From NCBI GenBank assembly GCA_003009755.1, contig PXUB01000037.1, positions 850 to 64,849 of the forward strand: 64,000 bases of DNA, in the 5' to 3' direction. The position numbers were made by a program, and so were the translations under genes. This stretch comes from Thermoplasmatales archaeon SW_10_69_26. GTDB taxonomy: Archaea > Thermoplasmatota > SW-10-69-26. Shown here piece by piece: positions 1-64,000 of this stretch. Under the pieces are notes generated by a model, which saw nothing but the letters and a program-made list of their open reading frames with translations, did no database searches and was not told where the DNA came from. The first letter of the stretch is position 1. Every line of letters begins with the position of its first letter.

Positions 1-1226
1 ACCACGGCGACGGCGAGAACGGTCACGACCACGGTGACGAGAGCAAGGCCAAGCCGGTCTCCAGTGGCTCGCTGGACCTGCCTCTCAACACGACGTTCGA
101 GACGACGCTCGACGAGCCGACCGAGATCGTGTTCACGATCGACGTGGCCGAGAGCCACGACGGCGACAGCCTGACCCCGGTGTTCGCCGGGGCCGAGGTC
201 GTGCGCGGCAACGAGACCGTGTCCACCGAGTCCGACCTCGAGACGCGGGCCAACCCCGACGCCGACGTGCCCCAAGACGACCCGGCCGCCCGCGTGGCCG
301 TGTTCGCGCCGAACGGGGACAAGGTCTACGAGCCCGCCTTCGACCCCGAGGACGACGAGTTCGTGAACAGCAAGTCCTCGGCCTTCACGCCGGGCGAGAC
401 GGTACGCTTCGGCGGCACCGAGAGCGAACCCGTCGCCGAGGGCGCCGCGATCGAGAGCTACGAGTGGTCCTTCGGGGACGGCGAGGCCGCGACCGGCACC
501 ACCACGAGCCACAGCTACGACAAGCAGGGCGTCTTCGAGGTCGAGCTGTCGGTGACCGACTCCTACGGCAACACCGCCAGCCACACCGTCCGCGTCATCG
601 TGCTCCAGACGGAGTGGACGACCGACCTCGTCGACACGAGCTTCGAGGACGGCGCCGGCGACTGGACGACGTCCACGAGCGGCGACGCGCCCGCCGACGA
701 AGCCCGGACGACGTGGGCCCTCGACAGCCAAGGCCACAACTCCAGCACCGCCTGGCACGTCGGCCACCACCTGGCTCACCCCGCGGATCGGGACGAGACG
801 CCCGGCGCGGTCATGACGATGTACCCCGGGTACACGTCGAACGCCGACGCGACGCTGACCTCGCCGACGTTCACGGTCCCTGCGAACTGGACGAACGCCG
901 GCTTCAGCTTCCACGTGGCCGGCGCCAGCGAGGACGATCACGACCCGCTCGAGGTCACCTACACGGTCGGCGGGTCGACCGAAACGGTCGCCACCGTCGA
1001 CCAGACCGACGGCTGGACGCAGTTCCAGGAGCTCGAGGCCCTCTCCGACGCCAGCGGTGAGGAGGTCCAGTTCACCTTCCACTTCACCTCCGACGACATA
1101 ACCGAGCAGGGCCCCGGCTTCTTCGTCGACGACTTCGTGATCGGCGGCGTCGACATCCCGATCGTCAACGCCGACCTGCTCGAGGAGAAAGGCGGCGGCC
1201 ACGACGGTCACGACCACGAGCACTGA
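1..1226 (+). CDS. PKD-domain secreted protein, 5'-truncated at window edge
   Basis: Frame is open from nt 3 with no upstream stop; the GTG at 129 is only the first in-window start. A PKD-like motif is visible (WSFGDGEAATGTTTSHSYDKQGVFEVELSVTDSYGNT). Protein is acidic, with His/Asp-rich stretches at the visible N-end (HGDGENGHDHGDE) and C-end (GGGHDGHDHEH). Stop at 1224-1226. Confidence 0.6.
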   Translation, partial: HGDGENGHDHGDESKAKPVSSGSLDLPLNTTFETTLDEPTEIVFTIDVAESHDGDSLTPVFAGAEVVRGNETVSTESDLETRANPDADVPQDDPAARVAVFAPNGDKVYEPAFDPEDDEFVNSKSSAFTPGETVRFGGTESEPVAEGAAIESYEWSFGDGEAATGTTTSHSYDKQGVFEVELSVTDSYGNTASHTVRVIVLQTEWTTDLVDTSFEDGAGDWTTSTSGDAPADEARTTWALDSQGHNSSTAWHVGHHLAHPADRDETPGAVMTMYPGYTSNADATLTSPTFTVPANWTNAGFSFHVAGASEDDHDPLEVTYTVGGSTETVATVDQTDGWTQFQELEALSDASGEEVQFTFHFTSDDITEQGPGFFVDDFVIGGVDIPIVNADLLEEKGGGHDGHDHEH

Positions 1227-1242
1227 ACTCGTCCCCTGGACG

Positions 1243-1280
1243 GGCCTGGCCCGCCCTCGTTTTCCTTCTCTTCTCGTCGC
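1243..1280 (+). terminator. pyrimidine/T-rich tract downstream of PKD gene (archaeal oligo-T type terminator candidate)
   Basis: cgttttccttctcttctcgtcgcc lies directly after the stop. A similar TCTCTTCTCG-containing tract follows livJ at 54650-54700. Confidence 0.3.
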
Positions 1281-1324
1281 CCCGCCAGCCGAGCGCTCGC
1301 CGACCGCGAACGCCGCCCGCTGGC

Positions 1325-2266
1325 TCAGGCGCCGGATCGTTCCAGGGCGGCGCCCAGCACGAGGGGCAAGATCGCCGTCGCCTCGCCGGTCACGGTCACG
1401 TGATCGGCCTCGGCTTTCAGTTTGTTCCAGCTGATCGCCTCCCGCATCCGGGCGCCCGAGAGCGAGCCGTCGTGTTCGCTGGCGGTCGTGATGTACACTG
1501 CCCGATCGAGGCCGTCGGCGAACTGGGCCCACCAGATCGTGTGGTGTTTGCTGATGCCGCCGCCGACCATCAGCGCGTCGAGCTCGTCGGCGTCCTCGAC
1601 GAGGTTCGAGATCTCGTGCTCGTCGCGGAGCAGATCCAGGGAGAACCCGCGGTCTTGCTCCCACCAGGACCACACCTGGGAGCCGACGGCGCCGTCGGTC
1701 AGCCCCGGCACAAAGACCGGGACGTCCTCGTTCGCGCACGCGGCCAGCAGAGATCCCTCAGCCCCGTCCTCGTCGCGCAACAGGCGGCCGATCTCCCCGC
1801 ACAACCGGCGGCCGGTGACCTCGCCCTCCCCGCTGATCTCGCCTAGCAATGGCCGGACGGTGTCCTCGACGAGCGGTCCGTAGGCTTCCTCGGGCACGAG
1901 CACGCTGCCGAGCCGATGGTAGCCGTGCTCGGCGACCTCGACGTCGTCGAGGGCGAACGACCCCTGCCGATAGGTGGCCTTCGTGCGGGCGATGTCGTGG
2001 TCGAGCGTGCCGCACGTCGTCACGATCGCATCGACGTGGCCCTCCCGGACGAGATCGACGAGCAGGCCGCGCATGCCCGTCGCAACGGGAGCGGCGGGGA
2101 AGGACAAAACGACCGTGCTCTCGGCGGTCAGCATCCGCTCGAGCGTGTTCGCGGCCGAGCTGACCTTGGCGGCGACGAAACCGCCAGCGTCGTCGAAAGC
2201 GTCCACGAGCGCGGCCGCCTCCCGGGCGTCGGTGAGGCGGACGTCCTCGACGGGGTCCGGGTTCAT
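1325..2266 (-). CDS. dys: deoxyhypusine synthase
   Basis: Translation from the internal Met (MNPDPVEDVRL...GGGISKHHTIWWAQ...SWNKLKAEA) reads as a DHS-like protein. The upstream Arg/Pro-rich part of the 455-aa ORF is a GC-frame artefact. The ATG overlaps the stop of the upstream aminotransferase (ATGA at 2263-2266). Confidence 0.85.
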   Translation of the reverse strand: MNPDPVEDVRLTDAREAAALVDAFDDAGGFVAAKVSSAANTLERMLTAESTVVLSFPAAPVATGMRGLLVDLVREGHVDAIVTTCGTLDHDIARTKATYRQGSFALDDVEVAEHGYHRLGSVLVPEEAYGPLVEDTVRPLLGEISGEGEVTGRRLCGEIGRLLRDEDGAEGSLLAACANEDVPVFVPGLTDGAVGSQVWSWWEQDRGFSLDLLRDEHEISNLVEDADELDALMVGGGISKHHTIWWAQFADGLDRAVYITTASEHDGSLSGARMREAISWNKLKAEADHVTVTGEATAILPLVLGAALERSGA

Positions 2267-3411
2267 GTCAGGACCTCTTCGATCCGGTCGAGGCCGCGCT
2301 CGAGCGTGTCCCGGTCGACGGCGTAGGAGAGCCGCACGTGGCCCTCGCCGCCGGGGCCGAAGGCCTCCCCGGGCACGACGGCGACGCCCGCCTCGTCCAG
2401 GAGGTCGTGGGCGAAGGCGCCCCCGTCCTCGACGCCTGGGAAGCGGGCGAACACGTAGAAGGCGCCGCCCGGGTGCGGGAACTGGGCGCCCATCGCCTCG
2501 AGGCGATCGACGACCAGGTCTCGCCGGTCGGCGAACCCCTCTCGCAGTCGATCGACGAAGCCTTGGTCGCCCTGGAGAGCCTCGACGGCCCCGTGCTGGG
2601 CGAACAGCGTCGGATGCGTCACGGAGTGCTGTTGGACCTTGAGCGCCTCCTGGACGAAGGAGGGGCTGGCCGTCAACCACCCGATGCGCCAACCCGTCAT
2701 GGCGTAGGCCTTCGAGACACCGTCGACGGTCACCACCTCCAGGTCCTCGGGGGCCACCTCGGCCGCGGACGTGAACGTGCCCTCGTAGACCAGTTTGCCG
2801 TACACCTCGTCGGAGACGAGCGTCAGGTCCTCCTCGGCCGCCATCTCGGCGACGGCTGCCATCGTCTCCCGGGTCTGGACGGCCCCCGTCGGGTTGGAGG
2901 GCGAGTTCACCAGCACGGCCTGGGTGTCCTCGTTGGCCCGTTCACGCATCTCGTCGACCGGCACCTGGCCCTCGTCGCCCACCGGCACCTGCACCGGCTG
3001 GGCCCCGCACAAGCGGACTTGGGGGGCATACGAGACCCAGGCGGGGCTCGGGATCAACACCTCGTCCCCGTCGTCGAGCAGCACCAGGAAGGCCTCCAAC
3101 AGGGCGTGCTTGGCAGGCGTGACGAGCACCTGGTCGGGGTCGATGGGCTGGCCTCGCAGCCGCTCGTGGTCCCCCGCGATCGCCTCGCGCAACGGACGGA
3201 TGCCTTGACTGGGGCCATAGGTCGTGGCCCCGTCCCGCAGGGCCTTCTCGCAAGCGGCGACGACGGCGTCGGGCGTGGCCGCATCCGGCTCGCCGACGGA
3301 CAGATCGATGACCTCGTCCCCGCGAGCTCGCCGCTGGCGGACGGCATCGGAGATCGAGACGGTCCCGGACACGGGCACCGAGGCGATGCGCTCGGAGAAC
3401 ACGCCGGCCAA
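2263..3411 (-). CDS. pyridoxal-phosphate-dependent aminotransferase, class I/II (aspartate aminotransferase-like)
   Basis: 382 aa. Carries ...DLSVGEPD..., NSPSNPTG and the SKAYAMTGWRIGW (Lys-PLP) motif of fold-type I aminotransferases. Start is TTG at 3411 (GTG at 3402 is an alternative). Translationally coupled to dys. Confidence 0.85.
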   Translation of the reverse strand: MAGVFSERIASVPVSGTVSISDAVRQRRARGDEVIDLSVGEPDAATPDAVVAACEKALRDGATTYGPSQGIRPLREAIAGDHERLRGQPIDPDQVLVTPAKHALLEAFLVLLDDGDEVLIPSPAWVSYAPQVRLCGAQPVQVPVGDEGQVPVDEMRERANEDTQAVLVNSPSNPTGAVQTRETMAAVAEMAAEEDLTLVSDEVYGKLVYEGTFTSAAEVAPEDLEVVTVDGVSKAYAMTGWRIGWLTASPSFVQEALKVQQHSVTHPTLFAQHGAVEALQGDQGFVDRLREGFADRRDLVVDRLEAMGAQFPHPGGAFYVFARFPGVEDGGAFAHDLLDEAGVAVVPGEAFGPGGEGHVRLSYAVDRDTLERGLDRIEEVLT

Positions 3412-3426
3412 GACGTCGGGCCCAAG

Positions 3427-4140
3427 ATGAAGCTTTCAGTCCCGTGCGGTCTGACGGGCCCGATCGGGTCCGGAACCTTCATCGGGCCCTCCCAGGGTGG
3501 CCCGCGCGTGTCGATCCGGCGGACGCTGGCGGTCGACGCCTCGCCGGCCAAAGCGTTGGCGGCGCTGGCGACAGCCGGCGAGAACCTCGATTACGACGTC
3601 CGCCGCGCCGATCCCTCGCTGGGCGTGCTCGTCATGACCAGCCCCTGGACGCGTGAAGCCGTCAGCTTCGGCTACATCGCTACAGCCCGTGCAAGCGCCG
3701 GCTCGCAAGCGGTCGAGGTCGAGATCGACGTCACCCCCCGGGCCGGGTTCTGGGCGATCGAGGGGTCGGCCAGACAGGCCGACGAGCTCCTCGACGAGCT
3801 ACGTTACGTTTTGAAGGCTCCCGAGGCCCGGATCCGACGCCCCGAGCAGCTGGGCCGACCCGACCGCCCCTTCGGCTACCGGCCCGAGATCGCCGGCGCC
3901 GTCTGGGCCATCGCCAGCCTCGTCGTCTTCGGCCTGCTCGTCGGTGGTCGCTGGTGGCTGGCTGCTGCTGCCGGTGTTCTCGGTGGCGGCCTCATGCTTC
4001 GTCCCACGCAGGGCAAAGGCTGGACCGTGCCGGTCGCCCTCGCCGGGTTCGCCTCGCTACCGTTCGGCCTCGTCGGCCTCACCCTCCGCCGCGAAGCCCT
4101 CGCGCAGGCGTACTGGCAGGCCCTCAAGCGCGATGGTTGA
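3427..4140 (+). CDS. hypothetical membrane protein (soluble N-domain plus 2 C-terminal TM helices)
   Basis: ATG at 3427 (MKLSVPCGL...). C-terminal hydrophobic segments AVWAIASLVVFGLLVGGRWWLAAAAGVLGGGLML and VPVALAGFASLPFGLVGL. The upstream 600-aa ORF is a composite artefact. The start is uncertain because it lies only 16 nt from the divergent aminotransferase start. Confidence 0.4.
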   Translation: MKLSVPCGLTGPIGSGTFIGPSQGGPRVSIRRTLAVDASPAKALAALATAGENLDYDVRRADPSLGVLVMTSPWTREAVSFGYIATARASAGSQAVEVEIDVTPRAGFWAIEGSARQADELLDELRYVLKAPEARIRRPEQLGRPDRPFGYRPEIAGAVWAIASLVVFGLLVGGRWWLAAAAGVLGGGLMLRPTQGKGWTVPVALAGFASLPFGLVGLTLRREALAQAYWQALKRDG

Positions 4141-4228
4141 CGCTATCAGGCTTTCGGGCTCACAGCCTTCACGGGCTCGGGGCTTTACCTTACACCGTCG
4201 GCGTTTTCCGCTCGAGCGTCGTTGGCGG

Positions 4229-5008
4229 CGCCGTATGGAACCGGACACGGTGACATTCGCAGCCTGCGGTTGGTCGCTAGCTCGCCCGAGAGCCCACGGC
4301 ACCTCGATCGCGCTCCACGGAGACGCCGGCACCGTGCTGGTGGACGCCGGCGGCGACGTGGCCAAACAGCTCGCCCGCCTCGACGCGACCTCCTCGCTCG
4401 AACGCGTCTATCTCACCCACGAGCACCCGGACCACCTCTGGGGCTTGCCGGGGTTGATCCACTCGCTTCGGTTCACCTCGCGTGAGCGCCCGCTCGCGCT
4501 CGTGGGACCCGCGCCCGCGCTCGCGCGGGTACGCGGCGCGCTCGACGCGCTCGACGTCACGTGCCCGTTCCCGCTCGAGTGGCGAGAGATCGAGGACGAG
4601 GCCGGCAGCGACGATATCGCCCAGTGGGCTCCGATGGATCACAGCGTCGCGACCCTGGGGTACCGGTTCGGGGACGTCACCGTTCTCGGGGACACCCGCC
4701 CCACCGAGCAGGTCACGGACTTGGCGGAGGGGTCCAGCCTCCTCGTCCACGAGGCCACCCACACTGACGCCGACCGTTGTCACGCCAGCGGCCACTCGAC
4801 GCCGGCCGACGCCGGGCGGGCAGCCAGCCGAGCGGGCGTGGCCACCCTCGGGTTGATCCACATCCACCCGAGCCTCTCCGCCAAGAGGGCCGTCGAGGAG
4901 GCTGGTTTCCCCGATACCATCGCCCCCGAGGATGGCGACCAGCTCCGGCACACCGCCGAAGGGTGGGAACAACGGTCCGGAGTTGAGGACGGAACGGACA
5001 CCCCTTGA
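4229..5008 (+). CDS. MBL-fold metallo-hydrolase (RNase Z / beta-lactamase-domain family)
   Basis: ATG at 4229 (MEPDTVTF...). Contains the HxHxDH motif (YLTHEHPDHLWG) and later His/Asp ligands (LVHEATH, HSTP, IHIHP). Confidence 0.7.
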   Translation, partial: RRMEPDTVTFAACGWSLARPRAHGTSIALHGDAGTVLVDAGGDVAKQLARLDATSSLERVYLTHEHPDHLWGLPGLIHSLRFTSRERPLALVGPAPALARVRGALDALDVTCPFPLEWREIEDEAGSDDIAQWAPMDHSVATLGYRFGDVTVLGDTRPTEQVTDLAEGSSLLVHEATHTDADRCHASGHSTPADAGRAASRAGVATLGLIHIHPSLSAKRAVEEAGFPDTIAPEDGDQLRHTAEGWEQRSGVEDGTDTP

Positions 5009-6222
5009 TGGCGGTTCTGTGCTGAAGGGTCGACCCTACCAGAACCCTGTGTGGCGCCCACCCTCTCGCTCCCCGGCCCGTTAGTGGTCACATATGTTCA
5101 CCAGACGGGTAGCCACGCGCTGTGGGCGCCCTGGCTGGATCGCGGTGGAAGGTGTACGGGCTCGCCCTAACACCACCTGCTCAGCGGATCTCTCGCATCT
5201 GTGAAGGCGGAACCAAGAGCACCTCCCAGGCGTAGGCTACACCCAACACACTATTGGGGTGGGCTCTTGACGGCTGCGGGATCCCGCTGAGATCGCCGGT
5301 CACGCCCACCCGCGGGTAGATGCGAACCACATCGCGAACTCGGCATCGTTGATAAAGGCAGCCACCTCCGTACGGGGACGCGTTAACACTCTGGCCCAGC
5401 GTCTAGCAGCTAGGCTGGGTCGAGTCGATAGTGGGCAAACGTGTGCATCGACGGCCTCGAAGGCAACCTGTTTTCGGCCGGCTAACCCCATCCCTGGCAC
5501 CCCGCTGACCGCCCAAGGCGGTGATCCGTCAGGAGAGGTCCTCTAAGTGTCAGACCCTTGCTTGTTGGTCGCCATGGTGGGCTGGGGTGCCTTCAAGCTC
5601 GTCAGCGCGGTGATCGGATCGCCGAAGCGCGAGAAGGAGGGGGGAGGGAGAGAGCAAGATGGTTCCCGTCGGCGTCGGTGCCCGTTGTTGGCGGATGTTA
5701 GGGTGGGGCCGCCCCAGGGGGAAGGGTGTCGCGTGAAGCCACAATTATACAAAGTCCCAGCCTTTACCGAGCTCGTTCGGGCGTCTGTGGGGCGGGAGAT
5801 GGCGGCGACGAGCTGCGGTCAACGGTTGTCTCTAATAGGTGACCGGGCTCGATCGTCGGCCTTCGTCGACTCCTCGGCTCCTGTGGGAGCCCTCGAAGGT
5901 CAGCGGATCTGCGTGAGGTGGCACAGGTGGTAGCCGGGCCTGGAGTCTGGCTCGCACCGGAGCCTTGCCTGCTGCCGATCGCATCCATCTCGTCGGGCAA
6001 TGCATCGACCGAAGGTTCCAGCTTTGGAAGATCAAGGGTGTTGCAGGGGGAGGCAAACGCCATCACGGGTCAGACTTGACGGCGAGGTGGAGCACCCTGG
6101 CTGGAGTCCAGTTTGCCAGCGGCTGGGCGTACCCATCTGAGCCCGTCAGCCCACGGTGTAATGCTGAGGCTGAACTGTGTTGCGGGTGTACCGTGGAAAG
6201 CCGACGGGCTTGGGGTCGATGG

Positions 6223-7542
6223 TTAACGGTAGGCTGCGAGGTCGGTTTTCATGAACTCGCGGAGGAGGCAGGTGGCGTAGTTCCCTTTGGGGAGGGTGAA
6301 CGAGACGGTGACGTGGTCGCCGCGGTCGTCGCAGCCGGCCTCGACCTCGCAGGTTTCCAGGGGACACCACATCGGTCGACGGGTTCCGTCGGCGGATAGT
6401 TTCGGCAGCTCGAGGAGGTGGAAGTCCTCGGTCGAGATGCCCTCGTCCTCGAGGATCCGCCGCTCGATGTCTCCCTGGAGGGCGTCGGCTGGGCCCTCGT
6501 CGTAGCCGGGCAACAGCCCGGTCGGCAGACCCCATCCCCGCCGGGTGGCGTCCCCGCATCGGTCGGCGTTGGCTTCCCGCACGGGGATGTTGCGGTCCTT
6601 GTCCGGGTTCCCCCGGGGGTCGACCGGCACGAGCACGTCTCCCTGTTCGGCCTGGCCCGGGTGGCCCGTCTGGGCGCGCTCCGTCAGCGCGCGGTTGAAA
6701 CAGTAGCTCTGGTAGGCGGAGACGAACAACCGCGCGAGGTTCAGAGGCAGCGTGTGGATCGCGCCGACAGCGTCGTCGGGATCCTCGGCCAGGTGCTCGA
6801 GCATCCGATGCTCGTGATCGAATCGCTCCGGCAACGACTCGCGGGCGCACTCGACGTCGCGGGAGGCGAAGATCTCCTCGCGTTCTTCGCGGATCCTTGG
6901 TGGATCGTGGCGGCTGGGGTAGGCGATGTAGGTCCACACCGCGTCCTCGAGGTTGCCATGCACCAGCTGCCGCCCGACGCGGTGCGTGACCGGACGGACG
7001 GAACCGAACCGCTGCGGGCCGAAGAAGTTTGGGAAGCCGCCCATCTCGAGCACCTCGTCGCGGATGGCCTCCGCGCGGCGGCGAGCCTCGTCGAGCCCGG
7101 GGTCGAGGTCGCGGACGGTGACGTGGAAGGTGTTGGCCTCGTGCTCGCCGAGCTTCGGGGCCCGGTCGACCCGCCACGTATCGACGACGGTGACGTCGCC
7201 GAGGCTGATCTCGCGGACGCGTTGTTCGGGTGCCTGGATGGCGATGTTCTGTTCGGTGACCGCTCGCTTGTCCTTCGTGCCGGTGAAGTAGACCTCGCGC
7301 TCGGCGATGCCGAGATGCTTGGCCAGCTTGCGTGCCAACCGATGGGTCTCCCAGTTGCGGGCCCGGATGCGGGCGAGCGTGTACTTGCCCTCGCCTCGAG
7401 CCTCGCGTACCGGGGCCGAGTCCTCGGCCACGCGGAAGTCCTCGGCGTGGGTTTTGATCTGGCCCCCGATCCCGGGGGTGTCGGTGGCGAAGAAGCCGAG
7501 GCCGATGTCGGCTTCGGCCCGCGGGACGTCCCCGTCGAACAC
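6223..7542 (-). CDS. truD: tRNA pseudouridine synthase TruD (Pus7 family), archaeal type
   Basis: 439 aa. TruD motifs FTGTKDKRAVTEQ and FGPQRFG are present. GTG start at 7542, 4 nt after the rpoL stop. Confidence 0.8.
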   Translation of the reverse strand: MFDGDVPRAEADIGLGFFATDTPGIGGQIKTHAEDFRVAEDSAPVREARGEGKYTLARIRARNWETHRLARKLAKHLGIAEREVYFTGTKDKRAVTEQNIAIQAPEQRVREISLGDVTVVDTWRVDRAPKLGEHEANTFHVTVRDLDPGLDEARRRAEAIRDEVLEMGGFPNFFGPQRFGSVRPVTHRVGRQLVHGNLEDAVWTYIAYPSRHDPPRIREEREEIFASRDVECARESLPERFDHEHRMLEHLAEDPDDAVGAIHTLPLNLARLFVSAYQSYCFNRALTERAQTGHPGQAEQGDVLVPVDPRGNPDKDRNIPVREANADRCGDATRRGWGLPTGLLPGYDEGPADALQGDIERRILEDEGISTEDFHLLELPKLSADGTRRPMWCPLETCEVEAGCDDRGDHVTVSFTLPKGNYATCLLREFMKTDLAAYR

Positions 7543-7546
7543 CGCG

Positions 7547-7825
7547 CTACTCCAGGTCGTCGAGCAGCTCGTCCTCGAAGTTGTCGAGGTCGCCGCGCAA
7601 CTGCTTGGCGGCGTTCTTGAGGGCGGTCTCCGGGCGACGGCCCTCGCCGGTGCGGATGACGAGTCGAGGCTCGTCCAGGACCGGGTGGTCCTGGATCACG
7701 GTCGACGTCTCCACCTTGTCGTCCTCGAGGATCCGCTCCTTCAGCAGCTGGAGCACGGTCCGGCTCTCGCCAGTGAACTCGAGATCGAGAAGGCGTTTCT
7801 CCTGCTTGTGAACGACGAACTCCAT
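7547..7825 (-). CDS. rpoL: DNA-directed RNA polymerase subunit L (Rpb11 homologue)
   Basis: 92 aa from ATG at 7825 (MEFVVHKQEKRLLDLEFTGESRTVLQLLKERILED...). The upstream part of the 127-aa ORF is spurious. Sits in the conserved archaeal csl4-rpoL neighbourhood. Confidence 0.8.
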   Translation of the reverse strand: MEFVVHKQEKRLLDLEFTGESRTVLQLLKERILEDDKVETSTVIQDHPVLDEPRLVIRTGEGRRPETALKNAAKQLRGDLDNFEDELLDDLE

Positions 7826-7838
7826 GTGGGTCACCTCG

Positions 7839-8513
7839 TCAGTCTCCGTTGCCGGGGCTGTACTGCGGGCGCGGCGGGAAATCGATCCCGTGGTCACGCT
7901 GGGCCTGCTCGCGTTGCTCCATGAGCTCATCGACGTTGTCAGGGGGGAGCAGGTTGCCGAGCCCGTAGTCGGCGGCCATCTTGGCGCGCTCCTTCCACTC
8001 GCAAGCCGGACAAACCAGGCCGTCTCCCTTCGTCTCCATCACGGTGCGGCACTTCGGGCACCGGGCCACGAGGACGCCGAGCCCGTCGTCCTTGGTGAGC
8101 AACTGGATCGACGGGTCGTCGTCGATCACGCGGGCTCGGATCAGGTCGCCGATCCGGAACGCGTCCTCGATCTGGTCGAGGTAATCCGGCGAGATCTTCG
8201 AGATGTGGAGCGTTCCGCTGCCGACCTCGGGCAGCTCACGGCCGGGTTCGGCGGCGTTGGCCTCCAGGTCGACGCTCACGAAGCTCTTCCTGATGGAGGT
8301 AACGCGGCCGATGACGATGTCGCCATCGTCGAGCGTGGCTGGGGTCTGCGTCCGCGGGCGGACGCGAGCCTCGAAGGACCCGGGATCCAGCTCGGCCTCG
8401 CCCACGCGAGCCGCGTAGACCATCCCGTCCTCCTCGTAGGCACCGTCGCCGGGCATGAACTGCTCGGCTACGCCCAGCTCGTCGCCTGGGAAGACGATCT
8501 CGGAGTCGGCCAT
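7839..8513 (-). CDS. csl4: exosome complex RNA-binding subunit Csl4
   Basis: 224 aa from ATG at 8513 (MADSEIVFPGDELGVAEQF...). C-terminal Zn-ribbon CPKCRTVMETKGDGLVCPACEW is typical of archaeal Csl4. The upstream part of the 341-aa ORF is a GC-frame artefact. Confidence 0.8.
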   Translation of the reverse strand: MADSEIVFPGDELGVAEQFMPGDGAYEEDGMVYAARVGEAELDPGSFEARVRPRTQTPATLDDGDIVIGRVTSIRKSFVSVDLEANAAEPGRELPEVGSGTLHISKISPDYLDQIEDAFRIGDLIRARVIDDDPSIQLLTKDDGLGVLVARCPKCRTVMETKGDGLVCPACEWKERAKMAADYGLGNLLPPDNVDELMEQREQAQRDHGIDFPPRPQYSPGNGD

Positions 8514-8533
8514 CGCCGCAAGCACCGGCCCAC

Positions 8534-8546
8534 GAGAGATAAAGGT
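8534..8546 (-). promoter_or_regulatory. TATA box (TTTATC) about 27 nt upstream of csl4 ATG; leaderless-type promoter
   Basis: Minus-strand reading is acctttatctctc, centred about 27 nt from the ATG at 8513. This is the spacing expected for haloarchaeal leaderless transcripts. Confidence 0.45.
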
Positions 8547-9190
8547 TTGGGCCTCGACGCTCCGGACCCTCGAAGCAAGCGGCGGGAGGGCGGACCTCGG
8601 ACCCAGGCCGAGAGGGTGATGACGACAGGATGAGAACCGATTCCCTTCCCTCAATAAGACGGCTGAAAACCGCAGATACCTATGCCTGATCTGGTTGGGT
8701 CTTGAATATCTCGACCGAGAGTCTGCAAGACGGGTAGTGATGACGGATCGACGTCGTGGGGGGTTCCTGGCAGGACGGTCGCCGATCGGAGCTGGGCACC
8801 GGGGGGTGGACGTTCCCCGAAGCTGTGCCCCGTCCCGACCGGCGGGGGGCGATCGATGAAACACCCTCGAGCCTATCGCCGGGTTGGATGGCAGACTCAG
8901 ATGAAGCGATGGATCCCTGCTTCGTCGACCGCCGGAGGGGGGGAGGGCTCACCGCGTCAGCGTGCTGGGGGACGAACTACGGCAGACGTCGTCGGCTGCT
9001 TCCCCCACGATCGGAACCGATGGTCGGCATCCGGGTACCGTCAGGATCCAAGCGATCATCGACGACGGGAACGAGTCTGGGGACCGGTAACCGAAGCGGA
9101 TGAACGATGGCCGAGAATAGAAGTGATGACGAAAGAAGAGTCAGAGACGGAGGGGGGGATGTTCGGAATCGACGATACTTCTGTGTAAGC

Positions 9191-9799
9191 CTAGGTTTCC
9201 CATCGAAGGACCGTGATCTCGACGTCGGATTCCGGCTTGTCGTGGAAGTGGAACTGGGCGGGGATCGGGAAGAGGAACGGGAGCTCGTGGGTGACCTCCC
9301 CCCCGTGGTCCTCGATGCGGTTGTGGACCCAGTCGGTGGTCTCGGCGAGGTGGAAGGTCCAGCAGACGTCGCCGACCTCGGCCGCGGCGTCGATGAAGGG
9401 CCGGTCAGCGTGTGGGGACTGGGAACCGAAGGGGGGGTTGGAGATGACGGTGTCAGCGTCGAAGTCCGCCATCTCCTCGACCGGCATCGCCTCCAAGGTC
9501 ACCTGGGAAGCCCCGGCCTCCCTCGCGGCTTGACGGGCAGCCTCGATCGCCTGCTCGTCGACGTCGAACCCGTAGACCGGCATGGCACCCATCAAGGCGG
9601 CTCCGATCGCCAACACGCCCGTCCCGGTGCCGAGGTCGAGCACGAACCTGCCGCCGATGTCGTCGAGGTGGAACGCTTCGAACAAGACGTCGGTAGCCAG
9701 GCCAGCCGGTGTCGAGTACTGCTCGAGCTCCGGGTCGGGGTCGGGGATCGAGGGCACCTTGCTGAGCGCCTGCTCGATCGCCGTCCGCCGCGTGTTCAT
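9191..9799 (-). CDS. class I SAM-dependent methyltransferase (METTL5/HemK-like rRNA adenine N6-methyltransferase family)
   Basis: 202 aa. SAM motif I VLDLGTGTGVLAIGAA, acidic motif II FDVDE, and an NPPF(G) catalytic tetrapeptide. Start overlaps the stop of the upstream ORF. Confidence 0.7.
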   Translation of the reverse strand: MNTRRTAIEQALSKVPSIPDPDPELEQYSTPAGLATDVLFEAFHLDDIGGRFVLDLGTGTGVLAIGAALMGAMPVYGFDVDEQAIEAARQAAREAGASQVTLEAMPVEEMADFDADTVISNPPFGSQSPHADRPFIDAAAEVGDVCWTFHLAETTDWVHNRIEDHGGEVTHELPFLFPIPAQFHFHDKPESDVEITVLRWET

Positions 9800-10234
9800 C
9801 TAGTGCACCTCGCGCCCGGTGCCCTCGTCGGCCTGGGCCTGGCCGTCCTCGAAGCTGATCTGCGGGATCGGGACCGGCGGCGGCAGCTCGAGGTCGCGAG
9901 CGAGCCCGACGGCGCGGGGCACGCAGGTTTGCATGACGGCGGTGTGGACCTCGCTGGCCACGTCCTGCGGCATCTCGTTGTCGGCCTGCCAGGTCCGCTC
10001 GATGGCGTCGGCTTCCCCTGTGAACCGGGTGGACCCCTCGAGCTTGATCACGCCGAGACCGCCGTAGGAGGCCGTGTACCGGAACCCGATCTCCGTGGCC
10101 TCGTCCCCGATCCGCTGGACGAGCGTGACGGTCGAGTTGTGGTCGATCCGCACCTGGTCGGGGTTGTCCTCCTCGGCTCCGGAGAACCGACGAGCCTCGA
10201 TGGAGGTCACGTGCACCGCCTGGACGGGCATCAA
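9800..10234 (-). CDS. hypothetical protein co-transcribed with the methyltransferase
   Basis: 144 aa and acidic, with no recognisable motif. ATG at 10234. Stop at 9800-9802 abuts the methyltransferase start at 9799. Confidence 0.4.
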   Translation of the reverse strand: MMPVQAVHVTSIEARRFSGAEEDNPDQVRIDHNSTVTLVQRIGDEATEIGFRYTASYGGLGVIKLEGSTRFTGEADAIERTWQADNEMPQDVASEVHTAVMQTCVPRAVGLARDLELPPPVPIPQISFEDGQAQADEGTGREVH

Positions 10235-10492
10235 CCCGTGGACCGTGCGGGGCCAGATAGCCCTTTCGCCCGGGAAGGGATGGGCCGAACGCGAGAGGGT
10301 CCAGAGCCCTCAAACACAGGAACACAGGCCCAGAGGGAACACTCAGGACCGGAGGGAACCGCGGGAAGCAACTCCCGGATGAGGCAGACGAGCTTCCGTG
10401 TCCCTGGGTTCCCTTCAACGTTCTGTGGTTCTCCGTGCCGCTGGAGCCTGGGTGAGGGCCCTGGAGTTGCCCCGACCCTCCGCCGCTCTGCG

Positions 10493-11620
<1,128 letters not shown>

Positions 11621-11666
11621 TTGCGTCTCAGTCCAGGTGGGCTTGCTTCAGCGATGGGCGGAGGGG

Positions 11667-13643
<1,977 letters not shown>

Positions 13644-13684
13644 GGGTCCTCCAGGGACTCAACCCGAATTGAAGATACAACTTC

Positions 13685-13692
13685 TATAAAAC
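13685..13692 (-). promoter_or_regulatory. TATA-like element (TTTTATAG) upstream of dnaK
   Basis: Minus-strand ggttttatagaag is centred about 45 nt upstream of the dnaK ATG, implying a short leader, as is common for hsp genes. Confidence 0.35.
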
Positions 13693-13775
13693 CTTACCGG
13701 TCGTGCGGGTGGGGTCCCGCGGCCTCGATTGGGCGGTCCCTCGCGCAGACCGGACGGCGGCCTACGCGGGGGCGC

Positions 13776-15326
13776 CTATCCCGTGAGCTCGTGCTTTTTG
13801 ACCTTCCCGGTCGTCGTGCGCGGCAGCTCGTCGACGACCTCGACCTCGCGCGGATGCTTGTAGGGGGCCAGGTTGGCCAGCGCGAACTCCTGCACCCCGT
13901 CAGGGTCGAGGTCGGCGTCCGGGGTGGGCACGACGAAGGCCTTCACGAGCTCGCCGTACTCCTCGTCGGGCTTGCCGACGACGGCCGCATCCGCGATCTC
14001 GGGGTGCTCGAAGAGCAGCTCCTCGACCTCTCTGGGGTACACGTTGTAGCCCTTGGAGAGGATCATGTGCTTCTTGCGGTCGACGACGTAGAAGAACCCA
14101 TCCTCGTCGTGGTACCCGAGATCGCCGGTGTGGAACCACCGCGTGCCGCCGGCCTCGGTGAAGGCGTCCTCGTTGGCCTCCCCCAGCCCCAGGTAGCCCT
14201 TCATCACGTTGGGGCCAGCGACGACGAGCTCGCCGGTGATCTCGTCGAGGTCGGCGGCCTCCTCGTCCACCGGGCCCTCCTCGACCGGGGGCACCTCGGT
14301 GAAGGAGCCGTCCACGATCTCGGCCTGGATGCCGGGCAGGGTCTTCCCGATCGATCCCACGCGGCGGCCCCAGTTGGGGCTGTTGAAGTGGGTGACCGGG
14401 CTCGTCTCGGTGAGACCATAGCCCTCGTAGAGCTTGATGTCGAAGGTCTCCTCGAAGGAGGTGGCGACCTCGCGGGGGATGCCGGCGCCGCCGACGCCGG
14501 CGAACCGGACGCTGGAGAGGTCGAAGGTGTCGGCTTCGGGGTGGTTGACGATCTCGTTGAACATCGCGGGCACGCCGTTGAGGAACGTCAGCTCGGCGTC
14601 CTCGATCAGGTCGACGGCCTCGTCGACGTCCCAGGCCGGCAGCGGGTAGAAGGTGCCGCCACCGAACAAGGCGACGTTCATGACGACGTTCATCCCGTAG
14701 ATGTGAAACAGGGGCAACACGCCGAGCACGCGGTCGCTGGGCCGGACGCCGTCCGGCAGGGCCTGGACCATCTGCTTGGCGTTGCCAGCGAGGTTGTCGT
14801 GCGAGAGCTGGACGCCCTTCGGTCGGCCGGTCGTTCCGCTGGTGTAGGGCAGCACGGCGAGCTCGTCCCCGTCGACGTCGGCCATCGCGTTGCCCGGGTC
14901 GCCGAGGAACGCGCGGAACCCGGTCGTGTCGTCGCTCGTCCCGTCGATCGTGACGATCTCCTCGACGTCGGTGGCGGATGCGACCTTGCGCACCACGGGC
15001 GCCAGATCGGTGAGCGTGACGACGACCTCGGCGCCGCTGTCCGCCAGCAGGTGCTCGATCTCGCGAGCCCGGTACTGCGGGTTCATCGGCACGACCTGGC
15101 CGCCGGCCTGCAGGGTGCCGTGGAAGCCGATGACGAACGGCGGCACGTTGGGCAGGTACAACGCGACGCGGGAACCCTCGAAGCCGCGCTCGGTCAGCCC
15201 GCCGGCGAAGGCATCGATCGCTCCCACGAGCTCCTCGTAGGTCCACGTCTCGCCTCGGAACACCATCGCGTCCCGGTCCGGGCTCTCACGCGCCTGCTCG
15301 ACGATGGTCTCGACCAAGTTCCCCAT
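13776..15326 (-). CDS. AMP-dependent synthetase/ligase (long-chain fatty-acid-CoA ligase family)
   Basis: Real start is ATG at 15326 (MGNLVETIVEQ...), 516 aa. AMP-binding motif YTSGTTGRPKGV. Motifs YGLTE, GWFHTGD and the C-terminal ...PRTTTGKVKKHEL are present. Confidence 0.85.
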   Translation of the reverse strand: MGNLVETIVEQARESPDRDAMVFRGETWTYEELVGAIDAFAGGLTERGFEGSRVALYLPNVPPFVIGFHGTLQAGGQVVPMNPQYRAREIEHLLADSGAEVVVTLTDLAPVVRKVASATDVEEIVTIDGTSDDTTGFRAFLGDPGNAMADVDGDELAVLPYTSGTTGRPKGVQLSHDNLAGNAKQMVQALPDGVRPSDRVLGVLPLFHIYGMNVVMNVALFGGGTFYPLPAWDVDEAVDLIEDAELTFLNGVPAMFNEIVNHPEADTFDLSSVRFAGVGGAGIPREVATSFEETFDIKLYEGYGLTETSPVTHFNSPNWGRRVGSIGKTLPGIQAEIVDGSFTEVPPVEEGPVDEEAADLDEITGELVVAGPNVMKGYLGLGEANEDAFTEAGGTRWFHTGDLGYHDEDGFFYVVDRKKHMILSKGYNVYPREVEELLFEHPEIADAAVVGKPDEEYGELVKAFVVPTPDADLDPDGVQEFALANLAPYKHPREVEVVDELPRTTTGKVKKHELTG

Positions 15327-15450
15327 AGCAACACACCGGCCGTGCAACGCCGGCACGACCCTTAGGCTTGTGCCTGGTTGGCAAGCCTCTGAGGCTCGTG
15401 AGAGGGAAACGTTTTCCCTGCACGGGTCGCTCCCCCCGGAAGGCATCCCC

Positions 15451-15897
15451 ATGGCTTGGCGGAACCGACTGGCTCTCGCGCTGGCGTTGGCCCTGGTGAC
15501 CGTGTCCCTGACCCCGGGCGCGCTGGCTCGCGAGGAGCGGGAGACGTACACGACCGGTGCGGATGTCGTCACCTCCTGCTCGGAGGACCTGATCGGGGGC
15601 CTACTGGCGAACAACTACGGCAGCGTCTGCTTCGACGTGCGATCGACGGAGAGCCAGCTCGACGTCACCATCGACGACTTCACCCTCAACGAGGTCGGCG
15701 GCGCCGTCCAGTTCCTCGACGCCGAGGGCGAACAGATCGGCGACCTCGTCAGCTTCTGCGGCACCGTGAGGGGCGTCGACATCCCGGAGGAAGCCGACGG
15801 GATCGAGGTCTACGTGAACGGACCGCTCCTGCAGACCCTCGAGTGCACGACGATCACGTCGGGCACGACGGGCGAGGTCCTCGCCACGTTCTCCTGA
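15451..15897 (+). CDS. small secreted hypothetical protein
   Basis: ATG at 15451. Signal peptide MAWRNRLALALALALVTVSLTPGALA. Acidic mature part. Divergent from the acyl-CoA ligase. Confidence 0.5.
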   Translation: MAWRNRLALALALALVTVSLTPGALAREERETYTTGADVVTSCSEDLIGGLLANNYGSVCFDVRSTESQLDVTIDDFTLNEVGGAVQFLDAEGEQIGDLVSFCGTVRGVDIPEEADGIEVYVNGPLLQTLECTTITSGTTGEVLATFS

Positions 15898-15907
15898 GCT
15901 CGGCGGC

Positions 15908-16420
15908 TCACTCGTCGTCGGGGTCGCCGATCGCGAACAGGACGTGGTCGCCCTCGACGGCGTCGCCCTCCGCGACGTCGACCATCAAGACGGTCCCGTC
16001 GCGGGGCGCCTCGATGTCGGACTGCATCTTCATCGCCTCCAGCGTGGCGAGCACGTCGCCGGTCTCGACCTCCTCGCCCTCACCGACGTTCACCGACAGG
16101 ATCTTGCCCGGCATCGGCGGCTCGACGCGGCCGCCGGCCTCGACACCGAGCGTCTCCTCGCCGGGGCCGCCCGAGGGATCGAAGTCCGTGATGGCGAACT
16201 CGACGCGGTGCCCGTCCACGCGAGCCCGCCCGTGCTCCTCGATCGTGACTTCGTGGTTCGAGCCTGGCAGGTCGACGCGCAACGAACCGTCGTCGACGGT
16301 GACCTCGGCGTCCAGCTCCTCGCCGTCGACGACGAGCTCGACGAAGCGCTCGACGCGTTCGGCCAGGATCTCGTGCTCGCGGGCCCGATCGTCGCCGCCG
16401 ACCCGCAGGTCGAACCTCAT
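15908..16420 (-). CDS. biotin carboxyl carrier protein (biotin/lipoyl attachment domain)
   Basis: 170 aa. Biotinylation motif EAMKM within ...GDVLATLEAMKMQSDIEAP.... ATG overlaps the accC stop (ATGA at 16417-16420). Confidence 0.75.
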   Translation of the reverse strand: MRFDLRVGGDDRAREHEILAERVERFVELVVDGEELDAEVTVDDGSLRVDLPGSNHEVTIEEHGRARVDGHRVEFAITDFDPSGGPGEETLGVEAGGRVEPPMPGKILSVNVGEGEEVETGDVLATLEAMKMQSDIEAPRDGTVLMVDVAEGDAVEGDHVLFAIGDPDDE

Positions 16421-17916
16421 CGCGATCCCTCCTCGTTCCCGTCGAGGCGACGGGGGCGGGACTGCCGGTGGTAGGTGACGCCGATGCCGCCTTTGGGACC
16501 CATGGCGAGCGCGGCGGCCAGCGCGGCGGCCCGACGCCGGGAGCGCTCCTCGACGCGGGCTCCCTCCTCGGCGAGAGCGTCCACGATGCCTCGTTCATCG
16601 AGGTACTTCGTCGACAACTCGCCCTCCTGGAAGGCCGAGTCCTCGAGGATGCGCCGGTGCAGGGGCAGGTTCGTCGTGGCGCCGATCTGCGTCGTGTTGA
16701 CGGCCTCCCGCAACCGCTCGATCGCCTGCTTGCGCGTGGAGCCCCATCCGACGAGCTTGGCCAGCAACGAGTCGTACTCGGCGGGCACCTCGTAGCCGGT
16801 CTGCAGGCCGTGGTCGACGCGGATGTGAGGCCCCTGGGCCGGCTCGAAGTGGTCGATCGTGCCGAACCGGGGCGTGAACTCGTCGTAGGGGTCCTCCGCG
16901 TTGACGCGCAGCTCGATGGCGTGGCCCTCGAAGGTCACCTCGTCCTGCGTGAACGAGGGCTGTCGACCCTGGGCGACGCGCAGCTGCTCGCGGACGAGGT
17001 CGATGCCGGTCACGAGCTCGGTGACGGGGTGCTCGACCTGCAGGCGGGCGTTGACCTCGTTGAAGTAGAAATTGCCGTCCTCGTAGAGGAACTCCAGCGT
17101 GCCGGCGTTCACGTAGTCGGCGGCCTCGGCCAGGCGGCGAGCCATCGCGCCCAGCTCCTCGCGCGTGTCGGCGTCGAGCGCCGGGCTGGGGGCTTCCTCG
17201 ACGAGCTTCTGGTGGCGGCGCTGGATCGAGCACTCGCGCTCGCCGAGGTGCAGGATCTCGCCGTCGGGGCCGCCCAGGATCTGCACCTCGATGTGGCGGG
17301 GACGCTCGACGAACTTCTCGAGGAACAGCGCGCCGTCGCCGAAGGCGGCCTCGGCCTGCGAGCTCGCCTCGGTGAAGGCCTCCGCGAGCTGGTCGCCGTC
17401 GCCAGCCACGCGCATGCCCATCCCGCCGCCGCCGGCGCGAGCCTTGAGCATGACGGGGTAGCCGACGTCGTCGGCGATCTTGCGAGCGCGGGAGACGTCC
17501 TCGACGACCCCCTCGCTGCCGGGGCTGACGGGCACGCCCGTTTCGATCGCCAGCTCGCGGGCCTCGACCTTGTCGGCCATCGTCGCCATCGTGTCCGGTG
17601 TCGGGCCGACCCAGGTGAGGCCCTCGTCGATGACGCGCTGGGCGAAGACGTGGTTCTCGGCCAGGAACCCGTAGCCGGGGTGGATGGCGTCGGCGCCGGT
17701 GCGCTCGGCTGCCTCGATGACCGCGTCCTGGTCGAGGTAGGACGCGGCCGAGCGGGGCGGCCCGATGCGGACGGCCGCGTCGGCCTCGTCCACGAACACC
17801 GCGTCCTCGTCGGCGTCGGAGTACACCGCGACCGTGTCCAGCCCCATCGATTCGCAGGCGCGGAACACGCGCCGGGCCACCTCGCCCCGGTTCGCGACCA
17901 GGACCGTCTCCATCAT
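16417..17916 (-). CDS. accC: acetyl/propionyl-CoA carboxylase biotin carboxylase subunit
   Basis: From ATG at 17916 (MMETVLVANRGEVARR...), about 499 aa. ATP-grasp motifs are present. The 662-aa ORF in the track also includes an upstream in-frame transposase remnant (see findings). Confidence 0.85.
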   Translation of the reverse strand: MMETVLVANRGEVARRVFRACESMGLDTVAVYSDADEDAVFVDEADAAVRIGPPRSAASYLDQDAVIEAAERTGADAIHPGYGFLAENHVFAQRVIDEGLTWVGPTPDTMATMADKVEARELAIETGVPVSPGSEGVVEDVSRARKIADDVGYPVMLKARAGGGGMGMRVAGDGDQLAEAFTEASSQAEAAFGDGALFLEKFVERPRHIEVQILGGPDGEILHLGERECSIQRRHQKLVEEAPSPALDADTREELGAMARRLAEAADYVNAGTLEFLYEDGNFYFNEVNARLQVEHPVTELVTGIDLVREQLRVAQGRQPSFTQDEVTFEGHAIELRVNAEDPYDEFTPRFGTIDHFEPAQGPHIRVDHGLQTGYEVPAEYDSLLAKLVGWGSTRKQAIERLREAVNTTQIGATTNLPLHRRILEDSAFQEGELSTKYLDERGIVDALAEEGARVEERSRRRAAALAAALAMGPKGGIGVTYHRQSRPRRLDGNEEGSR

Positions 17917-17974
17917 ATCGCAGGGCCAGCGTCGTGGAAGAGAAAAGGGTTCGGGGCCCGCTCTCGGCCGCTGT

Positions 17975-18405
17975 CGAGGCAAGCAGGCGGAGGGATCCCG
18001 ATCGAACAGCCGGGCGAACGCCTCCACCCACGCCTCGACCTCTTCTCTCAAGGCGTTCCTCGGCGAGCGTCTGCGGAACGGGCCGATCCGTGCTTTGAGC
18101 AGGCCAACCCAGGTCTCCACCCTGTTCCGAACGCCGCCCGACGTGACTTGCCAGTCCAGCTCGAGCAGGTCCAACGGCCAGGGATACCACACGCCGCGGT
18201 CGACGTGGATCGCCGGCCGGTTGTCGCACCGGGCTGGCACGTGCTTGAGGAAGCCCAGGGCGTCCACGCTGCTCCGGCCTTGGCTGACCGCGACGTGGAC
18301 AAGTTGTTGCGTGTCGGGGCCGACGGCGGCCCACAGGAACAGCTCGGTCAGGTGGTCGCCGGCGTCCTTGTCGCCGTCCTCGGGCCACGCACCCGCTTGT
18401 TGCAA
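17975..18405 (-). pseudogene. IS630/Tc1-family transposase remnant (C-terminal ~145 aa only)
   Basis: ...CDNRPAIHVD...NRVETWVGLLKARI... is consistent with the C-terminal part of an IS630/Tc1-like DDE transposase (carrying the second catalytic Asp in DNxxxH). No N-terminal half. About 180 bp is 93% identical to 31171-31355. Confidence 0.55.
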
Positions 18406-18443
18406 CGACGCACCACCCAGGGGGAGGACGGCGGGCCGCTGGC

Positions 18444-20621
18444 CTACGGGGACAAGCCCTCCCCCGGGCCACCGGAGTCGTCGTCAGCGACGGTCGAGGT
18501 GCCGCCGGGCTTGGCCTGCAGCCAGGGGTCGAACCGGACGTTGCTCACGCCCTCGTCGCTGTCGTCCTCGGTGACCGCGTCGCCGCTGCCGTCGGCCAAC
18601 GCCGCGGTGACCGGGTCCTCGAGCGGGTTCGAGGCGTCCAGGCTGGAGGGACCGTCGCTGGCGCCCCAGTAGTTGTCGCGGGCGTCCAGGGTCCCGAACA
18701 CGACCCGGCGGGCGTCGATGCCGTACCCGCCGTTGCCGGCGATCACGTTGTCGTGGACCTCGACCTCGTCGACCTCGGCGTCCTCGGTGAACAGCAGGCC
18801 GTGGTCGAGGTTGTCGCGCATCGTGTTGTTCGCGATCTCGATCGAATCGGAGCTCTCCCCGGTGGTCGCGTCGACGGCGGTACCGTTCCCGTTGCCGGTG
18901 AGGCGGTTGTCCTCGACGACCAGCCCGGGCGTGTCGCCATCGGCGACGAGGCCGAACCGGTTGCCGGTGACCGTGTTGTCCGCCACCCGGTCCCCCGAGC
19001 TTCCCAACGAGTTGAGGGCCCCGTGGGTGCCGGTGACGGTGTTGGCCTCGATCGTCGACCCCTCCGCGACCACGGAGACGATCCCGTCCCGGCCGTCGAC
19101 CACCGTATTGTCCCGGATGGCCACGTTGGCGGAGCGGAAGACGACGATGCCGTCGTGGTTGCCGCCGTCGTATCGCTCGGGGTGCGTCGTCACGTCGTTG
19201 CCCTCGACGGTGCCCTCGACGCTACTTACCCGGTCGCCGTCCAACCGGATGCCCTCGTCCCCGTGGTCCACCCGACTCTGGGTGACGGACACGGTGTCGA
19301 CCCAAGAGGTGAACACGCCCAGCCGATCGGCATCGATGGTGGTGTCGGTCACCGAGACGCGGTCGTTGGACGACCCGGACGGCCCGAACGCGATCACGCC
19401 GTGGGTGACCTCCACGAGACGCGCGTCCGTGACCTCCATCGATTGTCTCGTCGACGGGGTGGCGAAGATCCCTCTTCTGCCATCCGTGACGGTCACATCG
19501 CTCACCCTGACCTGCCCGACCTCGTCGATCTGGAGCCCGTCGCGCACGGTCTCGATCGTCACGTTCTCCACGCTGAGCGCCGTCCCGCCCTGGGCGTACA
19601 CGCCTTGGCCGTTGTGGGACAGGTCGAGGTTCTGCACGGTGACGCCGATGCTGTTCACCAGGCCGACGTACCCGGGCGAGGGGTCCATCTGGTTCCCGTC
19701 GAGGGTGATCCCGCTGGCGCCGACGAGGTAGTGGATGGGTCGGCCGTCGACGGTGTTCGAGGTGTCCACGTGGTGGATGCCTCTCGCCCAGAAGTTGTAG
19801 GTGTTCCCGGCCAGCGCGTTGTCCCGCATGGTGACCCGGTCGTCGAAGCGGAGGTCGACGCCGACGCGGTTGTCGAGGACCGTGTTGGCCTCGAGGAGGT
19901 CGGTTCCCGGGAACGGGTCCTCGGCGATGCCGAAGAAGCCGACGTCGTTGTCGGCGAGAGTGTTGTCCACGATGCGGGCCTCGACGCCGCCGGGGTGGCT
20001 GTGGGCGAGGATGCCCGCGTCCTGGTGGCCTTGGATCTCAAGGCCCTGGATCGCGACCGCGCGGGCCTCGAGGGTGAACCCGTTGTCCCCGTTCAGGTCC
20101 TCGACGCCGTCGCCCCGGACGACGACGGGGGCCTCACCCACGCTGGGCACCAGGAGGGGGAGGTCGAGGCTGTGGGCGCTGGCGATCGTCACGCCCGGCG
20201 TGGTGACGGTGACGGTCTCGGTGTAGGTGCCCGGGCAGACGGCGATCGTGGTCCCGGGGTCGGCAAGCGTCTCGGCGACCTGGATCCCGGTCCAGTCGGC
20301 GGTGGGGCACTCCTCGCGGTCGTCGTCGACGAGCACGGGCTCGTCCACGAGGGGGACCGGCGAGCTTTCGGGGTTCGTGGACGTCGTCTCGGCGCCGTCG
20401 GGCTCGAGCACGTCGGCCGGCGGCCCCCCAGCGACCGCAGGGCGAACCGAGACGATATCCTCGTACCCGTCCGTGGGGAGGTCCAGGCCCGGCGGGGCCG
20501 AGTCCGCCTCGGAGCCGGGGGCCGACCCGGCCGCGGCGGGGACGGTCACCAAGACGAGTGCTGCGGCGACCGCGAGCAGCATCCCTCCCGCAACGCGCGC
20601 CGCGACTGGGTTACGGGGCAT
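18444..20621 (-). CDS. secreted right-handed parallel beta-helix repeat protein (NosD/pectate-lyase-like fold)
   Basis: 725 aa. N-terminal signal/[35 protein letters not shown]. Many ~22-aa repeats with N/D-x-V/I-x-x-N turns (e.g. IANNTMRDN, VEDNRLTGN). Start overlaps the stop of the upstream giant gene by 11 nt. Confidence 0.7.
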   Translation of the reverse strand: MPRNPVAARVAGGMLLAVAAALVLVTVPAAAGSAPGSEADSAPPGLDLPTDGYEDIVSVRPAVAGGPPADVLEPDGAETTSTNPESSPVPLVDEPVLVDDDREECPTADWTGIQVAETLADPGTTIAVCPGTYTETVTVTTPGVTIASAHSLDLPLLVPSVGEAPVVVRGDGVEDLNGDNGFTLEARAVAIQGLEIQGHQDAGILAHSHPGGVEARIVDNTLADNDVGFFGIAEDPFPGTDLLEANTVLDNRVGVDLRFDDRVTMRDNALAGNTYNFWARGIHHVDTSNTVDGRPIHYLVGASGITLDGNQMDPSPGYVGLVNSIGVTVQNLDLSHNGQGVYAQGGTALSVENVTIETVRDGLQIDEVGQVRVSDVTVTDGRRGIFATPSTRQSMEVTDARLVEVTHGVIAFGPSGSSNDRVSVTDTTIDADRLGVFTSWVDTVSVTQSRVDHGDEGIRLDGDRVSSVEGTVEGNDVTTHPERYDGGNHDGIVVFRSANVAIRDNTVVDGRDGIVSVVAEGSTIEANTVTGTHGALNSLGSSGDRVADNTVTGNRFGLVADGDTPGLVVEDNRLTGNGNGTAVDATTGESSDSIEIANNTMRDNLDHGLLFTEDAEVDEVEVHDNVIAGNGGYGIDARRVVFGTLDARDNYWGASDGPSSLDASNPLEDPVTAALADGSGDAVTEDDSDEGVSNVRFDPWLQAKPGGTSTVADDDSGGPGEGLSP

Positions 20622-23600
20622 GGACGGTCACCTCGATTTGGCCCCGGTCCACGGCGCCGATCTCGTCCTCGACCGTGAGCGTCACGTTGTAGCTGCCGGC
20701 CTGCTCGAAGGCGTGGACGGGGGCGCCCGCGGTGCTGGTGGCCCTGTCGTCGAAGTCCCAGGCGATGGCGGTGATCGGTTCGGGGCTCGAGGAGGCGTCC
20801 ACGAACTCGACGGGCTCGCCGACGGTCACGTTCGTGGCGTTGGCGGTGGGCGCAGCGACGAGGGCGTGGGGGCGCGGCGCGAACTGGACGCCGACCTCCG
20901 AGAGGGGCGTGGGGGTGGTGCGGTAGGTGACGCCGCTGGTGGTGTTCGACGACTGGGTTCCGATCGTGAACGTGGGGAGGTCGTAGGCCATCCAGGCGTC
21001 GGCCTCCTCGATCATGCACCTTGCCTTCCCGTCCTCGGTCAGGTGGAGCTGGACGGTGATGGAGCCCCCGTCTCCGGTCGGTACCTGTTGCCACTCGACG
21101 ACGAAGGCCCGGTTGGGCTCCTCGCCGACCGTCGCATAGCGCACGTCCGCCGGATCCGGCATCGATTCCCTGGGAGCGTAGGTTTGCGCGCAGTTCACCT
21201 CGTGGTCGGGCCCCCCGTCGTTTTCGCGGATGAAGGCACCGCTGAGCATCTCCTGGTCCGTGCAGTTCCCGATGCACGTGAGCCCGAAGTCCAGCACCCG
21301 CACTTCGGAGTGGTCGTCCCCGTACCAGGTGAAGTTGAACGGGAGCTGGAGGGGGCCTGACGCGTCCGTGCTATAGACGAAGAAGTCCGTGGAGAGGTCC
21401 TCGAACGTGAGCGAGGTCCCGTCGCTGGTGTCGGCCCAGTCGAAGGGGATCTCGGTGCACGTGTACCCGCCCACGTCGGGCCCGGTGTCCTGGCATCGGG
21501 GGGCGCGCGCCGTGGCGTCGGCCGGTTCGCCCTCGCCGGCGTCGTTGACGGCGGTGACGTGGTACTCTCTCTGTTCAAGGTAGTCGAGGCCTCGTTCCAT
21601 GTGGTGGCGCTGATCCTCGTCGAACGCGGTGACGAGGGTCTGGGTCCCGTCCGGGTTCACTTCGTAGAGGCGGTACGCGGTGACGGGGCCGGTGCCGGGG
21701 TCGGTGGGGGCGCCCCACTGGATCGTGACCTCTCGCGGCTGACCCGGCGGGGGCTCATCGGCCGGTGAATCGAACCGGTTGGCTCCCACCTTATCTTCGG
21801 AATCGGTGACCTCCGTGAGGTTCCACACCGGGCCCGGAGCCGTGGATGCATCGGTACTGGGGACGTGGGGGAGGTCGATCTGGAAGCCGCCGGCTCCCTT
21901 CGGGATCCGGGAGGTGTCCGTTCCCCGGCTGCCGTCGTAGTCCGCGTACGTGTCGGTTCCGCCTTGGTCGAGCAGCAGGCCCGCCCCGGGTTTCTCGGTG
22001 CTGGCGACCGGGTGGGGACCGATGAACTCGCAACCGGCCACCGGGTACAGGCACACCCGGTCGAAGACGAGGGTCGTCTTCCGGGGTGACCAGCTGGCTC
22101 CGTTGGCGCCCTGCGTGGTGGCCTGGTAGGTGTCGTCGCCGGCGTCGTCGCGCAGGAACCCGGTGCCCGACTGGGCCGCGCCGCCGTTGGTGGCGACGTT
22201 CTTGGCCTCGTAGGTATCGTCGCCGGCCCGGTCGTAGAGGAACCCGTTGCCTCCCCTGTAGCCGCCGCCGTTGCCCGCCTTGTCGGCGGTGTAGCGGGTT
22301 GCTCGTCCGTTCTGAAGGGGACGAAGGTTAGCGGACTGGACCCGGCGCTTCCCCCGTTCACCGCTATGTCGTCCGGCCTCTCGAAGCTACTCGCGGCGTG
22401 GTAACCGTCGTCGCCGGCCCCGTCGACTAGGAAACCCAAGGCGCGTCCGTAGCCGCCCCCGTTGGACCACGAGCTCCCCTCGTACGTGTCGTTGCCGGCC
22501 ACGTCGACGAGGCTTCCGATGGCTCTCCCGAACGCTCCGGCGCCGTTGCTGAGTCCACCCCCGACGTAGCGGTCGTTGCCGCCTCCATCGAAGAGGAACC
22601 CGGAGTCGCCCTGGGAGCCTCCGTTGGTCGTTTGCCCGGTGGGGGCGAAGAGGCAGTTCCGCCCGGTGATGTACGCGTCGTCCCCGCCGGCGTCCGCGAG
22701 GTAGCCCTGCCCGTAGATCGCGGCACCGTTCACCCCGTACTTGCAGGTTGTGTAGGTCTCGTCGGCGTCACCGCCGTCGTAGAGGAACCCGAACCCTCCG
22801 AAAAAGGCCCCCCCGTTGGTGGCGTAGATCGGGGCGTGGTAGGTGTCCTGGCCCACCCGGTCAACCAGGAACCCCGCGGGTGTGGTATCGGTGGATTCGA
22901 GGACGCCGCCGTTGGCGCCCTCTCCCCGCTGGGCCTCGTAGCGGTCGTCGCCGCCGGTGTCCACCAGGAGGCCGCTTCCCTCGAGGACTACGGCCCCGTT
23001 CACGCCTTGGAGGGGGGCCGTGTAGGTGTCGTCGGCTTCGCCGTCGTCGACGAGAGCGCCTACGCCTAAGGCGCCGCCGCCGTTCACGCCATAGAGGCCA
23101 CCGGTGTAGCGATCCTCGCCCTCGGTGTCGACCAGCAGGCCGATCCCGTGGACCCAGCGGGGTTGGACGCCCAGCTGGCCCATCACGTTTGCGCCGCCGT
23201 TGACGCCGCGCGATCCTCCGTCGTAGGCGTCGCCGCCGTCGTGGTCGACGAGCGTGCCCAGGCCGCTGGCGCCGCCGCCGTTGACGCCCTTGCCCCGGAC
23301 CTGGTATGTGTCCGATCCGTCGCCGTCGACGAGCAGGCCCGCGCCTAGCGCGTGGCCGCCGCCGTTGGTGCCGAAGTCGCCGGCCTGGTAAGCGTCCTGG
23401 CCGTCGGCGTCGACGAGCAGGCCGGTGCCGCCCAGCGAGGCGCCGCCGTTGACGCCCAGCGAGTTCAACAGCTTGAAGCAGCCCTGGTAGCCCTGGTAGT
23501 CGGGACGGTCGCCGGCGAGGGTGGCCTCGAGCGTGGCGTGGGTGTCGACGATCCCGTAGCCGAGGTCGGCGTTGCAGCCGTCCTCGGGGGGCGCGGGTTG

Positions 23601-26222
23601 GGCGTTGTCCCGGAGCAGTTGGCGGAGTTGCTTGTTCGTGAGGTCGTCGGCCTGGCTCCAGGCCAGCGCGGCGGTGGCGCTGACGTGGGGGGCGGCCATG
23701 CTGGTACCGTTGAGGACCCTGTACCCCGAGTCATCGCAGTAGTAAGGACCCTCACCGCGGTAAGGGCCAAGGAAGGGAGGCTCGTCTTCGACGCAGGCAG
23801 GGAGGGTGCTGAGCACGGCATCGCCAGGCGCGGCCAACTCGGCGTTGGGTCCATAACTGGAGTACCCGCACCGGGTCGCGTTCTCGTTGGTGCACGTGAC
23901 CGCGATCACCTCGTCGTAGGCGGCCGGGTACCTCACGCAGTCGTAGCACCCACTGTTGCCGGCGGCCGCGACCAGCAGGGCCCCCTCCTCCCAGACGTCG
24001 TGGACGGCCTGACGGATGGCGCTGTGGTCCAGGGTGGTGGTGATGCTCATGCTGATGACGTCCCCGCCGTTTTCGACACACCAGTGGAGCCCTTGGACCA
24101 CGTCGCTGACGAAGCCGCGACCGTCCTCGTTGAGGACCTTGGCGGCCATCAGGCCGGTGTGGGCGGTGCCGGCGACGCCTGTCTCGTTGTCGATGGTGGC
24201 GGTGGCGATGCCGGTGACGTGCGTCCCGTGGCCGTAGTCGTCCATCGGGTCCTCGTCGTCGTTGTGGAAGTCGTGGCCGGCCAGCAGGCGGTCTTCGGCG
24301 ATGTCCTCGTGCGTGTAGTCGACGCCCGAGTCCAGGATGCACACGGATTCGGAGGTGTCGCCGTTGGTGGTCTCCCAGGCGTCGGGTGCGTTGACCTGCT
24401 GGGGAGCATATTGGTCGTCGTAGAGCGGGTCGTTGGGGGTGGAGGCGGCGTGGACTTTCGCGTCGGGTTCCACGTAGCGGACGTTGGCGTCCTGTCGAGC
24501 CTCGGCCGGGAAGGTGACCGGATCCTCGGCTTCGACGACGAGGATCTCCTGCTCGGGCAGGGTGTCGAGGACGGTGGCGTTCTCGTAGGTGTCGCCCACC
24601 GACAATCCGGGGTTGTCTTGGTAGCCGACGAGGTAGCGGTCGGTCATGGCCTCGTTGCTGGCGGCCATGCCGGTGGGGTTCTGCCGGGCGGTCTCCTCGA
24701 TGCTCTCCGGGACGTGGCCGGCCGCGGTGTCGGGTTGGTAGGTGTCGTCCCCGTGGGCGTCGATCAACAGGCCGCTGCCGGCGTAGCCGCCGCCGGTGGC
24801 GCCGCAACCGGCGGTGCTGACGTAGGTGTCGTCGCCGCTCACGTCCACGAGGGCGGCGGCGGTGCCGGTCTCGTTGAGGTCGCACTCAGGGGCCTCTTGG
24901 AGGTTGGAGCCGCCGGCGTTGTTCTCGTAGGTGTCGTCGCCGCCGGCGTCGACGACGAGCGCGTAGTCCTCGGTGTACGTGTCGTCACTCTCGCCTAGGT
25001 CGATCGCCAGCGCCGGCTGGATGTCCACGGGCGCGGTGGTCGTCACCGGCGTGGTTTCGGCGAGGGCCTGGTGGAGGTCGAGGGCGGTGTCGAGGACATC
25101 CTGGCGGGCGCCGAACACCTCGGCCAGGTCTAGGTTGGCGTCCGCGTGGGCGTCCGAGAGGGACTGGCGAGGGGTTTCCTCGAGCTTGGCGGGGTCGACG
25201 GGGAGCCTTGGGATCGCTTGGTCGGTCTCCCAAGGGTCCTCGTCCCCCATGGTGAGGTCCCCGAACTTGTCGTCGTACTGTGCGGGCGTCATGGGAGCCA
25301 TGCCCAGCCCGGCGGGGCCGTCGGTGTCGGCCGCGCGGGGGTGCAGTTGGGCCAGGTGGTCGGTGTCGGCGTCGGCGTAGGCGTCCTGTGTGGCGGTCTC
25401 GAAGGCGAGGAAGGCGTCGAGGTAGTCGGTGAGGGCCTCCCGCAGCGTCGGGGGGAGGTCGTCGAGGTGATCGAGGCTCTGGCGTTGGTCGAGGGTCGGC
25501 GTGGCGTCGTGGCGGTGGACGAGCTCGCGGGCGGCCTGGCTGGGCGAGGCGTGGTCCGGCGGGGTCACGTCGACCGGCTCGATGCCGAGCGTGTCGGCCT
25601 GGTGGCGTGTGGACTGTTGGGCGGATCGGATCGACCGCTCGACCTCGCTTGTGGTCTCGTCGTCGGCGGTGGCCAGCAGGTCCTCGGCGACGTCGAGGTG
25701 GGCCTGCTGTTGGGCGAGATGGGAGGTGTCGGTGTCGATGCGGTCCCGGCGGTCCTGCACCGCCGTGTGGGCGGTCGCGAGGGCTTGGTCGCGGTTGGTG
25801 AGGCTGGAGTCGTCCTCGATCGCCGTGAGGGCCCGGGTGAGGTCGACGTTGGCCAGCTGGGCATCGAGGACCTCGCCCAGGCCCGGGTCCAGGGGCCCGT
25901 TGTGAGCGAGGGCTTGGCGTTGCTCGAACGCGGTGGCTGCCGCTGTGAGGGTCTTCTCGGTCGGGGCCGCGGTGGGATCCTCGACGGTAGCGTCGAGGCG
26001 GTCGGCCAGATCCATGCTGGCCTGCTGGGCGTCGGGCAGGTCCACGGGAACCTCCGCCGCATCCGATCTGGCTGTGGGGTCGATGGTTTCCGTCTCCGTG
26101 GGGGCCTCGTCGGTTCCGGGGGTGAAGACCCCGGCGCCGAGCCCGCTGATGGCGGGGGAGAGGGTGACGACGAGGGCCAGGGCGAGGACGGTGAGCGTGG
26201 AGTGGGTTGGGTTCGTGGTCAT
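20611..26222 (-). CDS. giant secreted subtilisin-like (S8) serine peptidase with VNGG/DxY tandem repeats and C-terminal FN3/PKD domains; apparent frameshift near 22290-22385
   Basis: ATG at 26222 with signal peptide ([27 protein letters not shown]). S8 catalytic triad context: D in ILDSGVD, H in HGTHVTG, S in GTSMAAPH. More than 20 copies of a ~27-aa G-x-NGG-x3-G-x-G-x-L-x-D-x2-G-x-D-x-Y repeat. Reading continues in a second frame (ORF 20611..22056), which carries more repeats plus PKD/FN3-like sequence (...[35 protein letters not shown]...). Confidence 0.65.
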
Positions 26223-27649
26223 GGGGACGTGCCTCCTGGGGTGGGTCGGTCGTGGTCGAGTTGGGCGCCGACGAGGCCCTTGGGGACGACCGTTTTGTCG
26301 GTGCCGGTGCCGCCCTCGAAGTCCTCGTAGGTGTCGGTGCCGTTCCCGTCGTACAACAGGCCCACACCGACGGGGACGTATTGATCAGTGACGAGAGAGT
26401 CGTAGTTGCCGTCGGTGGCGTGGCCGTTGACGGCGGTGACGGTGGCCTCGTAGCGGTCGTTGCCGTCGAGGTCGACGAGCAGGCCGGCGCCGGCCAGCCC
26501 GCCGCCGTTGGTTCCGTCCGATCCTGCGGTGTAGGTGTCGTGGCCGTCGGCGTCGAGCAGGGCGCCCGACCCGCCAAAGGCCACGCCGCCATTGGTCCCG
26601 GCTCCGTCGGCGAGGTAGGTGTCGTCTCCGTCGGCGTCGAGGAGGAACCCGTGGCCGCCGAAGTTGGCTCCCCCGTTCACGCCGCTGGCGGTGCCGACGT
26701 AGGTGTCGTTGCCCCCTTCGTCGAGGAGGGCCCCGACCCCGGAGTGCACGGCGCCCCCGTTCACGCCGCCCCTCCGTTTACCCGTGGGATCGTCGAAGAT
26801 GGCGGGATCGCCGTACTCGTCGTCGCCGTCGCCGAGGTCGACGAGCGCGGCGGGGTTGAGCCGGTAGACTCCAGGAATGGCCACCAGGTTGCTGGTTCCA
26901 CCGGCGTTGTTGTGGTAGGTGTCCTCGCCCCCGACGTCGATGGAGAGTCGGACGTCTTCCGTGTACGTGGCATCGCAGCCCTCCACGTCGAGCGCCAGCA
27001 CGCCGACGGAACCGACGATCGGATTGTCGGGCGTCTCGATGACGAGGGGCTCGCACGCGCTGGCGGTATCCGCCGGCATCCCGGGAGTGGTTTGGACGGC
27101 TCTGTGGAGGTCCTGGACCTCGTCGAGCAGACCGTTTCGGGCGGCGAAGACGCTCCCTGGGTCGCTGTCGGTGGAGGCCGCGCCGAGGACGAGGAACGCG
27201 TCGATCACGTCGGTGAGCTCGGTGCGGAAGGGCTCATCAAGGGTGTCCAGCTCGCGGACCTGGTCCAGGTCGTCGTCTGCAAGCGTTGCGTCGTGCTGGT
27301 CCGCGAGCGCGAGCACGGCGGCGCTCGGCGAATCATGCTCGATCGTCGGAAGGTCCACCGCGAGCCCATCGCCGAGCGTGGAGGCCTGGTGCTCGCCGAC
27401 GAGCTTGCCCAGCTCGATCGCCTCGGCGAAGGAGACGTCCTCGCCGGCCTCGTCCTGGAAGTGCTGGATCGCGGTCGGGAGCCCGTCGTAGGCCTCGACG
27501 GACGCGTCGGCGGCCGGGGCGCCCGAGCCCGACGACGATGGGCTCGGGGAGACGGCGGCGGTGGCCGGGACGGTGACGAGGGCGATCGCGGCGGCGAGCA
27601 CGGCAAGGCGGCGGGGCGACTCGATGAGCAAGCCTGCGGCCTCCGTCAC
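26219..27649 (-). CDS. secreted VNGG/DxY-repeat protein, paralogue of the N-terminal module of the giant protease; Tat-type signal
   Basis: 476 aa, GTG at 27649. SPRRLAVLAAAIALV looks like a twin-arginine signal. The helical region is homologous to the giant protein (LADQHDATLADDDLDQVRELDTLDEPFRTELTDVIDAFLV vs [40 protein letters not shown]). About 8 VNGG repeats. Stop overlaps the giant gene ATG (ATGA). Confidence 0.7.
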   Translation of the reverse strand: MTEAAGLLIESPRRLAVLAAAIALVTVPATAAVSPSPSSSGSGAPAADASVEAYDGLPTAIQHFQDEAGEDVSFAEAIELGKLVGEHQASTLGDGLAVDLPTIEHDSPSAAVLALADQHDATLADDDLDQVRELDTLDEPFRTELTDVIDAFLVLGAASTDSDPGSVFAARNGLLDEVQDLHRAVQTTPGMPADTASACEPLVIETPDNPIVGSVGVLALDVEGCDATYTEDVRLSIDVGGEDTYHNNAGGTSNLVAIPGVYRLNPAALVDLGDGDDEYGDPAIFDDPTGKRRGGVNGGAVHSGVGALLDEGGNDTYVGTASGVNGGANFGGHGFLLDADGDDTYLADGAGTNGGVAFGGSGALLDADGHDTYTAGSDGTNGGGLAGAGLLVDLDGNDRYEATVTAVNGHATDGNYDSLVTDQYVPVGVGLLYDGNGTDTYEDFEGGTGTDKTVVPKGLVGAQLDHDRPTPGGTSP

Positions 27650-27727
27650 AGGGAGCGGGCCAGTGCACGGTTAAGCGTTGCTTGACAAAATCGCATATTC
27701 CTCGCCCGCGAGGGGTCTCGCGACGCC
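27556..27727. repeat. direct repeat copy A (promoter + first ~30 codons of the 476-aa gene)
   Basis: 134 bp near-identical to 28835-28968 (2 mismatches read). Similarity continues, more diverged, for about 40 further bp. Confidence 0.7.
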
Positions 27728-27855
27728 GCCACGACCCGAGGATCCGCGTAGCGAGGCCCGCCGGGCCCTCGCCGCTGGCCGCACGTCGGCGAGCACGGGA
27801 ACGTCCAGGTCTTCGACGACGTCCGGTAGCCAGCGAACCCTCCCGGGCCCGAGCG

Positions 27856-28380
27856 TTACCTGTCGAGGTGCCGGCGAGCCAGAACCTCCAGCACCCCACC
27901 CTCCCAACCGCGGGCTTCGATGATCTCGTCCACGAGACGACGAGCCTGCGTCGTCGACAGCTCGCCCCGCTTCCTCGACTCGACGATCACGGCCACCGAG
28001 ATGCGAAGCCGGATGCCGTGCGCCATCGCCTCGTCCCTCAGCCCGGCGATCGCCCGCGCGTCGTCCGTGACAAGGACCTCGGCCTTCGACTCCCGGCAGG
28101 CCTGCAAGCAGGCAGCCTCCGCTGGCTGAACCCGGTTGGAGACGAGCGCTTCCATCGTCTCCGTAGCCTGGATGGAGAACACCTCGATCCCGCCCCCATC
28201 GATCCGAGACAGAACGCGCTCGGCCGCGGCGGCCTCCTCGTCGTCGAACCCGGCGAGATCCTCGAGCTCGGAAACCACCCTTCCCACGGTTGCGAGGTCG
28301 ACGAACGCGATCCGGTCGAGCAGATCCACCAGCTCGAGCGTGAGGAGCGCACTGGTGTCAGCAACGACACCCCGACTCAT
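27856..28380 (-). CDS. PIN-domain protein (VapC-like toxin candidate)
   Basis: 174 aa. N-terminal VVADTSALL resembles the PIN beta1 Asp motif, with later conserved acidic residues. ATG overlaps the stop of the upstream RHH gene (ATGA). Family assignment is by motif only. Confidence 0.5.
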   Translation of the reverse strand: MSRGVVADTSALLTLELVDLLDRIAFVDLATVGRVVSELEDLAGFDDEEAAAAERVLSRIDGGGIEVFSIQATETMEALVSNRVQPAEAACLQACRESKAEVLVTDDARAIAGLRDEAMAHGIRLRISVAVIVESRKRGELSTTQARRLVDEIIEARGWEGGVLEVLARRHLDR

Positions 28381-28661
28381 AACCCATCGTCGAAGGAGCG
28401 TTCGGCGACGTCCGTGTAATAGGCCACCGTCTTCGCTTCCTCGAACCCCAGGATCTGGACCAGGTCGTCGAACCCGATCTTCCCCTCGGCGAAGCGCTCG
28501 GATGCAAGCCCGCGGATCTCCGAGAGGCTTTGCTCCTTGTCGAGGTAGTCCTGAAGCGCCTCCCGAACGAGATCGGACTTGTTCGCGTGCTTCTCGGCCG
28601 CCAGTTCCTGGAGCCGCCGCGAGAGCTCCTCTTCCAAGCGCACCGTGAGGACGCTACCCAT
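28377..28661 (-). CDS. ribbon-helix-helix (CopG/RHH) antitoxin-like DNA-binding protein
   Basis: 94 aa. N-terminal RHH pattern LTVRLEEELSRRLQELAAEKHANKSDLVREALQDYL. An unusually AT-rich putative promoter lies immediately upstream (28662-28700). Confidence 0.65.
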   Translation of the reverse strand: MGSVLTVRLEEELSRRLQELAAEKHANKSDLVREALQDYLDKEQSLSEIRGLASERFAEGKIGFDDLVQILGFEEAKTVAYYTDVAERSFDDGL

Positions 28662-28793
28662 GAAGGCGTATTACGTTGTCATACTTTCATAAGCGTTTCG
28701 GCGCGTTCGGCGATGTTGGAAAGCGAGGTCGGCCACCGACCCAGCCCGGCGGAGGTAGGGTGTGACCTGGCCCCCGGCCCTCGCCCGAGCGGG

Positions 28794-28928
28794 TCAGCTC
28801 CGGGGAGATCGCTCGTCCTCCGCGGGGAGGAGGTCGGCGGTGGCCGGGACGGTGACGAGGGCGATCGCGGCGGCGAGCACGGCAAGGCGGCGGGGCGACT
28901 CGATGAGCAAGCCTGCGGCCTCCGTCAC
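28794..28928 (-). pseudogene. duplicated 5' fragment (44 codons) of the 476-aa repeat-protein gene
   Basis: Encodes MTEAAGLLIESPRRLAVLAAAIALVTVPATA then diverges and stops. It lies inside direct-repeat copy B. Confidence 0.55.
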
Positions 28929-29018
28929 CGGGAGCGGGCCCGTGCACGGTTAAGCGTTGCTTGACAAAGTTGCTTGACAAAAGCACAACTATTCCACGCC
29001 CGTGAGGGGCCGACCCCC
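28835..29018. repeat. direct repeat copy B, with an internal 13-bp tandem duplication (gttgcttgacaaa x2 at 28956-28981)
   Basis: See copy A. The tandem 13-mer is absent from copy A. Confidence 0.7.
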
Positions 29019-29088
29019 GGAATATCCGATACTGTTCACCAGAAACGCCTAAGGCCGCCCCCGCCCATCCCCCGACCGCAACCTCCCC

Positions 29089-30762
29089 ATGAGAAGCGCC
29101 GAGATCGTCGTTGGAGCCCTCCTCCTCGTCTCCGGGACGGCCATCCCGGGCCTCCCCATCCTCGAGGACGAGACCGCGACCAACTCCTCCGTCCGGGCCG
29201 AGGCCGTCTTCGAGACCGCCCAGTACGCCGGCCCCGCCGAGATCGAGGCGGACGGCGGCGCATTATGGAGCGAGGGGAGCCTCGAGGCGACGATCGTCGC
29301 CGAGTCGGTGACGGTGACCCGCTACGTCTGGGAGGGCGCCCACGTCGACACCTGGACCGGCCAGGAGGACGGCCTCTGGGCCTCGACGCACCATGGCAAG
29401 GGGACCACCGAGCGCTCGGCGACGACGTACGAGAACGCCACCATCCGGATCGACACGACGTCCGAGGCCGTGATGTCCGCCTGGCCCAACGCCACCCGCG
29501 GGCCCACGACGTTCGCCGCCGACCTCGCCGCCGACGAGACCCCGCCCATCGTCGCCTCCCCCAGCGGGACCATCCTCTGGCTGCTGTACTCGGGGTTCGA
29601 CCACCACGTCGAGGGACCCCTCTTCGCCCTCGGCCACAACGGCGGCCGTATCCACGACGCCTGGGTCGAGGACGCGGAGATCGAGCAGCTTGGCATCCAA
29701 GGCGCCCTCGACCTGAACGTGCTGGGCGGTAAGGTTACCGTGGAGACCGACGACGGGACGGACACCTATCGGACCGGCGTCGAGCAGACCGAGACCGAGA
29801 CGGACGTCCACGAGAACACGGTCAGGACCAAGCGCGTCCACGCCCTCGTCCACGTCACCGACGCCACCTTCCGGACGTCGATGGGCGAGGCCGAGAGCGT
29901 GTTCCTCGCCCAGGAGCCCACCTGGACGATCAACGGGAGCCTGCGGATGGACGCCCGGGAGGGCGAGGTCCGGACCGGTGCCGAGGACGCGACGCTCGAC
30001 AACGACACGCTCGCCGTCCTAGGCAACACGACCCTGGACCTGGCGGCCCAGGGCGAGACGCCGGACCCCTCGGACCCCCAGCCGTACCCGCGGGAGGAGC
30101 GCCCGACCCGGCCCATCGAGGCCGAGATGACCAGCGACGCCGACCAGGTGAGCGTCGACGGCCAGACGCACGACCTGCCGGAGCCGTTTCTCGTCATTGC
30201 CACGCAGAATCCCGTCGAACAGGAGGGCACCTTCCGGCCGCATCCACGAGCACATCCTGGAGGCCGGCATGGCCCACGTCCGCCGCGTCGCCCGCGACCT
30301 CGAGATCCCGGTCTCGTCGGCCATGTACCACTTGCGCGTGCTCCGCGAGGCTGGCCTGCTCGTCCGGGTGAAGCGCGAGGGGTACACCGTCTACTTCTCG
30401 TGCGACCGCTTCGACGTCGACGAGAAGAAGCGTCTGGCCCTGCTTGCCGGCGGCCCCCGCCGCGATATCGCCTCCACGCTCGCCGAGCGGGGCGCCATGA
30501 CCCAGGCGGCCCTCGCCGAGCTGCTCGAGGTGAGCCAGTCGACGGTCTCCAGGCAGATCGCCAAGCTCGAGGAGGCCGGTCTCGTCGAGGGGAACGGGAA
30601 CCACGGCATCCGGTACCGGCCCGCCGGCCTGCTTCGGGAGTGGCTCGGGCTGGAGAGCGAGGGCGCAGGTGGGGCGGGATCGGGCGGCGAGTGAGGGCCT
30701 GGCCGGGCCCACCCCCGTTCATCGTCACCGGCTGGTTCTGCCGGCCACGTGAACGTTCTTGA
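29089..30762 (+). CDS. secreted hypothetical protein whose 3' region is chimeric (in-frame MoxR-like fragment, then out-of-frame run into the ArsR gene); probably disrupted
   Basis: ATG at 29089. Signal peptide [21 protein letters not shown]. About 340 coherent acidic residues. From about 30130 the frame encodes [31 protein letters not shown], homologous to this genome's MoxR ([31 protein letters not shown]). After that the translation becomes Arg/Pro-rich frame noise. Confidence 0.4.
30130..30234 (+). pseudogene. MoxR AAA+ ATPase gene fragment (~35 codons)
   Basis: Homology to the central region of the intact MoxR at 40509-41480. No ATPase N-terminus or C-terminus is present. Confidence 0.5.
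30197..30694 (+). CDS. ArsR/SmtB-family winged-helix transcriptional regulator, apparently 5'-truncated
   Basis: ...[54 protein letters not shown]... matches the ArsR HTH. A second wHTH-like segment ([41 protein letters not shown]) follows. There is no ATG; only a TTG at 30197, directly after the MoxR fragment. Confidence 0.5.
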
Positions 30763-30843
30763 GGGCCCGGGCGGGGCGGTCTCGGCCACGAGGCGGCGCG
30801 GCGGCGCCGCTTCTCCGCGCAACGCCTCTGAACCCAAGACGAG

Positions 30844-31150
30844 TTGGTCTGGCTCAAGGAACCCAAGTTCCACGACGAGCGGGACCGCCTGCTCCGCCAA
30901 CGCGTCCTCCACATCGACGCCCTCGAGGAACGCAAAGCCATCCTCGAGCCCCTCCTCGCGGGGTTGGCGTTAGAGGACGAGCCGGCGCACTGGTTGATGA
31001 GCATCCCCGGGTGCCGGTGGTACCTGGCGATGTACATCCTCAGCGAGGTCGGCACCATCAATCGGTTCGACAGCGTGGACGCGTTCAAGAAGTACAGCGC
31101 GTGCTGTCCCCGCAAGCAACCCACGGGCGGCCGGCAGGACCCGTACGGGG
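30844..31150 (+). pseudogene. IS110-family transposase C-terminal fragment
   Basis: LMSIPGCRWYLAMYILSEVGTINRFDSVDAFKKYSACCPRKQPTGGRQ matches the conserved IS110 C-terminal motif (L.SIPG.G...A......G...RF.S.....Y.G..P....SG). No DEDD N-terminal domain. Confidence 0.5.
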
Positions 31151-31170
31151 TGGTCCAGCATGGGCCGCTG

Positions 31171-31400
31171 TCAAGGCAAGCAGGCGGACGGATCCTGATT
31201 GAACAACCAGGCGAACGCCTGAGCCCACGCCTCGACCTCTTCTCTCAAGGCGTTCCTCGACGAGCGTCTGCGGAACGGGCCGATCCGTGCTTTGAGCAGG
31301 CCAACCCAGGTTTCCACCCTGTTCCGAACGCCGCCCGACGTGACTTGGCCGTTTCGCGGTCGAGGACGGGGCCGACCCGCCCCAGCGGGCCTTCTGCGAG
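31171..31400 (-). pseudogene. second IS630/Tc1-family transposase remnant (~60 C-terminal codons)
   Basis: ...VRNRVETWVGLLKARIGPFRRRSSRNALREEVEAWAQAFAWLFNQDPSACLP* is about 93% identical in DNA to 17973-18150. This copy keeps the TGA stop. Confidence 0.55.
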
Positions 31401-31745
31401 GAGGACGGCCACGCCGAGCACCAGGCCCCGACCCGAGCGGCGACCGCGTAGCCCTGATCGCTCCCGCGTCCCCCGCCTCCAGCGAGCGGCGTTTCACCGA
31501 CCGAGCCACACCGTTTCCCGATCGGCCCAATCGGCTCAAGTGTCCCCCAGCCGAGTCCCGGTCGAGGTGACCGAGGACATGAGGACACGACCGATCGAGG
31601 ACCACGCCGCTCTCGCCCGCCCTGGGTCAGTGGGGCGAGGCCCCGAGGAACCAGAGCAGGGCGGTCTTCGCGATGGAGACACCGTCTCGCATCCGGGTCC
31701 GCCGTCTGTTTTCGTCTTTCCCGACTTCCACGGTTGCGGTCATCC

Positions 31746-32657
31746 ATGATCACGTGCCAGGAGATCACGAAGAGCTACGGGGAACACGTCGTCCTCGCGT
31801 CCGTCAACCTCGATGTGCGGCGGGGCGAGACCTACGGTCTGCTCGGCCCCAACGGGGCGGGGAAGACCACGACGTTCAAGCTCGTCCTCGGCCTCGAGGA
31901 TCTCGACAGCGGTCGGGTCCTGGTGGGGAACAGGGACGTCGACAAGGACCGGGCGAGGTTCCTGGCCGACGTCGGCTACGTTCCCGAGGTCGTACCCGTC
32001 GAACCCCGCAAGACGGCCCGACAGAACCTGCGAGACGTCGGCCGATTGTACGATGTCGCCTCCCAGGAACTCGAGGACCGCATCCCGGAACTGCTGTCGT
32101 TCGTTGGCCTATCGGGGACAGGGGGCGATCGCGTCACCACGTTCTCGAAGGGGATGCGCCAGCGACTGGGGATCGCGCGGAGCCTGCTCCACCGTCCCGA
32201 CCTGTTGCTGTTGGACGAACCGTTCAGCGGGCTCGACCCCGAGGCCCAACGAGAGCTTAGACGTCTCGTCGAAACGCTGGCCTCGGAGGGACTGGCCTTG
32301 CTGATCGCGACCCATCGCCTGGCGGAGGCCTCCGAGATGTGTGACCGGGTCGGGATCCTCCACGAGGGACGCCTCCGTCAAGAGGTCCCGCTCGATGACC
32401 GGTCCCGGGAGAGCATCCACGCCAACTTCCTTGCCCCCGTCGGCGAGGAGGTCCTGGCGGCCGTGAACGATCTCGACGGCGTGGGCGCTGTCGAGCGGGG
32501 GAACGGGTGGGCTCGGATCCTCGCCGACGACGATTTGGGCGTCTCCCAGGTCCGAAGCATCCTCCAGGGGAAGGCCCGTCTCACCCGATACCGGAGCCCG
32601 AAACGGGAGCTCGAAGGTCTCTACGACCGCGTCACCAGCGAGGGGTCGAAGGCATGA
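31746..32657 (+). CDS. ABC transporter ATP-binding protein (ABC-2 type)
   Basis: ATG at 31746 (MITCQEITKSYGEHVV...). Walker A GPNGAGKTT. Signature LSGGQRK-like region FSKGMRQRLGIA. Walker B LLLLDEPFSGLD. Confidence 0.85.
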   Translation: MITCQEITKSYGEHVVLASVNLDVRRGETYGLLGPNGAGKTTTFKLVLGLEDLDSGRVLVGNRDVDKDRARFLADVGYVPEVVPVEPRKTARQNLRDVGRLYDVASQELEDRIPELLSFVGLSGTGGDRVTTFSKGMRQRLGIARSLLHRPDLLLLDEPFSGLDPEAQRELRRLVETLASEGLALLIATHRLAEASEMCDRVGILHEGRLRQEVPLDDRSRESIHANFLAPVGEEVLAAVNDLDGVGAVERGNGWARILADDDLGVSQVRSILQGKARLTRYRSPKRELEGLYDRVTSEGSKA

Positions 32658-33406
32658 TCGGCCCCCTCCGCCGGGAGATGACGACGATGTTGATGAGCTG
32701 GCGGCTCCCCGTGTTCCTCTTGGTCGCCGGCGGGTACCTCACCTACAAGCTGTCCACCCTCCTCGCCGATCCGACCGTCGCCGTCGCCTCGGCCTGGACG
32801 GTTCTGCCCGGCCTCGTCGAGGCCGGCCTCCTCCTCGTTCTCGGCCTGGCTTTCCTCTTCTCGCTCGACGCGCTCTCCCGCGAGCGGGATTCCGGCATGA
32901 TGGCGATCCTCCGCGTGACCCCGGTCACCTCCCACCGGATCGTCGCGGCGAAGCTCACCGTGCTCGCCGTCATCTACGTGGCTGTGGCGTTGCTGCTGGT
33001 GGCTGGGGCCGCCGTCGCCTCGTTCGCGGTCGGGGGACCACTGTTGTCCGCACTGCTCGGGTTCCTCGGCCCGCTCACGCTGGTCTTTTCGTTCCTCGCC
33101 GGGCTCGGGCTCTTCATCTCGGCGGCCACCGGCTCGGCTCGGACGTCGTTCGTCGTCGGTGCCCTGTCGTTCCTCCCGCTTTGGCTGACGATGGAACCGG
33201 ATGGCCCGGGACAGGTCCTCCTCTACCACCTCGGGGCCGGATCCGCGAGCGCCTGGATCCCTCTCGAGGCGGCCTACCTGGCCGGCCTCTCCCCGTTGAG
33301 CGCTTTCCAAACGCGGTGGCCAGCTCTCGTCGGCGCGGGCGTCCTCGGTCTCGTCCTCGCCGCGATCGCTGGGACCGTCATCGATCGCCGGGAGGTGAGC
33401 CTGTGA
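32654..33406 (+). CDS. ABC-2 family transporter permease
   Basis: ATG at 32654 overlaps the ATPase stop (ATGA). About 6 predicted TM helices. Confidence 0.65.
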   Translation: MIGPLRREMTTMLMSWRLPVFLLVAGGYLTYKLSTLLADPTVAVASAWTVLPGLVEAGLLLVLGLAFLFSLDALSRERDSGMMAILRVTPVTSHRIVAAKLTVLAVIYVAVALLLVAGAAVASFAVGGPLLSALLGFLGPLTLVFSFLAGLGLFISAATGSARTSFVVGALSFLPLWLTMEPDGPGQVLLYHLGAGSASAWIPLEAAYLAGLSPLSAFQTRWPALVGAGVLGLVLAAIAGTVIDRREVSL

Positions 33407-34989
33407 AACGGATCTTGCCCCTCCTGCTCCTCGCCGGCGCCGGCCTCCTGTTGATCCCACCGGCCCAGGGCGATTCGCCGAGCGTGATGGTCGACGTCGA
33501 AGGCGACTGGAGCTCGGACTCCAACGCGCTCGTCTTCCCCGTCGGGACCCCCCGCGCGATCGACACGACGGTCGCGAACACCGCCGAGGAGCCGGTCGAG
33601 GGCCAGCTCGTCGCCGAGGCGACCATCGGCGAAGAGGTCGCTCGCTGGGAGCAACCCGTCAGGGTCCCCGCCGGCTCGCAGATCCAGCGGCAGCTCGAGG
33701 TACGCTGGCCGGCCCTCCAGTCGGCGACGGTGACCGTCACCTTCGACGGGGAAGCCGAGTCCTCCGAGGCCTTCGCTCAGGGGTTCGGCGTGCCGGCGCT
33801 CGACGTCGAGTTCGATCGTCTGCACGAGAAGGGGCGCTACCTGCCCTACGACAAGCCCCTGACCCCCACCGCGAGCGTCGAGAACCTCGCCGGGGAGCCG
33901 TCGAACCGCACGGAGCTCGCGCTCACGATCGAGAGCTTGGAGGAAGCCGCGAGGACCGACCTCGCCCCGATCGAGGCGGGCGGAACCCGCGAGATCGAGC
34001 TACCCTCGCTGCATCCCTCCGACTCTGGCAGCCTGTCGGTGGGCGGCGCCGGGTCCACGGCGACGACGTCGTTATCGGGGAAGATGATCGCCACGCCGGA
34101 GGGTCCCTCCGCCTACGAGGGTCCGCTCTTCGATTTCGAGGTCCGTGAGGGCGTGGTCCGATCGGCGGGCACGGCCGGTTTCTTGGCCCACGTTCTCAAG
34201 GGCACCGCCCTGGAGCTGGCGGCGTCCTCCGTGACGCCCGGGGAGCCCTCGACCGCCACCGTCTGGGTCGCGAACTTCCGCGGCGAGGGAACCGCCGGCG
34301 CGCGTCTGGACGCCGAGATCTCCCCCCTGCTCATGTCGGGGCCGGACCCCAGCGAGTCGACGGTCGAAACGCGTTCGCTGTATCTCGACCCCTACGAGGA
34401 GAGGCTCGTCACCTTCACCTTCGAGCCGACCGTCGTGGGTCCCCACCGCCTGCAGGCGGACATCGACGGGTACGTCCTGGGGGCCTCGCTGGATGAGGTT
34501 CTGGCTCCCGATCTCGGTGCCCCCGTCCAGGATTGGCAGCTCGAGGATTCCACCCCATCGCTCGCGACCGGCGAGGAGACCGAGATCGAGCTCTCCTGGA
34601 CCCCCGCGGAGGGGTTCGAGGAGGGAACGGTCGGTCTGGCGATCACCCCTGTCCGGCAGGAGAACCAGCGGCTGGATCCCCGCTTCGGCGGCTCGGGGGA
34701 CCAAGCCGAGTTCGTGACCACCCGCACCCTCGACACGCAGATCGTGAACGCCTCGACCGGCGAACGGACGACCACCTTCCAGCTAACGGCGCATGCCACG
34801 GGCATCTTCGACGTCGCCCCCTACATGGAGACGGACGCGGGGATCTCGTCGTTCCCGGACCCCGCATCGGGCAAGCGACGCCTGGAGGTCGTGGACGAGA
34901 GCCCGGACCAGCTTGGTCCCTGGCTCCCGGCGATCGCCTCAGCCTTGCTGGCGGGCGTGGTCACCACGTGTCGCTTCCGCGCCGCCTGA
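33403..34989 (+). CDS. secreted/cell-surface hypothetical protein encoded with the ABC-2 transporter
   Basis: GTG at 33403 overlaps the permease stop (GTGA). Signal peptide KRILPLLLLAGAGLLLIPPAQG. 528 aa, acidic. C-terminal hydrophobic stretch LPAIASALLAGVVTT. Confidence 0.55.
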   Translation: MKRILPLLLLAGAGLLLIPPAQGDSPSVMVDVEGDWSSDSNALVFPVGTPRAIDTTVANTAEEPVEGQLVAEATIGEEVARWEQPVRVPAGSQIQRQLEVRWPALQSATVTVTFDGEAESSEAFAQGFGVPALDVEFDRLHEKGRYLPYDKPLTPTASVENLAGEPSNRTELALTIESLEEAARTDLAPIEAGGTREIELPSLHPSDSGSLSVGGAGSTATTSLSGKMIATPEGPSAYEGPLFDFEVREGVVRSAGTAGFLAHVLKGTALELAASSVTPGEPSTATVWVANFRGEGTAGARLDAEISPLLMSGPDPSESTVETRSLYLDPYEERLVTFTFEPTVVGPHRLQADIDGYVLGASLDEVLAPDLGAPVQDWQLEDSTPSLATGEETEIELSWTPAEGFEEGTVGLAITPVRQENQRLDPRFGGSGDQAEFVTTRTLDTQIVNASTGERTTTFQLTAHATGIFDVAPYMETDAGISSFPDPASGKRRLEVVDESPDQLGPWLPAIASALLAGVVTTCRFRAA

Positions 34990-35049
34990 GGGTCCCCGAT
35001 GCGCGGGAGCCCATCCCCGTCCGGCTTCGAGCTCCGGCTTCCCCGCCCT

Positions 35050-35799
35050 CTACCCGCCTTCGCTGCCCGTGATCTCGCGGCGGCGGAACCACAGCGTTCC
35101 CAGCAACCCGGCGACGACGGCGATCGCGACGAGCACGACGACGGCGGTCGTCGTCGTGGCGGGGTCGACGATCTCGCCGGCGAAGAGGCCGCCGCTGACG
35201 AAGCCCTGTTGGTCGACGATCGAGCGCACCCAGTAGGCGACGGTGGCCTTGCGGAACACGAGCCCGCTGCCGGCCACGATCGACTCCCAGCCGACCAGGT
35301 AGCCGAGGCCGAGCAGGATCGGACGCTCGACGAAGGCGCCGAGCAGGGCGAACAGGCTCGTGTACGCCAGGGAGGCCATCCCGGTGACGAGCCAGGTGAG
35401 GCCGACGAGCTCGGCGTCGAGGTGCCCGATGGCGGGGAACACGAGCGTGAGCCCGATGCCGGCGAGCAGCCAGGTGGCCAGCGCGGCGCCGGTCATGCGC
35501 GTGGCGAGCAGCTGGCCGCGCGAGACGGGCCGGGTGGCCAGGTGCACGATGGTGCCCTGCATCAGCTCCTCGCGCAAGGTCGCGACGCCGATGAACAACG
35601 CCATCAGCGGCACGACGAGGCCGACACCGACGACGAAGAGCACGAACGTCGTCTCGGCTTCGGCCGCGGCCTCGCTCCAGCGTCGCAGGCCCAGGCCCAG
35701 CAGAGCCGGGGCCAGCGCGAGCAGGGCGAGCCCGATCCGTCGGCGGCCGGTGAAGGCCTCGCGCAGGGCGTGGCGGGTGAGGGCGAGGTTGGCGTTCAC
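35050..35799 (-). CDS. ABC-2 family transporter permease (second pair)
   Basis: GTG at 35799 (VNANLALTRHALREAF...) overlaps the upstream ATPase stop (GTGA). Multiple TM helices. The long Arg-rich upstream part of the 549-aa ORF is a frame artefact. Confidence 0.6.
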   Translation of the reverse strand: MNANLALTRHALREAFTGRRRIGLALLALAPALLGLGLRRWSEAAAEAETTFVLFVVGVGLVVPLMALFIGVATLREELMQGTIVHLATRPVSRGQLLATRMTGAALATWLLAGIGLTLVFPAIGHLDAELVGLTWLVTGMASLAYTSLFALLGAFVERPILLGLGYLVGWESIVAGSGLVFRKATVAYWVRSIVDQQGFVSGGLFAGEIVDPATTTTAVVVLVAIAVVAGLLGTLWFRRREITGSEGG

Positions 35800-36731
35800 T
35801 CCGAGGCCCCCTTGGTGAGGTAGTTGAAGACGGCTTGGAGGTTGTCGTCGGGGCTGAGCAGCTCCTGGATGTCGTAACCCTCCTCGAGGATCGTGTCGCG
35901 CAACCGGTCGTAGAAGACGTCGGGGGCGCGGGTCTCGGCCAGCACCTCGCCCGGGTCGTCGTCGGTGGGCTCGCTCACGCGGACGCGGACGACGTCGTCG
36001 TGGGCGATCAGCGAGGTCGCCAGCTCGCGGGGTTGGCCCAGGCGGATGGTGATCTTGTGCGGGTGCTCGTCCATGATGTCGCGGATGCGGTGGATGTCGC
36101 CCTGGGCGACGATGCGGCCGCCGACGAGGACGACGATCTCGCGCGTGAGGGTCTCGATCTCGTGCAGCACGTGGCTGGAGAACAGGATCGAGCGGCCCGC
36201 CTCGTCGATGTCCGTTAAAAGCTCCATCATCTCGCGGCGGCCGACCGGGTCGAGGCCGCCGAAGGGTTCGTCGAGCACGAGCAGCTCGGGCTCGTGCACG
36301 AGCGCCATCGCCAGCTTCAGGCGCTGGCGCATCCCGCGGGAGTAGCCGCCGGCCGGGCGGTCGGCGGCCTCGGCCAGGCCCACGCGGGCCAGCCAGTCGT
36401 CGGCGGCCGAACGCGTGCCGGTCTCGGTCAGGTCGGCGGCCAGGTGGGCGTGGTCGCGCCCGGTGCGCTCCTCCCACAGGGACAGCGTCTCGGGCACGAA
36501 CCCGATGCGTTCGCGCAGCTGGGCGTTGCCCCAGGGATCCTCGCCGAGCACGCGCAGTCGGCCCGTGCTGGGCTCCAGTTGCCCGGTGAGGAGGCCCAGA
36601 AGCGTCGTCTTGCCGGCGCCGTTGGGGCCCACGAGCCCGGTCAGGCCAGCCTCGAGATCCAGGGAGACGTCGTTGAGCGCGACGACGTCGCCGTACCACT
36701 TGGAGACGTCCTCGAGCTCGAGCACGCTCAT
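35796..36731 (-). CDS. ABC transporter ATP-binding protein
   Basis: 311 aa from ATG at 36731 (MSVLELEDVSKWYG...). Walker A GPNGAGKTT. Signature YSRGMRQRLKLA. Walker B LLVLDEPFGGLD. Confidence 0.85.
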   Translation of the reverse strand: MSVLELEDVSKWYGDVVALNDVSLDLEAGLTGLVGPNGAGKTTLLGLLTGQLEPSTGRLRVLGEDPWGNAQLRERIGFVPETLSLWEERTGRDHAHLAADLTETGTRSAADDWLARVGLAEAADRPAGGYSRGMRQRLKLAMALVHEPELLVLDEPFGGLDPVGRREMMELLTDIDEAGRSILFSSHVLHEIETLTREIVVLVGGRIVAQGDIHRIRDIMDEHPHKITIRLGQPRELATSLIAHDDVVRVRVSEPTDDDPGEVLAETRAPDVFYDRLRDTILEEGYDIQELLSPDDNLQAVFNYLTKGASE

Positions 36732-37573
36732 CCGGCCACCTCCTCGCGGTGGAGGCCCCAGGTCAGCCCGGCGAGGCTCACCAGGACCCAGCCGGCGACG
36801 GTCAGCCAGGCGCCCAGTTCCGGGATGGGGCTGGTCTCGATGCCGAGCAGCGTGTGCGTGGTGCGTTCGAGGGCGTCGAAGAGGTCGATCAACAACAGGT
36901 CGGCGTTGTCGGCGACGCCGCGGGCCACGCGGGCGGCGGCCGCGAGCAGGAACACGAGGCCGACCCAGACGGCCGCGGTCCGACCGCGGGCGCCGACGAC
37001 GGCCGAGACCGCCGCGACGACGAGCGTCGTGACGAGGCCGACGAGGACGCTGGCGGCCAGGATGCCCAGCGGCAACAGCCACACGTTGTCGGGGTACAGG
37101 GCCTCGGGCGTGAACGCGACGGCCAGCAGCCAGAGGACGAGCACCGGGACCGCGGTGACGGCCAGCGTCGCCGCGAAGGGACCGGCGCCTTTGCCGGCCG
37201 CGTACCCGGGCTTGGTGAGCGGGTTGGTGAAGTAGAAGGTGAGGCCGCCGGTCTCCAGGTCCTCGGCGATGACGTCGGCCGCGACGGCGGCGAGCACGAA
37301 CGTGACGCCGAACCGGGCCTGGCTGAGGAGGGCGTCGGCCAGGAACGAGGCCGAGAACGGCGTGGCGCCGGGTTGGGCACCCTGGGCGCCGATCTGCAGC
37401 ACCGCGCCGCGCACGGCGATGTGGAGGAACGAGACGCCGAGGATGACCCAGAACCAGAGGGACGAGCCGACCTGGGCGAGCCCGCGCTGGGCGATCGCGC
37501 CGATGCGGGCCAACCGGGAGGTCCGCGAGCCCTCGTAGGCCTCGTAGGCGGGCTCGTAGACGGCGTCGGTCAC
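36728..37573 (-). CDS. ABC-2 family transporter permease (first pair)
   Basis: GTG at 37573 overlaps the upstream ATPase stop (GTGA). Hydrophobic helices throughout. Confidence 0.6.
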   Translation of the reverse strand: MTDAVYEPAYEAYEGSRTSRLARIGAIAQRGLAQVGSSLWFWVILGVSFLHIAVRGAVLQIGAQGAQPGATPFSASFLADALLSQARFGVTFVLAAVAADVIAEDLETGGLTFYFTNPLTKPGYAAGKGAGPFAATLAVTAVPVLVLWLLAVAFTPEALYPDNVWLLPLGILAASVLVGLVTTLVVAAVSAVVGARGRTAAVWVGLVFLLAAAARVARGVADNADLLLIDLFDALERTTHTLLGIETSPIPELGAWLTVAGWVLVSLAGLTWGLHREEVAG

Positions 37574-38484
37574 GCCGATCCCTCCTGCAGGGAGCGGACG
37601 AGCGCCTCCTCGAGATCCTGGCGGGCGGGCGTGAGCTCGCGCACCTGGACGCCGGCCTCGCGGGCCGCCGCCAGCACGAGCCGGGGCCCGGCGTCCTCGG
37701 GCAGGTGGACCAGGCGAACGCCCTCGGGCGAGGTCTCCAGCTCGGCTTCTCGGCCGGCCAGCTGCTCCGCGAAGGCATCGACGTCGCCTCGCACCCGGAC
37801 GCGTAGCGTGGATCGGCGCAGGGCGGTGAGGTCCTCCAGGCGAGCGTTGGTGACGGCTTGCCCGTTGGAGAGCACGAGCGCGCCCTCGCACACGGCCTCG
37901 ACCTCCGGCAGGATGTGGCTGGCCATGACGACGGAGACGTCGTGCGTGCTGGCGAGGTTGCCGACGAGCTCGAGCATCTCCTCGCGGCCCTCGGGGTCGA
38001 GCCCGTTCGTCGGCTCGTCGAGGAACAGCAGGTCGGGATCGTGGACGAGGGCCTGCGCGATCTTGACGCGTTGGCCCATGCCTTGGCTGTAGTCGACCGT
38101 CGGCCGGTAGCGGGCCTCGCCGAGGCCGACGAAGTCGAGCACGCTGTGGGCGCGCTGGGCGGCGACGTCGGCCGGTAGTCCGCCCAGGCGGCCGGCGTAG
38201 GTGACGTACTCGGTGCCGGTGGCGCCGCGCACGAACGCGTCACGCTCGGGGGCGAGGCCGGTCTGCTCGCGCACGCCGACGGGATCCCGGGCGGGATCGA
38301 CGCCGGCCACGCGGGCCGACCCGCTGGTGGGGTCGGTCAACCCCAACAACAGGCGAAGCAGCGTCGTCTTGCCGGCGCCGTTGGGGCCCAAAAGGCCCCA
38401 CGTGCCGGGCGGGATGTCGACGGTGAGATCCTCCAAGGCCTGCACGGGCCCGAACCGCTTGGTTAGGCCGTCGGTGGTGATGAC
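37570..38484 (-). CDS. ABC transporter ATP-binding protein
   Basis: GTG near 38484 or 38493 (...VITTDGLTKRFG...). Walker A GPNGAGKTT. Signature YSQGMGQRVKIA. Walker B LLFLDEPTNGLD. Confidence 0.85.
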   Translation of the reverse strand, partial: VITTDGLTKRFGPVQALEDLTVDIPPGTWGLLGPNGAGKTTLLRLLLGLTDPTSGSARVAGVDPARDPVGVREQTGLAPERDAFVRGATGTEYVTYAGRLGGLPADVAAQRAHSVLDFVGLGEARYRPTVDYSQGMGQRVKIAQALVHDPDLLFLDEPTNGLDPEGREEMLELVGNLASTHDVSVVMASHILPEVEAVCEGALVLSNGQAVTNARLEDLTALRRSTLRVRVRGDVDAFAEQLAGREAELETSPEGVRLVHLPEDAGPRLVLAAAREAGVQVRELTPARQDLEEALVRSLQEGSA

Positions 38485-38548
38485 GGGCGCGACCACGCAG
38501 GGCGAATGCGGGGGATGGGAAGAAGGGTTGGGGTTCGGTCTCGTGACG

Positions 38549-39226
38549 TCACTCGCGGGCGAGCAACCACAGCGCCACACCCGCCACGAGGCCGGCCAGC
38601 GCGGGCGCCCAGACGAGGTCCAGGTTCCCGGCGAAGCGCTCGGTCAGCGGGGCCAGCAGGGCGAAGGCGAGCACGAGCGTGGCGCCGGCGAGCCCAGAGA
38701 CGACGAGCCACCGGATCGCGGCCGCTCGGGTCGCGCGATCGGCGAGCGGGCCACCCAATCCACGGCGTTCCAGCTCGGCGAGCACGCGTTCGCGGGCGCA
38801 GATCCCCATCTCGACGGTCGCCAGCGCGACGAGGCCGGCCGAGACGAGCCACACCTGGGCTGGGGGATCCAGCGTGGCGCCGGCCTGGCCGCCACCGAGA
38901 CGGGCCCAGGGGACGCGTCCGTAGGGGAGGGTGAGCACGGCGACGGTGGCGACGGTCCACAGCCCGAACCCGGTCCCGGTGCGGCCGCTGACGAGGAAGG
39001 TGCCCAACCCGACGAGCGTGGCGAAGCCACCGGTGAACGCGATCGCGAACCCGAGCGTGGCCTCGTCGGGGCCCAACAGTGGTGGGGCGAGCTCGCTGGC
39101 GCCGAGCAGGGCTTGCTCGACCCAGGCCACGTCGCCGGCGACCAGCTGCATCAGGAGGGCGAGGCCGAGCCCGTAGGCGAGCCCGATGGCGCCGCGGCGA
39201 GCTGGGCGGGCCAGCGTCTCAGCCAC
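38549..39226 (-). CDS. integral membrane protein of unknown function (operon member)
   Basis: 225 aa, ~6 TM helices. Start overlaps the DUF58 stop by 8 nt. Confidence 0.5.
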   Translation of the reverse strand: MAETLARPARRGAIGLAYGLGLALLMQLVAGDVAWVEQALLGASELAPPLLGPDEATLGFAIAFTGGFATLVGLGTFLVSGRTGTGFGLWTVATVAVLTLPYGRVPWARLGGGQAGATLDPPAQVWLVSAGLVALATVEMGICARERVLAELERRGLGGPLADRATRAAAIRWLVVSGLAGATLVLAFALLAPLTERFAGNLDLVWAPALAGLVAGVALWLLARE

Positions 39227-40505
39227 GGGGCACCACGTCCTGGAACAGCAGGCGTTCGAGCGGATCCTCGCGCGGGTTCCAGCCGATCACGTGGGCCCCC
39301 AACCGGCGCAGTCGGTCGTGGCGGGGCTGGATCTCGTGGTCGAGGAGGCGAGCGGCTTGGTGGGTCGCCTCGTCGCCGTCGACCAGGTGGTGGGCCAACG
39401 GTTCGATCACGACGACGGGCTGGGGGTCCTCGCCGGCCATCGCGTTGATGCGGCGGATCGCTTCCTCGAGCTCGTCACTAGCAACGTCCGTGCGCGTCAG
39501 GAACACGACCATGGGCTTGTGCTGGACGAGCCAGGCTTGGGAGTCGACGACGGCTTGCAAGGGGCCCTCGTCGGTGTCGCCGGGGGCCAACCGGGACAGG
39601 CGGCGTTGCAGCTTGTGGAATTGCTTGTCGCCGACGTCGGGGTACACGGGATCGCCGGCGTCGGTGTTGTAGGCGTGCAGGCCGACGCGGTAGCCCCGGT
39701 CGAGGTAAGCCATCGCCAGCCCGCTGGCGGCGCCCACGGCGGCCTCGAACCCGTTCTCGACGCTCGTGCCGACGGCCATGTGCCGGCCGGCGTCCAGCAG
39801 GAACCACACGGCCTGGCGGCCCTCGACCTCGTACTCGTTGACGAGCGGGCGGTCGGCGGCCGGGCCCAGGCGGGCGGTGGCCTTCCAGTTCACGGCTTTG
39901 GGCGGGTCGCCGAACCGGTACTCGCGGATCTCGCGGAAGTCGGTCGTCTTCAGGCCGATCCGGGCGGCGTCCTCGTCGGCGCCGACCTCGGCGGCCGTGC
40001 CGCGCATGCGCTGCAGCCGGCGCAGCGGGATCAAGGCCGGGTGCACGTCGATCGTGGCCGCCTCGCCGACGGGCTGGGCCGGCTTTGAGCGCAGGCCCAC
40101 CTGCGGGACGGGTGCCACCTGGGCCGGGCCCAGCTCGTGGCGGCCGCGCTTGGCGGTGCGCACCTTGACCGAGACGGTGTGGGCGTCCTCGCTGGCCGCG
40201 AGCAGGGCGAGGTTGGGGTCCTCGGGCACCGAGAAGGGGTCGGGCAACGGGAGGCTGAGGGCCACCAGGCCGCGGCCGTCGGTCTCGAGGTGCACGCTCA
40301 CGTCGACGAGGTCGCCGGCGCGAGCCTCGGAGGGGGCCTCGATCTCGACGTCGCGGACGTGGGGCGGGGTCTCGGCGAGCCCGACGAGCGCCGTCACGAG
40401 CGGGAGCGCGCTGAGGCCGACGAGCACGAGGTTCGCCGTGCCCAGGCCGGCGACGAGCAGGGTCGTGCCGACGAGCAACAGCCCGTGGGCGGCGCGCGTG
40501 AACAC
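39219..40505 (-). CDS. DUF58-domain protein (MoxR-associated, VWA-like)
   Basis: 428 aa. N-terminal TM anchor. Central region ...REYRFGDPPKAVNWKATARL... matches the DUF58 core. Canonical neighbour of MoxR. Confidence 0.75.
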   Translation of the reverse strand: MFTRAAHGLLLVGTTLLVAGLGTANLVLVGLSALPLVTALVGLAETPPHVRDVEIEAPSEARAGDLVDVSVHLETDGRGLVALSLPLPDPFSVPEDPNLALLAASEDAHTVSVKVRTAKRGRHELGPAQVAPVPQVGLRSKPAQPVGEAATIDVHPALIPLRRLQRMRGTAAEVGADEDAARIGLKTTDFREIREYRFGDPPKAVNWKATARLGPAADRPLVNEYEVEGRQAVWFLLDAGRHMAVGTSVENGFEAAVGAASGLAMAYLDRGYRVGLHAYNTDAGDPVYPDVGDKQFHKLQRRLSRLAPGDTDEGPLQAVVDSQAWLVQHKPMVVFLTRTDVASDELEEAIRRINAMAGEDPQPVVVIEPLAHHLVDGDEATHQAARLLDHEIQPRHDRLRRLGAHVIGWNPREDPLERLLFQDVVPRG

Positions 40506-40508
40506 GGG

Positions 40509-41480
40509 TCAGGCCTCGCCTCGCGAGTACGCGGTGGGCGGCTCGACGTCGCCGATCGCGGCCTCGACGACGTCGGCGTCCTCGGTGCCCTCGATCACGT
40601 GTTCCATGTCGAGCACGATGCGGTGCGCCAGCGCGTCGACGGCCAGGTCCTTGACGTCGTCGGGCGTCACGTAATCGCGGCCGCGGGTCATCGCGAGCGC
40701 TCGACTCAACCGCAACAGGGCGAGGTCCCCGCGCGGGCTGGGGCCGACGTCGACCGCCTCGTGGGCGCGGGCGGTGCGCACGATGCGGGCGATATACTCG
40801 ATGATCGCTTCGTGGACGAAGATCTTGTCCTCGACGACGCGTTGCAGGCGTTGGAAGGTCTGCATCGAGATGACGGGCTCGACGTCGCCGCTGGGGTCGT
40901 TCTTGCTCCAGTCGATGCGGCGGCGCATGATCTCGGACTCGTCGTCGAGCGAGTCGGGGTAGCCCATCTGCAGGCGCACCAGAAAGCGGTCCATCTGGGC
41001 CTCCGGCAGGGGGTAGGTGCCCTCCTGTTCGATGGGGTTTTGCGTGGCGAGCACGAAGAAGGGCGAGGGGATCTCCATCGTGTCGCCCTCGATCGTGACC
41101 TGGCGCTCCTCCATCGACTCCAGCAGCGCGGATTGGGTCTTGGGCGGGGCGCGGTTGATCTCGTCGGCGAGGACGACGTTGGCGAAGATCGGGCCTTTCT
41201 CGAGCTGGAACTCGCCCGTCTTGGGGTTGTAGATGTTCGTGCCGACGATGTCGGCGGGTAGCAGGTCGGGCGTGAACTGGATGCGGTCGAACTCGCAGCC
41301 GACGGCTTGGGCGAACACCTTGACGAGCAGCGTCTTGCCGAGCCCGGGGTAGTCCTCGAACAGGACGTGCCCGTTCGCGAGCGCGGCGGCCAGCAGCTTC
41401 TCGACGGTGTCGGGGTGGCCGACGAACACGTCGTTCACGGTCTCGCGGATCTGGGTGCACTTGCGGGCGACGCGTTTCAC
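40509..41480 (-). CDS. MoxR-family AAA+ ATPase
   Basis: 323 aa from GTG at 41480. Walker A GHVLFEDYPGLGKT. Walker B VVLADEINRA. MoxR signature FFVLATQNPIEQEGTYPLPEAQMDRF. Confidence 0.9.
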   Translation of the reverse strand: MKRVARKCTQIRETVNDVFVGHPDTVEKLLAAALANGHVLFEDYPGLGKTLLVKVFAQAVGCEFDRIQFTPDLLPADIVGTNIYNPKTGEFQLEKGPIFANVVLADEINRAPPKTQSALLESMEERQVTIEGDTMEIPSPFFVLATQNPIEQEGTYPLPEAQMDRFLVRLQMGYPDSLDDESEIMRRRIDWSKNDPSGDVEPVISMQTFQRLQRVVEDKIFVHEAIIEYIARIVRTARAHEAVDVGPSPRGDLALLRLSRALAMTRGRDYVTPDDVKDLAVDALAHRIVLDMEHVIEGTEDADVVEAAIGDVEPPTAYSRGEA

Positions 41481-42571
41481 AGGGGGGCCTCCTGGGGGTC
41501 CTCGAGGTGGGCGAGCACGCGGTCGACGGCTTCCCGGCGGGCTTGGCGGTCGCCCTCGGCGCGGCGGCGGCCGACGACGAGCGTCAGCGCGGTGCCGGTG
41601 CCTTCGATGGCGAGGAAGGCCAGCACGGTGGCGATCGCGACGGTTGCGACCTCCAGCGTGACGTCGAGGGCGCCGGGGAGGCTGAGGAATCCGGCGAGCA
41701 GAGGGTCGAGCGTGAACACGACGGCGCCTGCACCGAGCGCGAGCAGAAAAGCCCGGCGGAGCTTGGCGAGCGTGCCCGACAGCTGGTGCTCGACGACGCC
41801 CCACGGCGGGTCGGTGGCCTCGTTGCGGATCGTGGTGTGGAGGGTGGCGACGAGGCCGGCGAGGGCGAGGACGGCCAGCAGGCCGCCGGTGAGGGGTGAG
41901 GCGGTGAAGAACCGCAAGGCGCCGAGCCCGAACAGGCCGACGCCGACGAGGCCGAGCGCGAGCCCGGTCTTGGGGGCGCTGGCCTGGTGGGCCCGCCATT
42001 GCAACATCGTGAGACTGGTCCCGGTGACGAGCAGGATCGGCGGGACGATCGCGATGCCGAGACCCTGGGCCAGCGAGGCGACGGCGAGGCCGAGGCCGAG
42101 CGTGACGACGATCCCGGCGAGCAACCGGACGCCGAGCAGGGCGCGGGTGGGGGCGCGGGCACCGGCGGCGGCTCGCAGCTGCTCGGCCAGGCGCTGGCTG
42201 GCGGCGTCCCCGAGGCCGCGGGCCTGGGCGGCCTGGTGGACGTGATCCAACAACAGGGGGGCCAGGCGGCCCTCCTCGACGTAGGCTTGCATCGCGGATC
42301 GCAGATCCTCGTAGTCCTCGTCGACCTGCGGTCGAGCGCGTTGCTGGTGGGGGGCCAGCGCGCCCCGGATGGGGCGTCCGGTGCCCGCGATGGACCGGCC
42401 CAGGTCCACGAGCAGCGCGAACAGAAGGATGCCGAGCCCGAACCGAGCGGCGGCGAGGGGAGCGGGATCGAGCACGGTGCGGGCGCCCAGGTAGACGACG
42501 ACGGCGACGAGCGCGATCGCGGCGCGGGGCACGATCGCCAGCGGTGCGTCGGCCGTGGAGGCCTCAGCCAC
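41477..42571 (-). CDS. polytopic membrane protein of unknown function (operon member)
   Basis: About 364 aa from GTG at 42571 (VAEASTADAPLAIVPRAAIALVAVVVYLG...), about 8 TM helices. Stop overlaps the MoxR GTG (GTGA). The upstream Arg/Pro-rich part of the 475-aa ORF is a frame artefact. Confidence 0.5.
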   Translation of the reverse strand: MAEASTADAPLAIVPRAAIALVAVVVYLGARTVLDPAPLAAARFGLGILLFALLVDLGRSIAGTGRPIRGALAPHQQRARPQVDEDYEDLRSAMQAYVEEGRLAPLLLDHVHQAAQARGLGDAASQRLAEQLRAAAGARAPTRALLGVRLLAGIVVTLGLGLAVASLAQGLGIAIVPPILLVTGTSLTMLQWRAHQASAPKTGLALGLVGVGLFGLGALRFFTASPLTGGLLAVLALAGLVATLHTTIRNEATDPPWGVVEHQLSGTLAKLRRAFLLALGAGAVVFTLDPLLAGFLSLPGALDVTLEVATVAIATVLAFLAIEGTGTALTLVVGRRRAEGDRQARREAVDRVLAHLEDPQEAPL

Positions 42572-45500
42572 GGGGGTCGGCCTCCCGGACCAGCTGCATG
42601 AAGCCCTCGTAGTCGTCGCGGTCGACCGGTTGGGGCGAGTAATCGTAGCGTTCGAACCGGCGCGCCAGCTCGTCGGCCGGTGGACCCAGAGCCCGGGCGA
42701 GCTCGCGCGGGGTGGCATCCGGGCCCACGAGGCCGTGCCGGGTCGCGGTGCGGCGAAGCTGGCGGTAGGCGCGGTCGATCTCCTCGCGGTAGTCGCCGAC
42801 GCGCACGTCGAGCACGGTCTCGCGGGCGGGATCGTCGGCGAGGCGAGCGCGGTAGGTGTAGGTACCGCCAGGGCGGGCCGGCACGGTGGCGCGCGCCGTC
42901 CCATCGCTGCCCAGCTCGAGCCGGCGGGTGCCCTCGGGGCCGTCGAGCTCGAGGGTCCCCGTGATGGTCTCGTCGTGCCGGGCTCGGGCGAGGATCTCGG
43001 TCGGCTCCCCGGGGTGCCAGACCGGCGGGTCGCCGGGGGTCTGGTGGGCCAACCGCAGCGAGATCGGGGAGGCCTCGTCGGGGTCGTCGGTGGGGGTTCT
43101 CGCTTGACGGCGACGGACGGCGACGAGCGCGGCGAGCCCGAGCGCGGCGGCGGCCGCCGACAGCCAGCCCCACGGCAGCGGAGCCGCGGTGACCTCGGCG
43201 CTGGCGGTGGTCAGGCTCTGGGCGGTCGTGGGGGTCGAACGGGCAAGCACCTCGATGTCGACGATGCCCTCGGCGTCGTCGGGTCGCGAGAGGGAGAGGT
43301 TGGCCGTGCCGTCCTCGCCGGTGATCGCGCGGTCGCTGGCCTCGAAGGCGCCCTCGGCCTGGGCGATGACTGGCACGCCGGCCAGCGGTCCCTGGCGGCC
43401 TTCGGCGGTCACCGCCAGCTGAACCGGGCGGCCGTCTCGTCCCTCGTCGGCGACGTCGACGGCCAACGTCGGCGTCTCGAGGATCCGGAGCGGGGCTCGG
43501 GTGGTGAACCGGGCGTCGGGGAGGGTGAGGTTGGCGGGTTGGAGGCCGGGCTGGGCGTCGTCGGGGGCACGCAGGTTCACCTGGGCGCGGCCGTCGGCGT
43601 CGGTGCGGTCCTGGGAGACGAAGCTGGGCCCGGCCAGGCGGACGGGCTGGTCGGTGAGCGGCGTGTCGTCGACGGTCAAGCGCAGGGAGCCGTTGGCCGA
43701 ACCCCCGGGGGCGATGTGGAGGTCGGCCTCGACCTCGAGCGGGGCCGCCGACAGGGTGAGGTTGCGGCCGGTGGGGCGGAAGCTGTTCGGCGGATGGACC
43801 TCCAGGCGGACGGGGTGGTCGCCGGTGTTCGGCATCGGGGCTCGCAGGCGAGCCTGGCCGGCCTGGTCGGTGAGGGTCTCGTCGGTGAGCCCGGTCTCGG
43901 TGTGGGCGTGGACCTCGATCGCGGGCATCGTCGTGCCGTTGTCGGCTTCGAGCCGGACGTCGATCGGGGCTTGGGCGCCGACCGGTTGGGGGCCCGGCGA
44001 TCCCGTCCGCAGCTGGAGGCCGGCGGTGGCGGTGAGGACGAGGCGACGGTTGGCGTCCACGGCGGGGGCCTCGAGCTCGACGGTGTGGTTGCCGGGCGCG
44101 AGGTCGGCGGGGACGGGCAACCCGAGCGTGAACGCGCCGCGGGGGTCGGTGTCGGTCGTGGCCGTGACGTCGCCGTAGCTGGCTTCCAGGCGGACGCGAC
44201 CGGGTTCGCCGTCCTCGGTGAGGACGCGGCCCTCGATCTCGGTGGGCTCGCCGCGGGGGGCCCGGTGCTCGGCGGGGGCTTGGATGCGGGCTTCGACGGC
44301 CTGGATCGTGCCCTCGGTGGCGTCGGCGGTGACGTTCTCGGTCCCCGGGAAGGTCGCCGTGATCGTGTAGTTCCCGGGGAAGGGTAGCCCGCCGGGCAGC
44401 ACGGCGTGGGCGCGGCCGTCGGCGCCGGTGCGGGCCGTGAGGCGGTCGTCGGTGTCCTCGACCGCGAACACGATCGTCCGGTTGGGGATCGGCGCCTCGT
44501 AGGCGTCCACGAGCCGGGCTTCGAGCGGTAGGGGCACGTCGACGCCGGCGCGGTCGGGCAGGTCCAGGCGGACATCGGCCTCGCCTTCGACGGCGACCAC
44601 GGGGTCGCTCCAGGCGCCGGCCAGGGGTGGATCGTGCATCCCTCGGGGGTGGGCGTGAGCCAGGACGTGGTAGGGGCGGGTCGGGGCGTCTGCAGGGAGC
44701 TTGGCGCTGGCGGTGAACGTGCCGGCGGCGTTCGTGCTCGCGGACCCGGTCTGGATCTCGATGCCGGGCGCGTTCTTCGTGGCGTTGGCGTACACCGTGA
44801 CCGGATGGTCCCGCAGCGGCTCGCCGGCGGGGCCGAGCACGCGTCCAACCACCTCGAAGGCCTCGCCCTTGCGGATCCGGTCGGGGGCATCGGTCACCGT
44901 GATCGTCGGCCGCTCTCGCCGGATATCCTCGGGCGGGGCCTCGGAGCCGCTGCGGGCGCGGTCCAGCAGGTCCGCGAGGCCTTCGGTGTCGGCCGGCCCG
45001 CCGGCCGAGCGGTGGACGACGGTGCCGGCGGGCAGCTCGACGGTCTCGGTGGCGAACACCGAGGACCAGGCGCTGGGGGGTCCCGAGGGGTGGGCGCGGG
45101 CGCCGGGCTCGAGGTCCAGCCGCGTGCCGGCCGGGAACCTCACGGGCGGCAGCTGGAGCTCGGCGTCGGCGGGCAGGGGGACCTTGGCGCCGGGTTCGAG
45201 CACGGTGGCCGCCCCGATCTCCTCCCCGCCCGGGGAGGTCACGGAAGCGTTGGGCGGGAGCGCGAGCTCTTGGTCGCCGGTCTGCAGCTGGCAGGGCGTG
45301 GTGCAGGTGAGCGCGTCGCCCTTATGCTCCCAACCGTCGGCCAGGACGAGCGTGCCGGTGAGGCTCGCAGGGGCGGGACGGATCGTCTCGCCGGGATCGA
45401 TCGTCACCCGTCCCGGTCCCGTGAGGCGAACCCCATCGTCGGTGCGTTCGCGGTCGGGAAGCTGGGCCCGCGTGGGGTCGAGCAGCGTCAGCTCGGGGAT

Positions 45501-45668
45501 CGGCAGCCCCGATCGCGGCTCTTGGACCTCCCGGGCGGGTGCATCGCGGGCCTGTTGGGACCGTTCGGTGACCTCCTGCCGGACCTCGGCGATGAGGGCG
45601 GTGGAGAGCCCCAGCAGGCCGACGAGCAGGAGGAGGCCGGCCGCGAGCTGGAGGGACCGCTGTGCCAC
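42564..45668 (-). CDS. giant membrane-anchored protein with repeated Ig-like/carboxypeptidase-regulatory-like domains and a C-terminal DUF4129 domain
   Basis: 1034 aa. N-terminal anchor MAQRSLQLAAGLLLLVGLLGL. Internal TM segment WGWLSAAAAALGLAALVAV. C-terminal ...TPRELARALGPPADELARRFERYDYSPQPVDRDDYEGFMQLVREA matches the DUF4129 consensus. Confidence 0.65.
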   Translation of the reverse strand: MAQRSLQLAAGLLLLVGLLGLSTALIAEVRQEVTERSQQARDAPAREVQEPRSGLPIPELTLLDPTRAQLPDRERTDDGVRLTGPGRVTIDPGETIRPAPASLTGTLVLADGWEHKGDALTCTTPCQLQTGDQELALPPNASVTSPGGEEIGAATVLEPGAKVPLPADAELQLPPVRFPAGTRLDLEPGARAHPSGPPSAWSSVFATETVELPAGTVVHRSAGGPADTEGLADLLDRARSGSEAPPEDIRRERPTITVTDAPDRIRKGEAFEVVGRVLGPAGEPLRDHPVTVYANATKNAPGIEIQTGSASTNAAGTFTASAKLPADAPTRPYHVLAHAHPRGMHDPPLAGAWSDPVVAVEGEADVRLDLPDRAGVDVPLPLEARLVDAYEAPIPNRTIVFAVEDTDDRLTARTGADGRAHAVLPGGLPFPGNYTITATFPGTENVTADATEGTIQAVEARIQAPAEHRAPRGEPTEIEGRVLTEDGEPGRVRLEASYGDVTATTDTDPRGAFTLGLPVPADLAPGNHTVELEAPAVDANRRLVLTATAGLQLRTGSPGPQPVGAQAPIDVRLEADNGTTMPAIEVHAHTETGLTDETLTDQAGQARLRAPMPNTGDHPVRLEVHPPNSFRPTGRNLTLSAAPLEVEADLHIAPGGSANGSLRLTVDDTPLTDQPVRLAGPSFVSQDRTDADGRAQVNLRAPDDAQPGLQPANLTLPDARFTTRAPLRILETPTLAVDVADEGRDGRPVQLAVTAEGRQGPLAGVPVIAQAEGAFEASDRAITGEDGTANLSLSRPDDAEGIVDIEVLARSTPTTAQSLTTASAEVTAAPLPWGWLSAAAAALGLAALVAVRRRQARTPTDDPDEASPISLRLAHQTPGDPPVWHPGEPTEILARARHDETITGTLELDGPEGTRRLELGSDGTARATVPARPGGTYTYRARLADDPARETVLDVRVGDYREEIDRAYRQLRRTATRHGLVGPDATPRELARALGPPADELARRFERYDYSPQPVDRDDYEGFMQLVREADPRG

Positions 45669-45688
45669 GATGGACCGTCATCGAGGGG

Positions 45689-46072
45689 ATGCTTAAAGGT
45701 TCACCTGCGCGCGCCGCAGGGGAGCCGTCCGGGCGGAAGGCTTTTCAACAGGCTCGGCGCCATGAGGTAGCTGTGTTCCGTTTCCGCCTGTATCGGTTCG
45801 AGAACGATCTGCTCCTCGCGGCCAGCGACGAGGAGCTGATCGGTCGCAGCTTGTCCCAGGGGGAGGTCGAGATCCACATCTCCGAGCAGTTCTACGGCAC
45901 CAAGGAGGCCGACCAGGGCGAGCTGCGGGATCTGCTCGACCGGTGCACGGTGGCGAACCTGATGGGGGAGCGCTGCGTGAAGCTGGCGGCCGAGCTCGGG
46001 TTCGTCGACCGGGGCAACGTGGTCGAGGTGGAGGACGTCCCGCACGCGCAGGTCGCCCAGATGCGGCGGTAG
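45689..46072 (+). CDS. small conserved archaeal protein (DUF424-like)
   Basis: 127 aa from ATG at 45689 (MLKGSPARAA...). ...FRFRLYRFENDLLLAASDEELIGRSL..EVEIHISEQFYG... resembles DUF424. Start is uncertain (alternative GTG at 45662). Confidence 0.4.
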   Translation: MLKGSPARAAGEPSGRKAFQQARRHEVAVFRFRLYRFENDLLLAASDEELIGRSLSQGEVEIHISEQFYGTKEADQGELRDLLDRCTVANLMGERCVKLAAELGFVDRGNVVEVEDVPHAQVAQMRR

Positions 46073-46079
46073 GTTGCCC

Positions 46080-47144
46080 ATGTCTGAGGACGAGACCGAG
46101 GAAGCGTTCTGCGTGGCTTGCGGCGCCCCCGACCCGCTCAGCGGCGGCCGCTGCGGGCGCTGCGTCCGGCAGCAGGTCGAGGCCGTCAAGGGCACCGACC
46201 AGCCCGTCGAGATCGAGCAGTGCGCCCACTGTGGCTCCTTCGAGGCCGGCCACGACATCGAGGACGCCGAGAGCGTCGTCGAGGCCGTCGAGCGGGCCGC
46301 CGTGGGGTCCGTGTTGATCCCGCGCGAGCTCGAGGACCTGGAGATCGGCGTCCGCACGCATCGCCGCGACCCGAGCGCGTTCGACGTGACCGTGGAGGCT
46401 CGCGGCCACTTCGACGGCGAGGTCCCGCTCGAGGGAGCCGCCGAGGTCCCCGTCCAAGTCGAGACGATCTCCTGTGATGCCTGCTCGCGCCGCCACGGGG
46501 GCTACTACGAGGCGATCGTGCAGGTCCGCTACGAGGGTGACGAGGAGGTCTCCGAGGAGCAGGCTGGCGACATCGCCGTGATGATCGAGGAGGAGGTCCG
46601 AGCCGCCGGGAGGCTCTCCGGGGGGTCCTCCTACCTCTTGAAGGCCACGCCCAAACACGGCGGATACGACTACTACTTCGGGGCCAAGCCCGTCGCCAAG
46701 TCCGTCGCGGGCCGCATCGCGGACATGTACGGCGGCGAGAAGACGCACTCGACGACGCTGGCGGGCCGCAAGGACGGCGAGGAGTTCCACCGGTTGACGA
46801 TCTCGGTCCGCATCCCGCGTGTCCGACCCGGCAGCGTGGTGGCCTTCGAGGACGAGATCCTCCGGATCCACGGCCGCCACGGCAACCGGCTCGTCGGCAA
46901 GACCGTCCCCGAGGGCGATGGCCGCACGATCGAGCAACGGAAGACCGACAAGGCCCAGGTCCTCGAGCCCCGGTTGGCCGAGGTCGTCTACGCCGAGGCC
47001 GGCGAGGGCCAGATCCTCGATCCCGACACCTTCGACAGCGTGCAGGTCAAGCTCCCGATCGGCGTCGAGGCGGGAGACGAGGTCGAGGTCGCCAAGTACC
47101 GCGGCCGGATCGTCGTGCTCGGCGAGCCCGGCTTCGAGGCGTAG
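46080..47144 (+). CDS. nmd3: NMD3-family ribosomal large-subunit export/biogenesis factor
   Basis: 354 aa. N-terminal treble-clef Cys clusters CVACG...CGRC...CAHCGS and later CDACSRRHGGYYEAIVQVR are typical of archaeal NMD3. Confidence 0.8.
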   Translation: MSEDETEEAFCVACGAPDPLSGGRCGRCVRQQVEAVKGTDQPVEIEQCAHCGSFEAGHDIEDAESVVEAVERAAVGSVLIPRELEDLEIGVRTHRRDPSAFDVTVEARGHFDGEVPLEGAAEVPVQVETISCDACSRRHGGYYEAIVQVRYEGDEEVSEEQAGDIAVMIEEEVRAAGRLSGGSSYLLKATPKHGGYDYYFGAKPVAKSVAGRIADMYGGEKTHSTTLAGRKDGEEFHRLTISVRIPRVRPGSVVAFEDEILRIHGRHGNRLVGKTVPEGDGRTIEQRKTDKAQVLEPRLAEVVYAEAGEGQILDPDTFDSVQVKLPIGVEAGDEVEVAKYRGRIVVLGEPGFEA

Positions 47145-47372
47145 AACTTCGTCTTTCCAGGGGCCCTTACCCCTGCCGGCCCCCGGAAAAGAAGACGTTC
47201 GCAACCAAGGAAACGGAGACCGGCAGCTCCGCAGGGCCCGGTCGCCGACCATGGCAGCTGTTGGATCTTCGTGCAGCGCTAGGGCCGCCGGACCCGCCCC
47301 GGGGCCCTCGCGGTCGACGCCTGACCTCTGCGTCTCAGCGTCTGCCTGCCTCTGTGAGCTACCTTACCGTCC

Positions 47373-48134
47373 TCACAGCCCGGGCTCGCCCTCGGGCGCT
47401 AGGTCGTCGAACAGCTCTTTCAGCGCCTCGACGGCGGCATCGTGGAGACCTTCGCCGAGCTCGGGCGTGGCGCGCGAGGGATCGCCCATGTAGCCCTTGG
47501 GCATACCCTCGTCGGGCTCGCTGGCCAGCTCGAAGCCCTCCTCTTGGGGGAAGTGCTCGCCCGGCGGGCTGTCGTCGACGAGCTCGGGCCGCAGGTGCCG
47601 GATGCGGGCCGTCTCCATCGTGCCGGCGTGGCCGTCGGCCTCGGGCACGGTCTCGCCGTTCAGCGTCTCGCCGCCCAGCGGGAACAACACGTCCCACTCC
47701 GAGAGCAGTGCGATCCGCATCTGCGGGTGGTCACCGAGCACGTCGCGGCCCGCCTGTTTGAGCGCGCGCATGTGACCGCCGCCGGCGTGGCCGCTGACGA
47801 TCGCGACCGAGGCGACGTCGTGGCGGGCCAGCTCACGCAGGATCTCCTCGGCGAGCGTCCTGACCGTGTCGAAGGGCAGCGAGATGCTGCCCGGGAAGGG
47901 TTGCGTGGAGTGGCAGTTGCCGTAGTTCATCGTGGGCAAGACGACGGCGTCGGTGGCCTCGGCGGCCTCGTTCACGACGGCCTCGACCTGGAAGGTGTCC
48001 GTGCCCAGCGGCAGGTGGGGTCCATGCTCCTCGAGGATGCCCACGGGCAGGACGAAGGTGCTCTCGGCAGCCAGGCGGGCGTACTCGTCCTTGGTGAGCT
48101 CGGTGGCGAGGATCGGGTCGGCCTCGGTCGGCAT
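47373..48134 (-). CDS. creatininase-family amidohydrolase
   Basis: 253 aa from ATG at 48134 (MPTEADPILATELTKDEY...). Motifs LPVGILEEHGPHLPLGTD and ...SGHAGGGH... match the creatinine amidohydrolase fold. Confidence 0.75.
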   Translation of the reverse strand: MPTEADPILATELTKDEYARLAAESTFVLPVGILEEHGPHLPLGTDTFQVEAVVNEAAEATDAVVLPTMNYGNCHSTQPFPGSISLPFDTVRTLAEEILRELARHDVASVAIVSGHAGGGHMRALKQAGRDVLGDHPQMRIALLSEWDVLFPLGGETLNGETVPEADGHAGTMETARIRHLRPELVDDSPPGEHFPQEEGFELASEPDEGMPKGYMGDPSRATPELGEGLHDAAVEALKELFDDLAPEGEPGL

Positions 48135-48258
48135 GGCCCGGCCAGCCCGCGTCCGGTTCATGACTCTGGCGGACCGCGATCGTGCCCGCTCGAGCGGCGT
48201 CAGGAGAGCCGGTCGCAACGCCCAGGCCTCTTATAGGACGAATCCCTACTTGGGGCCG

Positions 48259-48558
48259 ATGGCGAAGAAGCACCGGCACAACCAGGGTGGCGGGAACCAG
48301 CCCCGGCAGAAGATGTTCGACGAGAGCCGGGAGGAGCTGTTCCTCTACGACGCCCGGCAGGTGCTCGAGGACGCGCCCGTGGACGAGGACCACTACAAGA
48401 CGTTCCTGCAGCAGATCGTGACCCGCGGCAGCCGCGACGGCGTGGACGATGCCAAGGAGTACGTCAAGGAGAAGGAGCGCGAGGAGGAAGCCTTCCTCGA
48501 CCGCGAGGCCCGCAACGGGCTGCTCGACCTGCTCGACAAGTACTCGACCTACCGCTGA
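48259..48558 (+). CDS. small hypothetical protein (basic N-terminus, acidic body)
   Basis: 99 aa (MAKKHRHNQGGGNQPRQKMFDESREELFLYDARQVLED...). Overlaps the tatA stop by 10 nt, convergent. Confidence 0.4.
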   Translation: MAKKHRHNQGGGNQPRQKMFDESREELFLYDARQVLEDAPVDEDHYKTFLQQIVTRGSRDGVDDAKEYVKEKEREEEAFLDREARNGLLDLLDKYSTYR

Positions 48559-48797
48559 TCGTCGTCCTCGGTGCCCTCGTCGCTCGAGGGCAGCTCGTCC
48601 GTGTTCAACTGGATGCCCTGCGTGGCGTCCGTCTTCTCCTCCTCGACCGCCTCCTCCAGGTCACGCAAGGCCTGCTGGAACCGGGACTGCATGCGGCCGG
48701 CCGTTCGCAGCAGGCCCGGCGCGTGCTCGGGGCCGAACAACATCAGCAAGGCCAGCCCCACGAGCACGATCTCCCAGGACCCGAGGCCCAGCACCAT
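48549..48797 (-). CDS. tatA: twin-arginine translocase subunit TatA/E
   Basis: 82 aa from ATG at 48797. MVLGLGSWEIVLVGLALLMLFGPEHAPGLLRTAGRMQSRFQQAL is the TatA TM helix plus amphipathic helix. Acidic C-tail. Confidence 0.75.
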   Translation of the reverse strand: MVLGLGSWEIVLVGLALLMLFGPEHAPGLLRTAGRMQSRFQQALRDLEEAVEEEKTDATQGIQLNTDELPSSDEGTEDDDQR

Positions 48798-48873
48798 GCA
48801 TCCCCTCGCAGGTGCCGGCCGGTCTTCACGCTTGGGGTCGGCCCCACCGAGGTCTCCGCCAGCCCCCGACGCT

Positions 48874-48879
48874 TTAATG
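48874..48879 (+). promoter_or_regulatory. TATA box TTTAAT, 26 nt upstream of the start of the 48899 gene
   Basis: gctttaatgcaacc is at the canonical -27 position relative to the ATG at 48902, implying a leaderless mRNA. Confidence 0.5.
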
Positions 48880-48898
48880 CAACCTCGGCTGTGCCCCG

Positions 48899-49507
48899 GT
48901 GATGGCGCGGACCACGTGGCCCTCCTGTCCCTCGTGCGGTGAAGCCAACGTCGAGGTCCTGCACGAGGCCTCACCCGATGCGGACCGGACAGACGCCACC
49001 CTGCGCTGCAAGACCTGCGACCAGGTCTTCAAGGACGTGCTGGAGAAACAGCCCACCCAGGCCCAGGTCTCCGCCGTGATCAGCGAGGGCTCCCAGAGCC
49101 GATCGACCAGCCTCGACGTCCCCGCCGAGGACCCGATCGCCGTCGACGACGAGCTGTACGCCGACGGCCGGCGCCTGCTCGTGACCGCCGTCGAACGCGA
49201 CGACGGTCGCCGCGTCGACGAGGCTCACCCCGACGACCTGGGCACCGTCTGGTGCAAGACGTTCGACCGCGTGGAGCTGCCCGTCGCCGTCAACCAGGGC
49301 CGCAAGACGTGGTCCGACGAGATCCAAGCCCAACCCGAGGCGCGCTTCTTCGTCGGCGACGAGATGAAGCTCGAGGGCGTCGACGTCGAGATCCACTCGA
49401 TCAAAACCGACGACGGGATCATCCACGACGGCGAGGCTCGGGCCCGCGACATCGTGCGGCTGTACGGCTGGACGGAGTACCGCGAGACCGAGGAGGAGAA
49501 CTGGTGA
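48899..49507 (+). CDS. zinc-ribbon-containing hypothetical protein
   Basis: 202 aa. CPSCGE...CKTC forms a C4 zinc-ribbon at the N-terminus. Start GTG 48899 / ATG 48902. Stop overlaps the folD ATG. Confidence 0.5.
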   Translation: MMARTTWPSCPSCGEANVEVLHEASPDADRTDATLRCKTCDQVFKDVLEKQPTQAQVSAVISEGSQSRSTSLDVPAEDPIAVDDELYADGRRLLVTAVERDDGRRVDEAHPDDLGTVWCKTFDRVELPVAVNQGRKTWSDEIQAQPEARFFVGDEMKLEGVDVEIHSIKTDDGIIHDGEARARDIVRLYGWTEYRETEEENW

Positions 49508-50421
49508 TGGCCGAGATCCTCGACGGCAAGGCCCAAGCCAAGCACGTCCGCGATGCCGTCCGCGAGGCTGTGGACGAGCTCGACACCGAGCACGGGTTCG
49601 GCCCGCGCCTGGACGCGATCCTCGCCGGCGACCGGGAGGCCAGCGAGATCTACGTCACCAAGAAGCAGGAGGACTGCGAGGAGGTCGGCATCGCCAGCCA
49701 CCTGCACCGCTTCCCCGAGGACGTCACCACCGACGAGCTCGTCGACCACATCGAGCAGCTCAACGCCGACGACGTCGACGGGATGATCGTCCAGCTGCCG
49801 CTGCCGGACCCGGTCGACGAGAACCGCGTGCTCGAGACCGTGGACCCGGCCAAGGACGCCGACGGGTTCCACCCCGTCAACCTCGGGCGGTTGCTCATGG
49901 ATCGCTCCCCGTTGACGCCCGCGACCCCGACCGGCATCCTGCACCTGCTGGAGGCCCACGAGGCCGATCTCGAAGGCGCCGACGTCGCGATCGTGGGCCG
50001 CTCGACGATCGTGGGCAAACCGATGGCGCTGTTGTTCCTGCAGCGAGGTGTGGATGCGACGATCGCCGTCACGCACTCCCGCACCGAGGAGCTGGCCGAG
50101 CGAACGGGCAACGCCGACGTGATCGTGGCCGCCGCCGGCGTGCCCGAGCTCGTCACCGCCGACATGGTGAGCGAGGACGCGACGGTGATCGACGTGGGCA
50201 TCAACCGAACCGACGAGGGCGAGCTGGTCGGCGACGTCGCCTACGACGAGGTCGAAGCCAAGGTCGACCGGATCACGCCCGTCCCCGGCGGCGTCGGCCC
50301 GCTGACGCGAGCCTTCCTGCTCGTCAACGTCGTCCGCTGCGCCTGCAAGCGCCGCGGGGTGCCTGTCCCCGATGCGCTGCAGCCCGTGCTGCCGACCGGT
50401 CTCGGTGGCGAGGGCGCCTGA
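49507..50421 (+). CDS. folD: bifunctional methylenetetrahydrofolate dehydrogenase / methenyl-THF cyclohydrolase
   Basis: 304 aa. Matches FolD throughout (ILDGKAQAKHVRD..., YVTKKQEDCEEVGIAS, PTPATPTGIL, VAIVGRSTIVGKPMA, TPVPGGVGPLT). Confidence 0.9.
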   Translation: MAEILDGKAQAKHVRDAVREAVDELDTEHGFGPRLDAILAGDREASEIYVTKKQEDCEEVGIASHLHRFPEDVTTDELVDHIEQLNADDVDGMIVQLPLPDPVDENRVLETVDPAKDADGFHPVNLGRLLMDRSPLTPATPTGILHLLEAHEADLEGADVAIVGRSTIVGKPMALLFLQRGVDATIAVTHSRTEELAERTGNADVIVAAAGVPELVTADMVSEDATVIDVGINRTDEGELVGDVAYDEVEAKVDRITPVPGGVGPLTRAFLLVNVVRCACKRRGVPVPDALQPVLPTGLGGEGA

Positions 50422-50595
50422 CCCCGGCACGGCTCGTCGAACGGATCCAGCCGCGAGCACCACGCCCGCCGAGGGGCAACCGGGCCCTCAGCCGTCCCGA
50501 CCGTCAGCGGCTCAGCTCCTCGGACCTCGTGGAACCGTGCCGGTGGCGGCGGCCGGCTTGGAGCTTGGCGGCCGGACCGCTGTCGAGTTGGCGCC

Positions 50596-51756
50596 TCACT
50601 GGGCGCTGGGCAGCCCGATCTCGTCGGCGATGACGCGGCGCTGGATCTCGCTGGTGCCTTCGCCGATCTCGCACAGCTTGACGTCGCGGTAGTACCGCTG
50701 CACGGGGTAGTCGGTGCTGTACCCGTTGCCGCCGAGGACCTGGATGGCTTCCCGGCAGACGTCCATGGCGGCCTCGCTGGCGAACAGCTTGGCCTGGCTG
50801 GCGGCCTGCTTGTGGTCTTGGCCCCTCTCCTTCTTGTCGGCCGCACGCCACACGAGCATGCGGGCCGCGTCGAGGTTCATGGACATGTCGGCCAGCTTGT
50901 GCTGGATCGCTTGGAAGCCGCCGATGGCTTGGCCGAACTGCTCGCGCTCCTTGGCGTAGGACAGCGCCTCCTCGTAGGCTGCCTGTCCCAGGCCCAGGGC
51001 CATCGCGCCGATCGCGATCCGGCCGGCGTCGAGGGTCTTGAGCGCGCCGATGAAGCCCTCGCCGCGCTTGCCGAGCAGGTTCTCCTCGGGGACGCGGCAT
51101 CCGTCGAACAACAGCTCGCTCGTCTCCGAACCGTGGAGACCCAGCTTGTCCTCGAGCACGCCCGGCTGGAAGCCCTCGAAGTCGGGTTCGACGACGAACG
51201 CCGAGATGCCGCGAACCTTGTCGCCGGGGTCGGTGCGGGCCATGACCGTGATCGTGTCGGCCGAGTGCCCGTTCGTGGCGAACTGCTTGGTGCCGTCGAG
51301 CACCCACTCGTCGCCGTCCTTCTCGGCGGTGGTCTGCAAGCCGGCGGCGTCGGACCCGCTGGTGGGCTCGGTGAGGGCCCAGCAACCGATGTGGTCGCCG
51401 CGGGCCAGCGGCGGGATGTACTCCTCGCGCTGCTCTTGGCTGCCCTCGGAGTTGATATGCGAGGTGCCGAGCCCGTTGTGGGCGGCCAGGGTGAGGCCCA
51501 GCGATCCGCTCGCCTTCGAGACCTCCTCGATCGCGATCGCGTAGGAGACGAAGTCGGCGCCGGCGCCGCCCATCGAGGGGTCGACCGTCATGCCGGTGAG
51601 GCCGAGGTCTGCGCAGCGCTCCCACAGACCGATGTCCTCGTGGAAGACGCCCTTCTCCTCGATCTCCTCGGCTTCCGGTGCGACCTCGTCGTCCGCGAAC
51701 TCGCGGACCATCTTGCGGATCGCTTCCTGGTCGCCGTCCAGCTGGAAGTCCACCAT
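50596..51756 (-). CDS. acyl-CoA dehydrogenase
   Basis: 386 aa. ACAD motifs [16 protein letters not shown] and ...[20 protein letters not shown]..., with a catalytic Glu context near the C-terminus. Confidence 0.9.
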
Positions 51757-51817
51757 CGGTCGTGCAGCGGGTCGACCCTGGTAAAGGCTTCGCGCTGGCC
51801 TCGAGCAGAACCGGCCG

Positions 51818-51823
51818 ATTTAG
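51818..51823 (+). promoter_or_regulatory. TATA-like ATTTAG, 28 nt upstream of the 51848 start
   Basis: ccgatttaggcg sits in the divergent intergenic region between the acd gene and the membrane protein gene. Confidence 0.35.
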
Positions 51824-51847
51824 GCGTCGCTAGCGGGATGGGGTGGC

Positions 51848-52471
51848 GTGTCGGAACACGGCAGCGGTCTCGACGCGGAGCTGTTCACCGACCCGTCCGC
51901 GTTCGTGTCGGCCTTCGGTGGGGAGATCGTGGAGCTGCTCGTCCTGATGGGCGGCATCCTCGCGTACACGTTGATCGTCAACGAGTTCTACCACCGCCTC
52001 GACAAGCGGGTCATGTTCAGCAGGCGGGACGAGCAGGGCAACGTGGAGTCCGGGTTCGCGGGTTGGCTGAGCTACGTCTTGCTCTTCCCGCTCGTCTCGT
52101 TCGCCTTCTTCGTCCTGCTGAGCCTGGCCTTGTTGTTCCTCTCGGAGCAGGGCCAGGATCCCATGGAGATCTACACGCTCTCGATGGCAATCTTGGGCGC
52201 CGTCCGCGTGGCTGCCTACTTCAACGAGGAGGCAAGCCACGACCTCGCCAAGCTGCTCCCGTTGGGCCTGTTGGGCGTCTTCCTCGTCCGCTTCGAGTTC
52301 GTCGGGCTGGTCGCCGCCTTCCGCCAGCTGAGCCAGGCCCTCGAGAACCTCGACGTCCTGCTGGCCTTCTTCGTCGTCGTCCTCGTCCTCGAGTACTCGC
52401 TGCGCTTCCTTCGGGCCATCGTGGTCGCGATCCGCGGCGAGAAGACACCCGAGGACGCCGAGGGCGAGTGA
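51848..52471 (+). CDS. integral membrane protein of unknown function
   Basis: 207 aa, GTG start. About 5 TM helices. Acidic C-terminus. Confidence 0.5.
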   Translation: MSEHGSGLDAELFTDPSAFVSAFGGEIVELLVLMGGILAYTLIVNEFYHRLDKRVMFSRRDEQGNVESGFAGWLSYVLLFPLVSFAFFVLLSLALLFLSEQGQDPMEIYTLSMAILGAVRVAAYFNEEASHDLAKLLPLGLLGVFLVRFEFVGLVAAFRQLSQALENLDVLLAFFVVVLVLEYSLRFLRAIVVAIRGEKTPEDAEGE

Positions 52472-52645
52472 GCCCGCGAGGAGCCGGCGGGCTGGGGTGC
52501 CAGCAGCGAGGCCGTCGAACCCGGGGATCCCTGCATGCGAGGGTTGCGCCAAGCGAGGCTTGGCCGTACGCGGCCGACGTGCAACGGCATCCCATCGGAC
52601 AATCATTTATGGGGTGACTTTCATCGCGGGCTGCCTGGCGATCCG

Positions 52646-52813
52646 ATGCAGCACATTGACACCTGCTCGTCCTGCGGCGTCCGACTGCTCGACCGAGGTA
52701 GCGCGGAGTTCCCGTGCCCCAGTTGCGGTGAACAACACCTCGGCCGATGCCCCCAGTGCCGGGATCAGGGCGTCGGGTACGAGTGCTCAGCGTGCGGTTT
52801 CGCGGGCCCTTGA
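52646..52813 (+). CDS. small zinc-ribbon protein of the kind encoded upstream of aEF-1beta in archaea (COG2888-like)
   Basis: 55 aa from ATG at 52646 (MQHIDTCSSCGVRLLDRGSAEFPCPSCGEQHLGRCPQCRDQGVGYECSACGFAGP), four CxxC pairs. 12 nt upstream of ef1b. Confidence 0.6.
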   Translation: MQHIDTCSSCGVRLLDRGSAEFPCPSCGEQHLGRCPQCRDQGVGYECSACGFAGP

Positions 52814-52824
52814 GGTGAGCCACG

Positions 52825-53094
52825 ATGGGTGATCTCGTCGCCGTGTTCAAGGTCATGCCCGCGTCCCCCGAGACGGATCTGGACGCGATCGAAGACTCGG
52901 TCCGCTCGCTCGTCCCCGCCGACGTCGAGCTCGAACAGACGGAAACCGAAGCCGTCGCGTTCGGCCTCGAGGCGCTGATGACCACCGTCAGCATGCCGGA
53001 CAGCGACGAGATCAGCGCCGACGACATGGAACAGGACTTCGCCAAGATCGACGGCGTCGAGTCCGTCGAGTGCACCGACGTCGGCCGGCTTTGA
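52825..53094 (+). CDS. ef1b: translation elongation factor aEF-1 beta
   Basis: 89 aa. MGDLVAVFKVMPASPETDLDAIEDSVRSLVP...FGLEALMTTVSMPD...DGVESVECTDVGRL matches aEF-1beta end to end. Confidence 0.85.
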   Translation: MGDLVAVFKVMPASPETDLDAIEDSVRSLVPADVELEQTETEAVAFGLEALMTTVSMPDSDEISADDMEQDFAKIDGVESVECTDVGRL

Positions 53095-53227
53095 CGGGAT
53101 TCTCAGCAACGTTCGCGGCTCCCCCAGCGATGGCTACCGACACCAAGCACGTGCTACCCTCGGCGTCGTTCTCGGCTTCGACACGCTTTTAGGGTAGGGT
53201 TGTCGTCTCCCCGCCGGGTTGAAACGA

Positions 53228-54634
53228 ATGTTGCAGGGGAAGGGTTCGTTCGCGATCATCGCAGGTCTCTTGATGCTCACTGCCGGTCTCGCCGGCTGCG
53301 CTCAGCAGCCCGCCGACGGTGAGGCGTCGACGACAAGCGCCTGCCTCGAGGATGGAGAGGGTAGCATGGAAGACACGGGAGACGGGGAGGCAGACTCCAT
53401 CGAGACGGAGGCCTCCACCCCGATCGAACAACGGCTGAGCCCGATGCCCTCGGCTCAACAGGGCGAGAGCGAGCCGATCACGATCGGTACGTTGCTCCCG
53501 CTCACCGGCGAGCTCAAGCAGTTCGGTCCCGACATGCAGCGCGCCGTCGAGCTGGCCGCCGAGGACATCAACAACGCGGGCATCCTGTCGCAGGAGATCG
53601 AGATCGCGCAGGGTGACTCGCAGACGGACGACGCGCAGGCGCCCCAGGAGCTGAACCGGCTCATCAACCAGGAGGACATCGTCGGGTTCGTCGGCGCGGC
53701 GTCCAGCGGGGTCAGCGGCAGCGTGATCGAGCAGGCCGTCAGCAACGAGATCGCGATGGTCACGCCCGCCTCCACGTCGCCGGCCCTCACCGAGCGCCAG
53801 AACGACGGGTTCTTCTTCCGCGTCGTGCCCAACGACATGATGCAAGGCCAGGTCATGGCGCAGACCCTGGAGGAGGACGGCGTCGAGAGCGTCTCGACCC
53901 TGTACGTGAACAACGACTACGGCCAGGGCTTCAACGACGTGCTCGTCGACGAGTTCAACGGCTCGGTCGTGAACGAGGTCGGGTTCGACAACGACGAGAC
54001 GCAGTTCTCCAGCCAGGTAACCCAGGTCTCCAGTGACGATCCCGACGCGACCGTCGTCGTGGCCTATCCCGGCAACGCCGTCCCGATCATGGACGAGGCG
54101 TTCAGCCAAGGCGTCACCTCCGAGCAGAAGTTCTACTTCAGCGAGGGCGTCTTCTCCGAGGACTTCCTCGGCGAGGTCGGCGAGGACGAGGAAGGCAACC
54201 ACGTGATCGCCGGCTGCATGGGGACCACCCCGCAGATCCTGCTGGACCCCGGCCCCCAGTCCTTCCAGGAGCGGTTCAACGAGACCTACGACCACCGACC
54301 GGGCCTCTTCGCGGCGCAAAGCTACGACGCGACGGTCGCGATGGCGCTCGGCATCGCCTACTCCGACAGCGCCGATCCCAGCGAGTTCAAGCAAGGCATG
54401 CGCGAGGTCTGGAACGCACCCGGGCAGGAGACCTCGAACGTGACCGAGGCCCTCACGCTGGCCGAGACCGGACAGGACATCGACTGGGAGGGCCCCTCCG
54501 GTGCCTTCGATTGGAACGAGGACAACGAACCGATCCGCGGCCTGTACGGGGTCTGGAAAGTCACCGAGGACGGCGGCTTCGAGATCGTGCGCGACAACAT
54601 CGAAGCCTCGATGGACGGCGGCAGCGGCAACTGA
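53228..54634 (+). CDS. branched-chain amino-acid ABC transporter substrate-binding lipoprotein (LivJ-like)
   Basis: Lipobox LTAGLAGC. Acidic linker. Type-I periplasmic binding fold signatures (ITIGTLLPLTGELKQFG, GFVGAASSGVSGSV). Confidence 0.8.
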   Translation: MLQGKGSFAIIAGLLMLTAGLAGCAQQPADGEASTTSACLEDGEGSMEDTGDGEADSIETEASTPIEQRLSPMPSAQQGESEPITIGTLLPLTGELKQFGPDMQRAVELAAEDINNAGILSQEIEIAQGDSQTDDAQAPQELNRLINQEDIVGFVGAASSGVSGSVIEQAVSNEIAMVTPASTSPALTERQNDGFFFRVVPNDMMQGQVMAQTLEEDGVESVSTLYVNNDYGQGFNDVLVDEFNGSVVNEVGFDNDETQFSSQVTQVSSDDPDATVVVAYPGNAVPIMDEAFSQGVTSEQKFYFSEGVFSEDFLGEVGEDEEGNHVIAGCMGTTPQILLDPGPQSFQERFNETYDHRPGLFAAQSYDATVAMALGIAYSDSADPSEFKQGMREVWNAPGQETSNVTEALTLAETGQDIDWEGPSGAFDWNEDNEPIRGLYGVWKVTEDGGFEIVRDNIEASMDGGSGN

Positions 54635-54649
54635 CGAGACCGGCTCGTC

Positions 54650-54700
54650 CGCCGGCCCTCTCTTTTCTCTTCTCTTCTCGCTCGACGGCCAGCCGCGGGT
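54650..54700 (+). terminator. pyrimidine-rich tract between convergent livJ and livF (oligo-T type terminator candidate)
   Basis: ccctctcttttctcttctcttctcgctcg shares the TCTCTTCTCG motif with the tract at 1243-1280. Confidence 0.3.
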
Positions 54701-54703
54701 GCT

Positions 54704-55447
54704 TCATCCGCCCAGGTACAGGCGGCCGATCTCGGGGTCGTCGAGGATCTTGGGACCGGGGCCTTCGTAGCGCTCGGCTCCCTCGTCGAGCACGTAGGCC
54801 CAGTCGGCGATCTGCAGCGCCTGGCGGGCGTTTTGCTCGACCAGCATCACGCTCGTCCCCGCCTGGCGAACCCGGTCGACGTGGCCCAACACCTGGTCGA
54901 CGAGGCTCGGTTGCAGACCCGCCGAGGGCTCGTCGAGCAACAGGACGTCCGGGTCCGTCATGAGCGCGCGCCCGAAGGCCAGCATCTGGCGCTGCCCGCC
55001 GGACAGCGAGCTGGCCTTGGCCCCGCGTTTGCCCTCCAGCGCTGGGAAGATCTCCTCGACGTGATCACGGCGTTCCTCGAAGCGGTCGGGGTTGATGTAG
55101 GCCCCCATCTCGAGGTTCTCCCTCACGGTCAACCGTGGGAACACGTTCTCGGTCTGCGGGACGTAGGCCATCCCGGCCAGCACCCGGTCGCGGGGCGACA
55201 GGGCCGTGATGTCCTGCTGGTTGAGCTCGATCGTGCCCTCCCAGGCGTCGATGAGGCCGAAGATCGCCTTCAACAGCGTGCTCTTGCCGGCGCCGTTGGG
55301 GCCGATGACGACGACGAGCTCGCCCTCCCCCAGGTCCACCGAGGCGCCGGTGCAGATCTCGGCGTCGGTGTAGCCGGAGACGACGTCCACGGTCGACAAG
55401 ACCGGGCGCGGGCGCTCGTCGGGGTCCCCGGCGACGACCTCGCTCAC
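54704..55447 (-). CDS. branched-chain amino-acid ABC transporter ATP-binding protein (LivF-like)
   Basis: 247 aa. Walker A GPNGAGKST. Signature LSGGQRQMLA. Walker B LLLDEPSAGL. Confidence 0.85.
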   Translation of the reverse strand: MSEVVAGDPDERPRPVLSTVDVVSGYTDAEICTGASVDLGEGELVVVIGPNGAGKSTLLKAIFGLIDAWEGTIELNQQDITALSPRDRVLAGMAYVPQTENVFPRLTVRENLEMGAYINPDRFEERRDHVEEIFPALEGKRGAKASSLSGGQRQMLAFGRALMTDPDVLLLDEPSAGLQPSLVDQVLGHVDRVRQAGTSVMLVEQNARQALQIADWAYVLDEGAERYEGPGPKILDDPEIGRLYLGG

Positions 55448-56247
55448 GCCGAGGCGTCACCTCCTCGCTCGGTGGGAGCTTGGCCGCCGCCGAGGTAGGC
55501 CTCGAGCACGCGGGGATCCTCGAGCACCTCGGAGGGCGGGCCGTCGACGAGCACCTGGCCTTGCACCATGACGATGGCGCGCGGGCAGTGCGCTAACACG
55601 AAGTCCATGTCGTGCTCGACGACGCACAGCGTCATCCCGCGCTCGTGCAGTTCCTTGAGCCGGTCGATGATCTGCTCGCCCAGCGTCGGGTTGACGCCGG
55701 CCATCGGCTCGTCGAGCAGCAGGACCTCGGGGTCCAGCATGAGCGCGCGCCCGATCTCCAACAGCTTGCGCTGCCCGCCGGAGAGGTGCCCGGCCAGGGT
55801 GTCGTGTTTGTCGTCGAGACCGACGAAATCGAGGATCTCGTGGGCCTTCTCCTGCAGCTCGATCTCCCGGTTGCGGCTGCGAGGGGTGATGAAGAGGCCG
55901 TGGACGAACCCTTCGCCGGGGTGGTCGGGGCCGGCGACCATCGTGTTCTCGCGCACGGTCAGGCGGCGGAACGGGCGCGGGATCTGGAAGGTGCGGACCA
56001 GGCCGGCGCGGGCACGCTTGTTGGCCGACCAGGCCGTGACGTCGTCCTCGCGGTACATCACCGTGCCGCTGGTGGGGTCCAGCGATCCGGCCAGCAGGTT
56101 GAACATCGTCGTCTTGCCGGCCCCGTTGGGGCCGATCAGGCCGACGAACTCGCCCGCATCGAGCTCGAAGCTGGCGCCGTCGACGGCGTTGACGCCGCCG
56201 AAGTCCTTGTGCAGATCGCGGGCCTCGAGGACGGTGTCAGTCGACAA
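55444..56247 (-). CDS. branched-chain amino-acid ABC transporter ATP-binding protein (LivG-like)
   Basis: 267 aa. Walker A GPNGAGKTT. Signature LSGGQRKLLEI. Walker B LLLDEPMAGV. Start overlaps the livM stop. Confidence 0.85.
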   Translation of the reverse strand: MSTDTVLEARDLHKDFGGVNAVDGASFELDAGEFVGLIGPNGAGKTTMFNLLAGSLDPTSGTVMYREDDVTAWSANKRARAGLVRTFQIPRPFRRLTVRENTMVAGPDHPGEGFVHGLFITPRSRNREIELQEKAHEILDFVGLDDKHDTLAGHLSGGQRKLLEIGRALMLDPEVLLLDEPMAGVNPTLGEQIIDRLKELHERGMTLCVVEHDMDFVLAHCPRAIVMVQGQVLVDGPPSEVLEDPRVLEAYLGGGQAPTERGGDASA

Positions 56248-57646
56248 GCTCGAGCTCCTCCTTGTCGCCGAACAGCCCCTCCGGTTTGACCAGCATGAAC
56301 GCCACGAACATCAAGCCCAACACCATCGGCGAGATCGCGGCGATCTGGCTGCCGTCGAGGCCGTAGGTCGTCAGGAACCCCAGGCCTCGGGTCAGCGACC
56401 AGATCGTCCAGAAGAGGAACGCGCCCGCGATGGCGCCCTTGTTGTTGGCGACGCCGCCGATGACGATCATCATCCACGCCCAGAACGTTCGCAACGGTTC
56501 GAAGTGGCCGGGGACGACGAACGTCAGCTGCCAGGCCCACAACGCGCCGGCGGCAGCCGCCACGGCCGACCCGAGCGCGAACACCTGCAGCTTGTAGACC
56601 GTCGGGTTGACGCCGAGCGCGCGCACCGCGTCCTCGTCCTCCCGGATCGCCTCGACGACGCGGCCCCACGGGCTCTCGACCAGGCGCTCGACCAACACCA
56701 ACAGGACAGCCGTGATGGCGAGCGCGATGAAGAACAGCACCATCAGGTACGGTGAGCCGGTGAAATCGAGGAACGCGGCGAAGCTCTCGAGCCCGCTCAC
56801 GAGCTGACCGCCGAGGAGTGGGATCGTCTCCACCGCCTCGAGCACAGCCGGGCGCCGGCTGCTGTTCAGCGTGACGCCGTGGGCGCCGTGCGTGAGCTCT
56901 CCCTCGTTGAGCAGGACCCGGCGCAGGATCTCGGCGGCGGCGATCGTGACGATGGCCAGGTAGTCCTCGCGCAGACGGATCGCCGGCAACGCCAACAACA
57001 GGCCAGCGACGGCGGCCACGGCCATCGCGGCGAAGAAAGCCACGAACACGCCGAGCTGGGTGGCCCAGAAGCCGCCGAGCTCGGCCAGGAGCACGATCGT
57101 GTAGGCCCCCAGCGCCATGAACGCGACGTGGCCGAAGTTGATCAGGCCGCCGAACCCGTACTCGAGGTTCAGGCCGACGGCGAACACGGCGAACGTGAAC
57201 ACGGTGATGAGCGTGAACGCCAGCGACTGCCAGGGGATCTCGCCGGCCCAGTTGTTCCCGCCCAACAGCACGAGCGTGCCCAGCACGAGCGCGCCCAGCC
57301 GGATCCAGTTGTTCGCCTCGTAGTGATCCTCCAACCGCCAGCCGCCGACGAAGATCCCGACGGCGAGCGCGAAGATGACGGCGCCGGCCAGCCCGGTCTC
57401 GGCGATCCAGGCGTACAGGAACCCGGCGTCGAGGGCGAGCACGGCCAGCCACACCCACCGCACGCGGCCCGGGTCCTCGCGGGCCTCGAGCTGGGAGACC
57501 ACGAGCGTCACGATCGCCAGCCCGGCCAACGCGAGCGTGCCGGTGGAGACGCCCACCCAGGTGAGCAGCGCCAGCAGAGCGAAGGCCAGCAGGACGCCGG
57601 AGACGAGCAAGCGGTCCTGATCCTCGACGGCCTCGTGCCAGGTCAC
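56237..57646 (-). CDS. branched-chain amino-acid ABC transporter permease (LivM-like)
   Basis: About 470 aa from GTG at 57646 (VTWHEAVEDQ...), which overlaps the livH stop (GTGA). Many TM helices. Conserved ...GLINFGHVAFMALGAY.... Confidence 0.75.
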   Translation of the reverse strand: MTWHEAVEDQDRLLVSGVLLAFALLALLTWVGVSTGTLALAGLAIVTLVVSQLEAREDPGRVRWVWLAVLALDAGFLYAWIAETGLAGAVIFALAVGIFVGGWRLEDHYEANNWIRLGALVLGTLVLLGGNNWAGEIPWQSLAFTLITVFTFAVFAVGLNLEYGFGGLINFGHVAFMALGAYTIVLLAELGGFWATQLGVFVAFFAAMAVAAVAGLLLALPAIRLREDYLAIVTIAAAEILRRVLLNEGELTHGAHGVTLNSSRRPAVLEAVETIPLLGGQLVSGLESFAAFLDFTGSPYLMVLFFIALAITAVLLVLVERLVESPWGRVVEAIREDEDAVRALGVNPTVYKLQVFALGSAVAAAAGALWAWQLTFVVPGHFEPLRTFWAWMMIVIGGVANNKGAIAGAFLFWTIWSLTRGLGFLTTYGLDGSQIAAISPMVLGLMFVAFMLVKPEGLFGDKEELELVD

Positions 57647-59079
57647 GTCCGCTCGACCCCCATGATGCCCTGCGGACGGATGATCAAGGTGACGATCAAG
57701 ATCAAGAACCCGGTCGCGACGCTGTAGCTGGTGTCGAGGCCGGCGACGCTCAACCAGTGCACGGAGAGGGCCTCGGCCATGCCGATCACGATGCCGCCCA
57801 GCAAGGCGCCGGGTACCGACCCGACGCCGCCCAAGATCACGACGGCGAACAGCGGCAACAGGGCTCGCCATCCCAGGTTGTTGTGCAAGGAGGTCTCCAT
57901 CGCCAACAGCGCGCCCGCCAGGCCGGCCAGGGCGCCGCCCAGCAGCCAGACGTACACGATGACGCGGTCGGTGTCGATGCCGGCCACGCGGGCCAGGTCG
58001 ACGTCGTCGGCGAGCGCGCGCATCGCCTTGCCGACGCGGGTGCCCTGCAGGACCCACGTCGTGGCGGCGATCGCGGCCGTGGACGTGCCCGCGATCCAGA
58101 CGTCCATGTCGGTGACCCGGATATCCCCGAGCCCGAGGATCGACAGCCAGTAGCGCACCGTCCAGTTCTGGCTGGAGGCGCCGCGGAAGAACACGTGCAC
58201 CTTCTCGCCGAAGAGCAGCTGCAACGTGCTGCGGAGGGCGAAGGCGACGCCGATGCTGACGATCATCAACGTCAGCAGGTTGGCATCGCGGTCGCGCATC
58301 TTCGTCCACAGCACCCGGTCGAGCAGCACCGACAACAGGGCCACGGTGGCGGCGGCGATCACGAGCGAGGCGACGATCTCGGCCCACAGCGCCTCCACGG
58401 CGTAGTTGGCGCCCACGGCCGCCGCGACGACCAGGCTCATGGCGGCCACCGCCCACCGGTCGGCGTCCTGCATCGGGTCGCTTCGCAGACGGTCCCAGGC
58501 GGCCAAGCCGAACGCGAGCACGCCGACAGCCACCCATCGACCGGCCGGCACGAGGAACCAGCTGGCGAACGCCACCGCCGCCGCGCCGACGAGCAGAGCT
58601 CGAGACCGCGAGCCTGCGAGGTGGGAGGACATCCAGTCCCAGGCCAGGAAGCTGACGAGGGGCAACAGGAGGATCAGACCCATGTCCCAGGCCGCGATCC
58701 CGAACGCCGGCGTCGCGACGAGCCAGGCGAAGTACCCGCCCGTCGTCAGGAAGTCCCCGTGCGCGAAGTTCACCAGGTTCAGGATCCCGTACACCAGGGA
58801 CAACCCGACGGCGCCGATCGCGAAGATGCCCGAGCGCACCACGCCGTTGAGGAACATCTGCTCGGGCGGGGTCTCGAACACGAGCAGGACCGCGAAGCCG
58901 GCCACGAGCGGGCCGAGGATGGAGATCTCGCCGCCAGCCTCCCAGTGCCGGTCGGCCCACCAACAGGCGCCCACGATCGCGAGGGTGAGGCCCCAAGCGA
59001 TCCAGGAGAACGACGTGGTGAACGCCAGCACCGTGGCTAGGCTGGCCAAGACGAGCCCCCACACGTCCCGCTCGCGCAT
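57643..59079 (-). CDS. branched-chain amino-acid ABC transporter permease (LivH-like) with N-terminal extension
   Basis: 478 aa. Conserved LivH motifs ...GLSLVYGILNLVNFAHGDF... and a C-terminal ...IIRPQG.... The extra ~150 N-terminal residues are also membrane-embedded. Confidence 0.7.
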   Translation of the reverse strand: MRERDVWGLVLASLATVLAFTTSFSWIAWGLTLAIVGACWWADRHWEAGGEISILGPLVAGFAVLLVFETPPEQMFLNGVVRSGIFAIGAVGLSLVYGILNLVNFAHGDFLTTGGYFAWLVATPAFGIAAWDMGLILLLPLVSFLAWDWMSSHLAGSRSRALLVGAAAVAFASWFLVPAGRWVAVGVLAFGLAAWDRLRSDPMQDADRWAVAAMSLVVAAAVGANYAVEALWAEIVASLVIAAATVALLSVLLDRVLWTKMRDRDANLLTLMIVSIGVAFALRSTLQLLFGEKVHVFFRGASSQNWTVRYWLSILGLGDIRVTDMDVWIAGTSTAAIAATTWVLQGTRVGKAMRALADDVDLARVAGIDTDRVIVYVWLLGGALAGLAGALLAMETSLHNNLGWRALLPLFAVVILGGVGSVPGALLGGIVIGMAEALSVHWLSVAGLDTSYSVATGFLILIVTLIIRPQGIMGVERT

Positions 59080-59131
59080 CGGCCACGCCAGCGGGGGCCA
59101 GCCTATTTAGTCCACGGTCCGTGGTCGGCGC

Positions 59132-60187
59132 GTGGACGCAGCCCGCCTCGCCGAGCGGTTGACGGCCGAGCAGGACGCCCAGCACGCGTTGACGGCCGCC
59201 GCGGACGCGCTGAGGGAGGCCGGCCTCGCGGTCGACCGGGACGAGGAGCACCAAGCGATCGCTGCGGTTCGCGGCTCGCCCGGCGCCGTGCTCAGCGGCC
59301 ACGTCGACGTGGTGCCGGTCAGCGACGAGTGGAGCCGCCCCGCCTTCGGCAACGCGTTCGACGACGACCGGTTGTACGCCCGCGGGGCCAGCGACATGCG
59401 CGGCCCGGTGGCGGCGATGATCGCGGCCCTGGATCGCACCGAGGCACCCGTCGGCGTCGTGCTCACGACCGACGAGGAGACCACGATGGACACCGCGCGG
59501 GCCTACGCCGAGCACGACCGGTTCGCCGACGCCGACGTCGTGCTCGTCGGGGAACCGACCGGGATGGACGTCGCCGTCGCCGGCAACGGCCTGGTGTGGG
59601 TGCGCGTCGACGCCGACGGGGCTCGCGGGCACGCTTCCACGCCTCGACCCCAGGCCCGGGGGCCCTCGGCGCCCGAGCGCTTGATCGAGGCGCTGGCCGG
59701 CCTCGACCCGCGGCCCTTCCGCGTGGAGCATCCCCGCTTGGGGAAGGCGACCTTGGCGGTGTCCGGCATCGAGAGCGAGGCGACCCCGTTCAACGTGCTC
59801 GCCGGCGAGGCCGAGGCCCGCATCGATATCCGGTTCCCGCCGCCCAAGACGCCCGACGAGGTGGAGGCCTCGCTGCGCAGCCGGCTGGACCTCCCTCGGG
59901 AGGGGCTAAAGCTGTCCGTCGAGAAGCGGGAGCCGGCGTTCCTCGGCGACGAGGGCCAGGGCAAGCGAGCCGCGGATGCGTTGAGCCTGGCGGGCGTGGA
60001 TGCGTCCGTGACGGGCGTGGGCTACGTCACCGAAGCCGGCCACTGGCAACGCGTCACCGACACGCTCGTCGTCGGGCCGGGCTCGATCGATCGAGCCCAC
60101 GCGCCCGACGAGTACATCACGCGGGACGAGCTGACGACGGCCGTCGACGGGTACGCCGCCCTGATCGAGGCCTTCGCTCCCGTTTAG
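59132..60187 (+). CDS. M20-family metallopeptidase (ArgE/DapE-type deacylase)
   Basis: 351 aa, GTG start. Metal-ligand contexts LSGHVDVVP, ...RGASDMRGPVA..., TTDEET and a C-terminal HAPDEY. Confidence 0.8.
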   Translation: MDAARLAERLTAEQDAQHALTAAADALREAGLAVDRDEEHQAIAAVRGSPGAVLSGHVDVVPVSDEWSRPAFGNAFDDDRLYARGASDMRGPVAAMIAALDRTEAPVGVVLTTDEETTMDTARAYAEHDRFADADVVLVGEPTGMDVAVAGNGLVWVRVDADGARGHASTPRPQARGPSAPERLIEALAGLDPRPFRVEHPRLGKATLAVSGIESEATPFNVLAGEAEARIDIRFPPPKTPDEVEASLRSRLDLPREGLKLSVEKREPAFLGDEGQGKRAADALSLAGVDASVTGVGYVTEAGHWQRVTDTLVVGPGSIDRAHAPDEYITRDELTTAVDGYAALIEAFAPV

Positions 60188-60756
60188 ACTGCCGGTCTTG
60201 TTTTGCTTAGGCTCTCGCGCCGGTCTGGGGAGACCGGGGACGGTCTCCCGAGCCTGCGAGCCCGGAGGGCTCGTGCGAGGGAGCGTGGCACGGTCGCGGA
60301 GCCCGAGGAAACCAACCCTCGCGGGTTGTCGACGGACACTGCCCGGATCAGAGATCCGGGCGCGGCTAAGATCGCCCGGACGAGCGAGATCTCACGGGGG
60401 CCGACAACGGCCGAGCACCGGTCGGCGTGGCCGACCGGTCTCGGCTGCGCATCTTCGATTCGTAGAGCAAGGGGCCCGCCGCAGACCGGCGCACCAGAGC
60501 ATTTCCGGTCCCACGGTCTCCCCCTACGAGCGGTTGGCCAGGAAATGTTCACCAAATCGAGGGGGAGCGGTCTCCGTAACCCCCCTCACGGCGGGGCCGC
60601 CCGCAGGCGGCGACGACGCAAGGTCCCCACGTCCGCTTGCTGCAAGCGTTGTCGCCGTCGACCTCGACGTAGCCTCTGGCTACTCCTTCGTCTCGGCTCC
60701 GCGCTTTCACCGCCTGAGGCCGAGCGAGAGCCGAACCCAAGCATCGCCGGCAGTCT
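60185..60756. repeat. 572-bp non-coding element flanked by an 11-bp perfect inverted repeat (TAGACTGCCGG / CCGGCAGTCTA); MITE-like or structured-RNA candidate
   Basis: IR-L overlaps the peptidase TAG stop. Internal CGGTCTCC motif occurs 3x within the element and again at 60779. Two mutually exclusive perfect hairpins lie at 60222-60250 (ccggtct-gggg-agaccgg vs gggagaccg-ggga-cggtctccc). The ORFs across it are basic and low-complexity, i.e. not coding. Confidence 0.3.
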
Positions 60757-61111
60757 AGGCGCTCAACTGGGGACGTCGACGGTCTCCGCGAGCCGTCCGT
60801 CGGGTTCGTGCACCTTGATCGTGGTCGCCGACCCTCGCCGCGCCAGGTCCCGCGCTTCATCTAGGGCGGCGAACTTCGAGTCGTGGCGGCTCTCGGCCGT
60901 GGGAGCACCTTCACGGAGCACCTTCCATCGCCCCCCGTCGTCCTCGGCCACGTGCAGCGTGTCCGGGTCCACCCGCCATGCCATCTTCGGCTCCATGTCA
61001 ACCCTTGACAGTGCTTCGAAGGTGGATAAACCTACCGCCGCCGGGGGCTCGCGCGACGTGGAAAGGTTCGTGCGGACACCTTTCCCCGCCGGCGTCCTCC
61101 CCATCTCCCCG

Positions 61112-62032
61112 ATGGCGGGTCCCCGATTCCCCAACCTCTTCATCGCCGGCGTCCCGAAGGCAGCCACGACGACCTGGTACCAGGCCCTCGACCACCACCC
61201 CGACGTCTTCATGTCCCCACGCAAGGAGATGCGCTACCTCGACCGAGACCTCACCTTCGACAACCGTGTCGAGACCGAGGACGCCTACCTGGCCCACTTC
61301 GCGGACGCAGAGGGCCAGGCACGGATCGGCGAAGCTTCCCCGTGGTACTTCTACAGCGACGAGGCCCCCCGTTCGATCCGCGACAACGCCGAGGACCCCC
61401 GCGTCCTCGTGTTCCTGCGGGACCCGGTCGAGCGCCTGTACTCCCTGCACGGCCAGATGGTCAACTCTGGGGCCGAGACGATCGGGAGCTTCCGCGAGGC
61501 CCTGGCCGCCCAACCCGATCGCGAACGCGGCCGCCGGTTGCCGGACCTGCTCGAACCGCGCGAAGGCCTTCGCTACTGGGACATCGCCCACTATGGTCCT
61601 CACGTCCGCCGCTACCTCGACACCTTCGACGACGAGGAACTGATGTTCGTCCGGTTCGACGACTTCACGACGGACCCCGAGGGCGTCTTCCGCGAGGTCT
61701 GCACGTTCCTGGGCGTCGACCCGAACGTCCGCCCGGCCATCCCCGCCTCCAACACCCACCGCGTGCTCCGGAGCCACCGCGTGCGCGATTTCCTCGCCGA
61801 TCCGCCCGAACCCGTGCGAGAGATCGCCCACCGCGTCCCCGGAGACTGGCCGACCCAAGCCCGCGACATCCTGTGGCAGCTCAACCTCAAACCCGCCGAA
61901 CGCGACCCGATGCCGGAGGACCTTTGCCGGACGCTGACCGAACATTGCCGCCCCGACATCGAAGACGTCGAGGACCTGCTCGGCTGGGACCTGTCCGATT
62001 GGAGGCGCCGGGACCCCCTCGAGGAGGCCTGA
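61112..62032 (+). CDS. sulfotransferase-family protein
   Basis: 306 aa. PAPS 5'-phosphosulfate-binding loop FIAGVPKAATTTW. 3'-phosphate-binding region ...VLVFLRDPVERLYSLHGQ.... Acidic. Confidence 0.75.
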   Translation: MAGPRFPNLFIAGVPKAATTTWYQALDHHPDVFMSPRKEMRYLDRDLTFDNRVETEDAYLAHFADAEGQARIGEASPWYFYSDEAPRSIRDNAEDPRVLVFLRDPVERLYSLHGQMVNSGAETIGSFREALAAQPDRERGRRLPDLLEPREGLRYWDIAHYGPHVRRYLDTFDDEELMFVRFDDFTTDPEGVFREVCTFLGVDPNVRPAIPASNTHRVLRSHRVRDFLADPPEPVREIAHRVPGDWPTQARDILWQLNLKPAERDPMPEDLCRTLTEHCRPDIEDVEDLLGWDLSDWRRRDPLEEA

Positions 62033-62102
62033 AACCGGCAGGCTTACCAGACCGCGCACGCTCTTAGCCGCAAGCCCCCGCCGCGGGCCGCCTCACGCCG
62101 CC

Positions 62103-63056
62103 ATGCCCTCCCAGCCCCCGCCCGACCCCGACGACCGCTGGCCGAGTTTCTACCTCCTCGGCGCCGAGAAAGCCGGGACCACGTCCCTGTACCACTACCT
62201 CCGCCAACACCCCGACGTGTTCCTGCCCGAGGAGAAAGAGCCCGGGTTCTTCTCGCTGTACTGGGACATCGCCGTCGAACCCGCCAAGACGGTCGAACGC
62301 ACCTGGGGGTCCTTGGTCGACTTCGACCGCTTCGACGGGTTCGAGGACGCCCTCGCCGTCTACCGGTCCCTGTACCAGGGCGCCCCCGCCGACGCCGAAC
62401 GCGGCGACTGCACGGCCAGCTACCTCTGGCACCCCCGCACGCCCGAACGCATCGAGACGCTGACGCCCGAGGCTCGGTTCCTCGTCCTCGTGCGCGACCC
62501 CGTCGAGCGAGCCTTCAGCCACTACCTCATGGTCCGACGCGCCGGCGCCGAAGAGCGCGCGTTCCTCGACGCCCTCGAACGCGACCTCGAACGCGAGGGC
62601 ACCGAGGAAGCCCCGCACCGCTACCTCCTCAGCGGCCGCTACACGGAGCAGATCGAACGCTACACCGACCGCTTCGGGTCCGAGAACGTGCACGTCGTCT
62701 TCACCGAACGCATGGCCAAGTCCACCGACGCCGTGCTGCACGACGTGGCTCGGTTCCTCGGTCTCCCCACCCGACCGATCGATCGGATGGACACCGGGGA
62801 ACGTCACAACCCCTACCGCGAACCCGCCAACGCCCTCGCCGACTGGCTGCGCACCAACGACACGATCAAGAGCCTCGCCCAGGCGCTGCTCCCTAAGAGC
62901 GTGCGCGATGTGCTCGGCAACGAGGTCCTCATGCGAGCCGAGGACAGGCCGACGATGAGCGACGAGGCTCGCGCCTTCCTCGAGGACCACTACGCCGAGG
63001 AACCCGAGAGCCTCGAAGACCTGATCGGCAAGCGCCCACCCTGGTCGTGGGCCTGA
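62103..63056 (+). CDS. sulfotransferase-family protein (second, tandem paralogue)
   Basis: 317 aa. 5'-PSB loop YLLGAEKAGTTSLYHYL. 3'-PB region FLVLVRDPVERAFSHYL. Confidence 0.75.
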   Translation: MPSQPPPDPDDRWPSFYLLGAEKAGTTSLYHYLRQHPDVFLPEEKEPGFFSLYWDIAVEPAKTVERTWGSLVDFDRFDGFEDALAVYRSLYQGAPADAERGDCTASYLWHPRTPERIETLTPEARFLVLVRDPVERAFSHYLMVRRAGAEERAFLDALERDLEREGTEEAPHRYLLSGRYTEQIERYTDRFGSENVHVVFTERMAKSTDAVLHDVARFLGLPTRPIDRMDTGERHNPYREPANALADWLRTNDTIKSLAQALLPKSVRDVLGNEVLMRAEDRPTMSDEARAFLEDHYAEEPESLEDLIGKRPPWSWA

Positions 63057-63111
63057 GGTCCGCCGACGGGGAACGAAGGAACCATATGCGTCACGCCGGC
63101 ATGCTGGCCGC

Positions 63112-64000
63112 GTGCGCGTCGGCACGTTCCTGCGGACCTGGTTCCGAGGCGGCGGCGTCTCCCGGCACACGCTGGAGCTCGTCGAACGCCTCACCGACGT
63201 AGAATGGGTCTGCTTCGGTCACGGCTTCGAGACCGAGGTCCCCACCCCCATCGAGGTCGCCGGCGTGCCTGGTCCCCCCGCCGTCAAGGACGTCGCCAAC
63301 CTCGCCCGCTCGCCGTGGCTGATCGACCAGCTGCGCGAGGATCACGATCTCGACCTCTTCCACGCGCAGGACACGAACACGCTGGGCCACGACATCGTGA
63401 CCGTGCACAGCTGCTTCCCCGCCTACGCCCACGCCGAGCTCTCGCAGCTGTACACGCTCGTCCACCCGATGTACCACAAGAACTTGGTCAGCCAGAAGCT
63501 CGTGCTCGAGAACACCGACGGCCTGATCGTCGCCGTCAGCGAGGACCTCCGCGAGGACCTGCTGGACTTCTACGACCTCGACCCCACCCAGGTTCGCGTC
63601 GTCTACAACGGCGTCGACTTGGAGGCCTTCCACCCCGACGTCGACGGCTCCCCCATCCGGCGAGAGCACGGGATCGACCCCGAGACCCCGCTGTTGTCGT
63701 TCGTCGGCCACGAGTACGAGCGCAAGGGCTTCGACGACATCCTGCAAGCCCTTACCCGGCTCCCCGACGAGGTCGAGCTGCTCACCGTCGGCGGTGGCGA
63801 CCACGAGCCCTGGAAAGCCCGGGCGCGCGAGCTCGGCGTGGCCGACCGCGTCACCTGGGCCGGGTACGTGCCCGACGAGCAACTGCCCGCCCACTACGCG
63901 GCCTCGGACGTGTTCGTCTTCCCCACCCGCTACGAGTCCTTCGGCCTCGTCGTGCTCGAAGCCATGGCCACCGGCACCCCGACCGTCGCCGGCGACTTGG
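63112..64000 (+). CDS. GT4-family glycosyltransferase, 3'-truncated at window edge
   Basis: GTG at 63112 (VRVGTFLRTWFRGGGVSRHTLEL...). C-terminal part shows the GT4 EX7E context ...FVFPTRYESFGLVVLEAMATGTPTVAG.... The frame is open to the window end, so it is absent from the ORF track. Confidence 0.75.
   Translation, partial: MRVGTFLRTWFRGGGVSRHTLELVERLTDVEWVCFGHGFETEVPTPIEVAGVPGPPAVKDVANLARSPWLIDQLREDHDLDLFHAQDTNTLGHDIVTVHSCFPAYAHAELSQLYTLVHPMYHKNLVSQKLVLENTDGLIVAVSEDLREDLLDFYDLDPTQVRVVYNGVDLEAFHPDVDGSPIRREHGIDPETPLLSFVGHEYERKGFDDILQALTRLPDEVELLTVGGGDHEPWKARARELGVADRVTWAGYVPDEQLPAHYAASDVFVFPTRYESFGLVVLEAMATGTPTVAGDL

Follow-up and report, generated by a model that had tools for sequence, protein, structure and literature searches.

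A candidate glycan-sulfation cassette of tandem PAPS-type sulfotransferases and a GT4 glycosyltransferase in a halophilic archaeon

Among haloarchaea, N-glycan sulfotransferases have been characterised only in Halobacterium salinarum, where Agl30 and Agl31 (VNG1056C and VNG1057C) were identified in 2025 (PMC11980604). Both have an alkaline-phosphatase/sulfatase-like fold and genes within the aglB cluster, and one of the two is a membrane-bound protein (PMC11980604). The N-glycan is sulfated by these two position-specific enzymes while still on dolichol phosphate (DolP; PMC11980604). In bacteria, genetic evidence shows that Synechocystis needs XssA to make synechan, a sulfated exopolysaccharide (PMC8205485). 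On the plasmid pSymB of S. meliloti, a sulfotransferase gene is directly followed by a GT4 glycosyltransferase gene, in a Wzy/chain-length/export cluster with three sulfotransferases. The initial annotation of the locus described here held that the sulfotransferases responsible for sulfated S-layer N-glycans are largely unassigned; this is outdated since the identification of Agl30 and Agl31, which belong to another family (PMC11980604).

Layout of the locus and its two sulfotransferases

The window (the whole stretch of 64,000 nucleotides that was analysed) closes with a head-to-tail row of three genes on the + strand, ST1, ST2 and a GT4 gene, with spacings of 70 nt between ST1 and ST2 and 55 nt between ST2 and GT4. 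The features of the locus are the following:

60763-60996, - strand: DUF2188 small protein of 77 aa (Pfam DUF2188, 3e-11), divergent from ST1
60997-61111, no strand: intergenic region of 115 nt between the divergent ST1 and DUF2188 genes, presumed promoter region of both, as read from sequence
61112-62032, + strand: ST1, soluble PAPS-type sulfotransferase of 306 aa, divergent subfamily member
61154-61174, + strand: 5'-PSB motif of ST1, PKAATTT
61223-61228, + strand: catalytic Lys-Glu pair of ST1, K38-E39, inside RKEMRY (61220-61237)
61418-61444, + strand: 3'-PB motif of ST1, RDPVERLYS
62103-63056, + strand: ST2, soluble PAPS-type sulfotransferase of 317 aa
62166-62186, + strand: 5'-PSB motif of ST2, EKAGTTS
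62235-62240, + strand: catalytic Lys-Glu pair of ST2, Lys45-Glu46
62493-62519, + strand: 3'-PB motif of ST2, RDPVERAFS
63112-64000, cut by the window end, + strand: GT4 (GT-B, retaining family) glycosyltransferase with a GTG start, N-terminal 296 of 366 aa visible
63934-63960, + strand: EX7E motif of GT4, ESFGLVVLE (aa 275-283)

Tandem sulfotransferase genes followed head-to-tail by a GT4 gene had been reported in the initial annotation, and the gene coordinates and Pfam scores over threshold bear this out; the 5'-PSB and 3'-PB motifs that it ascribed to both sulfotransferases are likewise in place. ST1 matched Sulfotransfer_3 (2e-11, 44.9 bits) and Sulfotransfer_1 (8e-11, 42.3 bits), as did ST2 (3e-15, 57.6 bits, and 1e-11, 45.1 bits), so that both proteins lie above both gathering cut-offs (27 and 22 bits). 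The start of an ST1 orthologue, P0311 (68% identical, with PKAATTT kept), coincides with that of ST1, which implies that position 61112 is the true start. A promoter scan of the ST1/DUF2188 intergenic region gave no match, its model being of a bacterial type that is not applicable to archaea.

The residues needed for PAPS binding and catalysis are intact in both proteins. In a 55-sequence alignment of the family, the 5'-PSB Lys is found in 48 sequences and the Thr-Thr pair is invariant, and ST1 and ST2 keep both. The catalytic Lys-Glu pair is present in 55 of 55 sequences, ST1 and ST2 included, while both Arg of the 3'-PB are invariant and its Ser occurs in 54 of 55. A HMMER alignment places Glu46 of ST2 on the Glu of the stretch NEVHFF of 3-OST-1, which we take to contain the catalytic base Glu90.

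We then compared both proteins with known structures. Among PDB sequences, 3RNL was the top match of ST1 (E 3e-35) and of ST2 (E 4e-39), E-values that put these matches far beyond chance, and besides 3RNL only heparan-sulfate (HS) sulfotransferases pass. The AF2 model of ST2 (pLDDT 90.4, pTM 0.87) also retrieved 3RNL first in Foldseek (5e-16), followed by the NDST1 sulfotransferase domain and HS 3-OST-1, -3 and -5 (1e-11 to 1e-9), with CurM (4e-8), tyrosylprotein sulfotransferases (about 5e-6) and SULTs (1e-5 or worse) at lower ranks; every top match is a sulfotransferase with PAP or PAPS bound. These comparisons support a placement of ST1 and ST2 in the carbohydrate-acting (heparan-sulfate 3-OST/NDST-like) branch of the PAPS-type sulfotransferases, within a very large and functionally heterogeneous family (28,372 representatives at E<=1e-3).

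ST1 and ST2 share 28% identity. They had been called paralogous, and because of this low identity the term is right in the broad family sense alone and wrong for recent duplicates: judging from their divergence, they are members of distinct subfamilies, and a recent duplication is excluded. The cassette sulfotransferases and the GT4 are all devoid of TM segments and have a pI of 4.6-5.0, as in the cytoplasmic proteins of the host, and the codon usage and acidity of the cassette are in line with the host. A simple analysis of hydropathy and charge found no amphipathic or basic membrane-binding feature in the cassette proteins. Of the haloarchaeal setting assumed at the outset, the halophilic archaeon stands and the classical haloarchaeon does not: the DnaK of the host is at most 64% identical to any named Halobacteria sequence, which places the organism outside the classical haloarchaea by sequence. 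Among the haloarchaeal replicons listed from a plasmid collection, none turned up with a homologue.

The glycosyltransferase and the cassette in related genomes

The GT4 protein matched Glycos_transf_1 (8e-28, 97.6 bits) and Glyco_transf_4 (1e-16, 61.8 bits), both over the cut-offs. Its best matches are MshA (1e-28), the sucrose-phosphate-synthase-like Tll1590, GlgM (maltose-1-phosphate synthase) and PimA, enzymes that have small phosphorylated molecules or lipid head groups as acceptors. Those to MshA, Tll1590 and maltose-1-phosphate synthase span the generic donor-binding C-terminal domain alone (residues ~127-361), and for the N-terminal (acceptor) domain no characterised enzyme gave a specific match. 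Against the NCBIfam equivalogs for MshA, BshA, PimA, Agl16 and glycolipid synthases, all scores were far under cut-off (138 bits versus 462 for MshA, and 61 versus 575, at 7e-17, for Agl16).

Two relatives allowed us to follow the cassette beyond the window: L005, a metagenome contig 98.4% identical to it, and L001, a more distant relative. L005 carries the full-length GT4 (366 aa, at 2120-3220) in the order sulfotransferase, sulfotransferase, GT4, sulfotransferase. The third sulfotransferase, past the GT4 gene, is interrupted by an in-frame TAG, and its 3'-PB reads RDPIAAIHS, the second, otherwise invariant Arg being gone. Extension of the contig had been suggested as a way to see if agl-type N-glycosylation genes come next; done through L005, it yielded none, and beyond the interrupted sulfotransferase lie convergent genes of unrelated kind, a 77-aa ORF and then a HAD-IIIA phosphatase (GmhB/histidinol-phosphatase-type). 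In L001, four sulfotransferases precede the orthologous GT4, so that the linkage between sulfotransferases and GT4 is conserved despite different outer flanking genes. The DUF2188 gene is the sole flanking gene with a conserved linkage to the cassette, its L001 orthologue being 68% identical and in the same position and orientation.

Our comparison also shows that the parts of the cassette have diverged to different extents. Between the window lineage and L001, the GT4 is 77% identical, versus 57% for the sole orthologous sulfotransferase pair, ST2 and STc of L001; other ST2 orthologues are P0001 (97%) and P0002 (62%), and ST1 is without an orthologue in L001. Between the window and L005, ST1 differs by 9 synonymous and 1 non-synonymous changes and is therefore under purifying selection; ST2 shows 10 non-synonymous versus 6 synonymous changes between the two 98%-identical strains. 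With a conserved GT4 and a set of sulfotransferases that changes from one relative to another, the pattern of sulfation probably varies between strains, and such turnover is typical of surface-glycan genes. The earlier proposal that two copies suggest two sulfation positions understated the locus: the two are of different subfamilies at 28% identity, and relatives differ in their complement, which comes to 3 to 4.

We looked for pathway genes upstream, in the parts scanned or read of 61 kb in the window and over 8 kb in L001, as well as over 2 kb downstream in L005, and found no agl, AglB, flippase, priming transferase, Wzy, sugar-nucleotide or PAPS-synthesis gene. The genes of Wzx/Wzy clusters (flippase, polymerase, co-polymerase and priming transferase) are absent round the cassette in the window, L005 and L001. 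Homologues of the sulfotransferases at 36-38% identity, on the other hand, lie within Wzx/Wzy clusters with a priming transferase, UDP-glucose dehydrogenase, GT2s, Wzz, Wzy and flippase, and two Binataceae homologues adjoin an LPG_synthase_TM (lipid-flippase-like) gene. XssA is a distant homologue (~23% identity with the L001 paralogue STa as query).

What the cassette may make

The designation of the region as a candidate glycan-sulfation locus remains the best reading, because the sulfotransferases fall in the carbohydrate branch, the linkage to GT4 is conserved in L001, and the bacterial homologues lie in polysaccharide clusters. With middling confidence, we propose that the cassette is a compact, operon-like unit that adds a sugar and sulfates it, for a cell-surface glycan of an uncultured, salt-in halophilic archaeon. 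The soluble retaining GT4, working on the cytoplasmic side of the membrane, would transfer a hexose from a nucleotide sugar to a glycan on a lipid carrier; before this glycan is flipped outward, the soluble sulfotransferases would add PAPS-derived sulfate esters, each at its own hydroxyl or on its own sugar. The product would be a sulfated, strongly anionic cell-surface glycoconjugate, either the N- or O-glycan of a protein or the repeat unit of an exopolysaccharide; that it is an N-glycan specifically is less likely than not. The identity, motifs, fold and solubility of the gene products, their conserved linkage and the contexts of the homologues are observed, whereas we infer that PAPS is the donor, that the acceptor is a carbohydrate, that a lipid carries the glycan and that it reaches the surface; the carbohydrate acceptor of ST1 and ST2 is suggested by the GT4 linkage and the contexts of the homologues. 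Candidate acceptors are protein-linked glycans, exopolysaccharides, glycolipids and small solutes.

The initial annotation had linked the locus to S-layer N-glycans, the two sulfotransferases modifying two positions of the S-layer glycoprotein N-glycan within the agl pathway. This is a special case of the surface-glycan reading and shares its fold, motif and linkage evidence. It has a precedent in the DolP-stage sulfation by two position-specific enzymes in Hbt. salinarum, although the characterised archaeal N-glycan sulfotransferases are of the sulfatase fold, versus Sulfotransfer_1/3 here (PMC11980604). The soluble GT4 Agl16 acts in Sulfolobus N-glycosylation, with the weak match to our GT4 given above, and the window encodes large secreted proteins with many N-x-S/T sites. 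Nevertheless, the host is not a classical haloarchaeon, and neither aglB, flippase and DolP-glycosyltransferase genes nor sugar-nucleotide genes were found in the sequence scanned or read, and the link to S-layer N-glycans is not supported. As agl genes are scattered in some archaea, their absence nearby only lowers the possibility, which we regard as doubtful.

Extreme halophilic archaea are marked by sulfated diglycosyl and triglycosyl diether lipids, and the cassette might instead serve the synthesis of these, with the GT4 extending the head group of a glycosyl-archaeol by an alpha-linked hexose and the sulfotransferases sulfating that head group to give S-DGD, S2-DGD or S-TGD-type lipids. 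We know of no sulfotransferase assigned to sulfated archaeal glycosyl diethers, and our literature searches returned none for sulfated archaeal glycolipids. The retaining GT4 family includes lipid-head-group glycosyltransferases: the GT4 matches PimA over its full length and, more weakly, GlcN-PG synthase, the IagA/BgsA glycolipid-anchor transferase and a processive diacylglycerol glucosyltransferase. The LPG_synthase_TM gene beside the two Binataceae homologues, and a single glycosyltransferase without flippase or polymerase, also fit head-group decoration. Yet a core lipid pathway is expected to be conserved, while here the sulfotransferase set varies and one copy is interrupted; together with the lack of a membrane-binding feature, of homologues on the listed haloarchaeal replicons and of membership in the class Halobacteria, this makes a role in glycolipid synthesis rather unlikely.

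A sulfated small glycoside or compatible solute of the sulfotrehalose type appears less probable still. The GT4 would make a sugar-phosphate glycoside, the HAD phosphatase would dephosphorylate it, and the sulfotransferases would sulfate the free sugar. Three of the top GT4 matches (MshA, Tll1590 and maltose-1-phosphate synthase) indeed glycosylate small phosphorylated acceptors, and Sulfolobus pairs a GT4-type trehalose-6-phosphate synthase with a HAD phosphatase (PMC7688234). Furthermore, 2-sulfotrehalose is an osmolyte of haloalkaliphilic archaea, for which the Natrialba genome paper names a trehalose-phosphate synthase and phosphatase and no sulfotransferase (PMC3403918). However, those GT4 matches are confined to the generic donor-binding domain, and the phosphatase, ~0.4 kb downstream in L005, is convergent, split off by another ORF and present at one locus only. 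Three to four divergent sulfotransferases are difficult to square with one solute, and the nearest structural relatives act on polysaccharides, as the closest bacterial homologues lie in polysaccharide clusters. Finally, the adjacency might be incidental or the cassette decaying, with a non-carbohydrate acceptor (peptide, lipid or secondary metabolite) or a function already lost. The heterogeneity of the family, a closest solved structure (3RNL) without known function, the interrupted third sulfotransferase of L005 and the 10 non-synonymous versus 6 synonymous changes in ST2 would agree with this. The survival of the linkage across relatives with 77%-identical GT4 and differing outer flanks, the clear purifying selection on ST1, the intact catalytic and PAPS-binding residues of ST1 and ST2, and the host-like codon usage and acidity make it very improbable.

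As an annotation, the locus is useful but fairly ordinary. Should the proposed roles hold, which we put forward only as a possibility, ST1 and ST2 would be the first PAPS-type carbohydrate sulfotransferases with an assigned role in Archaea, in a fast-evolving cassette of one conserved GT4 and 2-4 exchangeable sulfotransferases that writes strain-specific sulfation on a surface glycan, or makes sulfated glycolipid head groups or a sulfotrehalose-type solute, two products to which we found no sulfotransferase assigned, in a halophilic lineage that branches deeply, is poorly sampled and lies outside the classical Halobacteria.

Comparison with known systems

Of the solved structures, 3RNL of Alicyclobacillus acidocaldarius comes closest, both in full-length sequence and in fold, and like the window proteins it is a soluble single domain of ~300 aa with a C-terminal helical extension; it differs in being bacterial and non-halophilic, with 27% identity in the structural alignment. 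Its PDB entry is titled 'Sulfotransferase' alone and therefore gives no acceptor information. The nearest characterised structures are the HS 3-OST/NDST enzymes (among them 1ZRH, 1T8T, 1NST and 8CD0), in which the 5'-PSB Lys and the RDPxxRxxS 3'-PB are found as well and which act with PAPS on carbohydrate hydroxyl or amine groups. Identity to these is 18-21%, and whereas the animal enzymes are Golgi membrane-anchored with heparan sulfate as substrate, the archaeal ones are acidic, soluble proteins of the cytoplasm. Two residues past the aligned Glu, the His of 3-OST-1 is replaced by Gly in ST2 and by Arg in ST1. As for the glycosyltransferase, MshA, PimA, BshA and Agl16 share with it the GT-B fold, the Glyco_transf_4 and Glycos_transf_1 domains and the EX7E motif.

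Agl30 and Agl31 may be functional analogues, as a position-specific pair which, in a halophilic archaeon, sulfates the sugars of a glycan still bound to DolP. In contrast to them, the window proteins are soluble, of the Sulfotransfer_1/3 fold, and have no agl gene found nearby. We rejected homology of ST1 and ST2 to this pair by family assignment, the window proteins matching Sulfotransfer families alone. The Synechocystis xss genes (XssA and XssE) and those of S. meliloti pSymB encode the same sulfotransferase Pfam families beside GT4 genes. The archaeal cassette differs from both in that no Wzx, Wzy, co-polymerase, export or priming-transferase genes lie nearby, and in that it has 3-4 sulfotransferases for a single glycosyltransferase.

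The sulfotransferase and GT4 genes

The cassette occupies the final 3 kb of the window, where two PAPS-type sulfotransferase genes (ST1 and ST2) and a glycosyltransferase gene (GT4) lie on one strand, separated by spacers of 70 and 55 nt:

61112-62032, +: ST1, 306 aa, Sulfotransfer_3 and Sulfotransfer_1 domains
61154-61174: 5'-PSB motif of ST1, PKAATTT
61418-61444: 3'-PB motif of ST1, RDPVERLYS
62103-63056, +: ST2, 317 aa, Sulfotransfer_3 and Sulfotransfer_1 domains
62166-62186: 5'-PSB motif of ST2, EKAGTTS
62493-62519: 3'-PB motif of ST2, RDPVERAFS
63112 (GTG start) to window end, +: GT4, 296 aa visible, Glyco_transf_4 and Glycos_transf_1 domains, EX7E motif

This confirms the initial annotation, which had described two head-to-tail sulfotransferase genes with these motifs, followed by a GT4 gene. 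Indeed, the motifs lie exactly where it had placed them, and both proteins score above the Pfam thresholds of the Sulfotransfer_3 and Sulfotransfer_1 models. The ST proteins belong to the PAPS-dependent sulfotransferase superfamily and the third protein to CAZy family GT4, and all testable characteristics of these families in sequence or fold were found; none of the cassette proteins is a member of a functionally defined equivalog model. We rejected GT4 as a defence or conflict-system protein, its match to PF20706 (6e-8) being far below the generic GT4 domain scores.

In an alignment of ST1 and ST2 with 53 homologues, several residues proved invariant or nearly so: Lys and Thr-Thr in the 5'-PSB, a Lys-Glu pair, and two Arg and one Ser in the 3'-PB. 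Both proteins retain all of them. The Glu of ST2 aligns (HMMER) with the NEVHFF stretch of human 3-OST-1, the site of the catalytic Glu90. The sulfotransferases and GT4 are all soluble, acidic proteins whose codon usage resembles that of the host, and would therefore act in the cytoplasm.

The two sulfotransferases had been presented as a paralogous tandem pair. They are adjacent and of the same superfamily, but share only 28% identity. At seven positions that are otherwise nearly invariant, ST1 differs from the consensus of the family, with the catalytic set retained, and it has an orthologue of its own (68% identical, PKAATTT retained). Its other relatives, at 35-45% identity, are nearer to it than ST2 is, which argues for different subfamilies and against a tandem duplication. 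In a neighbour-joining tree the ST2 orthologue group is recovered at 99% bootstrap and deeper nodes reach at most 14%; this group alone being resolved, the tree favours neither a single acquisition nor multiple ones.

Extension of the locus and conserved linkage

A 5.1-kb metagenome contig (L005), 98.4% identical to window 60996-64000, extends the locus by 2.1 kb. It encodes a full GT4 of 366 aa and a 97%-identical ST2 counterpart. A contig of a more distant relative (L001) carries, in order, a DUF2188 gene on the minus strand, four tandem sulfotransferase genes and an orthologous GT4 gene, and stops just past it. The additional features are:

L005 3254-4165, about 0.25-1.2 kb past the window end: third sulfotransferase, 45 nt after GT4
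L005, beyond the third sulfotransferase: 77-aa ORF, convergent
L005 4544-5107, -: HAD-IIIA phosphatase, convergent to the cassette, cut by the contig end
Window 60763-60996 and L001 7614-7841, - in both: DUF2188 small protein, divergent from the cassette

Identity between L001 and the window is 77% for GT4, 68% for DUF2188 and 57% for the ST2 orthologue. The outer flanks differ, with MCM and FKBP genes in L001 and genes for an ArgE/DapE-like deacylase and a Liv-type ABC transporter in the window, and the conserved unit therefore consists of DUF2188, the sulfotransferases and GT4, with or without the further sulfotransferase. DUF2188 is the sole flanking gene linked to the block in both relatives. 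The scanned or read parts of the window, L001 and L005 yielded no gene of agl type, nor any for a flippase, a polymerase, sugar nucleotides or PAPS synthesis. Scans for tRNAs, Rfam families at gathering thresholds, and bacterial promoters and terminators gave no matches, the promoter models being of bacterial type and the host archaeal.

The third sulfotransferase gene has an in-frame TAG at 3476-3478 of L005, where homologues have Glu, and encodes RDPIAAIHS instead of RDPxxRxxS, with loss of an otherwise invariant Arg. It is probably a pseudogene in the L005 strain, or else the TAG is a sequencing error. Pyrrolysine was rejected as a reading of this codon: homologues have Glu at the aligned position, its codon GAG being a single change away from TAG, the invariant Arg is lost and no pyl gene is in view. 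The phosphatase is of the GmhB/histidinol-phosphatase type, matching a heptose-1,7-bisphosphate phosphatase model at 2e-31, below the cut-off, and could be part of a sugar-phosphate pathway or unrelated.

Comparison of the window with L005 yields 9 synonymous and 1 non-synonymous changes in ST1, and 6 synonymous and 10 non-synonymous changes in ST2, a pattern indicative of purifying selection on ST1 and of looser selection on ST2. Most amino-acid changes in ST2 are concentrated in its last ~55 residues (window 62894-63024), a region that may be under relaxed or diversifying selection.

A 575-nt gap (60185-60757) separates the ArgE/DapE-like gene from DUF2188, precisely where the cassette begins on its upstream side; it holds no credible ORF and is missing at that position in L001. 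An imperfect inverted repeat of 34 nt (79% complementary) bounds the gap, whose sequence folds much more stably than shuffled controls (z of -6.1 on the plus and -5.1 on the minus strand). No Rfam match was found for it, nor a second copy of the terminal repeat within the window. The gap may represent an insertion of MITE type or encode a structured RNA.

The host

Archaeal markers in the window include NMD3 and TruD, identified by family search, and RpoL- and Csl4-like proteins, read from translations. Its G+C content is 66-75% and its proteome very acidic; the relative L001 encodes MCM. Two proteins served for comparison:

11670-13637, -: DnaK
46080-47141, +: NMD3

The closest DnaK relatives are 85% and 72-73% identical, the latter in NCBI records, and among the matches listed identity is ~59-64% to all named Halobacteria, with Methanohalarchaeum and even a bacterium in the same range. 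NMD3 relatives extend down to 48% identity and then all lie at or below 32%, those with names being methanogen proteins only (24-26%). Judging from these sequences, the host would be a halophilic archaeon other than a classical haloarchaeon, and appears to be deep-branching and poorly sampled.

Genes for a MoxR AAA+ ATPase, a DUF58 protein, a large membrane-anchored repeat protein and an ABC transporter occur at window 37570-45677 and in sequence L016 (1-6300). Partial synteny with the nearest NCBI relative, GCA_964396185.1, is seen for this block and also for the genes of biotin carboxylase, DnaK, DnaJ and a methyltransferase. The minus strand at 20611-26384 encodes a secreted protein of very large size, in which a signal-like region at the N terminus is combined with a part resembling subtilisin and numerous Gly/Asp-rich repeats. 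It seems to pass from frame 21657-26222 into frame 20611-22386, which points to a frameshift, to an assembly error or to programmed frameshifting. On either side of it lies a further secreted protein of repeat or beta-helix type (18444-20621 and 26219-27670).

The product of the cassette

Extreme halophilic archaea characteristically contain glycans and glycolipids that are sulfated. AlphaFold gave a confident model of ST2 (pLDDT 90.4). Its top structural neighbour is an uncharacterised Alicyclobacillus sulfotransferase (3RNL), followed by the NDST1 sulfotransferase domain and the heparan-sulfate 3-OST-1, -3 and -5; CurM, tyrosylprotein sulfotransferases and cytosolic SULTs rank after these, and a PDB sequence search agrees with this ranking. 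Homologues at 36-38% identity sit within complete Wzx/Wzy polysaccharide clusters. A carbohydrate acceptor is thus the best-supported prediction, because of both these polysaccharide contexts and the structural nearness of the model to glycosaminoglycan sulfotransferases. The best explanation, which we hold with moderate confidence, is that GT4 and the sulfotransferases build a sulfated, lipid-linked surface glycan: GT4 would add a sugar to it at the cytoplasmic face, and each sulfotransferase would use PAPS to sulfate a position of its own ahead of export. Sulfation before export has a precedent in Halobacterium, which sulfates its glycan while it is bound to dolichol phosphate (PMC11980604).

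The evolutionary pattern fits a variable surface structure better than core lipid or osmolyte genes, because GT4 is well conserved, the sulfotransferase complement shifts between relatives, one copy is interrupted, and selection appears purifying on ST1 and looser on ST2. A sulfated glycolipid head group is an unlikely product, even if GT4 is a retaining enzyme with PimA-like and glycolipid-synthase-like matches and lipid-flippase-like genes neighbour two Binataceae homologues. Literature searches found no genes of haloarchaeal sulfated glycolipid synthesis. We consider a sulfated small glycoside such as sulfotrehalose quite improbable: GT4 does match MshA, SPS and GlgM, a HAD phosphatase lies nearby in L005 and a GT4-type trehalose-6-phosphate synthase of Sulfolobus offers a parallel (PMC7688234), but the former matches are restricted to the generic donor domain, and three to four sulfotransferases are too many for a single solute. 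That the genes are merely adjacent, or the cassette decaying, is very improbable given the conserved linkage and the purifying selection on ST1.

The initial annotation had linked the locus to S-layer N-glycans. We assign a minor probability to such a target, given that some archaea have their agl genes scattered; the link itself gained no specific support. Extension of the contig, proposed as a check for agl genes, showed none in L005. Nor are N-glycan sulfotransferases still largely unassigned, as had been stated: Agl30 and Agl31 of Halobacterium salinarum, identified in 2025, are members of the alkaline-phosphatase/sulfatase superfamily encoded inside the aglB cluster (PMC11980604), whereas ST1 and ST2 have the PAPS-type fold and are unrelated to them by family assignment. 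Furthermore, in a plasmid collection queried by tblastn with ST2, GT4 and one L001 sulfotransferase (STa), none of the sulfotransferase-family matches listed was on a haloarchaeal replicon, all being bacterial, which weakens the S-layer N-glycan reading. The GT4 matches there were generic (25-41% identity, mostly in the C-terminal domain), a few on haloarchaeal replicons. Elsewhere, an exact-sequence look-up of ST2 gave no match, whereas a protein 97% identical to it is on record, and in a genome collection ST2 matched just three loci, all bacterial and distant. A metagenome scan with the full GT4, in a collection apparently lacking the JGI samples of L001 and L005, gave relatives at 25-32% only, and a viral-contig scan with a sulfotransferase profile only matches of at most 37% identity.

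Experimental support for archaeal sugar sulfotransferases is limited to Agl30 and Agl31, of sulfatase-like fold (PMC11980604), and a 2024 review lists candidate archaeal sulfotransferases as still uncharacterised (PMC11625862). With its conserved linkage of GT4 and multiple PAPS-type sulfotransferases, the cassette provides candidates for a second, bacterial-type route to archaeal sulfated glycoconjugates. Their value is limited by an uncultured host and by gene types common in bacteria; they are open to expression in Haloferax volcanii, the approach used for Agl30 and Agl31. Differences between relatives in their set of sulfotransferases would be a simple case of surface-glycan diversification.

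Two known systems likewise point to polysaccharides. In S. meliloti, pSymB carries a homologous sulfotransferase gene with a GT4 gene directly after it; their cluster encodes three sulfotransferases in all, together with a Wzy-like protein, a chain-length determinant and an exporter. In Synechocystis, the sulfated exopolysaccharide synechan depends genetically on a distant homologue, XssA (PMC8205485). The archaeal cassette is not part of a Wzx/Wzy cluster, but represents a compact version of the arrangement in bacterial sulfated-polysaccharide clusters, in an unusual host.
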